Shown here piece after piece: positions 1 to 45,499 of a stretch of 45,499 nucleotides of DNA. The stretch lies in assembly GCA_964526175.1 (NCBI GenBank), contig CAZGIV010000002.1, positions 1 to 45,499 on the forward strand. The letters are read 5' to 3'. The DNA is from an uncultured Thermoplasmatales archaeon (lineage in GTDB: Archaea; Thermoplasmatota; E2; DHVEG-1). The position numbers and the translations under genes are program-made. The notes under the pieces were generated by a model. The model was not told the DNA's origin. It ran no database searches and was given only the letters and a program-made list of their open reading frames with translations. The stretch's first letter is position 1. Every line of letters starts with the position of its first letter.

Positions 1-85
1 CCGTGGAAATCCCAGATCGTTTCGCATAAATCGCAGCGGAAAAACCAGCAGGACCAGCACCAACAATCGCTAATTCATACTCCAT
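1..85 (-). CDS. FAD/NAD(P)-dependent pyridine nucleotide-disulfide oxidoreductase, thioredoxin-reductase-like (5' end only, runs off the window)
   Basis: A minus-strand ATG at 85..83 opens MEYELAIVGAGPAGFSAAIYAKRSGIST... This has the GxGxxG dinucleotide-binding motif typical of the N-terminus of TrxB-type flavoproteins. Only 28 codons are visible. It lies 36 nt downstream of the nrdG stop. Confidence 0.45.
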   Translation of the reverse strand, partial: MEYELAIVGAGPAGFSAAIYAKRSGIST

Positions 86-120
86 GGAACACCTCATTGA
101 ATATGTACTATTTCAATGTT

Positions 121-813
121 TTAAACACCTCTCACAGCACAGCGTTTAAAAAATGGTTTAATTACAGTAAGTGTTTCGTACAGATACTCCCGAGAATAAG
201 GAACCGTCTTTTCAAGAACGGATGACATGAGCGGCGAAATTGGTTTGAATTGCTGCAGATAATACGCATCTGCTCCGCTAAGCCATCGTGCGATTTCAAT
301 GATGTCTTCTTTTTTTAACAGGCTTGGGATGAAGGTTGTTTTGAACTCATATGCGGGTGCCTTGGTTTTAATCAGATCAATCGAAGCTTCAATCTTCGCC
401 ATTTCCACCGGCAGACCAGCGAGCTGATGATATTTACTTTTAGGAGCTTTCACGTCCATGGCAACGTAATCAACAAGCTGTTTTTCCAAGAGTTCACCAA
501 GTTTTTCTGGATACCCACCGTTCGTATCAATCTTAACCAGAAACCTTTGCTTCTTAATTTTTTCAATAAAATCAACGATATCTTCTTGCCCCAAAGGTTC
601 TCCACCAGAAATCACCACGCCTTCAAGCTGTTCTTTTCGCTTCGAAAGAAACGAAAGGATTTCATCCTCAGGGAATAACTCAGCGGTTCCCAGCGCAAGA
701 CTCTTATTATAACAGAACGGGCAGCGGAAGTTACATCCGCTAGCCCAGACTATCGCACTAATCCGATCTGGATAATCAAGCAACGATGTTTTTTGAAAGC
801 CACCTATCTTCAT
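121..813 (-). CDS. nrdG: Anaerobic ribonucleoside-triphosphate reductase activating protein (radical SAM)
   Basis: 230-aa ORF. CNFRCPFCYN is the CxxxCxxC radical-SAM cluster motif near the N-terminus. The start overlaps the nrdD stop (ATGA at 810-813). Confidence 0.85.
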   Translation of the reverse strand: MKIGGFQKTSLLDYPDRISAIVWASGCNFRCPFCYNKSLALGTAELFPEDEILSFLSKRKEQLEGVVISGGEPLGQEDIVDFIEKIKKQRFLVKIDTNGGYPEKLGELLEKQLVDYVAMDVKAPKSKYHQLAGLPVEMAKIEASIDLIKTKAPAYEFKTTFIPSLLKKEDIIEIARWLSGADAYYLQQFKPISPLMSSVLEKTVPYSREYLYETLTVIKPFFKRCAVRGV

Positions 814-3800
814 TGCGTAACAAGTACCTTCTCCTGGAGGTCAAATGTTGTTCGATCGCGGAACTCCTGCTGTTTCCCTTTGTTCCACTGGTTCACCGGG
901 CGGATGTAGCCGACTACCCGAGAATAGATTTCGCATTCCGTAGTCTTTTTTACAGCCTGACAGGTTGGGCAGAACTGATGCTCACCAGCGATGTACCCAT
1001 GATCTGGGCAGATACTGAACGTCGGGGTGATGGTATAATAGGGGAGCGAGTAGTTCTGTGCGACCTTCCGAACAAGATTCTTCGTTGCAGTCGGCGATGG
1101 CTCCTCCTCGCCAAGGAAGATGTGTAGAACTGTACCACCGGTGTATTTTGTCTGCAGGGCATCCTGGAGGTCAAGTGCCTCGAATACATCCGTGGTGAAA
1201 CCAACAGGCAGCTGCGTGGAATTCGTGTAGTACGGCTCGACATCTCTGCCTCGGTTCTGCGCATACACCTCTTGGTTGAATGTCCGAATCTCAGGATATT
1301 CCTTCTTATCAATACGTGCCAACCTGTAGCTTGTGCCCTCAGCAGGTGTGGCCTCAAGATTAAATATATTCCCAGTTTCTTGCTGGAAATCCGCTATTCG
1401 ATTCCGCATGAAGTCAAGAACTTTTTCAGCAAACGCCTTACCTTCTTTATCAGCAATACTATTATTCATGAAGTTAAGCAGGGCATCGTTCATACCGATG
1501 AGACCAATCGTGGAGAAATGATTCTTCCAGTATTCGCCAAAGACCTTCTTTACATCGGAAAGATAAAACCGTGAGTACGGATGCAACCCGCTCTCTGTAA
1601 GATTCTCAATAAGGTCTCGTTTGATCTCAAGGCTCTGTCGTGCAAGCATCATCAGTGTGTCAAGTCGTTCAAAGAAATCCGCGTCATCTTTCGCAAGATA
1701 CCCGATCCGTGGCATGTTGATGGTGACGACACCAACAGATCCGGTTTTCGGATTCGCACCAAAAAGACCACCACCGCGTTTTCGTAATTCTCTGTTGTCG
1801 AGCTTAAGTCTGCAACACATACTTCTGGCATCATCAGGTTTCATGTCACTGTTGATGAAGTTGGAGAAATAGGGAATGCCGTATTTTGCGGTCATGTCCC
1901 AGAGCGGCTGAAGGTTGTCGTTCTCCCAGTTGAAATCCTTAGTAATATTATAGGTAGGGATGGGAAAGGTATTATGAACGAGAAATTGATGGGCAATGAA
2001 GTTCTCAGTATCCGTAGAGAAATCGTACACCCATCCATTCGACGTGACAGCTGGTGTAATATGTTTGATCTTAAAGAAGAGAAGATTATCTGCTTCGATA
2101 TCGCGAAGAGCAGGGGGTATTTCAATATGCAAGGCTCGTGCTTCATCAAGGATTTTCTTTACGATTTGGAGGCTGACCGAATGCTGTTTTGTTATCCCAA
2201 AGTGTGATAATTCTCGCTTCACTGTATTAGCAAATCGTCGTTTTTTAGCATCATAATAGAATGGTTTTTTTTCAATTATTTTACCAGCTAGATCCTCAAG
2301 ACCGCTTTCTTTGATTGGTGTTTTTCCAATGGACCTTGATGTTTTGGAGAGAAGCTTATTGTTATTCCAGATATTAATTCTCCAGTACCTCCTCCCCTGT
2401 GAAGTATATGGAGTAAGCGTATGGAAAACATCAAGTTGTTTTAATAACGTTGAAAGACCATAGATCAGTTCTTCAGAGTTTGAATTTGCAATAATATCCT
2501 TAGTAATCCACGCATCACCTCTGAAATATGAATTTAAAAATATTTGTTTTTTCTCAGATGATAATCCGAAGATAATTTGTGGGACTTTCTTACCGGTTCT
2601 ATTCCCAACGTCAAAGACTTCTAAGAGTATACGTCGTACCAATTTGGAATGCACGCGGATTTCAATGAGGTTTCTCTCTTTAATTTCACGGATGATAACA
2701 GGAACCTTGAAGATTTTTTTAACTAAACCAGCGACATGGGCAGCAACTTTTTTCTCCTTACGCAAGTTGAAACCAAGACTGATGCCACCGTACTTTTTAT
2801 TTCGTTCAGCAGATCCTTCTGCGCAATACCACCCAAGGAATTCGATAAGCTCTGTAGTAAATGCTAAAGAATCAGCAATTTTAATTTTGGAACCTGCTAA
2901 ATTAAGCATTGCCTTCGATAGATCAAAATCTGTTAGTCTTGATGCGATATTGTTTAAAGGAACGACATCGACCATATAGTCATATTTGGTTTTTGCATTA
3001 CATTGGCGTTTCTCTTTATACGCAACATGATTTTTTCTTACTTTTGTAAGATACAACCCATCTTGTTTGCCTTTGCGAATAAATTCTTGAGAAAGAGAAA
3101 TTTCTCGATTTTCTTCTTCCGAAGGTATGACTCTTGGTGAGATGAGATATTCTCCTTCCTTTAGTTCAGATGCTGGGCAATCTTGAATAACTCCGTTCCG
3201 GAGAACGAAGATTGAGTGAGAGGGAGTAACATTAATATTGAAACCTCCCGTGGTGGCAATGTTCAGAAGATTTTTTTGTGGATGGCGAACAACATAGTTG
3301 ATACGCTCCCAGCGTACTTTGCCATTTTTCACCCCTGAACATTTTAGCCCTAGTTTCCTAACGTCTAGAACCTGGCAGTCATTTTCCTTGAAGTACGTTG
3401 GTGCTTGTTTGTCCATAAGACCATCAATATATTCTCCTATCCGTACGAGTTTGGTATGGCCGGAGTTTTTAATCGGACAAAGACAGTTACCATCAACGCT
3501 AAACGGTCGTCCTTTTGCGTCTCCGTCATGCATGATCTCCGCGAATGCATGGTTTATCATATCCATTTCGCTGGTGTACTCGCTATAATTGTTGTCCGTT
3601 AGGTTCCCACCGATGATCGCTGGTTCTTCAACCATGTAACCAGGGACGGTAAGATCCATAGTAACATTGGTGAACGGACTTTGAAAACCGACCCGTGTGG
3701 GTACGTTCATGTTGAAAAGGAATTTCTGCATTTCTTGTTTTACTGCACCATATTGTAAAGCATCTTTGGCGATGAACGGGGCGAGTAAGGAGTCAAAGTT

Positions 3801-4484
3801 TGAAAGCGCTTGTGCACCTGCTGCCTCACCTTGCAATGTATACAAATAGTTAACAATCTGCATAAGAGCGGTGCTGAAATGCTTCGCTGGTTTACTTTCA
3901 ATCTTTCCAGATACTCCCTTGAAACCAAGAAGTAACAGGTCTTTTAAATCCCACCCTACACAATAACTTCCAAGAGTGCCAAGATCGTGAATATGATAAT
4001 CTCCCTTGGTGTGAGCGTCTCCGATTTCTGGTGGGTAGATCTTATTGAGCCAATAATGCGATATTATGCTTTCTGTAGCGTATACATTCAATCCTTGGAG
4101 CGAGTAGCTCATGTTGCTGTTCTCGTTGACTTTCCAATCCAACATGCTGAGGTAATCATCAACCACATCGATGTCTTTGAGTAATCCTCCGATTTCTCGC
4201 ATGTCCTGGTGTTGTTTCCGGTAGAGGATGAATGCTTTCGCGGTTTTCGCATGACCGTCCTCGATGATGACTTTTTCGACGGTATCCTGGACTTGTTCAA
4301 CGGTAGGGATTTCACTACGTTTCAACTCTTTCTCAAGTATTGCGATAACTTTGTCAGTGAGTTCAGCTGCTTTCTTGTAGTCTTTTCCACCAACTGCTTG
4401 TGCTGCTTTCCAGATTGCTTCTGTGATTCTGACTGGGTTGAAGTCAACAATTTTCCCATCTCTTTTTTTTATCTTTCGTATCAT
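810..4484 (-). CDS. nrdD: Anaerobic (class III) ribonucleoside-triphosphate reductase, intein-containing
   Basis: 1224-aa ORF with an N-terminal ATP-cone (MIRKIKKRDGKIVDFNPVRI...). The C-terminus has a Cys cluster (CPDHGY...FCPTC) and the glycyl-radical motif SRVVGYIRPV. The extein is interrupted between ...DAKGRPF and TFPIPTYN... by an intein. Confidence 0.9.
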   Translation of the reverse strand: MIRKIKKRDGKIVDFNPVRITEAIWKAAQAVGGKDYKKAAELTDKVIAILEKELKRSEIPTVEQVQDTVEKVIIEDGHAKTAKAFILYRKQHQDMREIGGLLKDIDVVDDYLSMLDWKVNENSNMSYSLQGLNVYATESIISHYWLNKIYPPEIGDAHTKGDYHIHDLGTLGSYCVGWDLKDLLLLGFKGVSGKIESKPAKHFSTALMQIVNYLYTLQGEAAGAQALSNFDSLLAPFIAKDALQYGAVKQEMQKFLFNMNVPTRVGFQSPFTNVTMDLTVPGYMVEEPAIIGGNLTDNNYSEYTSEMDMINHAFAEIMHDGDAKGRPFSVDGNCLCPIKNSGHTKLVRIGEYIDGLMDKQAPTYFKENDCQVLDVRKLGLKCSGVKNGKVRWERINYVVRHPQKNLLNIATTGGFNINVTPSHSIFVLRNGVIQDCPASELKEGEYLISPRVIPSEEENREISLSQEFIRKGKQDGLYLTKVRKNHVAYKEKRQCNAKTKYDYMVDVVPLNNIASRLTDFDLSKAMLNLAGSKIKIADSLAFTTELIEFLGWYCAEGSAERNKKYGGISLGFNLRKEKKVAAHVAGLVKKIFKVPVIIREIKERNLIEIRVHSKLVRRILLEVFDVGNRTGKKVPQIIFGLSSEKKQIFLNSYFRGDAWITKDIIANSNSEELIYGLSTLLKQLDVFHTLTPYTSQGRRYWRINIWNNNKLLSKTSRSIGKTPIKESGLEDLAGKIIEKKPFYYDAKKRRFANTVKRELSHFGITKQHSVSLQIVKKILDEARALHIEIPPALRDIEADNLLFFKIKHITPAVTSNGWVYDFSTDTENFIAHQFLVHNTFPIPTYNITKDFNWENDNLQPLWDMTAKYGIPYFSNFINSDMKPDDARSMCCRLKLDNRELRKRGGGLFGANPKTGSVGVVTINMPRIGYLAKDDADFFERLDTLMMLARQSLEIKRDLIENLTESGLHPYSRFYLSDVKKVFGEYWKNHFSTIGLIGMNDALLNFMNNSIADKEGKAFAEKVLDFMRNRIADFQQETGNIFNLEATPAEGTSYRLARIDKKEYPEIRTFNQEVYAQNRGRDVEPYYTNSTQLPVGFTTDVFEALDLQDALQTKYTGGTVLHIFLGEEEPSPTATKNLVRKVAQNYSLPYYTITPTFSICPDHGYIAGEHQFCPTCQAVKKTTECEIYSRVVGYIRPVNQWNKGKQQEFRDRTTFDLQEKVLVTQ
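1971..3500 (-). mobile_element. NrdD intein (510 aa) with LAGLIDADG homing-endonuclease domain
   Basis: In-frame insert covering residues 329-838. It starts SVDGNCLCPI (block A-like, Ser1) and has TPSH (block B, TxxH). LAGLIDADG motifs are LIEFLGWYCAEGS and IFLNSYFRGDAWI. It ends VYDFSTDTENFIAHQFLVHN, followed by Thr+1. Removing it joins GRPF|TFPIPTYN, a conserved NrdD stretch. Confidence 0.85.
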
Positions 4485-4498
4485 ATGTACATCTCCTC

Positions 4499-4945
4499 CT
4501 ATTTTTCTGTGAGATTTTTAACCTCTTTTTCAAAGCTGGTGACGTCAGTGAACTGCCGATAAACCGATGCGAATCGGATGTAGGCGACGTGATCAACTTC
4601 TTTTAATGCATCCATAACGTATTCCCCTATGAGTGAGGTTCCGATTTCTTCTTTTCCGACGCGTCTGATTTTTTCTTCAATTCCATCAATCATTTCTTCG
4701 ATTTTTTCGTAGGTGATTGGACGTTTTTCAAGTGCTTTTTCTATTCCGTTTCTTATTTTACAGCGGTCGAATCGTTCTCGTCTGCCGTCTTTTTTTATGA
4801 CGAAAAGTGGTGCCATTTCGATGTATTCGTAGGTCGTGAATCGTTTGTTGCAGTTGAGACATTCTCGTCGTCTGCGTATGGATCCTCCTGTATCGCGAGA
4901 GTCGGTAACCTTCGTGTCAATATGATTACAATAGGGGCAATTCAT
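4499..4945 (-). CDS. nrdR: Transcriptional repressor NrdR (zinc ribbon + ATP-cone)
   Basis: 148 aa, [40 protein letters not shown]. This is the CxxC...CxxC ribbon, followed by an ATP-cone ([16 protein letters not shown]...). The stop is 14 nt upstream of the nrdD start. Confidence 0.85.
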
Positions 4946-4958
4946 CTCCCATCACCAC

Positions 4959-4974
4959 ATACAATATATAGTAT
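4959..4974. promoter_or_regulatory. NrdR box 1 (proximal)
   Basis: ATACAATATATAGTAT is a 16-mer that is palindromic at 14 of 16 positions. It matches the published NrdR-box consensus acaCwAtATaTwGtgt. It lies 14 nt upstream of the nrdR ATG. Confidence 0.6.
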
Positions 4975-4989
4975 AGCAAAAATCTTAAG

Positions 4990-5005
4990 CTACAAACTGT
5001 AGTAT
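4990..5005. promoter_or_regulatory. NrdR box 2 (distal)
   Basis: CTACAAACTGTAGTAT is identical to box 1 at 12 of 16 positions and keeps the C-A...T-G core. It starts exactly 31 bp from the start of box 1, which is the usual tandem-box spacing. Confidence 0.5.
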
Positions 5006-5092
5006 AGTTGAATGGTTTTTAAGTCTTTTGATTTTTTAAAAAAAATATGGTTTTCTTCCGTCTTATTTATTAACTATTTTGACTGAGACATG

Positions 5093-5722
5093 TTAGAGTG
5101 TGACGGTTTTTACGTGCGTGATTGCATGCTGTACAAGCTCATCGATGTTGATTTTTTGTTCTTCGGAAAGTATCTGCTCAAGACGTGCCTGGGTGGATGG
5201 TTTGGCCGGGACTGCATCACAGCCATGAGCAGGTGCAATTGATAACTCAAAGGTCCCAATTTTTTTTGCTATCTGAATCGTGTCTTCTTTATCAAATCCG
5301 ATCAATGGTCTGAGAATCGGGATGTTGACTGCTTGTTCCACGACGCGGATGTTTTGAAGCGTCTGTGATGCAACCTGACCGAGGGAATCTCCCATGATGA
5401 TTGCATCCGCGTGTTCTTTTGTTGCGATTGCTTCTGCATAGCGGAGCATCATCCGTTTGCAGACGACGCAGGTGAATTTGCTATCTGAGTTTGTTATGTA
5501 GGATTGAAGAGTCTTCCCATGAGGAACGAGCATTGCTTTTAGTTCCGAAGGTACCAGTTTTTTAAGGTATTTGGCAAGGGTAATAAATTTGTCTATCTCA
5601 CGGTCATCGGTAAACGGCCGATTATCAGCATGAAGTAAAACAATCTCATCTGCATTCTTTGAAAGCAGGTACGTTGCAACAGGTGAATCAATCCCACTGG
5701 AGACCAATGCAACAAATTTCAT
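5093..5722 (-). CDS. ThiI-like PP-loop ATPase (tRNA 4-thiouridine/sulfurtransferase family) lacking a THUMP domain
   Basis: 209 aa. The N-terminal SSGIDSPVA is the ThiI-type PP-loop (SGGxDSPVA). It also has a CVVC (CxxC) motif and a later GCDAVP Cys. No N-terminal ferredoxin-like/THUMP domain and no rhodanese domain are present. Confidence 0.65.
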   Translation of the reverse strand: MKFVALVSSGIDSPVATYLLSKNADEIVLLHADNRPFTDDREIDKFITLAKYLKKLVPSELKAMLVPHGKTLQSYITNSDSKFTCVVCKRMMLRYAEAIATKEHADAIIMGDSLGQVASQTLQNIRVVEQAVNIPILRPLIGFDKEDTIQIAKKIGTFELSIAPAHGCDAVPAKPSTQARLEQILSEEQKINIDELVQHAITHVKTVTL

Positions 5723-6069
5723 GCGGTCTCCATTTCAATGTAGTCAAGGTATTCTTTCAGTCCGCCAATTGGGGGAAACACGATAATTTCAGGGATCTCA
5801 TACGGATGGAGGGAACGGATCTTCTGTATTGCTTTTTCGACATTACGGTCAGTGGTTTTTGCTAGGAGAACACATTCAGTGGTTTCCTCAATTTTTCCTT
5901 GCCAGCGGTAGACGGACTCAATCCTAGGTATGATGTGGGCACAAGCAACAAGTTTTTCTTTTACGAGTGAGCGTGCAATAGTTTTTGCTGTGTCGACGGT
6001 ATCAGTTGTTGAATAAATAATAGAAACCATGGTCGTACCCATAGAGAAGATGATTTTAAGAGTTTGCAT
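5719..6069 (-). CDS. cutA: Divalent-cation tolerance protein CutA
   Basis: The CutA1 pattern is SIIYSTTDTVDTAKTIARSLVKEKLVACAHIIP..SVYRWQGKIEE..E..L..KT. The real start is probably Met14 (coordinate 6030). The stop overlaps the downstream start at 5719-5722. Confidence 0.75.
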   Translation of the reverse strand: MQTLKIIFSMGTTMVSIIYSTTDTVDTAKTIARSLVKEKLVACAHIIPRIESVYRWQGKIEETTECVLLAKTTDRNVEKAIQKIRSLHPYEIPEIIVFPPIGGLKEYLDYIEMETA

Positions 6070-6466
6070 CCAGGAGAGATGATCTCATTTGAAGGGTTTT
6101 TGCCTCCTGTATTATTTCTTGGTATGATCCATGGAATAAATGACTTTTACAGGAACAATCGCTGCACCCAAACCCGGGAATATGGGTAAAATTCCTTTCG
6201 AGAACTTGAGCTATTGTACATTCTTCCTTTTGATCATTTTCTTTATAGAATATGTCAACGATCTCGATAAACGGGAGAAGATAATCGATATGCCAATGAA
6301 CCTTTTTTTCTGTCCTGAGATGTCGTTGAATCCGTTGATCAAGCCCGTTTAACGCAGAACCAACGTACACATACCATCCTTTTTTAAATTGAATCACTCC
6401 GAGTTTTCCTACCATAAGAGAGGTTTTCTTAGGAAGTTTCATGATAAGGAGGTAGGTACCTTTCAT
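6056..6466 (-). CDS. GIY-YIG superfamily protein, DUF123 family
   Basis: 136 aa with GWYVYVGSALNGLDQRIQRHLRTEKKVHWHIDYL, the characteristic DUF123/Uri-like signature. Confidence 0.6.
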   Translation of the reverse strand: MKGTYLLIMKLPKKTSLMVGKLGVIQFKKGWYVYVGSALNGLDQRIQRHLRTEKKVHWHIDYLLPFIEIVDIFYKENDQKEECTIAQVLERNFTHIPGFGCSDCSCKSHLFHGSYQEIIQEAKTLQMRSSLLDANS

Positions 6467-6503
6467 CGATAGGATATGTCCATATATTCTTATAAGACAG
6501 ATT

Positions 6504-6884
6504 GTGTTTCATCTTCTGATGACAACACATAATCCTCAATTCATTACCGTTGATTCCCTTGCTTCTGCAAGAAAAGAAATCAAAAAGATAGGAAGCGATC
6601 CGAACAGCATCGACATCATGGCTCCAAAAGCGGTTTTTAAGATTATAAAACTAGAGAAAATCATATTGCAGGATGCGATTATCATGAAACAAGACATGCT
6701 TTCTCTAGGAGGTGAGGTGGCAATCCCTAGAGATGCCTTTGAGTTGAAAAAAAACCCTGCGGATATTCTGGTGATGGGAACGATCACACAACTCCGAGAG
6801 TTAGTTGGTAAACTGCACCGTCATTACCCTCGTCTCCAGGCAATTGCCGCTGAACTTGCTGTTTTATTGAAAAAGAGCTCATAA
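6504..6884 (+). CDS. Small protein resembling the N-terminal accessory domain found fused to some dihydropteroate synthases
   Basis: 126 aa with a GTG start. The pattern GSDPNSIDIMAPKAVFKIIKLEKI...IMKQDMLSLGGEVAI...DILVMGTITQLRELVGKL was recalled from DHPS-associated domains. The assignment is from memory only. Confidence 0.4.
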   Translation: MFHLLMTTHNPQFITVDSLASARKEIKKIGSDPNSIDIMAPKAVFKIIKLEKIILQDAIIMKQDMLSLGGEVAIPRDAFELKKNPADILVMGTITQLRELVGKLHRHYPRLQAIAAELAVLLKKSS

Positions 6885-6940
6885 GAGAATGAGCCCCAAA
6901 AAAGACATTAACTCATAGATGATTCTAGGTCGGAGGCCGT

Positions 6941-8290
6941 ATGGAGAACCCTGTGTGTCCCCTTGATTTTCGCTATGGGCGAAAAGAAATAAAAGAAGTA
7001 TTCGGTGAAAAAAGTAAGCTACAATATCTCTTAGATGTTGAAGCTGCACTCGCTCGTGCTCATGCTGCTGTCGGCAATATTTCAAAAAAGGCTGCAGACG
7101 AAATCTCAAAGAAAGCCTCTGTAAAATACGTCACGGTAAAACGAGTCAATGAAATCGAGAAAGAAACCAGGCATGACATCATGGCAGTCACCAAGGCCTT
7201 AAGCGAGGCCTGTAGTGGTGATGCCGGAAAATACGTTCATCTCGGTGCAACCAGCTATGATATTGTCGATACCGCAAATGCATTGCAATTCGCAGCCGCA
7301 ACAGATCTAATCAAAGCACAAGTAAGGGAACTGCGTGTGACCCTCGTCAGTCTTGCGAAGGAATACAAAAACACGATCATGGCAGGACGGACGCATGGCC
7401 AGTATTCCATTCCGATTACCTTTGGGTTGAAAATAGCGGTGTTCGCGATGGAAGTCGACCGTCATATGGAACGGCTTCATGAGTGTAAATCACGCTTGTT
7501 GGTCGGGAAGATGTCTGGTGCGGTCGGCTCTGGTGCAGCGATGGGGAAACATGCGTTGAAAATCCAGGAGCTTGTTATGGCCGATTTGAAACTCGGAACT
7601 GAGGATGCAGCAACGCAGATTGTGGGCCGTGATCGCTATATCGAACTGTTGTCAGTGTTAGCGAATATCGCAAGTAGTATGGAGAAGTTTGCTACGGAGA
7701 TCCGGAATTTGCAACGCAGTGAGATTGGGGAAGTCTCGGAGGCATTCGAGGCAAAAAAACAGGTCGGTTCATCGACGATGCCACAGAAACGAAATCCGAT
7801 CCTCTGCGAACAAGTCTGTGGGTTAGCTCGTGTTATACGAAGCTTCATTATCCCTGCGTATGAGAACGCCATCCAATGGCATGAGCGAGACCTCTGTAAT
7901 TCCTCTTCAGAACGATTCATCCTTCCTCACTCATTGATTATGACGGATTGGATTGTGTTTCAGATGAATAAGGTGTTTCGGAGCCTGCAGGTATACCCGG
8001 AGCGGATGCGGGAGAACCTGGAGAATTCAAAAGGGTTGCCTATGGCTGAGGCAGTCATGACGAAACTTGTGCAGAAAGGCATGGGCCGGGGTGATGCTCA
8101 TGAGCTGGTGAGAACCTGTTCTCTGAAGGCAGTCAATGACAATAGACATCTACTCTCCGTATTACTTGAAAATCCAAAGGTTGCAAAACTGCTCAAGAGG
8201 AAAGAACTCGAAGAAGTTATGAACCCGAGGAACTATCTTGGTGTCTCCGATAAAATCGTTGATCATGTGGTAAAGAAACTGACACGATAG
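6941..8290 (+). CDS. purB: Adenylosuccinate lyase
   Basis: 449 aa. The N-terminus is CPLDFRYG and the fumarate-lyase signature is GSSTMPQKRNP. Confidence 0.9.
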   Translation: MENPVCPLDFRYGRKEIKEVFGEKSKLQYLLDVEAALARAHAAVGNISKKAADEISKKASVKYVTVKRVNEIEKETRHDIMAVTKALSEACSGDAGKYVHLGATSYDIVDTANALQFAAATDLIKAQVRELRVTLVSLAKEYKNTIMAGRTHGQYSIPITFGLKIAVFAMEVDRHMERLHECKSRLLVGKMSGAVGSGAAMGKHALKIQELVMADLKLGTEDAATQIVGRDRYIELLSVLANIASSMEKFATEIRNLQRSEIGEVSEAFEAKKQVGSSTMPQKRNPILCEQVCGLARVIRSFIIPAYENAIQWHERDLCNSSSERFILPHSLIMTDWIVFQMNKVFRSLQVYPERMRENLENSKGLPMAEAVMTKLVQKGMGRGDAHELVRTCSLKAVNDNRHLLSVLLENPKVAKLLKRKELEEVMNPRNYLGVSDKIVDHVVKKLTR

Positions 8291-8307
8291 AAAAAAGGTG
8301 CTAAACC

Positions 8308-9348
8308 ATGGAAAAACTTGAAAGACTGACCGCAAACACAGAAGAAGTCGTTACCGTCGAAGAACTGAAAACGGTGTTAAGTAAACCAAACCCAAAAGCA
8401 TACATCGGGTTTGAACCATCAGGGGTTGTGCATCTCGGTTGGGAGATTTGCACTAATAAGATAAAGGATTTCCTCGCCTGTGGTTTTGATTTTACGGTAC
8501 TGCTTGCTGATTGGCATGCCTATATCAACGATAAACTCGGTGGAGATATCGAAAAGATCAAACTCTGCGGGAAATATATGGAGGATTGCTTTGCAGCGAT
8601 GGGAGTTGATACAAGTAAGGTCCGGTTTGTGTACGCAAGTGATTATGTCAACGATGCTAAATATTGGGAGTTGGTGTTAAAGACAGCGAAAGCATCGTCG
8701 GTTGCCCGGGTGAAACGTGCGATGGACATCATGGGGCGAGGGGAAGAAGAAGCAGAAAAAGACCTTTCAAAACTGTTTTACCCAGCGATGCAGGTTTCAG
8801 ATATCTTTTATCTTGAGTTGGATGTTGCGTACGGGGGGACAGACCAACGTCACGCTCATATGCTTGCACGAGATGTGGCAAAAAAAATAGGACGGATAGC
8901 TCCTGTTGCGCTACATACACCATTGCTCACGGGGTTACAAGCAGGTGGCCGCATGAACCCAATCGAAGCAAAAATGAGTAAAAGCAAACCAGACAGCATG
9001 ATCTCGATCCATGATACCCCTGATGTAGTAATAAAGAAATTAAGCAAGGCGTACTGCCCTGAGAAACAACTCGAGGGAAACCCGGTACTTGAGATTTGTA
9101 AGTTCGTGATATTCCCTGACCTTGACGGAAAGCCTTTTTTGATTGAACGACCTGAGAAATTCGGGGGAAATCTTGAGTTTTCGACGTACGCAGACTTAGA
9201 ACACGCCTTCCTTACAGGGCTTCATCCTCTGGATTTAAAGAACGCAACAGCACATCATATTAATGCAATCCTTGAACCAGTTCATGCGTTCTTTAAGCAG
9301 CATCCTGAGAATTTTCAGAAAATGAAAGCAGCAGGTATTCTTCAATAA
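8308..9348 (+). CDS. tyrS: Tyrosine--tRNA ligase, archaeal type
   Basis: 346 aa. Motifs are AYIGFEPSGVVHLGW (HIGH region), LLADWHAY, KMSKSKP (KMSKS) and ERPEKFGG. It is collinear with the archaeal TyrRS pattern. Confidence 0.88.
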   Translation: MEKLERLTANTEEVVTVEELKTVLSKPNPKAYIGFEPSGVVHLGWEICTNKIKDFLACGFDFTVLLADWHAYINDKLGGDIEKIKLCGKYMEDCFAAMGVDTSKVRFVYASDYVNDAKYWELVLKTAKASSVARVKRAMDIMGRGEEEAEKDLSKLFYPAMQVSDIFYLELDVAYGGTDQRHAHMLARDVAKKIGRIAPVALHTPLLTGLQAGGRMNPIEAKMSKSKPDSMISIHDTPDVVIKKLSKAYCPEKQLEGNPVLEICKFVIFPDLDGKPFLIERPEKFGGNLEFSTYADLEHAFLTGLHPLDLKNATAHHINAILEPVHAFFKQHPENFQKMKAAGILQ

Positions 9349-9396
9349 CACTGGTTCTCGTTCCAAGGAAAAAAAAATAATGATAGAAAAGGGCGC

Positions 9397-12363
9397 TTAT
9401 CTCCCTTCGTTGCATGGTTCGTAGGTGTTTAACGCCGGGTCACCAAAAAGGATGTATTCCTGGAAGCTGACGTATTTTGATTCCATCATCGGGCTCAGGC
9501 CTTTCGATGCGGTGGTTTTGTATAAATCAGCGTAGTTGTTCTGTGCGAGTGCAAGATCTACCTGTGTGTCTCCTGTGTAGATATTAAGGGGAGGTGACCA
9601 CCAGAGCTGCCAGGGTGCATCTGTAGGCAAATAGCTGTTTTTTGCATTCCGTAATGCTAATCCTACACTGGTGTTGAACTTCACCAGATTGGAACAGAGA
9701 TCTTCATAGATCTTCTCCCCAAAGTGTGCATCAGGGAAGATCCCTTTATTCCACTGGCCTTTCGCTTTGATGTATTTGAGATATGTTTGAATTGGGAAAT
9801 CATATTTTGTTTTCTTTGGCTCAAGGTAACCGCCCCCAATATTTGACCCGGTAGGCGATGCAATAAGAGAAGCGACGCCAGCATGTAATAATGATTGACC
9901 AATATTGGCCCGTGCGTACATTCCATCGAGTTTCCCACAGATACAGCTTTCCAACCACATAAACGATGGCCCAAGATTCATGTTTGAAACGGTTCTTGTG
10001 TTATATTCACCTGCGGAGGCTAAGTCTCCTCCAGGGCCTATGAAACCACCAGCGATCGGTACAATAGTTTTCGTAACCAATGATTTCACAAGTGGCCCAC
10101 CAATTCCTGATGCCACTAAATCATTTCCAGCCACACCAAAGAGAAACTGATTCCCATGACCATTGACAAACAAAAAGTTGCTGGACTCAAAGATATCTCC
10201 GCCTTTAACGCTGCCTTCCCCTGCCAGTCTTCTGACCTGCCATTTTTCAAAGAAGAGCCTGTTTAAGATGTTACTGCTTTTAATTTCGGATAACGTTTGT
10301 TCGCTCAGACCCTTTTCCATACCTTCCTCATATAAAGCCCCCTGCAAGTCGAATCCTAATGGATCAACAACGTCATTTGCAGCTCGCTTATAGGTCATTT
10401 CAGCGTACCCTGTGAAGGCTTTCATAGGTTCGCCACGTTTAATCATTTTAAACAAGTCACCAAAGATGAAGTACCTGACTAACGGTTTTTGGAAATCCTG
10501 ACCTCCTCCAACGATGAGACCGTAGTTATCTTTCCAGGTATTTAGGTTGCTGGTAAGTTCATGATAGAACACGCTTTTGAGTATCAATGCACTTGCATCC
10601 TGAGCATCCCAACCGGTTATCCGACCGACAATGTTTTCAATGAAGGGATATTTATTCTCATTGTCACTATAGACATCGTTCGCTAAATTGGACCAGTCAT
10701 ACGGTATAGGGTCGATATTCCCATAGAGAACATCACTGGGGGTTCCACCACCGTTATAGTAAGCTGTATCATCAATCCCATCTCCATCAATGTCCCCGAC
10801 AGGCTCAGCATGATTTTGGTAGTAGTAATTCGGAAGAACGGTCGCATCGCCTACTAAAGCAATATACACAGGACTATCCTTGTAATAATCTCGTAATCCT
10901 TTGATGTCTCGATCATCATTCAGTGGGAGACTTGCAAGTTCAGCGAGTAAGTTGTTCAAAGGAACATGTATGTGATCAAAAAAATATTTATTTGATATCG
11001 GTACCAGCTTCGGATTTTTTCCACCCACGTAGAGACCAGGGCAGGTTTCTCCAGTATCAGTAATCTTATCATCATCAGCAGTGAACGCAAAATCAGGTGT
11101 ACCATAGATAATCCCCTTATGGTACGCAGTCAAATACGGTGCAACAGAGGATAGACATTTCATCATGGGATAGACAGGGTCTTCGAGTTTTTCGACCACA
11201 ACTCGAGCGGACACTTCCCCTTCTTTTTGTATTAACCAGGTACCGCTAGCAACAATGGTATACTCAACGCCACCTCGTCCATAGACGACTGATTCAGAAT
11301 AAACAACATCTTTGATGATGTTCCCACTTGCGTCCCTTTCGGCGATACCACCTGCATTTGTACCCCCGGGATTTACTTCAAATTTTTTTAAACCGGCTGG
11401 TACTCCTTCTATATTAGGGCCCATCATAAATGATACCTTGTCCCCCATAGTGTCACAATTTTCAGCATCATGGTTCACCCCTTCGAATTTAATCAATGCA
11501 TATTTATAATCCTTAGGGATGGTGAAACTCCAGGTGACCGAACCTTTCCCGGATAACAGCCCAAAAACAGTACTTACAAGCTCGCTCATGGAGCCTGATT
11601 TTATTTTTGTCGGTCCAAAGGTAAACTCCTGACTATCTAACACCATCGGTGGCCAAGCATCCACTGGATTTGTAAGAGTAATATAGTCGACGTTCTGCTT
11701 CAGTTTATTTTCAACAACGATAATCGATGCGTTCAAAACCTCATCAACGGAATTAAATCTTAACACATAACCGAAACCCTTGATATTGTTACCACAGACA
11801 ATGGTTTTTTCCACACCAAGGTCGTTTAGAACGCTAATCACATCAGAATCCATTTCTTTGGTGACAATCACGGGAATCCTCAGATAAGAAGCGATAGGGG
11901 TAGCCAATACACCTAAATCATATCCAGGTTCATCATATTCGATAATTAAGGCTGCTTCACTACTGGTCCAGTAGGTTTTTGCAATTCGTAAAGAGGCGTT
12001 TTCGGCAGATTCATCATCCTTAATTGTTTCACTAGTGAACCCATGGTCTAACTGATCTTGCAGCCGTGTAACCGCTGTTGATGGGTTATCAAAATTCATG
12101 ACGTATAGTGGTATAACTGATTGTTCTCCGTTCTCATTATAATTCACGGACAATGGTGTTGCTATAAGTGGGTAAAATGGACAGCTATCAGAAACAGTAA
12201 TAGAACCAGGCATATCTTTTAAGTTGCCAGTGACATCAATAAATTCATTTGCTCTCACAGGCTGCGATTCTGCGGTATTTGGGACCCAATAATACACACC
12301 AATTGAGGCAAAAATAAGTGTAGCTACGCCTAACACTACAATTATTTTATCATTTTTCATCAT
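9397..12363 (-). CDS. Large membrane-anchored/secreted protein with a C-terminal peptidase C25 (gingipain)-like cysteine-peptidase region
   Basis: 988 aa with an N-terminal hydrophobic anchor (IIVVLGVATLIFASIGVYYW). A putative His/Cys dyad is formed by FLFVNGHGNQ and MWLESCICGK. A T9 run follows the stop on the coding strand. Confidence 0.5.
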   Translation of the reverse strand: MMKNDKIIVVLGVATLIFASIGVYYWVPNTAESQPVRANEFIDVTGNLKDMPGSITVSDSCPFYPLIATPLSVNYNENGEQSVIPLYVMNFDNPSTAVTRLQDQLDHGFTSETIKDDESAENASLRIAKTYWTSSEAALIIEYDEPGYDLGVLATPIASYLRIPVIVTKEMDSDVISVLNDLGVEKTIVCGNNIKGFGYVLRFNSVDEVLNASIIVVENKLKQNVDYITLTNPVDAWPPMVLDSQEFTFGPTKIKSGSMSELVSTVFGLLSGKGSVTWSFTIPKDYKYALIKFEGVNHDAENCDTMGDKVSFMMGPNIEGVPAGLKKFEVNPGGTNAGGIAERDASGNIIKDVVYSESVVYGRGGVEYTIVASGTWLIQKEGEVSARVVVEKLEDPVYPMMKCLSSVAPYLTAYHKGIIYGTPDFAFTADDDKITDTGETCPGLYVGGKNPKLVPISNKYFFDHIHVPLNNLLAELASLPLNDDRDIKGLRDYYKDSPVYIALVGDATVLPNYYYQNHAEPVGDIDGDGIDDTAYYNGGGTPSDVLYGNIDPIPYDWSNLANDVYSDNENKYPFIENIVGRITGWDAQDASALILKSVFYHELTSNLNTWKDNYGLIVGGGQDFQKPLVRYFIFGDLFKMIKRGEPMKAFTGYAEMTYKRAANDVVDPLGFDLQGALYEEGMEKGLSEQTLSEIKSSNILNRLFFEKWQVRRLAGEGSVKGGDIFESSNFLFVNGHGNQFLFGVAGNDLVASGIGGPLVKSLVTKTIVPIAGGFIGPGGDLASAGEYNTRTVSNMNLGPSFMWLESCICGKLDGMYARANIGQSLLHAGVASLIASPTGSNIGGGYLEPKKTKYDFPIQTYLKYIKAKGQWNKGIFPDAHFGEKIYEDLCSNLVKFNTSVGLALRNAKNSYLPTDAPWQLWWSPPLNIYTGDTQVDLALAQNNYADLYKTTASKGLSPMMESKYVSFQEYILFGDPALNTYEPCNEGR

Positions 12364-12535
12364 ATTTTTAATCCCCCATTTAGGATAATAATATCTTTCT
12401 CTGTATATTTGGAACTTTCTATATAATATTTTCTATTATATATATGATAGGGGTTTTGCATATATAACTTTTTGTGAAATGAATATGTTTAAGAAGGAGA
12501 CGATTATTACCACCAACAAAAGGAGAAAAAACAGA

Positions 12536-12913
12536 ATGCCAGGTGAAGAATTATCTCCTCAGCTGCAGGATCAAATCAACAGATTACAACAGGCACGAGC
12601 ACAACTTCAGATGATCTCACAACAACGACAACAGGTGGAACTTCAAATTAAAGAAACCGAAGAGGCATTAAAGGAAATCGAAACAGTCACTGAAAAAACA
12701 CCTATTTACAAAAGCATTGGTGCCTTATTAATTAAAACAAAAGGAAAAAGTGATATTAAAAAGGAATTAACTGCTGCCAAAGAGTCTCTAGAATTGCGAA
12801 AAACAACTTTGGAAAAGCAAGAGGGACGTAGCAGAGAAAAACTCACTGAGTTGCAGAGTAAAGTGGAAAGTTCCTTAAAGTTAGCGGGTGGAGCAGGAAA
12901 CCTGAATGGTTAA
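12536..12913 (+). CDS. pfdB: Prefoldin beta subunit
   Basis: It has a coiled-coil / beta-hairpin / coiled-coil layout (QLQDQINRLQQARAQLQ...PIYKSIGALLIK...LELRKTTLEKQE). I prefer the ATG at 12536, which is preceded by AGGAG, over the upstream ORF start at 12479. Confidence 0.75.
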   Translation: MPGEELSPQLQDQINRLQQARAQLQMISQQRQQVELQIKETEEALKEIETVTEKTPIYKSIGALLIKTKGKSDIKKELTAAKESLELRKTTLEKQEGRSREKLTELQSKVESSLKLAGGAGNLNG

Positions 12914-13199
12914 AAAACATTTTTTCTCAGCACACAATGATCTGAAAACAGGGTTTTTCTGTCGATTTTCTCTGATCATCGGCTGTCTTCTTTTTATTAT
13001 TTACCTCGTGGAAACACTACTCCATCCATTTGGATTCAATGATGATACCATTGGTGCTCTCCTTGCATTTGCGATCCTCTTTTTAGGTCTCGGATTAATC
13101 TTGTATTTCTTTTCGTGTCAATTTACAAAGCTTTCAAAGATAGCAGAAGAAGTTGAAAATGACGCGTCTCTGATGGATAAAGAAGAAACCAAGGAGTAA
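12906..13199 (+). CDS. Small hypothetical membrane protein (2 hydrophobic segments)
   Basis: 97-aa ORF overlapping the pfdB stop by 8 nt. It has two hydrophobic stretches and no recognisable family. Confidence 0.4.
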   Translation: MVKKHFFSAHNDLKTGFFCRFSLIIGCLLFIIYLVETLLHPFGFNDDTIGALLAFAILFLGLGLILYFFSCQFTKLSKIAEEVENDASLMDKEETKE

Positions 13200-13206
13200 T
13201 AGGGTC

Positions 13207-14067
13207 TCATTTCCCGAAACGCCGTTTTCTTTGCTGATAGGTCTGTATCGCCTGTAGGAAGTCGCGTCTTTGGAGGGCAGGCCAGTATACATCACAGAAA
13301 TAGAGTTCTGAATACGCAAGTTGCCATAATAAGAAGTTCGATATACGCTCTTCTCCAGAGGTTCGAAGGATGAGATCAGGGTCAGGTAAACCACGGGTAT
13401 AAAGATAAGAGGAGACCGTCTTTTGAGAAATATCTTTCACTTTCAGTTTCCCCTTTTTAATGTCACGTCCCATATGTTGGATTGCTTGGATGATTTCTTC
13501 TCGACCGCCATAGGCAAGTGCGATGTTCAAATGATATGTTTTATACGATCGAGTCATCTCCATAATAGACTGTGCTGATTGTTGAATGTCTTTTGGTAAT
13601 GACTTAAGGCGACCAAGAACCCGTATCCGTACTTTATTTTTATGAATCCGGGAATCTTCCTTTGCCTGATCCAACTCTTGCTTTAACAACAACATCAATG
13701 TTTTGACTTCCTGTTCGCTTCGTTTAAAATTCTCAGTGGAAAATGCAAAAACCGTTAGAACACGTATTTTAAGATCAAAACACCAATCCAGAACCTCTTC
13801 AATTTTTTCTTTCCCAAATATATGCCCAGCTTCCCACGAGAACCCAAGTTCCTGGGCAAACCTGCGGTTTCCATCCATGATTATCGCAATATGCTTCGGG
13901 AGAGGATGTTGTTTTATCTCCTCAAGGAGTTTGTCATCGCGAAACTCATTGACTTTCATTGAAAATAAACTGTAGAACGAAGAACGGTAGAACGCCGCCA
14001 GAATCCTTTTTCCGGTTGGGCTACGTATAACATATTTTTCCCATTCATCGATTTTTTTACCGGCCAA
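13207..14067 (-). CDS. uppS: Undecaprenyl-diphosphate synthase-type cis-prenyltransferase
   Basis: Motifs are HIAIIMDGNRRFA and RTSGEERISNFLLWQLAYSELYF. Confidence 0.88.
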   Translation of the reverse strand: MAGKKIDEWEKYVIRSPTGKRILAAFYRSSFYSLFSMKVNEFRDDKLLEEIKQHPLPKHIAIIMDGNRRFAQELGFSWEAGHIFGKEKIEEVLDWCFDLKIRVLTVFAFSTENFKRSEQEVKTLMLLLKQELDQAKEDSRIHKNKVRIRVLGRLKSLPKDIQQSAQSIMEMTRSYKTYHLNIALAYGGREEIIQAIQHMGRDIKKGKLKVKDISQKTVSSYLYTRGLPDPDLILRTSGEERISNFLLWQLAYSELYFCDVYWPALQRRDFLQAIQTYQQRKRRFGK

Positions 14068-14228
14068 GGCTCTCAGTGACGGTTTTTGAGAACTAATGAT
14101 GTTCCCTCCAGAGAGTTCAATACCGATGCCATTATATAGATTTAGTGATGATATTCTCTTGAAATAAACATATAATACACAAAAAATGAGATATTGAATA
14201 ATCGTAAATCCCTTAATGGTTAAATCCC

Positions 14229-14945
14229 TTACAATCCAACGTCTTGGGTAGCCTTGGAAAGTTCATGTGTTATTTCTAAAATATCCTTTTCATAGCTTAC
14301 TGGATCTTCAAGTGCCCTGATGGTATCTTCAAGTTCTCGTTTTTCTGCTCCTGTAATACCTTTCACGTCAAGAACCTGCTTTAGCAAAGGAATTGCATCG
14401 CCTCGCCCCTGTTGCACAAAATTATAGGTGAAATCCTCAATGTGGAACCATCCTTTGTATCGCCATGGTTTACTGATAAAATCCTTCGTGATTGAAACCA
14501 TGAAATCATATGGTGCTGGACCAATAATCCCAGTTAACGCACCTACCAAATACGAGTTATATCTTTTATTGTCAAACGTGTCCTCAAGATCTTCGATAAT
14601 GGGGATAATAGAAGAATCTCCGATATCCTGAAGCGCAAACATTGCTTCTTCATTTGCCATGGAATCATCAGATTCTCTTTTTAAAAAACCGATAATCGCA
14701 GGAACTGCCTGGGGGTCTTTGGTTTCACGAAAAATCGTTATCGCAAAAAAACAACTCCAAGTAAATTCAGTACGGAGGAGTTCAATTAGTTCGTGAGTTG
14801 CTTGGTTCCCTAATTGGATAAGTTCTTGGACAGTATTGCGAGCGTACTTTCGGACCTCGTTTTCTTCTTTATTGTAAAATTCCTCGGTATCAAGTGATTT
14901 TAAAAACTCAATATGTTTATTCAGCATCTCTACCTGGTTTTGCAT
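14229..14945 (-). CDS. Hypothetical protein, HEAT-repeat-like
   Basis: 238 aa and predicted to be helical. AVPAIIGFLKRESDDSMANEEAMFALQDIGDSSIIPIIEDL resembles PBS-lyase/HEAT repeats. Confidence 0.35.
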   Translation of the reverse strand: MQNQVEMLNKHIEFLKSLDTEEFYNKEENEVRKYARNTVQELIQLGNQATHELIELLRTEFTWSCFFAITIFRETKDPQAVPAIIGFLKRESDDSMANEEAMFALQDIGDSSIIPIIEDLEDTFDNKRYNSYLVGALTGIIGPAPYDFMVSITKDFISKPWRYKGWFHIEDFTYNFVQQGRGDAIPLLKQVLDVKGITGAEKRELEDTIRALEDPVSYEKDILEITHELSKATQDVGL

Positions 14946-15101
14946 AGGTGCCCCTCAATATAGTAAAGAGATTCTCGTTACTTAAATATTTGTTCATCTT
15001 AGATGGAACGTAATATCCATCAAGCAAATGTCTTTTGATAGAACGAAGAAACCACTGCTGTGAATTGGATAGAGGAACATGTGGAATCGTTCGATAACAC
15101 C

Positions 15102-16295
15102 TTAGTTGGGGTGTTTCGAATTTTTCACAAAGGTGAACAACAAGAGAGAACAAATGCTCAGAGCAAGGGCAAAGAGAAACGTCGCCTGCGGAGAGAACGT
15201 ATCCCAAAGAATTCCTGCGATAAAACCAGCAGGCAGCGCAATTACACCGGTTGCTGTATGGAAGGTCCCTAAGGCAGTACCTTTAATATCAGGGGGGGCT
15301 AAATCCACAACGAAGGCACGCTGTACGCCATCAATGAAGCCAAAGAAAACACCATAGAGAATAAAGACAAATATAAGCATGTACAGCTGCGCGGTGTACA
15401 TAAGGCAAATTGCAGTAGCTGCAAATAAGATATATCCTGCAATAAGAACTGGTTTTCTACCGATTTTATCAGAGAGTATCCCTGCAGGGATGGCACATAA
15501 CGTATACACAATATAAAATAATACATAGAGAAGCAGTGCGATATTATCAGAAAAACCAATGTTTTTTGTCTTTAAGATCAAGAACGCATACCCGAAATTT
15601 GCTAAAGCAAATATGGTTGAAACAAGGATGAATATCTGGAGGTTACGAGGGAGTCGTCTCATACTCACACGAAACGGTATCGACGCTTGTTTCATGGGTA
15701 TGTTTTGTTCGCGTTTCTCTTTGATAAACAGGACGAACAGGACTGCGATGATTCCCGGGAAGAATGCTAAGAGAAAAAGGTCTCGGTACCCAAATAACGG
15801 TAAAAGAATAACTGCGATAATTGCACCGGAAAACGAACCAATACCATCCATTGCTCGTTGGAAACCATACGCTTTTCCCCTCACGGAAACATCCACTGAT
15901 TCTGCGATAATCGCATCTCGTGGCGCATCTCTGATTCCTTTTCCAACTCGTTCGACAACACGGAACAATAGAACAAACGGCCAGGACTGCGCAAATGCAA
16001 AGAGTGGTTTTGTAAGAGAGGAAAGCCCATAACCAGCAAAAACAAATGGTTTTCTTCTCTTAACTTTATCAGACCAATATCCAGAAAAGACTTTAAGCAG
16101 TGAAGCAGTTGCTTCAGCTGCTCCTTCAACAAGACCTACAACCCATGCACTTGCACCAAGGGAGAGTAAAAACAAAGGGACAACAGGAAACACCATTTGA
16201 CTTGAGAGATCAGTAAACAAACTGACAAAACCAACAATAATAATATTCCGAGCCAACCCTTTAAAAAATGACTCTTTGTTCATGGTCTGCCTCAT
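15102..16295 (-). CDS. MFS transporter
   Basis: It has multiple hydrophobic segments and the loop motif GYWSDKVKRRKP (MFS motif A-like), repeated as GILSDKIGRKP in the second half. I chose a start at Met62 (16295) or Met66 (16283). The longer ORF reaching 16478 would overlap the divergent ABC gene. Confidence 0.75.
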   Translation of the reverse strand: MRQTMNKESFFKGLARNIIIVGFVSLFTDLSSQMVFPVVPLFLLSLGASAWVVGLVEGAAEATASLLKVFSGYWSDKVKRRKPFVFAGYGLSSLTKPLFAFAQSWPFVLLFRVVERVGKGIRDAPRDAIIAESVDVSVRGKAYGFQRAMDGIGSFSGAIIAVILLPLFGYRDLFLLAFFPGIIAVLFVLFIKEKREQNIPMKQASIPFRVSMRRLPRNLQIFILVSTIFALANFGYAFLILKTKNIGFSDNIALLLYVLFYIVYTLCAIPAGILSDKIGRKPVLIAGYILFAATAICLMYTAQLYMLIFVFILYGVFFGFIDGVQRAFVVDLAPPDIKGTALGTFHTATGVIALPAGFIAGILWDTFSPQATFLFALALSICSLLLFTFVKNSKHPN

Positions 16296-16402
16296 GGCCG
16301 ATTCAGTAATTTCGTTGTGCACATACGTTTTCTTCGTTTCAGTGTTTCGGTTTGAGGAAGAGAATACCTTAAAAGGAAAAAACAAATACGAGGAACGGGA
16401 GT

Positions 16403-17119
16403 ATGTCAGCAGTTGAAGTAAAAAATTTAGTGAAGAAATACGGGTCAATAGATGCGGTGAAAGGTATCTCGTTCTCAATAGACGAAGGAGAAATCTTTGG
16501 ACTTATCGGCCCGAATGGAGCAGGAAAGACGACGGCCTTACGGGTGATGTCCACCCTTCTGTCAATAAACGGTGGATCGGTCACCATATTAGGATACGAC
16601 CTGAGTAAACAGGCCCCGGAAATCAGAAGGCTTATTAGTTATCTCCCTGAGGATGCGGGGGCGTATAAGAATCTAAGTGGGAGAGCGTATCTGCAGTTCA
16701 TCGCGAATTTCTTTGATCCAAAGGAAGTCCCAGCTATGGTACAAAAAGGTATCGAGATTACGAATCTTGGGGTGCGTATCGATGACCGAGTTGATACCTA
16801 CAGTAAAGGAATGATGCGTCGACTGCTTGTAGGGAGAGCATTAATGACCAACCCGAAACTCGCCATCCTTGATGAGCCGACCTCTGGCCTTGATGTCATC
16901 AACGCTCAGGAGATACGAAAATTAATAAAGTCCACCGCGCAGACCGGTACGACCGTGCTTCTCTCATCCCATAACATGCTTGAGGTAGAGTATCTCTGTG
17001 ACCGAATCGCTTTAATCGCTGAAGGAAAAATAGTTGAAACAGGTAAACCAAAGGCGTTAATGGAGAAATATAAAGCACGTAATATCGAAGAAGTCTTCAT
17101 ACGGACGGTGCATGAATGA
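16403..17119 (+). CDS. ABC transporter ATP-binding protein (ABC-2 type)
   Basis: Walker A is GPNGAGKTT, the signature is YSKGMMRRL and Walker B is ILDEPTSGLD. The stop overlaps the next start. Confidence 0.85.
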   Translation: MSAVEVKNLVKKYGSIDAVKGISFSIDEGEIFGLIGPNGAGKTTALRVMSTLLSINGGSVTILGYDLSKQAPEIRRLISYLPEDAGAYKNLSGRAYLQFIANFFDPKEVPAMVQKGIEITNLGVRIDDRVDTYSKGMMRRLLVGRALMTNPKLAILDEPTSGLDVINAQEIRKLIKSTAQTGTTVLLSSHNMLEVEYLCDRIALIAEGKIVETGKPKALMEKYKARNIEEVFIRTVHE

Positions 17120-18396
17120 GCGGACTAGGAAACATCACAAAAAAAGAGATACGAGAGCTCCTCACACCAGCAACATTCATCCCTATTATCGTTATCGCCT
17201 TGATTTTTGCTACCATGGGAACCAGTTTACAAGGCATGCAAGAACAAGCACAAGAACCACCAATCATCGGAGTCATTTCAGAAGATAACAGCAGTTATAG
17301 TGCGATGGCTTCTACAGTCCTGCATACGTACGCAAAATCAGTGTATAACTCGACATCGACTGCGGATCTACAGATCGGACTCCAGACCGTCGAACAACAT
17401 AACGGGGTCGCAGTCGTGATCATCCCAGGAAATTTCTCAGAACGGATCACAGAAGGACAACAAGGAACCCTTGAAGTGTACTGGATCATGAAAGGCACAG
17501 GCTTAATGGATTCCATCTCCTCAAGTATCCTTGAATCGTTACTTTCGTTCATCAGCACTAACGTTTCAAAAGAACTTATCAAACAGAATTCAACAGTGAA
17601 CGCCTCGTTTGTCCTCTCACCAACACAACGGATTGAAACCACCTATTATAAAAATAGGGAGTTTGCTGGACTTTCACCAAACACGATTTCAGGTATGCTG
17701 ACATCTCAATCGATACTAATCCCAATTGTCATGATGATGATCATCGTTATGGCTGGCAGTATCGTGATTACCTCCATGGCACTTGAAAAGGAAAATAAAA
17801 CTCTTGAGACGTTACTCACCTTACCAGTGAAACGAACCAGTATTGTCACCGGGAAAATTATTGCGGCAGCAATTATTGGATTGCTCCTCGCTGTTATCTA
17901 CATGATTGGAATGCAGTTTTATTTCAGAGGCTTCGAGATGTCAGGCGGAGTGAATCTAGCGGCGTACGGTCTTACCCTTTCCTCAACAGATTTCATTTGG
18001 GTCGGCATCTCACTATTTCTTGCGCTCATCGCAGGGCTTTCACTGTGTATGCTGCTTGGAACCTTTGCGAAGAACTACAAGAGTGCACAAACACTCACCT
18101 TCCCGATAACGATGCTTGCGATGATACCGATGTTTATCACAATGTTCGCAGATTTTGATACCCTCCCCTTACCGATTAAGATATTGACGTTTGCGATTCC
18201 ATTTTCCCATCCAATGATGGCATCACGAGCGTTGCTGTTTGATGATTACATACTTGTCATCGGAGGTATTGTGTATGTTGGTCTGTTTGCCTTGGTTACC
18301 ATTAGCATCGTGGTGTGGGTGTTTAAAACCGATCGATTGCTCACCGGTACAATGAAATTCAAGTGGCTAAAAGCATTAAAACGAAGACGATTCTGA
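17116..18396 (+). CDS. ABC-2 type transporter permease
   Basis: 426 aa. It has an N-terminal TM segment, a large extracytoplasmic loop, then 5 hydrophobic segments. It is coupled to the upstream ATPase gene. Confidence 0.7.
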   Translation: MSGLGNITKKEIRELLTPATFIPIIVIALIFATMGTSLQGMQEQAQEPPIIGVISEDNSSYSAMASTVLHTYAKSVYNSTSTADLQIGLQTVEQHNGVAVVIIPGNFSERITEGQQGTLEVYWIMKGTGLMDSISSSILESLLSFISTNVSKELIKQNSTVNASFVLSPTQRIETTYYKNREFAGLSPNTISGMLTSQSILIPIVMMMIIVMAGSIVITSMALEKENKTLETLLTLPVKRTSIVTGKIIAAAIIGLLLAVIYMIGMQFYFRGFEMSGGVNLAAYGLTLSSTDFIWVGISLFLALIAGLSLCMLLGTFAKNYKSAQTLTFPITMLAMIPMFITMFADFDTLPLPIKILTFAIPFSHPMMASRALLFDDYILVIGGIVYVGLFALVTISIVVWVFKTDRLLTGTMKFKWLKALKRRRF

Positions 18397-18522
18397 TAAA
18401 GAACCATTACTCATTTTCACATACGCTATGGATTAATTAGGAGAAGAAAACAAATATTCCTCTTAGTATGGAGCAAACCTTTTTATAGCGCAACAGCTAC
18501 TCTTTTTGTAAGGGGATAATCT

Positions 18523-20406
18523 ATGAAGAATCATACACATCGTAAAAAATCTCGGATATGGGAGAAAATTAGTGGATGGAAGGGAATCTGGTTCCATCTT
18601 GCCGGAATAATCGCTATCGCTTGGTTTCTCATCCGGGTAGTCCCAAAGCCTCAACGAGCAGAATATCCCTGTCAACAGGTCGCCATGTCGATTTCACTTG
18701 GGTATATCGCATTTTGGAGTATCTTGTTTACGGGTCTTGTTGTCTGGCTACGACATGCAAAGACGAAATTCGCAAAAACAGTACCAACCATGGCTGCTGG
18801 TTTTCTTGTGTTGTTCACCATCACTGGCGCAGTGTTTGCAACGAATTATTTCCAGGGAAACGAACCGGCAGCAGTATCATGGGATCCTATCCCGAAACAA
18901 CCTATGGGTGTAGGAACCGGTGTGAACCCTGGTCGAGTTGTATGGGTGTGGAATCCAAACGCCACAGAAAAGAACCTTGTTGGATATTGGTGGGAAGAGG
19001 AGAACAACAACCAGGCTGTGATTGATCAGATGTTTTCGAATGGTGTTCAACAGCTCGCTGGAATAGCAAATGATTCTGATGCGTGGAATTTAGTTTTTAG
19101 TTATTTTAACGAAGTTCATGGGAATGGAAACGTAGGCTATCAACCAGGGGAAAAGATCGCGATTAAACTCAATTTCAATAACGCGTTAGGTGGTATTGGC
19201 GATCCGTATGTCAAAGAAGATAATGATAGAGATGCAAGCCCGTATGTGGTGAAAGCACTATTACGTCAGCTTGTGAATGTTGTCGGTGTCGCCCAAGACG
19301 ATATTACATTGTATGATGCGTCTCGACCAATACCGAACTGTTTCTATAACCGTGTGTATTATGAGACCTATCCTGCCGATCCATTAGTAGAGGAATTTAC
19401 GCAGATCCATTATGTCGACTCCCTTGGCGGGGCAACCGGTCGTGAGCAGGTAATTTCCAGCTCGACGAAAATGTATTTTTCCGATGGCACAGTCCGAACA
19501 CTACCAACCTGTGTTGTGAATGCAAAGTATATCATTGATATGCCACTACTGAAGCGGCATCCTATTAATTCGGGTGTGACTCTTTCAGGGAAAAACTTTT
19601 TCGGATCGTTCATCGAACCGGTGTCCGATATCCACCCATACCACATATCGGGGTTAACCATGGGGAATCCTGCCCCGCAGGTGGATTTGTTAGCCTATGA
19701 ACATCTTGGTGGAAAAACACTCCTGTTTCTTGGGGACGGGACCTTTGGGACCAAGGTGGACCATAAAACCATTGCAAAGTTTTTGATGTACCCGTTTAAC
19801 GATGATTGGACGAACAGTTTATTCTTCTCACAAGACCCAGTCGCCATCGATTCAGTGATGTATGATTTCTTACTTACAGAAGGAACGAATCCTATTGAGG
19901 GGTCACAGAACTATCTGCATCAAGCTGCAGTTCCTCCTCCAAATGTCTATGACCCTGAAAACGATGGAGTGTATCTGTCAACGAGCCTTGGTGTTCACGA
20001 ACACTGGGACCGGACGGTGAATATCTTCTCAGCAGACCGGTACTCCGGTCCCGCTGGGAACGGGATTGATTATCGCACTTCAGGCGAAGAATATGTAAGC
20101 CCTGGTGTCGTGTTTACCACTCCTCTTGAAAAGCACTTATTTCTATTCGGAACAGACAAAGGAGCGTTCCCCTTCACGGTGATTATCGGGAAAATCGATG
20201 TAGAAGCGCAAGTCAATGGTGATGTTGGAATCGTTCAAAAAATCGAATTTTTCAAAGATAATACATTACAATTCACTGATACTGAGGCACCGTACATTTG
20301 GACGTGGAACAAACTTTCTTTCTTCAGACATACGATAAAAATCATCGCATACTATGATACGGTGAATACGACGAGTAATCAGATGAATGTCTGGAAAATC
20401 CTCTGA
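18523..20406 (+). CDS. Membrane-anchored DUF362 domain protein with a C-terminal Ig-like region
   Basis: 627 aa. DUF362-like blocks are GEKIAIKLNFNN, DASPYVVKALLRQLV, IIDMPLLKRHPINSGVTLSGKNFFG and QDPVAIDSVMYDFL. There are three N-terminal hydrophobic segments. Confidence 0.45.
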   Translation: MKNHTHRKKSRIWEKISGWKGIWFHLAGIIAIAWFLIRVVPKPQRAEYPCQQVAMSISLGYIAFWSILFTGLVVWLRHAKTKFAKTVPTMAAGFLVLFTITGAVFATNYFQGNEPAAVSWDPIPKQPMGVGTGVNPGRVVWVWNPNATEKNLVGYWWEEENNNQAVIDQMFSNGVQQLAGIANDSDAWNLVFSYFNEVHGNGNVGYQPGEKIAIKLNFNNALGGIGDPYVKEDNDRDASPYVVKALLRQLVNVVGVAQDDITLYDASRPIPNCFYNRVYYETYPADPLVEEFTQIHYVDSLGGATGREQVISSSTKMYFSDGTVRTLPTCVVNAKYIIDMPLLKRHPINSGVTLSGKNFFGSFIEPVSDIHPYHISGLTMGNPAPQVDLLAYEHLGGKTLLFLGDGTFGTKVDHKTIAKFLMYPFNDDWTNSLFFSQDPVAIDSVMYDFLLTEGTNPIEGSQNYLHQAAVPPPNVYDPENDGVYLSTSLGVHEHWDRTVNIFSADRYSGPAGNGIDYRTSGEEYVSPGVVFTTPLEKHLFLFGTDKGAFPFTVIIGKIDVEAQVNGDVGIVQKIEFFKDNTLQFTDTEAPYIWTWNKLSFFRHTIKIIAYYDTVNTTSNQMNVWKIL

Positions 20407-20475
20407 TGCCCAGAGTGACTGCGCGGATTCATACTAGGAAATATTTGCAGTTATAACTCTCAGCAATGCATACGT

Positions 20476-21621
20476 TTATGTGATTATTTCATATTTGAAA
20501 ACCCAGGACATGTATTCTTCACCAAAATCAACAATCACATTTGCTGCATTGATCTCATTTTTACCATCATTATCGCAGTCGCCAATGGAGACCACCGCTA
20601 AATCCCCAAATGTTTCATCAATGACGGCTTCTTCTTCATAGGTGGCACCGTTCCATTGGAGGATATGGATGACATCAGTACCTGCACACACCTCAGCGTT
20701 GCCATCATTATCAACATCGCCCACGTCAAGACCCTCGATAAGTAATCCCTCACCAGGCCATTCCTTTTCAAATTTTATTATGTAATCTGAGCCATTCCAT
20801 TCAAAAATTGTTATCCTAGGTGTGTAGAACCCGATATGAATCTCATCGACACCATCCATATCACTATCTTTACAGATACAAGCAAAAGGATGATTTTCAT
20901 AACCTGATGCGGGAGCGTCAACAAGGATGGTAGGATCAAATTGCTTGGCCGGTTTATCCCAGTTCAATATCACAACCTTATTGCCGGATTCAAGGACGAT
21001 TTCATTTTCCCCATCGTCATCCACGTCACCAAGACCTGCCATGAAGACCTCTCCGTTCACACCAACATCATCCCAATCAGCAGCATATTTCACTAATCGT
21101 GCCCCATCCCATTTGAAAACAACGATTTCAGGAACTGACCGTCTCCAGTCACGACAACTCATAATGAGTTCATTCAGACCATCATTATCACAATCACCAA
21201 TGTAACAATCAGGGTTACCACCACCATGCCATTCTACCCATGGATTCCATGCAATAATACGATAACGACCGTTTATGAATTTATGAACCGTTGCGTACCA
21301 TGAAACCGCGATTTCGTTTTCCCCATCACCAGTTAGATCACCGATAGCAAATCCATCTGAGTCAAGACGACGAAACGGAAAGAAAGGACACCGTAATGTG
21401 TGTGTCTGTTCATATGTCTGTGAATTCTCGTTCCATTCCATGACTCGTAACATCGCATCTCTTCCGCCGATAAGCAACTCATTCTCGCCATCGTTATCGC
21501 AATCACCAATTGGCTGTGGTCCTTCATAGCGTGCCCCATAGAACGGGCTTTTTCCATAGCTCATTTCCCATTGGATGTCATACAAATTGGTAGCCACATT
21601 TAACGGTTTTAAATTCTTCAT
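20476..21621 (-). CDS. FG-GAP/VCBS repeat protein (seven-bladed integrin-alpha-like propeller); the N-terminal signal peptide appears to be out of frame
   Basis: Seven Ca-binding-type repeats are present: GDCDNDGENELLIGG, GDLTGDGENEIAV, GDCDNDGLNELIM, GDVDDDGENEIVL, DSDMDGVDEIHIG, GDVDNDGNAEVCAG and GDCDNDGKNEINA. Confidence 0.75.
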   Translation of the reverse strand: MKNLKPLNVATNLYDIQWEMSYGKSPFYGARYEGPQPIGDCDNDGENELLIGGRDAMLRVMEWNENSQTYEQTHTLRCPFFPFRRLDSDGFAIGDLTGDGENEIAVSWYATVHKFINGRYRIIAWNPWVEWHGGGNPDCYIGDCDNDGLNELIMSCRDWRRSVPEIVVFKWDGARLVKYAADWDDVGVNGEVFMAGLGDVDDDGENEIVLESGNKVVILNWDKPAKQFDPTILVDAPASGYENHPFACICKDSDMDGVDEIHIGFYTPRITIFEWNGSDYIIKFEKEWPGEGLLIEGLDVGDVDNDGNAEVCAGTDVIHILQWNGATYEEEAVIDETFGDLAVVSIGDCDNDGKNEINAANVIVDFGEEYMSWVFKYEIIT

Positions 21622-21828
21622 ATCTATTGTGGTATCATTTGAAAAGGCTATTGAGAGGCCACATAATGAAAAAAAATAATGATCAGAGGAATAAACAAAT
21701 GTCTCTTCATAGATTTATTCACCAAGCATCATATAATTTATCGGAATTATAAATATTTCCTTTGATAATTTAAACTGTCGTATCCCGAAATTACTTCCTC
21801 CTAGAAAAAAACCTTTTATAGGAAAATA

Positions 21829-21849
21829 CGGACGTGGCGGCAGTCGAAC
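21829..21849. repeat. att-like direct repeat, distal copy (orphan tRNA 3' fragment)
   Basis: CGGACGTGGCGG (12/12 identical to 24470-24481) is followed by CAGTCGAAC, compared with GATTCGAAC in the tRNA T-arm (7/9). Confidence 0.6.
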
Positions 21850-21858
21850 ATCCCAACA

Positions 21859-21872
21859 GGAGAGAATTTGGG
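21859..21872. repeat. Inverted repeat, left arm (GGAGAGAATTTGGG)
   Basis: It is the reverse complement of 24445-24457 (CCCAATTCTCTCC) except for one extra T. It lies 9 nt inside the left att-like repeat. Confidence 0.5.
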
Positions 21873-22092
21873 CAAGAAAACCCGAAAAAAACGGCTTTTG
21901 AATTTAATCGTTGTTCGGGAAATCGTTTCTATTCTCACTAAAAGCTTTCTCATTTTTTCTTTCTTTTTTTGGAGGTTGAATTATGCAAAGAGAAACAATA
22001 TATGATCGAATGACAATATGTGAAAGAGTATGATATGAAGATTGAAGAGATGGATGATCTGTATCAACAACTCATAGCTAATGTGATGAACT

Positions 22093-22661
22093 ATGGAAAA
22101 GCAGGTTAGAATCTACAACCTTGACATAAACTACAATGTCATTCATCGAGATATTAAATTCCCTAGACTAGAATTCAGGACAGGAAAATTATGTCTCATT
22201 CTCCCAAAAAACTACACGGAATATGATAATCTAATCGAGAAACATCACGATTGGATCTATAACAAAATGACTTTTGTGAACGAAACAGTAAATAAATCCA
22301 CAGAAAAAATAGTACAGACCGAAAAAACAGTTGACGAGTTGAAAGAACTCATATATGACTATGTAAAAAAAATCAGTAAAAAACATAAGATACACCCCCA
22401 AGAAAATCTATTTCAGGAACATGAAATCAAAATGGGGAAGCTGTAGTTCTAAAAAAAAACCTAACGTTCAACACTCAAATGAAATATTTACCAGATGATT
22501 TGATAAAATATGTTGTTCTCCATGAAATGACACACATTATCGAACGAAAACATAGTCGGAGATTCTGGAAAATCATCTCAAAATCGTTTTCAGATTATGA
22601 AAAATACGAGACATATCTATTTCTATACTGGTTCCTAACACAAAAATATCAATGTTCATAA
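22093..22661 (+). pseudogene. DUF45 (YgjP/SprT-like HExxH) metal-dependent hydrolase, disrupted by two frameshifts
   Basis: Frame 1 gives MEKQVRIYNLDINY...KHKIHP. A second frame gives KKIYFRNMKSKWGSCSSKKK, containing the family's WGSC block. A third frame gives NLTFNTQMKYLPDDLIKYVVLHEMTHIIERKHSRRFW, containing the HExxH...H..FW block. The frame changes coincide with C5 (22395-22399) and A9 (22451-22459). Confidence 0.65.
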
Positions 22662-22767
22662 TCCTTAAATGATTGAAATAGGTATCTTAATAAAGACAAC
22701 TAACGGGAAAATAATACTTTCAGTCACCTTAGAGAGACATTAATATCTGTAAATGTAGGTAAAGAAA

Positions 22768-23601
22768 ATGATGATGAGACAGAAATACCTCTATCATTTC
22801 TTACAAAGTACTCATAAGTGTTCAAAAATGAAACTAGCGAAAATCTTCTTCCTTTTCAACACAGAATATTCAATGAACAAACCGTGCAAATTATACAATT
22901 TTGTTCCATATAAATTCGGTCCGTATTCATTCGAACTCTTCCACGATATTGACGCTATGGAACGAGAAAAAATCTTGACAACAGATGCGAACCATATCTA
23001 TTTCATACATGATAATTCCCTACCTAAAATAGACATCTCAGATGATCTAAACCACTATTTGAATAGATTATCCAAATTAACTGAAAAAGAGCTTATCAAA
23101 TATGTCTATGATCGCCATCCAGATTACACCGTCTTCAGTGAAATCGAAAAGAAGAAGCTATTGGTTCGAGATCAAATCGGTATCACAACCATTGGCTATG
23201 AAGGATTATCCATTGATGAATTCTTCATGCGATTAATCCAAGATAAAATCAATACCCTTGTTGACATCAGAAACAATCCCTGGAGCATGAAATACGGGTA
23301 CACAAAACAAACACTCTCAACACTATGTGAAAAACTAGGGATCCAATATCTTAGTACCCCTCCCCTTGGTATTCCAAGTCATTTAAGAAAAAATCTTCAG
23401 ACAAAAGAAGACTACGAAAACCTGTTTGCACATTACGCTACATATTTGAAAACTAGAAAAGAATATCTTGATAACATTATTAAACTTTCAAAAAAACAAA
23501 AACTCGCTCTTATGTGTTTTGAGAAAGATCCACAATTATGTCATCGACATATCCTCGCAGAAGAACTAAAACGACTTGGAGCTGAGGTGACTATTCGATG
23601 A
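22768..23601 (+). CDS. Fusion protein: N-terminal Panacea/DUF4065 (SocA-like antitoxin)-like domain + C-terminal DUF488 domain
   Basis: 277 aa. The N-terminal half has KMKLAKIFFLFNTEY...YNFVPYKFGPYSFELFHDIDAMEREKIL, resembling DUF4065. The C-terminal half has ITTIGYEG.SIDEF, LVDIRNNPWS, LGIQYLSTPPLG and LALMCFEKDPQLCHRHILAEEL, which are DUF488 blocks. The stop overlaps the next start (ATGA, 23598-23601). Confidence 0.55.
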   Translation: MMMRQKYLYHFLQSTHKCSKMKLAKIFFLFNTEYSMNKPCKLYNFVPYKFGPYSFELFHDIDAMEREKILTTDANHIYFIHDNSLPKIDISDDLNHYLNRLSKLTEKELIKYVYDRHPDYTVFSEIEKKKLLVRDQIGITTIGYEGLSIDEFFMRLIQDKINTLVDIRNNPWSMKYGYTKQTLSTLCEKLGIQYLSTPPLGIPSHLRKNLQTKEDYENLFAHYATYLKTRKEYLDNIIKLSKKQKLALMCFEKDPQLCHRHILAEELKRLGAEVTIR

Positions 23602-24362
23602 CCTGGGAGAAAAAGCGAATAACGATTGTCACTAAAGCATATCCGGAATACAGTAAACGCCATGGGAGTGTTGCATGCACTGCTGGAATAACCGAAGATA
23701 ATGAATGGATTCGACTTTATCCTATTGATATGAGACATTTTTCTGGAAGTGTTAAGATCTCAAAATTTGATATCATCGAAGCGGAATGCACACCTGATTC
23801 AGATAAACTCGGGAGAAAAGAAAGTTGTAAGGTAAGACCAGATTCGATTAAAATCATAGACAGAAGTCTAACAAAACCAAAAGTGGACTGGAATCGAAGA
23901 AATGACATTGTTCTTCCTTTACTCAATGATTCTGTTGAATCACTTCAACAAAGCTACCAAGAAAAGAAAACATCACTTGGTTTAATCAAACCGATAGAGC
24001 TTATAGATTTCATCAAAAATGATCCATTACAGATTTACGAAAAGGACAGCTGGTCATTTACCGTTAATCTTGATGGAATGAAAATACCACAGATAACCAA
24101 GATTCCACACATATTCAAATACCGATTTACATGTCAAGGATGTAAAGGACAAGAACACAACATGCAATGTGAGGACTGGGAACTTTTCGAATCATATCGA
24201 AGTTGGGGAAAAACCTACAAAGATCCGAGTATTCTCTGGGATAAATTAAAGTACAAATATTTTGATTGGATGCTCAAAGAGCGGGATTTATATTTTATCA
24301 TGGGGATGTATTCTCAATATCCAACCTGGTTTATTGTTGGACTGTATTGTCCCCCAAAATAA
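23598..24362 (+). CDS. Hypothetical protein, no recognisable family; putative zinc-binding CxxC...H...C motif
   Basis: 254-aa ORF translationally coupled to the upstream gene. The N-terminus is KRITIVTKAYPEYSKRHGSVACTAGITEDNEWIRLYPI. The central motif is FTCQGCKGQEHNMQCEDWE. Confidence 0.5.
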   Translation: MTWEKKRITIVTKAYPEYSKRHGSVACTAGITEDNEWIRLYPIDMRHFSGSVKISKFDIIEAECTPDSDKLGRKESCKVRPDSIKIIDRSLTKPKVDWNRRNDIVLPLLNDSVESLQQSYQEKKTSLGLIKPIELIDFIKNDPLQIYEKDSWSFTVNLDGMKIPQITKIPHIFKYRFTCQGCKGQEHNMQCEDWELFESYRSWGKTYKDPSILWDKLKYKYFDWMLKERDLYFIMGMYSQYPTWFIVGLYCPPK

Positions 24363-24444
24363 AAAAATCAATGTTCTCCATATAATAAAAATTTCGAATA
24401 GGTAAACACGGATAAAAAAAGCACGAAAAAATAGGGTCTTTTAA

Positions 24445-24457
24445 CCCAATTCTCTCC
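24445..24457. repeat. Inverted repeat, right arm (CCCAATTCTCTCC)
   Basis: It is the reverse complement of 21859-21872 and lies 12 nt inside the right att-like repeat. Confidence 0.5.
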
Positions 24458-24469
24458 GAGAAAGAGAAG

Positions 24470-24490
24470 CGGACGTGGCGGGATTCGAAC
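24470..24490. repeat. att-like direct repeat, tRNA-proximal copy (3' acceptor strand and T-arm of tRNA-Arg)
   Basis: CGGACGTGGCGGGATTCGAAC is the complement of the discriminator, 3' acceptor strand and part of the T-arm of tRNA-Arg(TCT). Confidence 0.6.
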
Positions 24491-24544
24491 CCGCGATTAC
24501 CGACTTAGAAGGCCGGTGCCTTATCCAGGCTAGGCCACACGCCC
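24470..24544 (-). tRNA. tRNA-Arg (anticodon TCT)
   Basis: Hand-folded cloverleaf. Acceptor stem is GGGCGTG/CACGTCC and D stem is GCCT/AGGC. Anticodon stem is CCGGC/GTCGG with loop CTTCTAA. T arm is GCGGG-TTCGAAT-CCCGC and the discriminator is G. No CCA is encoded. Confidence 0.9.
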
Positions 24545-24556
24545 AAAGAGAGTAAA

Positions 24557-24644
24557 CGCTGAGGGGGAGATTTGAACTCCCGCTCCCCTTGCGGAGAACC
24601 GGCTCTCAAGGCCGGCGCGGTGGACCGAGCTTTGCTACCTCAGC
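24557..24644 (-). tRNA. tRNA-Ser (anticodon TGA), class II with long variable arm
   Basis: Acceptor stem is GCTGAGG/CCTCAGC. Anticodon stem is CCGGC/GCCGG with loop CTTGAGA. The long variable arm is TTCTCCGCAAGGGGAGC. T arm is GGGAG-TTCAAAT-CTCCC. Confidence 0.88.
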
Positions 24645-24698
24645 AGTGAATCAAATAATGCAAGGGTATAAGATATCCTTATAAAAAGAGTTGTTCTT

Positions 24699-25013
24699 TT
24701 ACGATTTTAACACAATTTCTATGTGAACGCCGTCAGGGACTTGTATCCTCATAAGTTGTCGTAATGCACGATCACTTGCATCCAGATCAATGAGTCGTTT
24801 ATGGATTCTCATCTCCCAATGGTCAATGGTTTCTGTTCCCTCACCATCAGGGGATTTCCGACAAGGAACACGGAGCCGTTTCGTTGGCATCGGAACCGGT
24901 CCTCGAAGTGCGACACCGGTTTTCTCTGCGATCATTTTAATTTGCGTGCACACTTCCTCAAGCTTGGTTGATTCCGTGCTGGTAAGTGAAATTCGTGCTT
25001 TCTGCGCTGACAT
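24699..25013 (-). CDS. rps10: 30S ribosomal protein S10 (uS10)
   Basis: 104 aa, [44 protein letters not shown]. It sits immediately downstream of EF-1alpha, as in archaeal str-type operons. Confidence 0.9.
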
Positions 25014-25065
25014 GTTCGGTTGCCCCTATCTATTATTAAAGAGATAAAAAGAAGAGAGGAGGATG

Positions 25066-26349
25066 TTACTTTACCGCCTCGACTTCTAAACAGACACCAG
25101 CTGCGACCGTCTGCCCCATATCTCTGATGGCAAACCGTCCCAGTTGTGGGATTTTCTTTGACGATTCAATGACCATCGGACGGGTTGGGACAATCTTGAC
25201 GATTGCGGCGTCACCTGTTTTAATGAAATCAGGGTTCTCTTCTTTGACTTGCCCGGTTTTCGGATCAAGTTTCTTTTGTATTTCTTCGAATCTGCACGCA
25301 ACTTGTGCTGTGTAGCAGTGGAAGACAGGCGTGTACCCTTTCGTGATGACAGATGGATGGTTCAACACCATGATTTGTGCAATGAATGATTTGGCAACAG
25401 TTGGTGGATCATTTGCTGGTCCTGCGACGTCCCCTCGTTTGATATCTCCTTTGTTGAGACCGCGGACATTGACACCAATGTTGTCACCAGGCATTGCTTC
25501 ATTAATCATTTCATGGTGCATCTCAATGGTTTTTACTTCCCCAGAAACCCCACCGGGTTTCATACTGGGTTTAAAAACCAGTGTTTGTCCAGGTTTCATG
25601 ATACCGCACTCGACCTTTCCGACTGGAACCGTACCGACACCTTTTATGGTGTAGACATCTTGGATTGGCCATCGCAGTGGTAGGTTCACTGGTTTCTCAG
25701 GCAGGGTGAATTTGTCAATAGCTTTCAAAATAGTATCCCCAGTCCACCAGGTGATTCCTTTTTTATCCTTTATGTTATCTCCCTCGAAAGCAGAGACAGG
25801 GATGAACTGAAGTTGTTCATCTTTGTAACCGACGCTTTTTGCTAAGGTATGGACATCGGCTTTCACCTGTTCATAACGGGCTTTGTCGTAGGGAGGTTTT
25901 GTCGCATCCATTTGGTTAATCGCAACAATCATTTGTTTCACACCAAGGGTTCTGGCAAGGAACATGTGTTCCTTTGTTTGTGCCATGACACCATGCTGTG
26001 CTGCGACAACAAGGATAGCTGCATCTGCTTGGGATGTCCCGGTAATCATGTTTTTAACGAAGTCTCGGTGACCAGGTGCATCAATGATGGTGATGTAATA
26101 TTTGTCAGTGTCAAATCGTTTGTGCGCAACATCAATAGTAACTCCTCGTTCTCGTTCCTCTTTGAGTTGATCGAAAATCCAAGCAAGAGCAAAACTTTCT
26201 TTTCCTTTCGCTTTTGCTTCTTCTCTGAATTTCTCTACCATGTGTGGTGGGAACTGACCGGTATCAAGTAAGATTCTTCCAACGAGTGTGGACTTACCAT
26301 GATCGACGTGACCAATAATTACTAAATTCAGGTGTGGTTTTTCAGCCAT
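25066..26349 (-). CDS. tuf: Translation elongation factor 1-alpha (aEF-1A)
   Basis: 427 aa. G1 is [10 protein letters not shown]3 is DAPGHRDF and G4 is NQMD. GGAGGT lies 7 nt upstream of the ATG. Confidence 0.95.
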
Positions 26350-26503
26350 AATTTTACCTCCATGAGTCTACATTTCAATTCAGTATTTATCTTTTCCTAT
26401 TCCTTTCTTTACTTCGAAGGTTTGATAGCGTATAGCCTTCTTATTTATAAGTTTTACCTAGACGACAGGAGGCGTACCAAAGAATTTAAAAAAAAATGAT
26501 TTT

Positions 26504-27886
26504 CTACGTATGCTCAATAAGAGATTCAACAAGGTTTTTATAGAATTTCGCGAGCTGTCCGGTTCGCTGTTTTTCTTTTGATTCAACATAGACCCTGAAA
26601 ATCGGTTCTGTACCTGATGGACGCATCAGTACCCATCCATCCTTCATGTACAGTTTTACGCCGTCAGTCCTATCGATAGTTAACACATCCTTGCTTTGCT
26701 TCATTTGTTCGGTTACCTGAGTCATGACGCGTTCTTTTTTCTCGTTTGGGCAGACTATCTTTGTTTTTAACATTTCATAGGAGGGGATCTCTGCGATAAG
26801 CTCAGAAAGTGATTTTTGTTCTTTTGCAAGGATTTCAAGTATTTTTACAAGGGACATCGCAGAATCTCGACAGTACTGAAACTCAGGGAAGATAAGGCCG
26901 CCGTTCTCTTCACCCCCAAACACCGCATGTTTTTCTATCATCGCACGAGCGACAATGGGGGATCCAACTTTGGTGTAGACGACGCTTCCTTTGTTCTGCC
27001 GGATAACGTCCTCAAAACAGGTAGAGGTTGTCACAGGGGTTACAGTTAGTCCTCCTCTCTTTTCCCGAGTGATGTATTTTCCTACAAGGGAGAGTGATTT
27101 GTCACCCCAGATGTAGGTTCCTTTCTCATCAATGAAGATGGCACGATCTGCGTCACCATCCAGTCCGACTCCAAGTGAGGCACCAACCTCAGGGACGGTT
27201 TGCATAAGCTCGGTCAGATTTTCTGGGATTGGTTCTGAGTGACGTCCAGGAAAGGTGCCGTCAGGTTTGCAGTTCAGCTCAGTAATCCTACACCCAAGTT
27301 TTTTTAAAATAAGAGGAGCAACTAGACTTCCTACGCCGTTTCCACAATCAAGCACAATTGAAAAACGACACTTTTTGATACGGTTGGTATCGACTGTTGA
27401 GAGAATTCCTTTACTGTAGAGATCGATAGCACCATTCCAAGTCGAAAAGGTTCCAACGCTTCTCCAGTCGGTTAGAGCGTACTGTTGTGAAAAGTATATT
27501 TGTTCGATTGCTTCTTCGACGTCTTTGGATAGTTCGGTGCCATCATCTGCAACGCCTTTGATTCCATTGAACTGTGGGGGATTATGGGACGCGGTGATAA
27601 TAACACCGGCATCAAGCTGTTTCTTTTTCACGGTATATTGTAAGGTTGGTGTTGGAACAAGACCTATGTCCTCAACATCACATCCTGTCGAAAGAAAACC
27701 TGCGGTGATCGCAGATTTCAGCAGATGGTTCGAAAGCCGGGCATCGGTCCCTATGGCACATTTCGGTGTGGGGATTGTTTGTTTCAGATAGGTGCCCCAT
27801 GCCTTTCCGATATCTAAGGCAAGCTCACCGTTCATGTCTTGATTTACGACGCCTCTGATGCCGTTGGTGCCAAAAAGCCGTGTCAT
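26504..27886 (-). CDS. Phosphohexomutase (phosphoglucosamine mutase / phosphomannomutase family)
   Basis: 460 aa. The phosphoserine loop is TASHNPPQFNGIK and the Mg site is GVGLDGDADR. Confidence 0.85.
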   Translation of the reverse strand: MTRLFGTNGIRGVVNQDMNGELALDIGKAWGTYLKQTIPTPKCAIGTDARLSNHLLKSAITAGFLSTGCDVEDIGLVPTPTLQYTVKKKQLDAGVIITASHNPPQFNGIKGVADDGTELSKDVEEAIEQIYFSQQYALTDWRSVGTFSTWNGAIDLYSKGILSTVDTNRIKKCRFSIVLDCGNGVGSLVAPLILKKLGCRITELNCKPDGTFPGRHSEPIPENLTELMQTVPEVGASLGVGLDGDADRAIFIDEKGTYIWGDKSLSLVGKYITREKRGGLTVTPVTTSTCFEDVIRQNKGSVVYTKVGSPIVARAMIEKHAVFGGEENGGLIFPEFQYCRDSAMSLVKILEILAKEQKSLSELIAEIPSYEMLKTKIVCPNEKKERVMTQVTEQMKQSKDVLTIDRTDGVKLYMKDGWVLMRPSGTEPIFRVYVESKEKQRTGQLAKFYKNLVESLIEHT

Positions 27887-27900
27887 ATGTTTTCGTACCT

Positions 27901-29298
27901 TTATGCTGTTGTTTTCATGTCTTGGATTATTTCATGTGTTTTTGTCATGAACTTTGTTGTTAACTCTTGAAGAATAGTATCGGTATCTGCCTCAGTGGTT
28001 AACCTGATAATGGGGCTTGTGTTTGAGGCACGTATCAAAACCCATCCATCTTTGAAATCAACGCGTACACCATCCATGGTGTTTACCTGCTCAAATTCTT
28101 TGACGATTTGTTGTGTAAGGCGATGGATAACATCGAATTTAATCTCATCAGGACATTCGATTTCTTCTTTATGTGTTGGATAGGTCGGGATTATTGTCAC
28201 AAGGTCATGGAAGGGTTTTTTTTCCTGTTCAATGATTTCCGCTATCTTTAAAGGAACAACGATAGCATCATCAAATAAGAAGTATTCAGGCAGAATAAGA
28301 TGCCCAGATGATTCAATCCCAAGCAGAGCGTGTTCTTGTTTTGCTTCGAGTGTCAAAAAGGTATGACCGACCTGTATCTGCTTTATACGAAATCCAAGTG
28401 GCTCAAGTTGTTCTTTAATGGATTTGGAGCATTCAACGTTTACGATGATCGTGCCTTTGTTTTTTTTCAAACCGTATTTTCCTAAGAGAATCCCTGTTTG
28501 GTCCGCGGAGAGGATCTGCCCGGTATTGTCAACGATGACCGCTCTATCTCCATCTCCGTCGAATGCCACACCGAAGTCACAGCTGTTGTTTTTGACGGCA
28601 TCAACTAAGACAGTGAGGTTTTTTGGTTTTGGGTCTGACGGACGTTTTGAGAACGTCGGGTCAGGGTCACAATAGACTGGTATCACCTGCAATCCGACTG
28701 CGGTGAAGATCTCTGGCGCAGAAAGCGTCATGCTTCCGCCACCGCAGTCGAGTGCGACTTTGAGTTTTTTCTTAAAAGTAAAATGTGAGGTGAAGAAGTT
28801 TTTATAGTCAATTCTCGCATCGACAGATTTCACCTGACCGATCATACTCCAAGATGCGAAATTAAAAGTATCACCGAGCACAAGGTCTCTAATGGCCATG
28901 AGGTTATCTTCAGGGAACCCAACACCATCACCATAGTAGAACTTGATCCCGTTCCATTCTGGGGGCAGGTGGCTTGCGGTAACAAATGCTATCAGATCAG
29001 CGTGAAGCTTTCCTCCAGTAAAGAGTGTTTGTCCGAACGATGTTGTACCAGTATGTTGGATATGAACCCCTGTCGCAGTGACACCTGCGATGAAGGCGTA
29101 TACGAGGGGAGGGCTGGATTGACGAATGTCGCTTCCAACGACAATCTGCGTTCCCTTCATGGTTTGTTTTACATATGTTCCTGCTGCAAGACCGATCTTG
29201 TAGAACACATCAGGGGAGATGTCCTTGTTGTAAAGTCCTCTGATATCATATGCACGAAATATCTGTTTTGAGATAGTGTGATTCATGATAGGGCACAT
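27901..29298 (-). CDS. Phosphohexomutase paralogue (phosphomannomutase/phosphoglucomutase family)
   Basis: 465 aa. The phosphoserine loop is TASHLPPEWNGIKF and the Mg site is GVAFDGDGDR. Confidence 0.85.
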   Translation of the reverse strand: MCPIMNHTISKQIFRAYDIRGLYNKDISPDVFYKIGLAAGTYVKQTMKGTQIVVGSDIRQSSPPLVYAFIAGVTATGVHIQHTGTTSFGQTLFTGGKLHADLIAFVTASHLPPEWNGIKFYYGDGVGFPEDNLMAIRDLVLGDTFNFASWSMIGQVKSVDARIDYKNFFTSHFTFKKKLKVALDCGGGSMTLSAPEIFTAVGLQVIPVYCDPDPTFSKRPSDPKPKNLTVLVDAVKNNSCDFGVAFDGDGDRAVIVDNTGQILSADQTGILLGKYGLKKNKGTIIVNVECSKSIKEQLEPLGFRIKQIQVGHTFLTLEAKQEHALLGIESSGHLILPEYFLFDDAIVVPLKIAEIIEQEKKPFHDLVTIIPTYPTHKEEIECPDEIKFDVIHRLTQQIVKEFEQVNTMDGVRVDFKDGWVLIRASNTSPIIRLTTEADTDTILQELTTKFMTKTHEIIQDMKTTA

Positions 29299-29339
29299 GA
29301 GGTGCCTGTTATAAAAATCTGATTACTGAACCCTTTTGC

Positions 29340-30380
29340 TTATTCTCCGATCACGTTGCCAATTTGCTTGTTTGGGTATCCTTGCGGGATCGGCTGATTC
29401 CACACAATAGCATGGTCAAGTTTTGTGTGTTTCTCAATCGTTTCATTGTCACCGATCGCGACGTTCTTTAAAATTGAATTATCGCCTATCTCAACCTGTT
29501 CGCCAATCACGCAATGATCTAAGGTAACGTTCTCTCCAATGGTGACGTGATCAAATAAAATACTGGATTCGACGGTCGTTTTTTTCCCAATGCGAACCAT
29601 GTTCCCAGCACAGGAATGTTGTAGTGTTCCTTGGATTTTGCATTGTTCTCCAGTAAGAAAAGTTTTCTTTTGCTTTTCTAAGAGAAGCGTATGGACGTTG
29701 ATGTAACTACTGATTCTTCCGACATCAATCCAGTGTCCTGGGAACCTGTAACCGAAAAATCGTCCCGTGTTCTGGATAATCTGGGGAAAAATTTGTTTTT
29801 CCATAGAGACTAGCTTACCTGGTTCGATGTAATTGAGCACTTGGGGTTCAAGGAGGTATGCTCCTGCATTGATGAGGTCGGAGGGAGCATCCTCTGCTTT
29901 TGGTTTTTCTACAAATTTGGTAATAGTCCCGTCTTTCTTGATATCGACGACACCGAACTCTGAGACGTTCTCAACAGGCCAAAGTGAAATCGTCGCAACC
30001 GATTTTTTCTTTTCATGAAATCGGAGCATCTCGGAAAGATCTAAGGAACAGATAATATCAGCATTAAGGACGAAAAACGATCCGCGAATATGCTTATCAG
30101 CAAATTTGACGGCACCACCGGTGCCAAGTGGTTCTGGTTCTTCATTGACAATGATGGTTTTTCCGAAATCATGGGCGCAGAAAAAGTCTTCAATTTGGTC
30201 TGTGCGATAGTTCACCGCGAGAATTACGGTATTGACCTTTTCCGGCAGTGTTTTAATTAAATGGGAAATCATCGGTTCGTTGAGTATGGGTAAGAGTGAT
30301 TTTGCTCTCGTAAAGGTAAATGGTCGAAGTCTGGTTCCAAAGCCTCCTGCAAGGATGATCGCCTCCATAATAATCCTCAA
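29340..30380 (-). CDS. Sugar-1-phosphate nucleotidyltransferase with C-terminal left-handed beta-helix (GlmU/ST0452-like)
   Basis: It has the LAGGFGTRLRP signature and C-terminal hexapeptide repeats (VTIGENVTLDHCVIGEQVEIGDNSILKNVAIGDN). The likely start is MEAIIL (30368). Confidence 0.8.
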   Translation of the reverse strand: MRIIMEAIILAGGFGTRLRPFTFTRAKSLLPILNEPMISHLIKTLPEKVNTVILAVNYRTDQIEDFFCAHDFGKTIIVNEEPEPLGTGGAVKFADKHIRGSFFVLNADIICSLDLSEMLRFHEKKKSVATISLWPVENVSEFGVVDIKKDGTITKFVEKPKAEDAPSDLINAGAYLLEPQVLNYIEPGKLVSMEKQIFPQIIQNTGRFFGYRFPGHWIDVGRISSYINVHTLLLEKQKKTFLTGEQCKIQGTLQHSCAGNMVRIGKKTTVESSILFDHVTIGENVTLDHCVIGEQVEIGDNSILKNVAIGDNETIEKHTKLDHAIVWNQPIPQGYPNKQIGNVIGE

Positions 30381-30506
30381 ATGTCTTGTTAAACCCTGAA
30401 ATAGTTGCTGTGTATTAAATCGTTTGTTTTTTCCGTGCTCTTCAAAGAAGCGAAAAGAATTTATATGATTATATTATTATAATTACTCATCATCTGAGGT
30501 AACCCT

Positions 30507-31436
30507 ATGAAAAATAAAATGAAACTAAGTGTAGTCGTTCTGTCATTTATCTGTGTAGTATTATTGATTACTCCAGGCTGTACTGCTGGTTTAAGCTCTC
30601 TAAGTCTGAAAAAGAAGAATATACAACCACAGGGAACTGCACAATCGCAGTATTGGGCGTTATTATTTGCAGTAGGAGTCTATGAAAACGCTCCTGATCA
30701 AGATCGCCCTGAAATGCTGCAATCCTGCGATGACCTATATAATACACTGCTGAGTTCACCCCAGTACTGGCAAACCAGTAATATCCATGTTCAGAAAGGA
30801 AGTCAATGTCTGCTGCAGAACCTCATTCATGAGTTACTCTGGCTAAGGAAAAATTCTAAAAGTGAGGATTATGTCCTTGTGTATATCACCACCCATGGAT
30901 CACAATTAAAAAAGCAGGGTGTACCCTGGGACATCCCACCAAAAGATGAGGCAGGAGGGGCAGATGAATTTCTCGTTATGTACAATGGGTTTGATCAATG
31001 GTATGGAATCATCTGGGATGATCTGTTAAACTTCTTCCTCAGTATCATTAAATGCAAAGGGCTTTGTCTCATTGTTGATAGCTGCTACAGCGGTGGATTC
31101 AATGATGCACCATTAACGACCATAGAAAAATATAGCTATACAGCAGAATCGTTCGTGAATGGATTTGTTGAAGATCTTGCTGCACCAGGAAGGGTCGTTC
31201 TGATGTCCTGTCAAGAAAACGAAGTCTCCTATGGATCGGATTTCTCTGATTTGCTTGTTAGTGGTTTCCAGGGATTAGGGGATACTACCACCTGGGGAGC
31301 TAGTGGAAATAACGATGGCATCGTTTCTGCTGAGGAGTCCTTTAGATTAGCTGAATTCTGGCTAAGTCTATTAGGTAATCAACATCCAACTATCAGTGAT
31401 GGGTACAATGGAGAATTTCCTGTTACTTATACATAA
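30507..31436 (+). CDS. Secreted caspase/legumain-fold (clan CD) cysteine peptidase-like protein
   Basis: 309 aa with an N-terminal signal-like segment (KLSVVVLSFICVVLLITPGC). The His/Cys dyad context is VLVYITTHGSQ and CLIVDSCYSGGF. Confidence 0.6.
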   Translation: MKNKMKLSVVVLSFICVVLLITPGCTAGLSSLSLKKKNIQPQGTAQSQYWALLFAVGVYENAPDQDRPEMLQSCDDLYNTLLSSPQYWQTSNIHVQKGSQCLLQNLIHELLWLRKNSKSEDYVLVYITTHGSQLKKQGVPWDIPPKDEAGGADEFLVMYNGFDQWYGIIWDDLLNFFLSIIKCKGLCLIVDSCYSGGFNDAPLTTIEKYSYTAESFVNGFVEDLAAPGRVVLMSCQENEVSYGSDFSDLLVSGFQGLGDTTTWGASGNNDGIVSAEESFRLAEFWLSLLGNQHPTISDGYNGEFPVTYT

Positions 31437-31537
31437 GTAACTTCTGAAAATACATTGGGTTTGGATGTACTGAAACATTTAAAAAGTAATAGAAATTCTG
31501 GTTGCCAAAGACACATGACGTATTTGTCTGTGCCTTT

Positions 31538-31611
31538 GGGCTCGTGGTCTAGTTGGTTATGACGTCTCCCTGACACGGAGGAGGTCTTGAGTTCGAATCT
31601 CAACGAGCCCA
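31538..31611 (+). tRNA. tRNA-Val (anticodon GAC)
   Basis: Acceptor stem is GGGCTCG/CGAGCCC. Anticodon stem is TCTCC/GGAGG with loop CTGACAC. T arm is TTGAG-TTCGAAT-CTCAA and the discriminator is A. No CCA is encoded. Confidence 0.88.
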
Positions 31612-31692
31612 CTCCGATTCCTTTTAAAAAAGACAGGATTTGGAGAATTTTTATAATGAATGGTGCGGCAATTACGTTGATTACTGAGGGGA

Positions 31693-32628
31693 TTAGTCTG
31701 TCGATGGTGTCCCTGACGTACCTTTTTTTTCAATAGGTACAATCCCTGCCATCTGTTCAGCGATAACATTTGTGATTGCCGTATGCGGGTCAATAACGTA
31801 TTTCGTATTATTCTCAAGTGAAAACTGGATCGTTTCTAATTTTTTATACATCTGCGCTTCATTTCTAAAATATTTTTGAATAGCAGTGTTTATTTTCTCG
31901 ATCTTAGCTGCTTCTGCCTCAGCAACTTTCACAATGGCCAGCGCTCTTCCTTCAGCTTCTAAAATTGCTGCTTGTTTCATTCCCTCAGCTTTTTTTATCT
32001 CTGCTCTCCGTAGACCATCTGCCTGTGTCTCAGCAGCGGTAGCATAGTCAATCGCTGCTTGTTTTTCGTTTTCCGCTTTCACCACCTTGTTCATGGTATC
32101 CTGAACGTCTTTGGGAGGATCTATCTCCTTTAACTCTGTACGAACGACCTCGATACCCCAATTCGCGGTTTCACTTCGAAGGGTACTCATCAACTCATTA
32201 TTTATCCTATTTCTATCACTATTTGCTTCGTTTAAATTAAGAGTCCCTATGATGTTACGAAGGGTTGTGCGTGCAAGATTCACAATTTGATATTTGTAAT
32301 CAAAAACATTGTATTGAGATGCTTTTACAGACTCTTCATCTATTTTCACCTTGAAATACACTTGAGCATCGACCTGTGCATTGAGCTTGTCTTTTGTAAT
32401 GATGGTCTGTGGCTCTGCATTGACCATCATTTCTGTGATGTTAATTTTTATCAATCGTTCAATGACAGGTATTATCCAAGCAAAACCAGGTTGCCGAAAC
32501 CGACTATACTTTCCTAATCGTTCAACAAGCGCCCTCTGTGTTGGTCGTACGATGCGTATTCCCATCGTGAAAAACCATACTAAGACAACTAGTAGTAATA
32601 TCCATCCTACCAATCCAAGTAAATCCAT
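31693..32628 (-). CDS. SPFH/band-7 (stomatin/prohibitin-like) membrane protein
   Basis: 311 aa. An N-terminal TM segment is followed by IVRPTQRALVERLGKY... and an Ala/Glu-rich coiled coil (AAETQADGLRRAEIKKAEG...). Confidence 0.8.
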   Translation of the reverse strand: MDLLGLVGWILLLVVLVWFFTMGIRIVRPTQRALVERLGKYSRFRQPGFAWIIPVIERLIKINITEMMVNAEPQTIITKDKLNAQVDAQVYFKVKIDEESVKASQYNVFDYKYQIVNLARTTLRNIIGTLNLNEANSDRNRINNELMSTLRSETANWGIEVVRTELKEIDPPKDVQDTMNKVVKAENEKQAAIDYATAAETQADGLRRAEIKKAEGMKQAAILEAEGRALAIVKVAEAEAAKIEKINTAIQKYFRNEAQMYKKLETIQFSLENNTKYVIDPHTAITNVIAEQMAGIVPIEKKGTSGTPSTD

Positions 32629-32771
32629 TCACCTCACCTCAGATTTGATAACAAGAGTTACTTTATTAATTCTCTTTTATGGAATAATACTTAATTTTAG
32701 GTCTGAGCATGTAAAGTATAAAAATTTTATTAACACGTTGGAAAAACGACAGCTCCGTCTAATATTCTTGT

Positions 32772-33089
32772 TTATTTCGATGTCTTTTTTAAAAACGGCC
32801 AGACATCATCAACGGTTTTCGCACTACCAATCAAGCTTTGCTTCTCCTTCCACCACTCTGTGTTCTGTATATCCTCACGACATTTTGCAAGTTTGTCTTC
32901 CGCATGATTAATCTCAACAATCTTCTGCATCGAATGAAGCGTATATTCCATATAGACAATGACATCACAGAGAACATCCATGTCCTGAGCTAGCTCAGGA
33001 TTAATCATACTTCGAATTTCCTCACCAACAAATTCAAGGGAAAACGCGGGGAATTTCCTATTCAATAAACCCATTCGACTCACCTCCAA
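32772..33089 (-). CDS. Hypothetical protein
   Basis: 105-aa ORF upstream of and co-directional with the SPFH gene. It has no recognisable motif and is not NfeD-like. Confidence 0.3.
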   Translation of the reverse strand: MEVSRMGLLNRKFPAFSLEFVGEEIRSMINPELAQDMDVLCDVIVYMEYTLHSMQKIVEINHAEDKLAKCREDIQNTEWWKEKQSLIGSAKTVDDVWPFLKKTSK

Positions 33090-33201
33090 TGACTATCAAG
33101 TATGAAATGCTCCGACAGTTTATATACTCTGTTTCCTTATAAGTTCTTGCTTCATTTCCGCATCAATAAATTGAAATAACGCTCGCTCTTTTCACCGGCC
33201 C

Positions 33202-34623
33202 GTGAAAAATAAAACACAAGAGGAAACCATTGACTCTCCGGAGCCATTGAAAAACCAGACAGAAGGCGTGAAAGCGTTATTAGGTGACCCGAAAAAAGCA
33301 CTCATAAAATTATCATGGCCAATGATTATCTCCATGACGGTTCAAACATTGTACAGTCTTGTTGACGCGATTTGGGTATCAGGCCTCGGATCAGATTCCC
33401 TTGCTGCAGTTGGATTTGTATTCCCGCTCCTGTTCATGGGGACCGCTATTGCGACCGGTCTAGGTATCGGAGGCGGCTCAGCGATTTCAAGAAAAATCGG
33501 TGCAAAAGACAAGACAGGCGTCGATAATGCCGCGGTCCACACTATTATAATTATGTTTCTCTTAGCGGCCCTTTATACAATTCCTCTGTTCGTATTTTCT
33601 GATGATATTTTCCGTGCTATCGGTGCAGGACGCACGACAGCTACTGCAGCATTGTATGCACGTATTATGTTCTCAGCAACTATTATTAGTTTTTTCGCTT
33701 TTATTGCGAATGCAATCCTCCGATCAGAAGGAGACGCAAAACGAGCAATGCTTGCAATGGTTCTTGGAGGGATTCTCAATGCGGTGTTGGATCCTATTTT
33801 TATTTATGTCCTCGGGTTAGGAGTTCCTGGTGCAGCATGGGCTTCAGTCGTCTCCATGAGTGTATCTGCATTACTTCTCTTTTACTGGCTCTTTTTAAAA
33901 CGAGACACCTATGTGGCATTTAGTTTCCGTGATTTTCATTTTGATCGTTCAATCATGAAAGACATTTTAGTCGTTGGTCTTCCTGCATCGGTGATGCAAC
34001 TTTCGATGTCAATCATGATGTTTATGATGAATATCATTATAGAAAATGTAGGTGGTATTGAAGGAGTTGCCGTGTTCTCAGCGGGATGGCGGGTGGCAAC
34101 CATGGCATCGATGCCGCTTCTTGGGATGGCGACTGCGGTGGTTTCGGTCACCGGTGCTGCGTACGGTGCCAAGGCGTATAAAAAAATTGATATCGCTCAT
34201 TTATACGCATTGAAAATCGGTATTATTATCGAAACATCAATTGGGGTAGCAACCTTTATTTTTGCACCAGTCATTGCTGCCGCATTCACGCAATCAGCAG
34301 ACACGGTCAGGTTGGGAGACGACATTACAACGTTTCTACGGATTATTTGTGTCTTTTATCCTGCAACCGCCTTTGGAATGCTGTCATCTGCGGTGTTTCA
34401 AGGAGTTGGGAAAGGAATCAACTCGTTAATTACAACCGTGTTACGTACCATCGTTTTGATTGTCCCGTTAGCTTGGATGTTTGCTGTGTTGTTTGGATGG
34501 GGGCTCATCGGTGCATGGTGGGGGTTGGTGATAGCCAACATTATCGGAGGAGCTATTACCTTTATCTGGATTAAAATCTACGTCGACAAACTTCTAAAAA
34601 GACCAGTTTCTGCGACAGGATAA
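33202..34623 (+). CDS. MATE family efflux transporter
   Basis: 473 aa with about 12 hydrophobic segments. The MATE-type N-terminus is LIKLSWPMIISMTVQTLYSLVDAIWVSGLG. Confidence 0.8.
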   Translation: MKNKTQEETIDSPEPLKNQTEGVKALLGDPKKALIKLSWPMIISMTVQTLYSLVDAIWVSGLGSDSLAAVGFVFPLLFMGTAIATGLGIGGGSAISRKIGAKDKTGVDNAAVHTIIIMFLLAALYTIPLFVFSDDIFRAIGAGRTTATAALYARIMFSATIISFFAFIANAILRSEGDAKRAMLAMVLGGILNAVLDPIFIYVLGLGVPGAAWASVVSMSVSALLLFYWLFLKRDTYVAFSFRDFHFDRSIMKDILVVGLPASVMQLSMSIMMFMMNIIIENVGGIEGVAVFSAGWRVATMASMPLLGMATAVVSVTGAAYGAKAYKKIDIAHLYALKIGIIIETSIGVATFIFAPVIAAAFTQSADTVRLGDDITTFLRIICVFYPATAFGMLSSAVFQGVGKGINSLITTVLRTIVLIVPLAWMFAVLFGWGLIGAWWGLVIANIIGGAITFIWIKIYVDKLLKRPVSATG

Positions 34624-34728
34624 CTCTTATATGACCACTGTTTTATGTACCCTGAAGTGATGAACGAACCTTTTCTGAGCCACGGTGGCGATGATGAAGA
34701 TCTTGAGTACTGAAAAAAAATCAATCTC

Positions 34729-35187
34729 TCAGATATGCTGACATAGCATATCTGCGATTTTTTCTAAAAATTTTTCATCAGTTTTGTCAAACGCAGCAGG
34801 AACATCAGAATCGATATCGATTTCACCGATTACTTTCCTTTCCTTTGTAATCGGAACGACAATCTCTGACCGGGTTGAACGAAAACAGGAAAGATATCGA
34901 TCATCCTTGGACACATCAGCGACCACCTCAATTTTTCCACTTCGTGCAGCAGACCCACAGACACCTTTCCCAATTGAGATTTTTATATGTTCTGTCGCTT
35001 GTTTTCCTGTCCATGAGCCAAGAACAAGAACGTCTCCCTTTACTAGATAGATACCCACCCAGTTGTATTTCTCAAAACTTTCATAGAGAACATCGACGAC
35101 ATCTTGTAGGATTGTTGTTGATTTGTTTTTTGTAATAATTTCTTTTATTTTTTTTTCGGTAACCCTATAATTCAAGAACATCACCAA
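34729..35187 (-). CDS. GAF domain protein, free methionine-(R)-sulfoxide reductase (MsrC/YebR)-like
   Basis: It has NWVGIYLV, GKGVCGSAARSG, VADVSKDDRYLSCFRSTRSEIVVPI and VIGEIDIDSD. The ATG at 35181 is a likely start. Confidence 0.65.
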   Translation of the reverse strand: MVMFLNYRVTEKKIKEIITKNKSTTILQDVVDVLYESFEKYNWVGIYLVKGDVLVLGSWTGKQATEHIKISIGKGVCGSAARSGKIEVVADVSKDDRYLSCFRSTRSEIVVPITKERKVIGEIDIDSDVPAAFDKTDEKFLEKIADMLCQHI

Positions 35188-35190
35188 AGC

Positions 35191-36426
35191 TCAATAATCA
35201 AGCAGACTGGTTTGTGAGTTTTTCGGGCCGAGAGGCACGGGGATGATTTCTTCATCTGATGGAAGCTCAATGGTCCCATATTTTCCTCCACCACCGGGGA
35301 TGATGATTACTTTATGGTCCCGAAACGCCTGGATAGCTGTGGTTATCGCAGGGATCGTCACCCGAGCGACCTCGTGGAGATCCGCATCGAGAAGCACGGT
35401 GATTTCAGAGCCGAATGCATTGATGAGTTCTTCCCATCGTTTCGTGACACTTTGTGTAAATGGTGTGTGTTGCCCGAGTGCTTTGGTGATAATCTCTGAG
35501 AGCGGAATGAGATAGAGATACGGTGGTCGATGTTCAGGGTGCCTTGGTTCTTTATAGGTTGCAATTTCTCTAATGCGGTCTCGTACCCCTTTTTTAATAC
35601 GTTTCCCGCAACTGCATTTCCACCGTCTTTTCACCGCTTCATCAAGTTGATAATGAGTAAAGCAGGAGATGCACGCGGACTCATTATATTTACCTTCCTG
35701 TGGTGGTAAACCGACATTTAACACAGGTTTATTCCCACCGGTTCGAAGGATTGCTTTCTTTATCTCCTCAAACGTCGGTTCATGGACCTCAAAACGGGTA
35801 AACTCTCTGGCAAGTCTAACAGGATGTGGACTATGGCAATCAGAATTTGTCAGAAAAGTGAGTCGATGAAGTTCCTGAATCGTATCAGCATAATCGGTGT
35901 CAGCGCTTAATCCAAGTTCTACAAACGAGATATACGGGGTAAGGTCACCATAACAACTCTCGAGGGACGGATGGTATGCATACATCGCCGTCCAGGGGGT
36001 GAACGCATGCGCAGGACCAATGAGTGCATCAACATCTTTTGCTAGACTTGCAAGTTCCACTCCGTTCATTTTCACGTTTGGTCGCCCGTCTGTCTCAAGG
36101 TTCTTTGATTTTGATTTGATGGTTTCTTTGAATGTTTCTATCGCAGAAAAACTGGGAAAATAGAGGAGGTGGTGGACACGAGATGCGTCCTCAACTTCTG
36201 TGCTGAGAATGAACCGGGTATGGTTCATTTCGAGTGTCCCTTCGTCGATAATAGTACAGCTTTTAATTTCTTTCAACCAATTAGCGTTCAAACAATCCCC
36301 GGTCGCCATGACATTGATTCCTTTCCGGGGTGCCTCAACAGAGAGAGAAGAAATAGTCATTCTATCGCTGGTTGCACCAGAGTACCTTGAATGAATATGC
36401 AAGTCAGCGTTGATAAGCATGGACAT
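35191..36426 (-). CDS. PHP-domain endonuclease Q-like protein (TIGR00375 family)
   Basis: 411 aa. Motifs are ADLHIHSRYS (PHP), IGPAHAFTPWTAMY and LTNSDCHSP. The zinc-finger region is CISC...WKCSCGKRIKKGVRDRI, and the C-terminus has IIPGGGGKYG. Confidence 0.65.
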   Translation of the reverse strand: MSMLINADLHIHSRYSGATSDRMTISSLSVEAPRKGINVMATGDCLNANWLKEIKSCTIIDEGTLEMNHTRFILSTEVEDASRVHHLLYFPSFSAIETFKETIKSKSKNLETDGRPNVKMNGVELASLAKDVDALIGPAHAFTPWTAMYAYHPSLESCYGDLTPYISFVELGLSADTDYADTIQELHRLTFLTNSDCHSPHPVRLAREFTRFEVHEPTFEEIKKAILRTGGNKPVLNVGLPPQEGKYNESACISCFTHYQLDEAVKRRWKCSCGKRIKKGVRDRIREIATYKEPRHPEHRPPYLYLIPLSEIITKALGQHTPFTQSVTKRWEELINAFGSEITVLLDADLHEVARVTIPAITTAIQAFRDHKVIIIPGGGGKYGTIELPSDEEIIPVPLGPKNSQTSLLDY

Positions 36427-36444
36427 CCCTTTTTCTTTGCAGGT

Positions 36445-38169
36445 TTATTCTTTCTTTTTCTTTTCTTTGATATTGTTTACAGTAGGTATATTCGCTGGTG
36501 ATTTTTCTTCAAATAACTGTTCATTGGCTGTGATTTCCATAAGACCAGCCATGATGAGGATGATGCCAGCAAATAGCAGAAGATACGCACCGATTCCAAA
36601 GCCCCATTGGAGCTCGATAGATCCTCCTTCAACTCCTGTGGTTTGAAGGTTATATTGTCCGCTGAAGGGTGCGGCAGAGACGGCACGCATCGCATCGATC
36701 ATATCTGTATTTCCTTCAATGTTGGGTGGAGCGATAGCTGGAATGATTGAGGCGACCGCTACAATGAAAATTAAAATAAGAATGAAGGGGATAAGGAGAC
36801 GTATTCCGCGGAGAACATATTTTTTCCCTAGTTTTTTACTCTGCGAAATTCCAATGGTTGATAGGACAAGAAATACAAGGCTAATACCGATGATAAGGTA
36901 GAAGGGTAACGCAAATGTTCCAAGAGGAACTGGTCCGCTTCGATTCGGAAGTCGTATCTGAATTCCGTTGATGCCATCGACAGAGAGTGCATTAAACGTA
37001 CCTGTTTGTTGGTAGGATGGAACGGTGACGTTAGCAGTGACGGTGTACCATGGAGCGAACAACGCAAGAGCAGTCATGATGATAACAACAATGCAAAGGA
37101 TATTGCCAATGCTTTTTTGGTTTGAACCATTTATGTAAAAAAGCGAAAAGATCCGGGGCCCAAGCCCGTATTTTTTCTTTCGTCGATAGATGAAATAAAT
37201 CAAAAGGAGAAGAGAAAGAAGGGTAACAAGGGCAAACAACATCACGAAGTTATAGACAAGCCATTCAAGGAGGAAGAGGATGTCGTTTGCTGGTTGAAGT
37301 CCGGTGGCCCATACTTGTGGTTGCCACATGGTACCAGTTTCTCTAAACATAGGTCCATTTGGTCCTGCTTCTCCGAGAATTGCTGCTTCGTCTGCTGCTG
37401 ATTGGTTTGCTCCAGCCCAACCCCAATGTCCACCGAAGGCTAACCAGGGTTGAGTATCTAAAACATCGATAGTGTATTCTGTCGGTCGTAAGACTTTACC
37501 ATTATCACCAACAGTATCGCTTGCTAAGCCGATTTTACCGGAGTACGATTTGATGTAGTTCGCATGGCTTCCTTTTGCCACATAGACTTTGACATGATCT
37601 CCATCTTTTTCGACTTGACTCCATGTTGCTTTTTGACCGGCATAATGTTGACTGAACATGACCTCCGTTGGTTGTCCATTGGTGAGAGCAACCTGGATCA
37701 TTTCCCAGTCGCCTTCATGACGGTTCAGGTCACCTCCATTAAATGCGTAGAAAAACCAGTATTGTATGATGTTGTTTGATGTGTCAACATGAGCATACAC
37801 TTTATACCCAAGGGCTGCCATCTTGCTCTGATAGTCATTCTCGATACCATTGTCACCTACTGCGACAGTCCCTCGTTGATTATCAAGATAATAGCTATCA
37901 GAGGTATAGCTACTAAGTAAATCAGCTGTCGGTGATGTCGACAATGGTGTTGGGTTGCCAATTTCAAATAAATACGAGTTTTCAAGAGCATACGTAACAT
38001 TAACAGGATAACATTTTTCGTCATTTACAAAATAGAGAATTGGAGCATATTGGTCTGCGAGATCCTGATCAGCTGCGGTGCCAATTTGAACTAAGAGTGT
38101 TCCTCCTAGTAATAGGCTTACACATACGATACTTATTACTCTTTTTTTGTTCATAAACCTCCACCACAT
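36445..38169 (-). CDS. Membrane protein with an N-terminal Vps62/DUF946-like extracytoplasmic domain and a multi-TM C-terminal half
   Basis: 574 aa with a signal-like N-terminus. Motifs are YAPILYFVNDEKCYPV, IIQYWFFYAFNGGDLNRHEGDWEMIQV and VYVAKGSHANY. At least 5 hydrophobic segments and a Lys-rich end follow. Confidence 0.5.
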   Translation of the reverse strand: MWWRFMNKKRVISIVCVSLLLGGTLLVQIGTAADQDLADQYAPILYFVNDEKCYPVNVTYALENSYLFEIGNPTPLSTSPTADLLSSYTSDSYYLDNQRGTVAVGDNGIENDYQSKMAALGYKVYAHVDTSNNIIQYWFFYAFNGGDLNRHEGDWEMIQVALTNGQPTEVMFSQHYAGQKATWSQVEKDGDHVKVYVAKGSHANYIKSYSGKIGLASDTVGDNGKVLRPTEYTIDVLDTQPWLAFGGHWGWAGANQSAADEAAILGEAGPNGPMFRETGTMWQPQVWATGLQPANDILFLLEWLVYNFVMLFALVTLLSLLLLIYFIYRRKKKYGLGPRIFSLFYINGSNQKSIGNILCIVVIIMTALALFAPWYTVTANVTVPSYQQTGTFNALSVDGINGIQIRLPNRSGPVPLGTFALPFYLIIGISLVFLVLSTIGISQSKKLGKKYVLRGIRLLIPFILILIFIVAVASIIPAIAPPNIEGNTDMIDAMRAVSAAPFSGQYNLQTTGVEGGSIELQWGFGIGAYLLLFAGIILIMAGLMEITANEQLFEEKSPANIPTVNNIKEKKKKE

Positions 38170-38443
38170 GGGGGATAGCTTCGTTGTTATTTAATGCTTC
38201 TTAAAAAATAGGTTAAAAGGTGTTGGATTCAAGATGTTTAAATACCTATTAATGTACTTTCACTTGTTAAGTACTATACTAAACATAATGATGTTTTGAC
38301 ATTTTCTTAGGAAAGATATGTTTTGAAATTATTAAGGTCCGCTCATTAGTAAGCTTTATTAGGGTTTACTCCATATGAGTCCCCCTGTAAAGCTACCCTA
38401 GGAAATGGGATACGAAACTCTTACATAAGACAACCGGAACTAG

Positions 38444-40384
<1,941 letters not shown>

Positions 40385-40395
40385 GGTGATGTGAG

Positions 40396-43300
40396 ATGGC
40401 TGAAATATCCAAGAAAAACGACAAACCACGTGATATCAACGAAGAGATGAAACGGGCGTTTATCGATTATTCGATGAGCGTCATCATGAGCCGAGCTCTC
40501 CCGGATATCCGGGATGGGTTAAAACCGGTACATCGACGGATCTTATACGCGATGAACGAAATGGGGATGGGCTATGAGAAAGCATATAAGAAATCCGCTA
40601 GAGTCGTCGGAGAAGTTCTCGGGAAGTACCATCCACATGGTGACCAAGCGGTGTACGATTCGTTGGTTCGAATGGCTCAGGATTTCTCCTTACGATATCC
40701 ATTGATTGCGGGTCAAGGTAATTTTGGTTCAGTCGATGGTGATAGCGCCGCAGCTATGAGATATTGTGTCACAGGCGATGCCATGGTCTTGACCGATCAA
40801 GGGATCGTAGACATTAAAGACATGGCCCCTGGCGAAGAGACAGAAATCAATGTACAAATTGTTAATTATCAGAATCAAAAAACCCATGCATCAAAATTTT
40901 TTAACTCGGGAAAACATCCCACCATATACCTGCAGACTCAACAAGGGTATGAATTAGAAGGATCGTATAATCATCCGGTAATAACCTGGGTCAATGACCA
41001 TGGCATTCCTCACCTGAAATGGAAAATGCTTTCTGAAATAACAAAAAATGATTATGTTGTGTTAAGTAGATCCTCTCATTGTTTCCCTGAAAAAAATATT
41101 TCGTTAAGAAAATATCATCCGTTGGTTAGTAAAAGAACGAAAATCTTTCAATTACCACAAACGATGAATGAGGAACTCGCGTTTCTCTTAGGTACACTGG
41201 TATCTGAAGGAAGTTTTCACCAGAAGCAAATACTGTTCAATAACCTCAATACAGAGTATTACAACAAAGTGAAAAAAGCAATTCTTCATCAGTTCCCAGA
41301 AATTAAACTCTACGAGCGTACATTACCAAAGTGTCACTGTGTTGAAGTAAGTATCTATTATAACCATGTCGTTGAATTTTTAAAGAATATTGGATTAACA
41401 CAAACTAGATCCGCGAAAAAGGAAATACCATTCACGGTTCTACAATCAACCCGTGGATGCATCGCAAGTTTCCTTAGCGGGTTATATGAAGGCGACGGCT
41501 CAGTATCATATAAGGTAGATAAACGACATGGCGGAAAATCCGTTGAGTTAACCTATCTATCAAATAGCAAAAAACTCATCCATCAACTGAAGACAGTATT
41601 GCTCAATTTTGGGATAATTACAACGCTACCCCATAAAGATAAACGAAACCCATGTTACAAGCTGATAATCTCAGATGTGAACAACATAAAAAAATTCCAG
41701 GAGAACATTGGTTTTTCCTGTTCAAAAAAACAAAAACGTTTAGCACAAGTTAACAGTTTGAACACAACACGCATGAATAAAAACGATTTTATTCCGTTCC
41801 TTGCAGATTATTTACGTACCAAATACAATGACCCATTGTTCCATCGATATAATTATGATCGGTATAATAATCTGCGGAGAAACTACAGTCTTCTGATGAA
41901 AAAACTTGATGCTGTTGATAGAAAACTTATCGACGATGTCCTTCATTATGAGTATTTCTTTAATCGAGTATACGAAATTACACCAACCTGCGAGGAAAAA
42001 ACAGTGTATTCTCTTCGAGTCGACAGCTCGTGTCATTCGTATATTGCGAATGGCTTTATCAACCATAATACAGAAACAAAAATGGCCAAGGTAACAAAGC
42101 TTATGCTTCAGGATATCGAGAAAGAAACCGTAGAGTGGCGTGATAATTTTGATGGTACCTTAAAAGAACCGGAGGTTCTTCCAGCAATTCTACCAAATCT
42201 TCTTGTGAACGGATCATCCGGTATCGCTGTTGGTATGGCCACGAACATGGCACCGCACAATCTCTCTGAGGTTATTGACGGCACCATCAGACTGATCGAT
42301 ACCCCTGAGTTATCAACCACTGAGCTGATGGAGACGATCAAAGGCCCGGATTTCCCAACCGGTGGAATTATCTATGGCAGAGGCGGGATTCTTTCTGCGT
42401 ACTCCACGGGACGAGGATCCTTAGTTGTTCGTGCAAAAACTTCCATCGAAGAAGGTGAACAGAAGAATCGAATTATTGTCCATGAACTCCCCTATCAAGT
42501 GAACAAATCAGTGTTGTTACAGACAATCGCTGAGCTTGTGAAAGAAAAGAAAATCGAGGGGATCTCTGATCTTCGTGATGAGAGTGACCGAAAAGGGATG
42601 CGGATTGTCATCGAGCTGAAACGTGATGCGATCGATGACGTGGTGTTGAACCAGTTGTTTGAGCGTACGGAACTGCAGTCCTCTTTTGGGGTGCTAAATC
42701 TTGCAATTGTCAAAGGTGAGCCAAAGGTATTGATGCTCAAAGAAATCCTTCAGTATTATATCGAATATCGAGTGGAAGTTATTACGCGGCGTACCACCTA
42801 TGATTTAAAGAAAGCACGAGAGAAAATGCATATTCTAGAAGGCCTGATGATCGCCCTGCGAAACATCGATGAGGTCATCAAAATCATCCGGCAGAGTAAG
42901 GAAGTGGAGGAAGCAAAAAATCGGTTGATGAAACGCTTTTCCCTCTCGGAGATCCAGGCAAAAGCGATTCTTGACATGCGATTACAGAGACTCACGGGCA
43001 TGGAAATAGAAGCAGTTGAAAAAGAATATGAGGAAACCAAAGAGCTCATTGAACAGCTTGAGACGCTCTTAGCTGATAAACAAAAGATTTTACTAGAAAT
43101 TAAACGAGAGCTCCTTGATATTAAGAACCGATTTGGCGACGCGCGTCGTACACAAATCATTGAAGGGGAAGTTGGTATCGACATCGAAGATCTTATCCCC
43201 CAACAGGAAGTCGTAGTAACAATTACTAAGGACGGGTACATTAAACGTATTCCGACAGAAACGTATCGGACGCAGCATCGTGGTGGAAAAGGATTAATCG

Positions 43301-44556
43301 GGGTTAGACCTAAAGAAGAGGATTTCGTGGTCAATACCTTTATCACATCCACGCATGACTATCTGATGTTTTTTACCAACCATGGGCGTGTCTACTGGCT
43401 GAAAGGCTACAAGATACCGGAAGGTGATCGATATGCGAAAGGCAAAGCCATCATTAACCTTCTCCCCAGACTTGAAGAAGGTGAAAAGATTGAAACCGCG
43501 GTGCCTATCCATGAGTTTGATGATAAACATTACCTGATTTTTACTACAAAAAAAGGAACCATTAAAAAAACTGTTTTATCCGCCTATGGGAACATCCGGG
43601 TGAACGGCATCATCGCCGTTAAACTGGAGGAAGGTGATGCGCTTATGGGCGTGGAATTATCTGATGGGACCAAGACAGTGATGATCGCGACCGCGGGTGG
43701 TCAAGCCTGCCGGTTTAACGAAAAAGAGTTACGACCAATGGGACGAGCAACACATGGTGTAATCGGGATTCGGTTGAAAAATAAGAACGACTCTGTTGTC
43801 GCCATGACCGTCGTTGAGATCACAGGATCCTTGTTCACCATCACAGAAAACGGGTTTGGGAAACGATCCCCCATTGACGAATACCGGATGACCCATCGAG
43901 GAAGCAAAGGAGTACGAACGATTGTGACGAATGAACGCAATGGAAAGGTTGTGTTCGTCAGCCAGGTGACCGATGAGTATGAACTTATCATTACGACAGA
44001 GCATGGAATGACCGTCCGTATCCCTGTGCGAGATATCAGGGAGCAGGGGAGAAACACCATGGGTGTCCGGATCATGCGACTCAATGAAGGAGATAAGGTT
44101 GTGTCCGTAACACAAGTCCTTGCTGAACCGCTTGAAGGAGAGGGACGAGATGAATCAATCGAGTCTCTGCCTATTGGCATCGCTGACGCTGAAGAAAAAC
44201 CAGCAGCAGAGGAAAGAGAAGAACTGTTCGTAAAACAAACAGAACCAAGACTTGCAGAAGAGCCTGCTCTGGGTCCACCAGAACCTATCAAGGCAGTGAA
44301 AAAAATCATTCCACCCAAGAAAGTAAAAAAAATCCTTACACCAAAGAAAATGACGATAACACAGACCAAGCTGAAGAAAAAGAAACCGAAAACAGTTGAA
44401 ATGAAGAAACAAATAAGACCGAAAAAACCAGTAAAAATAAGGAAATTGAAAGCAAAATCAGCGAAGAAACCGAAAAAAATAATCCGGAAACAAAAAAAAG
44501 CAAAAAAAGTAAAACAAAGACCATCCAAACTAAAAAAGGCAAGGAAACACCGATGA
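40396..44556 (+). CDS. gyrA: DNA gyrase subunit A, intein-containing, with a Lys-rich C-terminal extension
   Basis: 1386-aa ORF. Motifs are [18 protein letters not shown] and SAAAMRY (catalytic Tyr123), followed by the intein and then TETKM... The beta-pinwheel CTD repeats are present. The extein is 951 aa. Confidence 0.93.
40765..42069 (+). mobile_element. GyrA intein (435 aa) with LAGLIDADG homing-endonuclease domain
   Basis: It covers residues 124-558. It starts [10 protein letters not shown] (block A, Cys1) and has GSYNHPV (block B). LAGLIDADG motifs are [13 protein letters not shown] and [15 protein letters not shown]. It ends [22 protein letters not shown], followed by Thr+1. Confidence 0.9.
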
Positions 44557-44598
44557 AAAAACCTGGGACGAAGAAAAAACAGAAACGGAGAAAATAAC

Positions 44599-45499
44599 TT
44601 AGTCTGCCTTTTTCTTTTTCTTCGGACATTCAGAGTTGATGCACAAGTCCCAAGGACGTCGCCCTTTCATTTTAACTTGAACGATGGGGGTGTTACAGGC
44701 ATCGCATAGTTTCGTCGTCATCGTCAACCCACCTTGTTGAGGAAGTGAATAGGTATTCGTACAATCAGGGTATCCGGTGCAGCCGACAAATCGTTTCGCT
44801 TTCTTAGAAACCCGTACGACCATCGATTTACCACATTTCGGGCATGGCCCAATAGTGTTCTGTGCTTTGACTGCATTGTTGATGTTTTCCTTGATTTTTT
44901 CCTTCTCAGGTTCAAGTTCTTCCATAACCTTTGTAAGCATCAGTCGAGATTCTTTCACGGTTTCTTCCAGCGTCTTTTTCCCTTCTGCGATATCATTCAT
45001 ATCTGCTTCTAACACGGCAGTCATCTTTGGTTTAACAACATCACAGTTTGTCAGCGCATCGACGACTGCAATCGCAGTCGATGTCGGAACAGGCGTTCCC
45101 CCTGAGACATATTTACGACCATACAATTTGCTGATGATTTCATGACGAGTAGATTTCGTCCCCAGGGCGAGCTGCTCCATCTTGGCAATCAATGCTCCTT
45201 GAGTGTATCGTTGAGGCGGTTTTGTGGTCTCCTCCTTTACGGTAATTGCGACAACCTCAAGTCTTTCCCCTTCAACAAGCTCCGGAAGCGCCTTCTTTTT
45301 ATCTTTGAAGTACGGATAGAGCTGTTTCCAATTTGCCTCGATAAGCCGGTATCCACTTGTAATAAACTTCCCTCCAGAGATATCGAACCAAACATCGGTT
45401 GTTTCAGAAATTGCGTCTTTGGCAAGCGTTGCAAAAAACCTTCTGCAGATAAGCTCATAGATTTTACTTTGATCATTACCGAGGTTTTTTGACGGAGCA
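44599..45499 (-). CDS. topA: DNA topoisomerase, type IA (C-terminal part; the 5' end lies beyond the window)
   Basis: The minus-strand frame is open from the window edge: ...KIYELICRRFFATLAKDA...YTQGALIAKMEQLALGTKSTRHEII... C-terminal zinc ribbons follow (CPKCGKSMV...GCTGYPDC; CDACNTP...CINSECP). The TTG at 45192 used in the ORF track is internal. Confidence 0.85.
   Translation of the reverse strand, partial: APSKNLGNDQSKIYELICRRFFATLAKDAISETTDVWFDISGGKFITSGYRLIEANWKQLYPYFKDKKKALPELVEGERLEVVAITVKEETTKPPQRYTQGALIAKMEQLALGTKSTRHEIISKLYGRKYVSGGTPVPTSTAIAVVDALTNCDVVKPKMTAVLEADMNDIAEGKKTLEETVKESRLMLTKVMEELEPEKEKIKENINNAVKAQNTIGPCPKCGKSMVVRVSKKAKRFVGCTGYPDCTNTYSLPQQGGLTMTTKLCDACNTPIVQVKMKGRRPWDLCINSECPKKKKKAD

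Follow-up and report, generated by a model that had tools for sequence, protein, structure and literature searches.

The DNA analysed here, referred to as the window, is a stretch of 45,499 nt from contig CAZGIV010000002.1 (assembly GCA_964526175.1) of an uncultured Thermoplasmatales archaeon; L numbers designate the loci compared with it. An intact tRNA-Arg(TCT) gene lies on the minus strand at 24470-24544 (Rfam RF00005, 65.2 bits; 24469-24544 according to ARAGORN) and is followed on the same strand by tRNA-Ser(TGA) (24556-24645, ARAGORN) and by the genes for ribosomal protein S10 (24699-25013) and EF-1alpha (25066-26349), which make up a conserved right flank that is syntenic in the relatives compared. 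On the left of tRNA-Arg, the interval 21829-24469 is an islet that carries genes and gene remnants on the plus strand. The original prediction had read this islet as an element integrated beside tRNA-Arg(TCT), a reading upheld by the anatomy of its attachment sites, by empty sites in relatives and by integrase-bearing elements at the same locus. Further to the left and outside the islet, a variable segment (20409-21828) of normal G+C content comprises a gene coding for a protein with FG-GAP repeats (20476-21621, minus strand, Pfam FG-GAP_3) and a 207-nt spacer, and is also present in L001 (84% amino-acid identity). The A+T-rich character of the islet interior, first suggested by spot counts of single lines, stands up to sliding-window and k-mer analysis: positions 21850-24469 have 33.7% G+C versus 42.5% for the rest of the window (z = -5.1 relative to same-length windows outside the islet, the minimum of which is 38.0%), and a tetranucleotide distance of 0.377 versus a maximum of 0.248 elsewhere.

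The islet is bounded by a 12-mer, CGGACGTGGCGG, of which the window holds exactly two copies (21829-21840 and 24470-24481) and no further copy with up to one mismatch; 0.07 copies are expected by chance, and two or more copies occurred in 0 of 100 shuffles. As previously noted, similarity runs on past the 12-mer: the two 21-mers, CGGACGTGGCGGCAGTCGAAC and CGGACGTGGCGGGATTCGAAC, are equal at 19 of 21 positions, and a degenerate search (at most 3 mismatches) returned only the same two sites in the window, with 0.00 expected. The right copy does lie in the 3′ end of tRNA-Arg, but it had been described as exactly the discriminator and acceptor strand, and our reading of the sequence assigns it the discriminator, the 7-nt 3′ acceptor strand and also 4 nt of the T-stem. 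At the left end, attL (21829-21849, plus strand) consists of the 12-bp core (21829-21840), which repeats the 3′ end of tRNA-Arg without a mismatch, and of nine element nucleotides, CAGTCGAAC; at the right end, the attR core (24470-24481) is the 3′ end of tRNA-Arg(TCT) itself, and the tRNA version of the 21-mer extends over 24470-24490. The left-hand sequence might have been a common word, and it proved rare: a search of 185,579 species genomes located the 21-mer in 4 contigs, and metagenomes yielded 22 contigs with it. One evident chance match aside, its contexts are Thermoplasmatota-like where identifiable, and the named or annotated contigs that hold it sit at the same tRNA-Arg locus. In more than 25 contigs, cassettes or elements terminate distally in the identical 21-mer.

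Conserved element ends, here termed arms, lie inside both copies of the repeat. The attL-proximal arm b (21850-21982, plus strand) includes GGAGAGAA (within 21859-21872) as well as the sequence upstream of the first element gene; it shows many invariant columns in an alignment of 17 loci, and positions 21823-22028 of the window are 81% identical to L012, with homology stopping at 22028. The attR-proximal arm a (24404-24469, plus strand) corresponds to the last ~22 codons of an integrase and contains TTCTCTCC (within 24445-24457). It is conserved in 13 loci, can be aligned with the stretch that follows the integrase in L026, L065, L069, L076, L077 and L079, and encodes (...HEKIGSFNPILSEKEK, then RTWR inside the core) exactly the same C-terminal tail as the intact integrase P0007 (L080). 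An inverted repeat had been reported inside the two ends, and it is found at the offsets given for it (9 nt on the left, 12 nt on the right): GGAGAGAATTTGGG (21859-21872) and CCCAATTCTCTCC (24445-24457) are complementary except for one extra T. Since 52 inverted pairs occur in 4.2 kb, this repeat is unremarkable when considered alone; many other genomes conserve its GGAGAG/TTCTCC part at the ends of homologous elements. Secondary-structure prediction gave no significant result for the arms. Their position and conservation suggest that they are recombinase-binding sites.

Between the arms, the first coding trace (21983-22033, plus strand) is the remnant of a ~122-aa gene that follows attL in intact elements, reduced to 16 codons and a stop; its product, MQRETIYDRMT..., compares with MQRESVYDRMTNAEKEV... 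in L030 and others, with a tblastn match at 21989-22027. The frameshifted gene that had been reported in the interior is real, being a YgjP-like (DUF45) zinc metallopeptidase pseudogene (22093-22661, plus strand) interrupted by two frameshifts, at ~22425-22430 and in an A9 run at 22449-22457. Its C-terminal ORF alone matches PF01863 with E = 8e-14 and the gene rejoined over both frameshifts with E = 1.3e-27, and its N-terminal 117-aa reading frame is unchanged in the independent assembly L006. No recombinase gene is present in the islet, as stated before, nor anywhere in the 45-kb window, despite the survival of the last codons of the integrase ORF at 24404-24469.

The two remaining genes are intact and overlap by 4 nt on the plus strand. 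PDC-M19A (22768-23601, 277 aa) has an N-terminal domain and a C-terminal DUF488, and matches PADLOC PDLC04505 (E = 5.9e-76), Pfam DUF488 (E = 3.7e-29) and PHROG 14939 (E = 2e-35); PDC-M19B (23598-24362, 254 aa) matches PADLOC PDLC04508 (E = 9.8e-54). The latter is predicted to contain tandem OB folds with conserved Cys/His residues, of which C179, C182, H187 and C191 are invariant, and its AlphaFold2 model (pLDDT 90.4) retrieves Teb1, RPA and HIN-200 domains in Foldseek (E = 2e-4 to 3e-3; TM-scores low, 0.23-0.33). Both genes had been regarded as orphans, a description contradicted by their PADLOC matches and by the 260 homolog clusters of PDC-M19B. PDC-M19 is a two-gene phage defence candidate of PADLOC-DB v2, proposed through guilt-by-embedding (Payne et al., bioRxiv 10.1101/2024.01.29.577857); the name itself was encountered in no searchable paper. 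The islet pair resembles this system in that both proteins match the models strongly and the genes are adjacent, overlapping and on the same strand, so side by side they form a candidate defence pair. It differs in lying outside any BREX, DISARM or type I R-M locus, as cargo of a decayed integrative element beside a YgjP-like pseudogene, and it thereby supplies a natural context for the candidate system. The operon may well be the selected cargo of the islet.

If the islet was inserted, relatives with an unoccupied site should exist, and the tRNA-Arg site is indeed empty in L042, L070, L074 and others. L042, the closest relative found, has 91-92% nucleotide identity on both flanks and presents the order 627-aa gene, small membrane-protein gene, tRNA-Arg with nothing between; it lacks the FG-GAP segment (20409-21828) and carries the gene for the ~100-aa membrane protein instead. 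A gap of 12-13 nt separates the end of the 627-aa gene from the tRNA in L070 and L074. L027 and L029 share the host flank of L074 up to the core, where it is joined to CAGTCGAAC and arm b, and the comparison of L074 with L027/L029 thus constitutes an attB/attL pair. A sister copy of the islet with the same PDC-M19 cargo occupies the same site in L026 (86.6% identity). There, 370 nt more are found just upstream of arm a, where the window has been deleted, and they include a 104-aa C-terminal integrase remnant (phmmer E = 4e-40 to the L069 integrase); conversely, window positions 21906-22563 are missing from L026. Because the deletions differ, the islet copies of the window and L026 must have decayed independently from a fuller ancestor. 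Of the alternatives originally put forward for the islet, that of a decayed integrated element is the one borne out by the integrase remnant in L026 and by the last integrase codons in the window.

The tRNA-Arg(TCT) gene is the attB of ~10-kb tyrosine-recombinase elements in uncultured Thermoplasmatota. An integrase gene lies beside the tRNA in L066, L069, L065, L076, L079 and L080; the L066 protein scores 43 bits against PF00589, PF00589 was the sole domain detected in the family integrase, PF16795 not being found, and the catalytic R, YxxR, H and Y align with XerA of P. abyssi (PDB 4a8e). Homologs of the integrase fall into more than 230 clusters, some of them named 'site-specific integrase [Thermoplasmatales archaeon]'. 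Complete integrated elements with attL and attR at their ends were identified in L079 (276 to 10887, 10.6 kb) and L076 (1184 to 11087, 9.9 kb), and a free circle of 9,517 bp was recovered from three sequencing runs as 100% identical rotations (L081, L082 and L083), with a 30-nt terminal overlap in each of L081 and L082. This circle carries arm a, CGGACGCGGCGG CACTCGAAC and arm b, with TTCTCC and GGAGA motifs on either side of the core, so the proposal that two arms flank a single core in a predicted attP is true at the level of the family. Larger elements sharing the islet ends, for which a search had been suggested, therefore exist in both integrated and free form; the circular junction of the islet itself, with window-type arm a joined to arm b outside a chromosomal array, was seen in 0 of the 22 assembled metagenome contigs that hold the 21-mer. 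Neither PDC-M19 nor YgjP cargo was present in the complete integrase-bearing elements sampled, and it is the L026 remnant together with the shared arms that ties the islet to this family. The islet is of an ordinary genomic type, and we came across no description of its element family, nor of any such elements in this uncultured archaeal group. What appeared as an A+T-rich patch becomes a defined case, with a set of attB, attL, attR and attP sites, an integrase family and a free episome.

Taken together, we consider that the interval 21829-24469 is very probably an integrase-less, decayed remnant of a site-specific integrative element, and with comparable confidence we assign its parents to a family of plasmid-like or virus-like ~10-kb episomes of uncultured Thermoplasmatota. 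The tyrosine recombinase of this family would insert the circular element at the 3′ end of tRNA-Arg(TCT) by recombining attP (arm a, core, arm b) with attB (the tRNA 3′ end) in the 12-bp identical core, and the crossover position presumably falls inside this core. Integration would leave the tRNA whole (attR, 24470-24481) and place a copy of the core with nine element-derived bases at the far end (attL, 21829-21849). Later deletions would have taken the integrase except for its last ~22 codons (24404-24469), as well as most of the first element gene, of which 16 codons remain (21983-22033), and two frameshifts would have disabled the YgjP-like gene. The survivors of this process are the intact two-gene candidate defence operon (PDC-M19A/B), both attachment sites and the conserved inner arms.

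This account may be extended, and not opposed, by supposing that the islet is an active non-autonomous element of CIME type, moved by the integrases of co-resident or incoming ~10-kb elements. By analogy with CIMEs, a cognate integrase acting in trans might still excise or move the islet. Its attL and attR and the two conserved arms have stayed intact; its occurrence is patchy, since the window and the more distant L026 have it and the closer L042 has a cleanly empty site; related populations harbour cognate integrases and a free episome; and those archaeal integrases that have been assayed in vitro perform integration and excision without accessory factors (PMC8371274). Present-day mobility is nevertheless unsupported, because no integrase was found in the 45-kb window, and the circular junction was not seen in assembled contigs. 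The independent deletions and the ~13% divergence between window and L026 are as expected for long residence and decay in situ, a MazF cassette that tracks its hosts suggests that mini-islets are mostly inherited vertically, and homologous replacement of the whole locus also accounts for the patchiness (between L001 and L025, identity is 83% on the left side of the array and 99.8% on the right). We hold current activity to be rather unlikely. That replacement could itself have delivered the islet, together with the FG-GAP segment, from a Thermoplasmatota strain already carrying it, by recombination in the flanks; these are available as the 627-aa gene on one side and the tRNA/S10/EF-1alpha genes on the other. 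All of 20409-24465 differs from L042, beyond the part bounded by att sites, and since the segment left of attL differs as well, the whole interval from the 627-aa gene to the tRNA may be a homologous replacement. The islet is also more similar to L026 (86.6%) than the left-flank genes are (78-80%), and a recombination breakpoint lies at the array in L001/L025. This route would, however, explain only the last transfer, the att anatomy still demanding an original site-specific integration, and the FG-GAP segment is shared with L001, which has different cassettes, so the two parts have separate histories. Acquisition in this manner is a tentative possibility that we would not favour.

Further readings are suggested by the arrays found at this locus in relatives, where integrase-less cassettes of 0.6-2.6 kb follow one another in order with the exact 21-mer between them, each bearing 1-3 genes (MazF/antitoxin, ParE/antitoxin, AAA_14/DUF4143 ATPase, ATPase_2/DUF234 protein or PDC-M19). 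Tandem arrays consistent with accretion occur in L001, L013, L076 and L079, and by analogy they match the path of integration, decay and accretion of bacterial CIMEs. Such arrays could be taken for a dedicated integron-like capture platform, in which a resident recombinase inserts small cassettes with a minimal 21-bp site, and their order does fit the entry of new cassettes on the tRNA side: in L013 ParE separates MazF from the tRNA, and in L076 the 9.9-kb element separates ParE from it. Yet no integrase resides at a fixed position, the integrases lying inside large elements, the repeat is tRNA-derived and attC-like palindromes are missing, and the cassette genes run in both orientations, which makes a shared promoter unlikely. 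Moreover, a degenerate arm a is kept by several small cassettes (L014; junctions in L001, L017 and L020), and the islet retains remnants of two element genes, as fits decay from full elements; we judge a dedicated platform very improbable. An intermediate and still improbable view would make the 3′ end of tRNA-Arg(TCT) a chronological gene-capture site served by an integrase of two isoforms. Toxin-antitoxin or defence mini-islets with little more than a 21-bp site would be exchanged in trans by the integrases of ~10-kb episomes, as an archaeal counterpart of CIME accretion shading into integron-like behaviour. Since attP is located within the 3′-terminal part of the integrase ORF, the episomal isoform would have a ~55-residue tail encoded by arm b and the integrated one a short tail read from the tRNA antisense strand, a difference that could set the direction of recombination. 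Finally, an exact repeat of 12 nt is not long and duplication can give rise to tRNA fragments, but a chance match or duplication relic without any mobile element is next to impossible, given that 0.07 copies of the 12-mer and 0.00 of the degenerate 21-mer are expected, and is refuted by the recurrence of the 21-mer and arms at the locus in many genomes, beside integrases and in a circular episome.

The decayed-element reading finds its nearest parallel in CIMEs, described together with tandem accretion for ICESt1/ICESt3-type islands of Streptococcus thermophilus (Pavlovic 2004 and Bellanger 2011, as recounted in PMC5704250). Like them, the islet lacks integration genes, keeps attL and attR and lies at the 3′ end of a conserved gene (PMC5704250), and it derives by decay from an autonomous element using the same att sites, as judged from the L026 remnant, the arms and the integrase tail. 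Its host, on the other hand, is an archaeon, no conjugation genes were recognised in its parents, which are ~10-kb episomes, and any mobilisation of it in cis or trans is putative. Small defence and toxin-antitoxin modules outlast the rest of decayed elements at this single tRNA hot spot, and such persistence helps account for the origin of archaeal 'defence islets'. The MazF cassette, for its part, diverges in step with its hosts in the relatives examined. Integrons share with the locus an order of 1-3-gene cassettes, often toxin-antitoxin or defence, set by a fixed recombination site, the newest apparently proximal; the locus differs in having no IntI, attI, attC or Pc, in a repeat that is a tRNA-derived 21-mer and in cassettes that look like decay products of larger elements. 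Without an IntI-type integrase at a fixed position, and with genes in both orientations, an integron was rejected.

Among archaeal integrases, the family resembles the pNOB8 type (She et al. 2002, 2004, as described in the review PMC8371274) in its R...YxxR...Y signature, in targeting the 3′ part of a tRNA gene, in a catalytic part that stays whole after integration and in integrated copies that decay in the chromosome. It differs in its uncultured Thermoplasmatota host lineage, in an att core that falls within the 3′-terminal part of the integrase reading frame, and in an identical core of only 12 bp, which compares with 40-50 bp for Sulfolobales pNOB8 integrases and is near the short end, given the lower limit of 8-11 bp reported for other archaeal elements (PMC8371274). 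With SSV-type integrases (SSV1, pTN3, pT26-2; PMC7253208, PMC8371274) it has in common an archaeal host, a tRNA target and a recombination site in the integrase ORF, so that integration alters the gene product. The signature, by contrast, is YxxR rather than KxxR, only PF00589 and not PF16795 was detected, and the exchange affects just the ~55 codons that follow the catalytic tyrosine. A 'suicidal' SSV-type integrase was rejected on the evidence of integrated copies L069 and L079, where the whole catalytic domain, including the tyrosine, remains on the tRNA side. Being short and well defined, the integrase/att pair can be tested in vitro and might become a genetic tool for Thermoplasmatota. 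What is exchanged on integration is the post-catalytic integrase tail only, and this apparent exchange offers a small testable idea on the control of direction.

The A+T-rich islet at 21829-24469, beside the tRNA-Arg(TCT) gene, has the boundaries of an integrated element. With up to one mismatch tolerated, the 12-mer CGGACGTGGCGG has just two occurrences in the window, at 21829-21840 and 24470-24481, against 0.07 copies expected by chance. Extended to 21 nt, the left (CGGACGTGGCGGCAGTCGAAC) and right (CGGACGTGGCGGGATTCGAAC) copies are identical at 19/21 positions, and a degenerate search with up to three mismatches returned no further site in the window (0.00 expected). The right copy constitutes the 3′ end of tRNA-Arg(TCT), located at 24469-24544 by ARAGORN and at 24470-24544 by Rfam. 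Read from the sequence, the 12-mer comprises the discriminator, all seven bases of the acceptor strand and four T-stem bases; the original prediction had equated it with discriminator and acceptor strand, both of which are covered, and has to be extended by the four T-stem bases. The inverted pair GGAGAGAATTTGGG / CCCAATTCTCTCC, proposed to lie just interior to the two repeat copies, is present at the predicted offsets. The low G+C content suspected from spot counts persists when properly computed: the islet interior has 33.7% G+C versus 42.5% in the rest of the window (z = -5.1), and in tetranucleotide composition it lies at a distance of 0.377 from the rest, with no other stretch of equal size exceeding 0.248. 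Other patches of lower G+C are found at 2001-3000, 12001-13000 and 41001-42000 (0.34-0.38 in 500-nt windows), none of them matching the islet in extremity or length.

The internal organization of the islet identifies what has been lost. Following attL (21829-21849), the element end designated arm b (21850-21982) is conserved across the loci of a family of ~10-kb integrase elements inserted at tRNA-Arg(TCT) in Thermoplasmatota, and it leads into the remnant of a ~122-aa gene (21983-22033), of which the first 16 codons precede a stop. At the tRNA side, arm a (24404-24469) translates, in frame and running into the attR core (24470-24481), to HEKIGSFNPILSEKEK-RTWRDSNPRLPT, the exact sequence in which the intact integrase P0007 of contig L080 (448 aa) ends. 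The PDC-M19 cargo is also found at this site in a related contig, L026 (86.6% identity over 1.8 kb). There, 370 nt without counterpart in the window still encode the C-terminal 104 aa of an integrase (E = 4e-40 to the L069 integrase); positions 21906-22563 of the window are, in turn, missing in L026. These reciprocal deletions indicate that both copies descend from a more complete element with an integrase gene and eroded independently of each other. The arms, the integrase tail and the L026 remnant hence support the first of the two original readings of the interval, a decayed integrated element: a tRNA-borne integrative element with defence cargo, ordinary in kind and equivalent to a cis-mobilizable element (CIME). 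As first noted, the interval encodes no recombinase, and neither does the rest of the window. The DNA of arms a and b folds no better than shuffled sequences (z = -1.1, 0.35 and 0.07), and for this reason a significant hairpin or terminator is no longer proposed for the arms.

Empty tRNA-Arg sites, expected in relatives if the interval was inserted, were found in contigs L042, L070 and L074. L042 (DATLAF010000132) is the closest relative found, with 90.9% identity over window 14178-20408 and 92.5% over 24466-25755. It has the conserved host 627-aa gene, a small membrane-protein gene and tRNA-Arg directly in succession, where the window has 20409-24465. In L070 and L074 the 627-aa gene ends 12-13 nt from the tRNA. 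L027 and L029 share this host flank (...aaggtctggaaaatattctga...) as far as the core, beyond which CAGTCGAAC and element sequence take the place of the tRNA, which makes for a clean attB (L070/L074) versus attL (L027/L029) comparison. The islet is missing from L042 yet carried by a more distant relative, which suggests some islet gain or loss on a speciation timescale. To the left of attL, window 20409-21828 contains an FG-GAP repeat gene segment of normal G+C that is absent from L042, which has a ~100-aa membrane-protein gene instead, and present in L001; this patchy distribution indicates that the entire interval from the 627-aa gene to the tRNA is variable, beyond its att-bounded part. The stretch 21740-21828 was considered as an older alternative arm a remnant (L036/L031 type) and rejected, its local alignment scores of 16-17 not exceeding shuffled controls, which reach 23-26.

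The exact 21-mer with CAGTCGAAC is rare rather than common across genomes, appearing in only 4 contigs, all from Thermoplasmatota, among 185,579 species genomes. In metagenomes it was detected in 22 contigs, one of which, L028, was discarded as an evident chance match, lying inside a G+C-rich long ORF. Neither the 21-mer nor the integrase was found in IMG/VR viral contigs. In 17 loci the 21-mer is followed by the ~130 conserved bases of arm b, with the conserved ~122-aa gene next in most, and on the tRNA side the core is preceded by arm a, likewise a conserved stretch. Directly upstream of arm a and the tRNA, L066, L069, L065, L076, L079 and L080 each have an integrase gene. The family integrases, with homologs in >230 clusters, match PF00589 (L066: 43 bits). 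In an alignment with P. abyssi XerA (4a8e) they share the Arg, YxxR, His and nucleophilic tyrosine residues, the catalytic signature that PMC8371274 gives for pNOB8-type integrases.

Larger integrase-encoding elements with the same ends, envisaged in the original prediction, exist both integrated and as a free circle. Complete integrated copies extend from attL to attR at 276 to 10887 in L079 (10.6 kb) and at 1184 to 11087 in L076 (9.9 kb). L081, L082 and L083 (Logan SRR26074187 to SRR26074189) are 100% identical rotations of one sequence from three sequencing runs, and the ends of L081 and those of L082 overlap by 30 nt, which together denote a free circle of 9,517 bp. Its attP reads arm a, CGGACGCGGCGG CACTCGAAC, arm b, realizing in this circular member the predicted arrangement of two inner arms flanking one core. 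The recognisable genes of this episome, which may be either a plasmid or a virus, are a serine recombinase (Resolvase, E = 5e-40) and the family integrase only.

The data document the anatomy of attB, attL, attR and attP, sites with and without an insertion, the integrated as well as the circular form, the integrase catalytic residues and a deletion series. Strand exchange would take place within the 12-bp identity, a core close to the lower limit of the 8-60 bp given for archaeal elements (PMC8371274), with the conserved TTCTCC...GGAGAG motifs as putative recombinase-binding sites, and the islet might still be excisable by a cognate integrase. Counting against current mobility are the lack of an integrase in the window, the lack of a circle junction of this islet among assembled contigs and the ~13% divergence from the sister copy L026.

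In intact copies, the integrase ORF passes through arm a and the core into the tRNA antisense strand, ending ...RTWRDSNPRPLA. The integrase frame remains open for 47-65 codons beyond the core in 17/17 arm b copies, with the other two frames in arm b mostly stopping after 13-36 codons, and the episomal integrase P0013 (474 aa as called) reads over attP into arm b. The open frame through the core and the reading of P0013 across attP are suggestive of a swap upon integration, whereby a ~55-residue tail after the catalytic tyrosine would be exchanged for a short tail from the tRNA antisense strand, unlike the gene splitting of SSV-type integrases (PMC7253208, PMC8371274). The coding reading of arm b is likewise only suggestive, and arm b also has conservation at the nucleotide level, as a promoter region. 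The arm a variant of L031 has a stop ahead of the core, so the feature is not universal. Integrase 3′ ends were examined at window 21829-22005 and 24404-24508 and in L069, L076, L077, L079 and L081.

The ~122-aa gene is the first after attL in L015, L016, L018, L022, L023, L024, L027, L029, L030, L032 and L034. For its product, Pfam gave no match and the PDB a weak sequence match, to T7 endonuclease I (E = 0.69). Candidate roles are a small nuclease, for which the PD-(D/E)XK-like type is no more than a guess, or a factor specific to the element. In L031 (about 780-1434) the gene is interrupted after ~50 codons by a stretch whose Rfam matches to domains of group II introns stay below threshold (RF02001, 28.6 bits, E = 0.0015; RF01998, 28.5 bits, E = 0.0081).

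At the tRNA-Arg locus of relatives we observed tandem mini-islets with an identical 21-mer between them. Listed in the direction from attL to the tRNA, the arrays comprise MazF/antitoxin (L011); an AAA_14/DUF4143 ATPase, then MazF (L001); MazF, then RHH/ParE (L013); ParE, then the 9.9-kb integrase-bearing element (L076); and an older arm remnant, then the 10.6-kb element (L079). This order fits repeated insertion into the tRNA-proximal attR, and the arm a remnants retained at several junctions make the small cassettes also look like decay products. The arrays match the three-step path of bacterial cis-mobilizable elements, in which an element integrates, decays to a form that retains attL and attR, and is joined by a newly accreted one (PMC5704250). 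MazF cassette identity tracks host-flank identity, and with divergence in step with the hosts the cassette gives no evidence of recent horizontal spread. The sole mosaic signal in this comparison involves L001 and L025, which share 99.8% identity right of the array (tRNA/S10/EF-1alpha), 99.1% in the MazF cassette and 83% on the left, a jump that points to a recombination breakpoint at the array; the ATPase cassette and the FG-GAP gene are in L001 only, not in L025. L030 displays a degenerate tRNA-like site (CGGACGTGTCTGGATTCGAAC, 5568-5588) directly after the 627-family gene and 1.8 kb left of a normal arm a/21-mer/arm b junction; this site may derive from a tRNA fragment or from an earlier attL that has decayed.

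The islet is flanked by genes for ribosomal protein S10, EF-1alpha and further housekeeping functions, and the nearest public sequences are Thermoplasmatales and Thermoplasmatota MAGs. Its cargo starts with a YgjP-like (DUF45) metallopeptidase gene (22093-22661) broken by two frameshifts (rejoined, PF01863 E = 1.3e-27), followed by the intact and overlapping genes of a PADLOC two-gene candidate defence pair, PDC-M19A (22768-23601, E = 5.9e-76, C-terminal DUF488) and PDC-M19B (23598-24362, E = 9.8e-54). In the N-terminal half of PDC-M19A (window 22768-23190), residues 8-74 weakly match a region of DarG and type I specificity subunits (PADLOC, E = 1e-4 to 6e-4), hinting at a possible small shared domain without a Pfam name. 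PDC-M19B has no Pfam or PDB sequence match; its confident AlphaFold2 model (pLDDT 90.4) resembles, at the fold level only, the tandem OB-fold DNA binders Teb1, RPA and HIN-200 (E = 2e-4 to 3e-3, low TM of 0.23-0.33). PDC systems are candidates, predicted from the location of homologs within BREX, DISARM or type I R-M loci (bioRxiv 10.1101/2024.01.29.577857), and 'PDC-M19' is named in no paper of the searchable literature. The intact operon may owe its persistence to being useful or addictive. What appears to be new is the element family, its use of tRNA-Arg(TCT) as a target in uncultured Thermoplasmatota, the mini-islet arrays and the natural context of PDC-M19; no earlier account of Thermoplasmatota elements integrating at tRNA-Arg was met in the literature consulted. 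Defence-like cargo also accompanies related integrases beside tRNA-Arg in L080 (2977-6117), with a SLFN/AlbA_2-HATPase protein, and in L077 (2993-11330), where the chromosomal surroundings differ (ribosomal proteins S9 and L13), with a PLD-helicase and an MmeI/Eco57I-type methyltransferase.

Follow-up and report, generated by a model that had tools for sequence, protein, structure and literature searches.

The closest described relative of the locus studied here is the PADLOC phage-defence candidate PDC-M19, which Payne et al. 2024 (bioRxiv 10.1101/2024.01.29.577857) list among their 145 'guilt-by-embedding' candidates; PDCs are predictions by genetic embedding. The 'M' presumably stands for 'multi-gene'. 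No experimental test of PDC-M19 was found and its name was absent from the literature searched, where 'DuOB' and 'DUF488-N3' also returned nothing relevant. To our knowledge, DUF488 is a large family without an assigned biochemical role, and we know of no studied member of the DuOB family. DUF488 is also present in two other PADLOC candidates, PDC-M45B and PDC-M45C. An archaeal DUF488-HTH protein with a ParB fold has been found to bind CTP (PNAS 2025, PMC12704722), and DUF4326, a relative of DUF488, has been described as a rhodanese-phosphatase clade (PMC9503650).

The window, i.e. the whole stretch of 45,499 nucleotides that was analysed, contains two overlapping genes, ORF1 and ORF2, whose features are collected in Table 1. 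Both reading frames lie where an earlier note on this DNA had placed them, with the junction reading ...ATT CGA TGA. That note knew of no described system of such composition, a view that PADLOC contradicts. ORF1 matched PDLC04505 (PDC-M19A) with an E-value of 5.9e-76 over aa 1-270 (profile positions 1-284 of 294), and ORF2 matched PDLC04508 (PDC-M19B) with an E-value of 9.8e-54 over aa 4-254 (profile positions 2-262 of 269). Genes A and B were on one strand with a 4-nt overlap. Judged by these full-length profile matches, the locus belongs to the already catalogued candidate family PDC-M19, and its composition itself is not new.

Table 1. Positions of the gene pair, its domains and the surrounding elements in the window
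Feature	Position	Strand	Details
21-nt copy of the tRNA-Arg(TCT) 3' end, left att-like boundary	21829..21849	+	19/21 bases identical to 24470-24490
Inverted repeat, left arm, just inside the direct repeat	21859..21882	.	24 nt, 75% complementary; partner 24434-24457
YgjP-like/WLM zinc metallopeptidase gene, HEMTH motif, two frameshifts at A-runs	22093..22661	+	PF01863, E 8.1e-14 (C-terminal piece)
ORF1 (PDC-M19A; Panacea/YwgA/DarG-CTD-like N-domain fused to DUF488)	22768..23601	+	277 aa
ORF1 winged-helix-type N-domain, aa 1 to about 132, motif F45-x-P47-Y-K-F-G51-P-Y-S54-F	22768..23163	+	profile matches
DUF488 domain, aa about 136-277, rhodanese-phosphatase-type fold	23173..23598	+	PF04343
Putative catalytic loop C250-F-E252-K-D-P-Q-L-C258-H259-R260, strand end to helix start	23515..23547	+	conservation and model
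ATGA start/stop overlap (translational coupling)	23598..23601	+	ATG at 23598
ORF2 (PDC-M19B; DuOB, tandem OB-fold)	23598..24362	+	254 aa
CCHC zinc knuckle C179-x2-C182-x4-H187-x3-C191, then invariant acidic/aromatic E192-D-W-E195	24132..24170	+	46 sequences
Inverted repeat, right arm, just inside the tRNA boundary	24434..24457	.	pairs with 21859-21882
tRNA-Arg(TCT); right-hand direct repeat at its 3' end (24470-24490)	24469..24544	-	ARAGORN
tRNA-Ser(TGA), neighbouring host gene	24556..24645	-	ARAGORN

Domains of the two proteins

The C-terminal half of ORF1 had been taken for DUF488, and Pfam bore this out (PF04343, E 3.7e-29, aa 148-266, 102.3 bits vs a gathering score of 22.2). The DUF488-N3a model, which represents the 'active' subclade, passed its cut-off of 27 with 31.5 bits; for the DUF488-N3i model, ORF1 remained below the threshold (22 bits vs 27). 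Secondary matches to DUF4326 were also observed. In the AlphaFold model of ORF1 (pLDDT 90.7), the putative catalytic loop is flanked by a strand (245-250) and a helix (259-269), and the loop residues C250, E252, C258, H259 and R260 were invariant in 49 sequences. A Foldseek search with the whole model returned weak matches alone, all of them CbiL-type methylases, RapZ and dual-specificity phosphatases, in agreement with the rhodanese-phosphatase description of DUF4326. Neither a solved DUF488 structure nor a known substrate was found by the PDB sequence-profile search and Foldseek. Taken together, the DUF488 domain of ORF1 apparently is in the active form and adopts the rhodanese-phosphatase fold.

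The N-terminal half had been described as DUF4065/Panacea-like. The window protein had no match to SocA_Panacea (PF13274) at E<=1 in the Pfam scan and none with NCBIfam, but a remote likeness remains, with 14 of the 49 ORF1 family members matching PF13274 (best E 1.7e-5). Direct Pfam and NCBIfam scans were likewise silent on ORF2, and family-level scans were required for both assignments. The N-domain profile picked up proteins labelled Panacea and YwgA as well as the DarG C-terminal domain; against the PDB, it matched the DarG C-terminal domain (7yk3_B) with an E-value of 0.012 and DEK_C with 0.014. The stand-alone relative P0341 scores above the PF13274 cut-off, and UniRef gives P0302 the name Panacea. 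Other members of the family carry different modules at this position. Asgard loci have ParB_N+HTH_ParB on the DUF488 protein in place of the Panacea-like domain, one locus gave a weak MazE-like match there, and DUF488-only proteins of 143-196 aa with no extra domain were found at L045, L065, L066, on a Pseudomonas plasmid and in phage Nymphadora. This exchange shows that the Panacea-like domain is a replaceable adaptor and not the core of the system. Because the domain is not universal (ParB-N plus HTH instead, or absent), an antitoxin reading of ORF1 is weakened.

ORF2 had been thought to match nothing. Pfam DuOB (PF22557) indeed had no match in the window protein itself at E<=1; however, it matched 10 of 46 close relatives (best E 1.1e-6), and a precomputed PF22557 annotation exists on the relatives P0008, P0028, P0030 and P0041, so that the family is DuOB. 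The ORF2 model (pLDDT 91.7) consisted mostly of beta strands, and two OB folds were indicated by the model together with its top Foldseek matches, the tandem-OB proteins Teb1, HIN-200, RPA, CST, POT1 and baculovirus LEF-3. These matches had TM-scores of 0.26-0.35 at 6-14% sequence identity, and scores as low as these mean that the OB assignment tells little of the ligand. No solved DuOB relative was found by a profile sequence search of the PDB, and Pfam, NCBIfam, PADLOC and the family-level scan revealed no recognisable toxin or enzyme domain in ORF2. The CxxC-x4-H-x3-C motif pointed out earlier held up well, with C179, C182, H187 and C191 invariant or nearly so in 46 relatives, as did the conserved-looking N-terminal block, in which C27, G30, R39, Y41 and P42 were invariant in the same set. 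On the modelled structure, ORF2 is best described as a dual-OB protein whose CCHC zinc knuckle is conserved. The mean column identity was 59% for DuOB vs 43% for the ORF1 family, the former being unusually high for an immune sensor.

The tRNA-Arg islet, gene linkage and genomic contexts

The pair was located in a segment with a GC content of 0.31-0.37 (positions 21500-24500) vs about 0.42-0.48 in the flanks, consistent with the A+T-rich islet that had been noticed before. Flanking tRNA genes, also claimed, are present on the right side only (tRNA-Arg and tRNA-Ser); the left side carries a 21-nt repeat of the 3' end of tRNA-Arg. This direct repeat has 2 mismatches in 21 nt, with 0 matches expected by chance (100 shuffles), and it brackets DNA of foreign composition, as a tRNA-integrated element does. 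The tRNA-Arg(TCT) 3' end is thus the likely integration target. The imperfect inverted repeat just inside the two boundaries may be due to chance. Contrary to the earlier description, the pair shares the islet with another gene, a frameshifted YgjP-like/WLM gene. Its three-frame translation showed KWGSCSS in frame 2 and KKNLTFNTQMKYLP...HEMTH in frame 0, and the gene is a probable pseudogene. No integrase gene was found between 21622 and 24469, where the ORFs of at least 50 aa were the YgjP pieces and the pair only, and the 2.6-kb element is considered a remnant because it lacks this gene. By its composition and repeats, the A+T-rich segment of 2.6 kb is best explained as a small remnant of an element integrated at the tRNA-Arg 3' end, with the gene pair riding on it. 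An empty-site search in metagenomes using relatives of the flanking FG-GAP gene yielded 3 loci, none of which had tRNA synteny.

In 70 of the 71 genomic loci, a DUF488 gene lay next to the DuOB gene, which answers the question of co-occurrence across genomes in the affirmative. The loci span Thermoplasmata, Methanotrichaceae, Methanomicrobiales, Asgard archaea, DPANN archaea and a few bacteria. The 4-nt NTGA overlap was kept in 47 of the 62 co-directional loci; convergent or swapped gene orders also occurred, and a single apparent DUF488-DuOB fusion was found. No other consistently linked gene was detected among the DuOB loci, and the neighbours varied. DUF488 and DuOB are the constant partners across the family, and the N-terminal domain swaps. 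The distribution was patchy and single-copy. A housekeeping role of the pair was also considered, and the varying neighbours and patchy distribution ruled it out.

Restriction-modification genes were found next to the pair in several genomes. HsdR lay directly upstream of the pair in 6 loci, and in L041 the gene order hsdR-A-B-Schlafen/AlbA_2-hsdS-hsdM places the pair within a type I restriction-modification operon. Further neighbours included GajA/OLD-type ATPases, MADS, PIN, ParE and transposases. DuOB homologues were present on 22 plasmids, 11 of them conjugative, and Sulfolobus conjugative plasmids carry homologues. A tblastn search of GenBank phages revealed the pair between the immunity repressor and the integrase in seven records of Gordonia temperate phages, corresponding to five named phages, two of which are present twice; a pattern scan of IMG/VR gave no DuOB relative. 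Since the majority of the 71 loci have housekeeping neighbours, the enrichment in defence islands is modest. In phage CarolAnn, the defence genes 43 and 44 adjoin the repressor gene, and Nymphadora served in that study as an attacking phage only, with no gp42/gp43 data (PMC6426606).

Proposed working and alternative explanations

We give an even chance to the reading, taken as a whole, that the window holds an ordinary, intact DUF488-DuOB cassette of the PDC-M19 type on a tRNA-Arg-integrated 2.6-kb remnant and that it works as follows. ORF1 and ORF2 would be co-produced in fixed proportion through the ATGA overlap. ORF2, with its two OB folds and CCHC knuckle, is predicted to bind nucleic acid, most likely ssDNA or the DNA ends of an element that is invading or replicating. 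The DUF488 domain would be a cysteine-based enzyme of the rhodanese-phosphatase fold that uses the loop C250...C258-H-R260; its target would be either a nucleotide or the phosphate or sugar-phosphate group at the end of a nucleic acid. The Panacea/YwgA-like N-domain of ORF1 may serve as a lineage-specific targeting or regulatory adaptor. The pair most likely functions as a mobile conflict module, with DNA binding by DuOB and processing of a nucleic-acid terminus by DUF488, and would protect against viruses or plasmids. DNA-end processing in conflict systems was reportedly predicted by Burroughs and Aravind in NAR Genom Bioinform in 2023.

A toxin-antitoxin or defence-type module had been suggested for the pair. 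The conserved coupling, the mobile remnant and the defence- and conflict-type contexts agree with this, whereas the logic of an antitoxin neutralising a toxin has lost ground. A type II toxin-antitoxin or abortive-infection pair in the style of PanAT or DarTG appears unlikely to us. In that case, DuOB would act as the toxin by coating or blocking ssDNA or RNA and ORF1 as its antitoxin, the Panacea-like domain sequestering DuOB and DUF488 enzymatically reversing the damage as the DarG macrodomain does. The order of the genes (A upstream, B downstream, 4-nt overlap) and the greater conservation of the downstream protein fit such a pair. Panacea and the DarG C-terminal domain are relatives of the N-domain, with the motif F-x-P-x-x-Y-G-P-Y-S in common, and the combination of the N-domain with an enzyme domain mirrors DarG. 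PIN and ParE toxin-antitoxin genes are found nearby, and mobile elements carry the pair. However, the Panacea-like domain is missing or replaced in many DuOB-linked DUF488 genes, the convergent and swapped gene orders and the apparent A-B fusion speak against such a pair, and nothing in DuOB can be recognised as a toxin or enzyme domain. A DarT-like or macro domain is also lacking.

Similarly improbable is a role outside immunity, in which the pair would help mobile elements and their hosts to maintain or repair DNA. An SSB-like DuOB and a DNA-end-processing DUF488 would then aid replication, partition, integration or end repair of plasmids and prophages, and the association with restriction-modification would reflect the hitch-hiking of mobile DNA. 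The structural likeness of DuOB to RPA, Teb1, POT1, CST and the baculovirus replication SSB LEF-3 is consistent with this, as are its high conservation, the conjugative-plasmid and integrase-adjacent locations, the many loci amid housekeeping genes, and the Asgard loci in which the partner enzyme is fused to ParB_N+HTH_ParB. Such an archaeal DUF488-HTH protein with a ParB fold binds CTP (PMC12704722). On the other hand, the pair is patchy and single-copy with varying neighbours, and it is embedded between hsdR and hsdS/M in type I restriction-modification operons. In the phages, it occupies the lysogenically expressed repressor-integrase block, a typical place of prophage defence genes as in CarolAnn (PMC6426606), and in the window it survives on a remnant stripped of integrase and replication functions. 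A chance adjacency, or ORFs that are not real genes, has a negligible probability. ORF lists are purely mechanical, and nothing else favours such an explanation. The counts of homologues (298 for ORF1 and 260 for ORF2, hundreds of them full-length, with 2284 cluster representatives at 50% identity for the DuOB profile at E<=1e-3), the near-constant adjacency and the conserved overlap refute it, and both structure models are confident.

The conflict-module reading can be extended to the proposal that DUF488-DuOB is a mechanistically new immune system in which DuOB senses foreign ssDNA or DNA ends and directs DUF488 to alter the terminus. This is tentative and rather doubtful. Such a system would be mainly archaeal, Asgard archaea included, would occur on plasmids and temperate phages as well, and would use Panacea-like or ParB-CTPase modules as control. 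We know of no characterised defence system in which a cysteine-dependent enzyme of the rhodanese-phosphatase fold alters a terminus.

The near-obligate DUF488-DuOB pairing spans archaeal phyla, plasmids and phages, and its occurrence in restriction-modification operons and prophage immunity cassettes makes the pair a credible candidate conflict system. The window contributes a clean archaeal case, located on an integration scar that can be dated. Genes 42 and 43 of Gordonia phage Nymphadora (in G. terrae) and the Sulfolobus conjugative-plasmid homologues are tractable test beds. If true, a defence role with new nucleic-acid-end chemistry would add notably to what is known of archaeal immunity.

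Comparison with known systems

Structural and sequence comparisons placed single parts of the pair near several known systems. The tandem-OB binders (RPA/Teb1/POT1/CST, the HIN-200 proteins AIM2, IFI16 and p204, and LEF-3) were the best structural matches of ORF2. However, no relationship exists at the sequence level, and ORF2 adds the CCHC zinc knuckle and the invariant EDWE motif. The archaeal ParB-CTPase-fold-HTH-DUF488 fusions (PMC12704722) share the C-terminal enzyme and differ in the N-terminal DNA-handling module; Asgard relatives of the pair combine DuOB with this very ParB_N+HTH_ParB+DUF488 arrangement. ORF1 of the window has a Panacea-like domain instead of a ParB fold, and thus CTP binding is not expected for it.

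With PanAT, the locus has in common an N-domain remotely homologous to Panacea and an upstream gene that is translationally coupled to an unrelated partner. It differs in that ORF1 has no PF13274 match, no toxin domain can be recognised, and the DuOB-linked family can do without the Panacea-like domain, which in ORF1 is fused to a conserved enzyme. The ORF1 N-domain aligns to the DarG C-terminal domain with the common F-x-P-x-x-Y-G-P-Y-S motif, DarG and ORF1 each join such a domain to an enzyme domain, and the partner in both systems either acts on ssDNA or, at the least, looks like a protein that binds it. The domain order of ORF1, however, is reversed compared to DarG, and the matches are weak (E 0.012-0.03 vs the PDB; 18.5 bits vs the 250-bit cut-off in NCBIfam, over model positions 177-239 only). 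Furthermore, ORF2 had no match to the DarT ADP-ribosyltransferase (Pfam, NCBIfam, PADLOC), nor ORF1 to a macrodomain (Pfam, NCBIfam). In the case of PDC-M19, ORF1 and ORF2 align to the A and B models over their full length and are adjacent and co-directional, and relatives of the pair lie within type I restriction-modification loci, as the embedding method requires. No structural difference from PDC-M19 was apparent; the window copy is archaeal and lies beside tRNA genes, outside a defence system, on a decayed element.

Islet layout and its contents

The islet that carries ORF1 and ORF2 is A+T-rich, with a GC of 0.31-0.37 at about 21.5-24.5 kb vs 0.42-0.48 in its surroundings. The ATGA overlap described in the earlier note is indeed present, with the ORF1 stop codon and the ORF2 start codon sharing these four nucleotides, and the junction reads ...CGATGACC.... 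The 3'-terminal 21 nt of tRNA-Arg recur on the other side of the pair with 2 mismatches (0 expected by chance), and an imperfect inverted repeat of 24 nt (75% complementary) lies just inside both direct repeats. Because the tRNA-Arg 3' end is repeated on both sides, the 2.6-kb segment in between looks, on sequence grounds, like the scar of an element once integrated into tRNA-Arg. The ORF listing of the window contained no integrase gene in this segment. It did contain a YgjP-like/WLM metallopeptidase gene with an HEMTH motif, so that the earlier note's view of a pair alone in the islet is not quite right. Two frameshifts, one near 22430 and one at 22451-22459, split this gene, each at an A-run; the gene is either a pseudogene or affected by homopolymer sequencing errors. 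A YgjP-like piece was also found directly upstream of the pair in one other locus (L007).

Features of the islet and its tRNA boundary (window positions)
Feature	Position	Strand	Remark
Direct repeat, upstream copy	21829-21849		21 nt
Inverted repeat, upstream arm	21859-21882		24 nt
YgjP-like/WLM metallopeptidase gene	22093-22661		PF01863, E 8e-14
ORF1	22768-23601	+	277 aa; ORF listing of the window
ORF2	23598-24362	+	254 aa; ORF listing of the window
Inverted repeat, downstream arm	24434-24457		24 nt
tRNA-Arg(TCT)	24469-24544	-	just downstream of the pair
Direct repeat in tRNA-Arg	24470-24490		21 nt
tRNA-Ser(TGA)	24556-24645	-	just downstream of the pair

Domains of the two proteins

Both proteins were matched over their full length by PADLOC models, ORF1 by PDC-M19A (E 5.9e-76) and ORF2 by PDC-M19B (E 9.8e-54), and the composition that the earlier note took to be new is thus already catalogued. 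The PDCs are 145 single- and multi-gene candidates predicted via "guilt-by-embedding" in known defence systems (bioRxiv 10.1101/2024.01.29.577857). A literature search for PDC-M19 found no paper naming or testing it.

The DUF488 domain covers residues 148-266 of ORF1 (E 3.7e-29). ORF1 passed the "active" subclade model DUF488-N3a and matched DUF4326 more weakly; the RapZ-C/DUF488/DUF4326 clade was reportedly defined by Burroughs and Aravind in 2023. Five residues, C250, E252, C258, H259 and R260, show no variation across 49 ORF1 relatives and fall between a strand (245-250) and a helix (259-269) in the ORF1 model (pLDDT 90.7), the place occupied by the phosphate-binding loop in phosphatase and rhodanese folds. 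For this model Foldseek returned only weak matches, namely CbiL-type methylases, RapZ and dual-specificity phosphatases, which fit the published placement of DUF4326, a relative of DUF488, in the rhodanese-phosphatase superfamily (PMC9503650).

The N-terminal half of ORF1 had been read as Panacea-like. A domain scan gave no Panacea match for the N-terminal 130 residues of the window protein itself, but SocA_Panacea was matched by 14/49 family members (best E 1.7e-5). The N-domain profile also found stand-alone proteins that bear the label YwgA or "SocA-like Panacea", one of which (P0341) lies above the PF13274 cut-off, so the term is fair as a description of a remote relationship at family level. 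The profile further matched the DarG C-terminal domain 7yk3_B (E 0.012), with the common motif F-x-P-x-x-Y-G-P-Y-S. The sequence suggests a second small helical unit of DNA-binding type after the Panacea-like part; residues 86-127 (window 23023-23148, ELIKYVYDRHPDYTVFSEI) align with the DNA-binding domain at the C-terminus of DEK (1q1v, E 0.014).

ORF2 gave no direct Pfam match, and 10 of 46 close relatives matched DuOB ("dual OB-containing domain"). Its model (pLDDT 91.7) matched tandem-OB DNA binders in the PDB, including Teb1, HIN-200 domains, RPA, CST and POT1, as well as baculovirus LEF-3 in BFVD, all with low TM-scores. A CCHC knuckle (C179, C182, H187, C191) and the EDWE motif that follows it are invariant or nearly so.

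Linkage and mobile contexts

Scanning one genome per species yielded 71 DuOB loci, mostly archaeal (Thermoplasmata, Methanotrichaceae, Methanomicrobiales, Asgard, DPANN) with a few bacterial ones. In 70 of these loci DuOB has a DUF488 gene next to it, and the lone exception is truncated by a contig end. The NTGA overlap occurs in 47/62 co-directional pairs. Clustering of all flanking genes revealed no third conserved partner. The DuOB family is a large one and comprises 2284 representatives of 50%-identity clusters at E<=1e-3.

HsdR lies directly upstream of the pair in six loci. A type I restriction-modification operon encloses the DUF488 (A) and DuOB (B) genes in L041 (2338-11573), in the order hsdR-A-B-Schlafen/AlbA_2-hsdS-hsdM, and its Schlafen-type protein has the architecture Schlafen/AlbA_2-HATPase_c_4-Fic-like_C. 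A Schlafen-type gene again adjoins the pair in L013, L028, L068 and L071. Further neighbours are GajA/OLD-type ATPases, MADS, PIN, ParE and transposases, and many housekeeping genes too. A stand-alone N-domain gene adjoins an N6_N4 methyltransferase-HNH gene in L072.

DuOB homologues are carried by 22 plasmids, 11 of which are conjugative. On a Pseudomonas plasmid the homologue adjoins a HEPN/Toprim gene, and on the Sulfolobus islandicus conjugative plasmid pSOG2 (L077, 3998-5358) it adjoins the plasmid integrase. The 168-aa gene downstream on pSOG2 gave no DUF488 match, so the partner there may be another one or may have diverged strongly. Seven Gordonia temperate-phage records, representing five named phages, also encode DuOB homologues. 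In Nymphadora (L076, NC_031061, 3980-5277), gp43 is the DuOB homologue, and the convergent gp42 (150 aa) carries the annotation "HipA toxin?" but is a DUF488 protein (E 1.2e-29). Their place, with the immunity repressor gp44 on one side and the integrase gp39 on the other, is typical of prophage-expressed defence genes, and BatStarr, TimTam, Eviarto and Herod share the arrangement. IMG/VR, scanned with a sequence pattern, yielded no relative.

Exchange of the N-terminal module and interpretation

The DUF488 partner bears a Panacea-like N-terminal module in most euryarchaeal loci. In three Asgard archaeal MAGs (L048 1521-2585, L052 6905-7972, L055 6675-7850), the partner is instead a ParB_N+HTH_ParB+DUF488 protein encoded downstream of DuOB. 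The module is possibly MazE-like in L042, and it is missing in three further loci (L045, L065 and L066), on the Pseudomonas plasmid and in phage Nymphadora. On a metagenome contig of 1.4x coverage (L074, 3562-4358), separate ORFs of 154 and 122 aa encode the Panacea-like N-domain and DUF488, respectively, next to a phage-type integrase, a split that is possibly an assembly artefact. The representative search also found P0492 (409 aa), an apparent single-chain DUF488-DuOB fusion without the zinc knuckle, which may be genuine or may stem from a frameshift in the 4-nt overlap that the two genes usually have. The inconstant N-terminal module and the apparent fusion therefore place the functional core of the cassette in DUF488 and DuOB and make the Panacea-like domain an accessory, exchangeable and of a DNA-binding or adaptor kind.

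We give about even credence to the pair being a mobile conflict module, in which DuOB would bind DNA, DUF488 would process a nucleic-acid terminus or nucleotide, and the N-domain of ORF1 would target or regulate the enzyme. Substrate and chemistry are both inferred, and so is protection by the module. A toxin-antitoxin pair resembling DarTG or PanAT would agree with the order and coupling of the genes and with the homology of the N-domain; however, the Panacea-like domain is dispensable in relatives, gene orientations vary and the apparent DUF488-DuOB fusion does not fit, and we consider such a pair unlikely. The gene pair described in the earlier note is confirmed, and the proposal of a toxin-antitoxin or defence-type module is supported in part: the pair is a candidate of defence type and carries a Panacea-like domain, whereas the antitoxin logic is weakened. 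A role in the maintenance or repair of mobile DNA, with which the ParB fusions, the SSB-like folds and the carriage on plasmids are consistent, also seems rather improbable to us.

Among known systems, the DUF488-DuOB pair is a further member of the candidate group PDC-M19, with a candidate role in defence. An archaeal DUF488-HTH ParB-fold protein binds CTP, and such archaeal CTP-binding ParB-fold/DUF488 fusions (PMC12704722) are linked to the cassette through the Asgard ParB_N+HTH_ParB+DUF488 partners.
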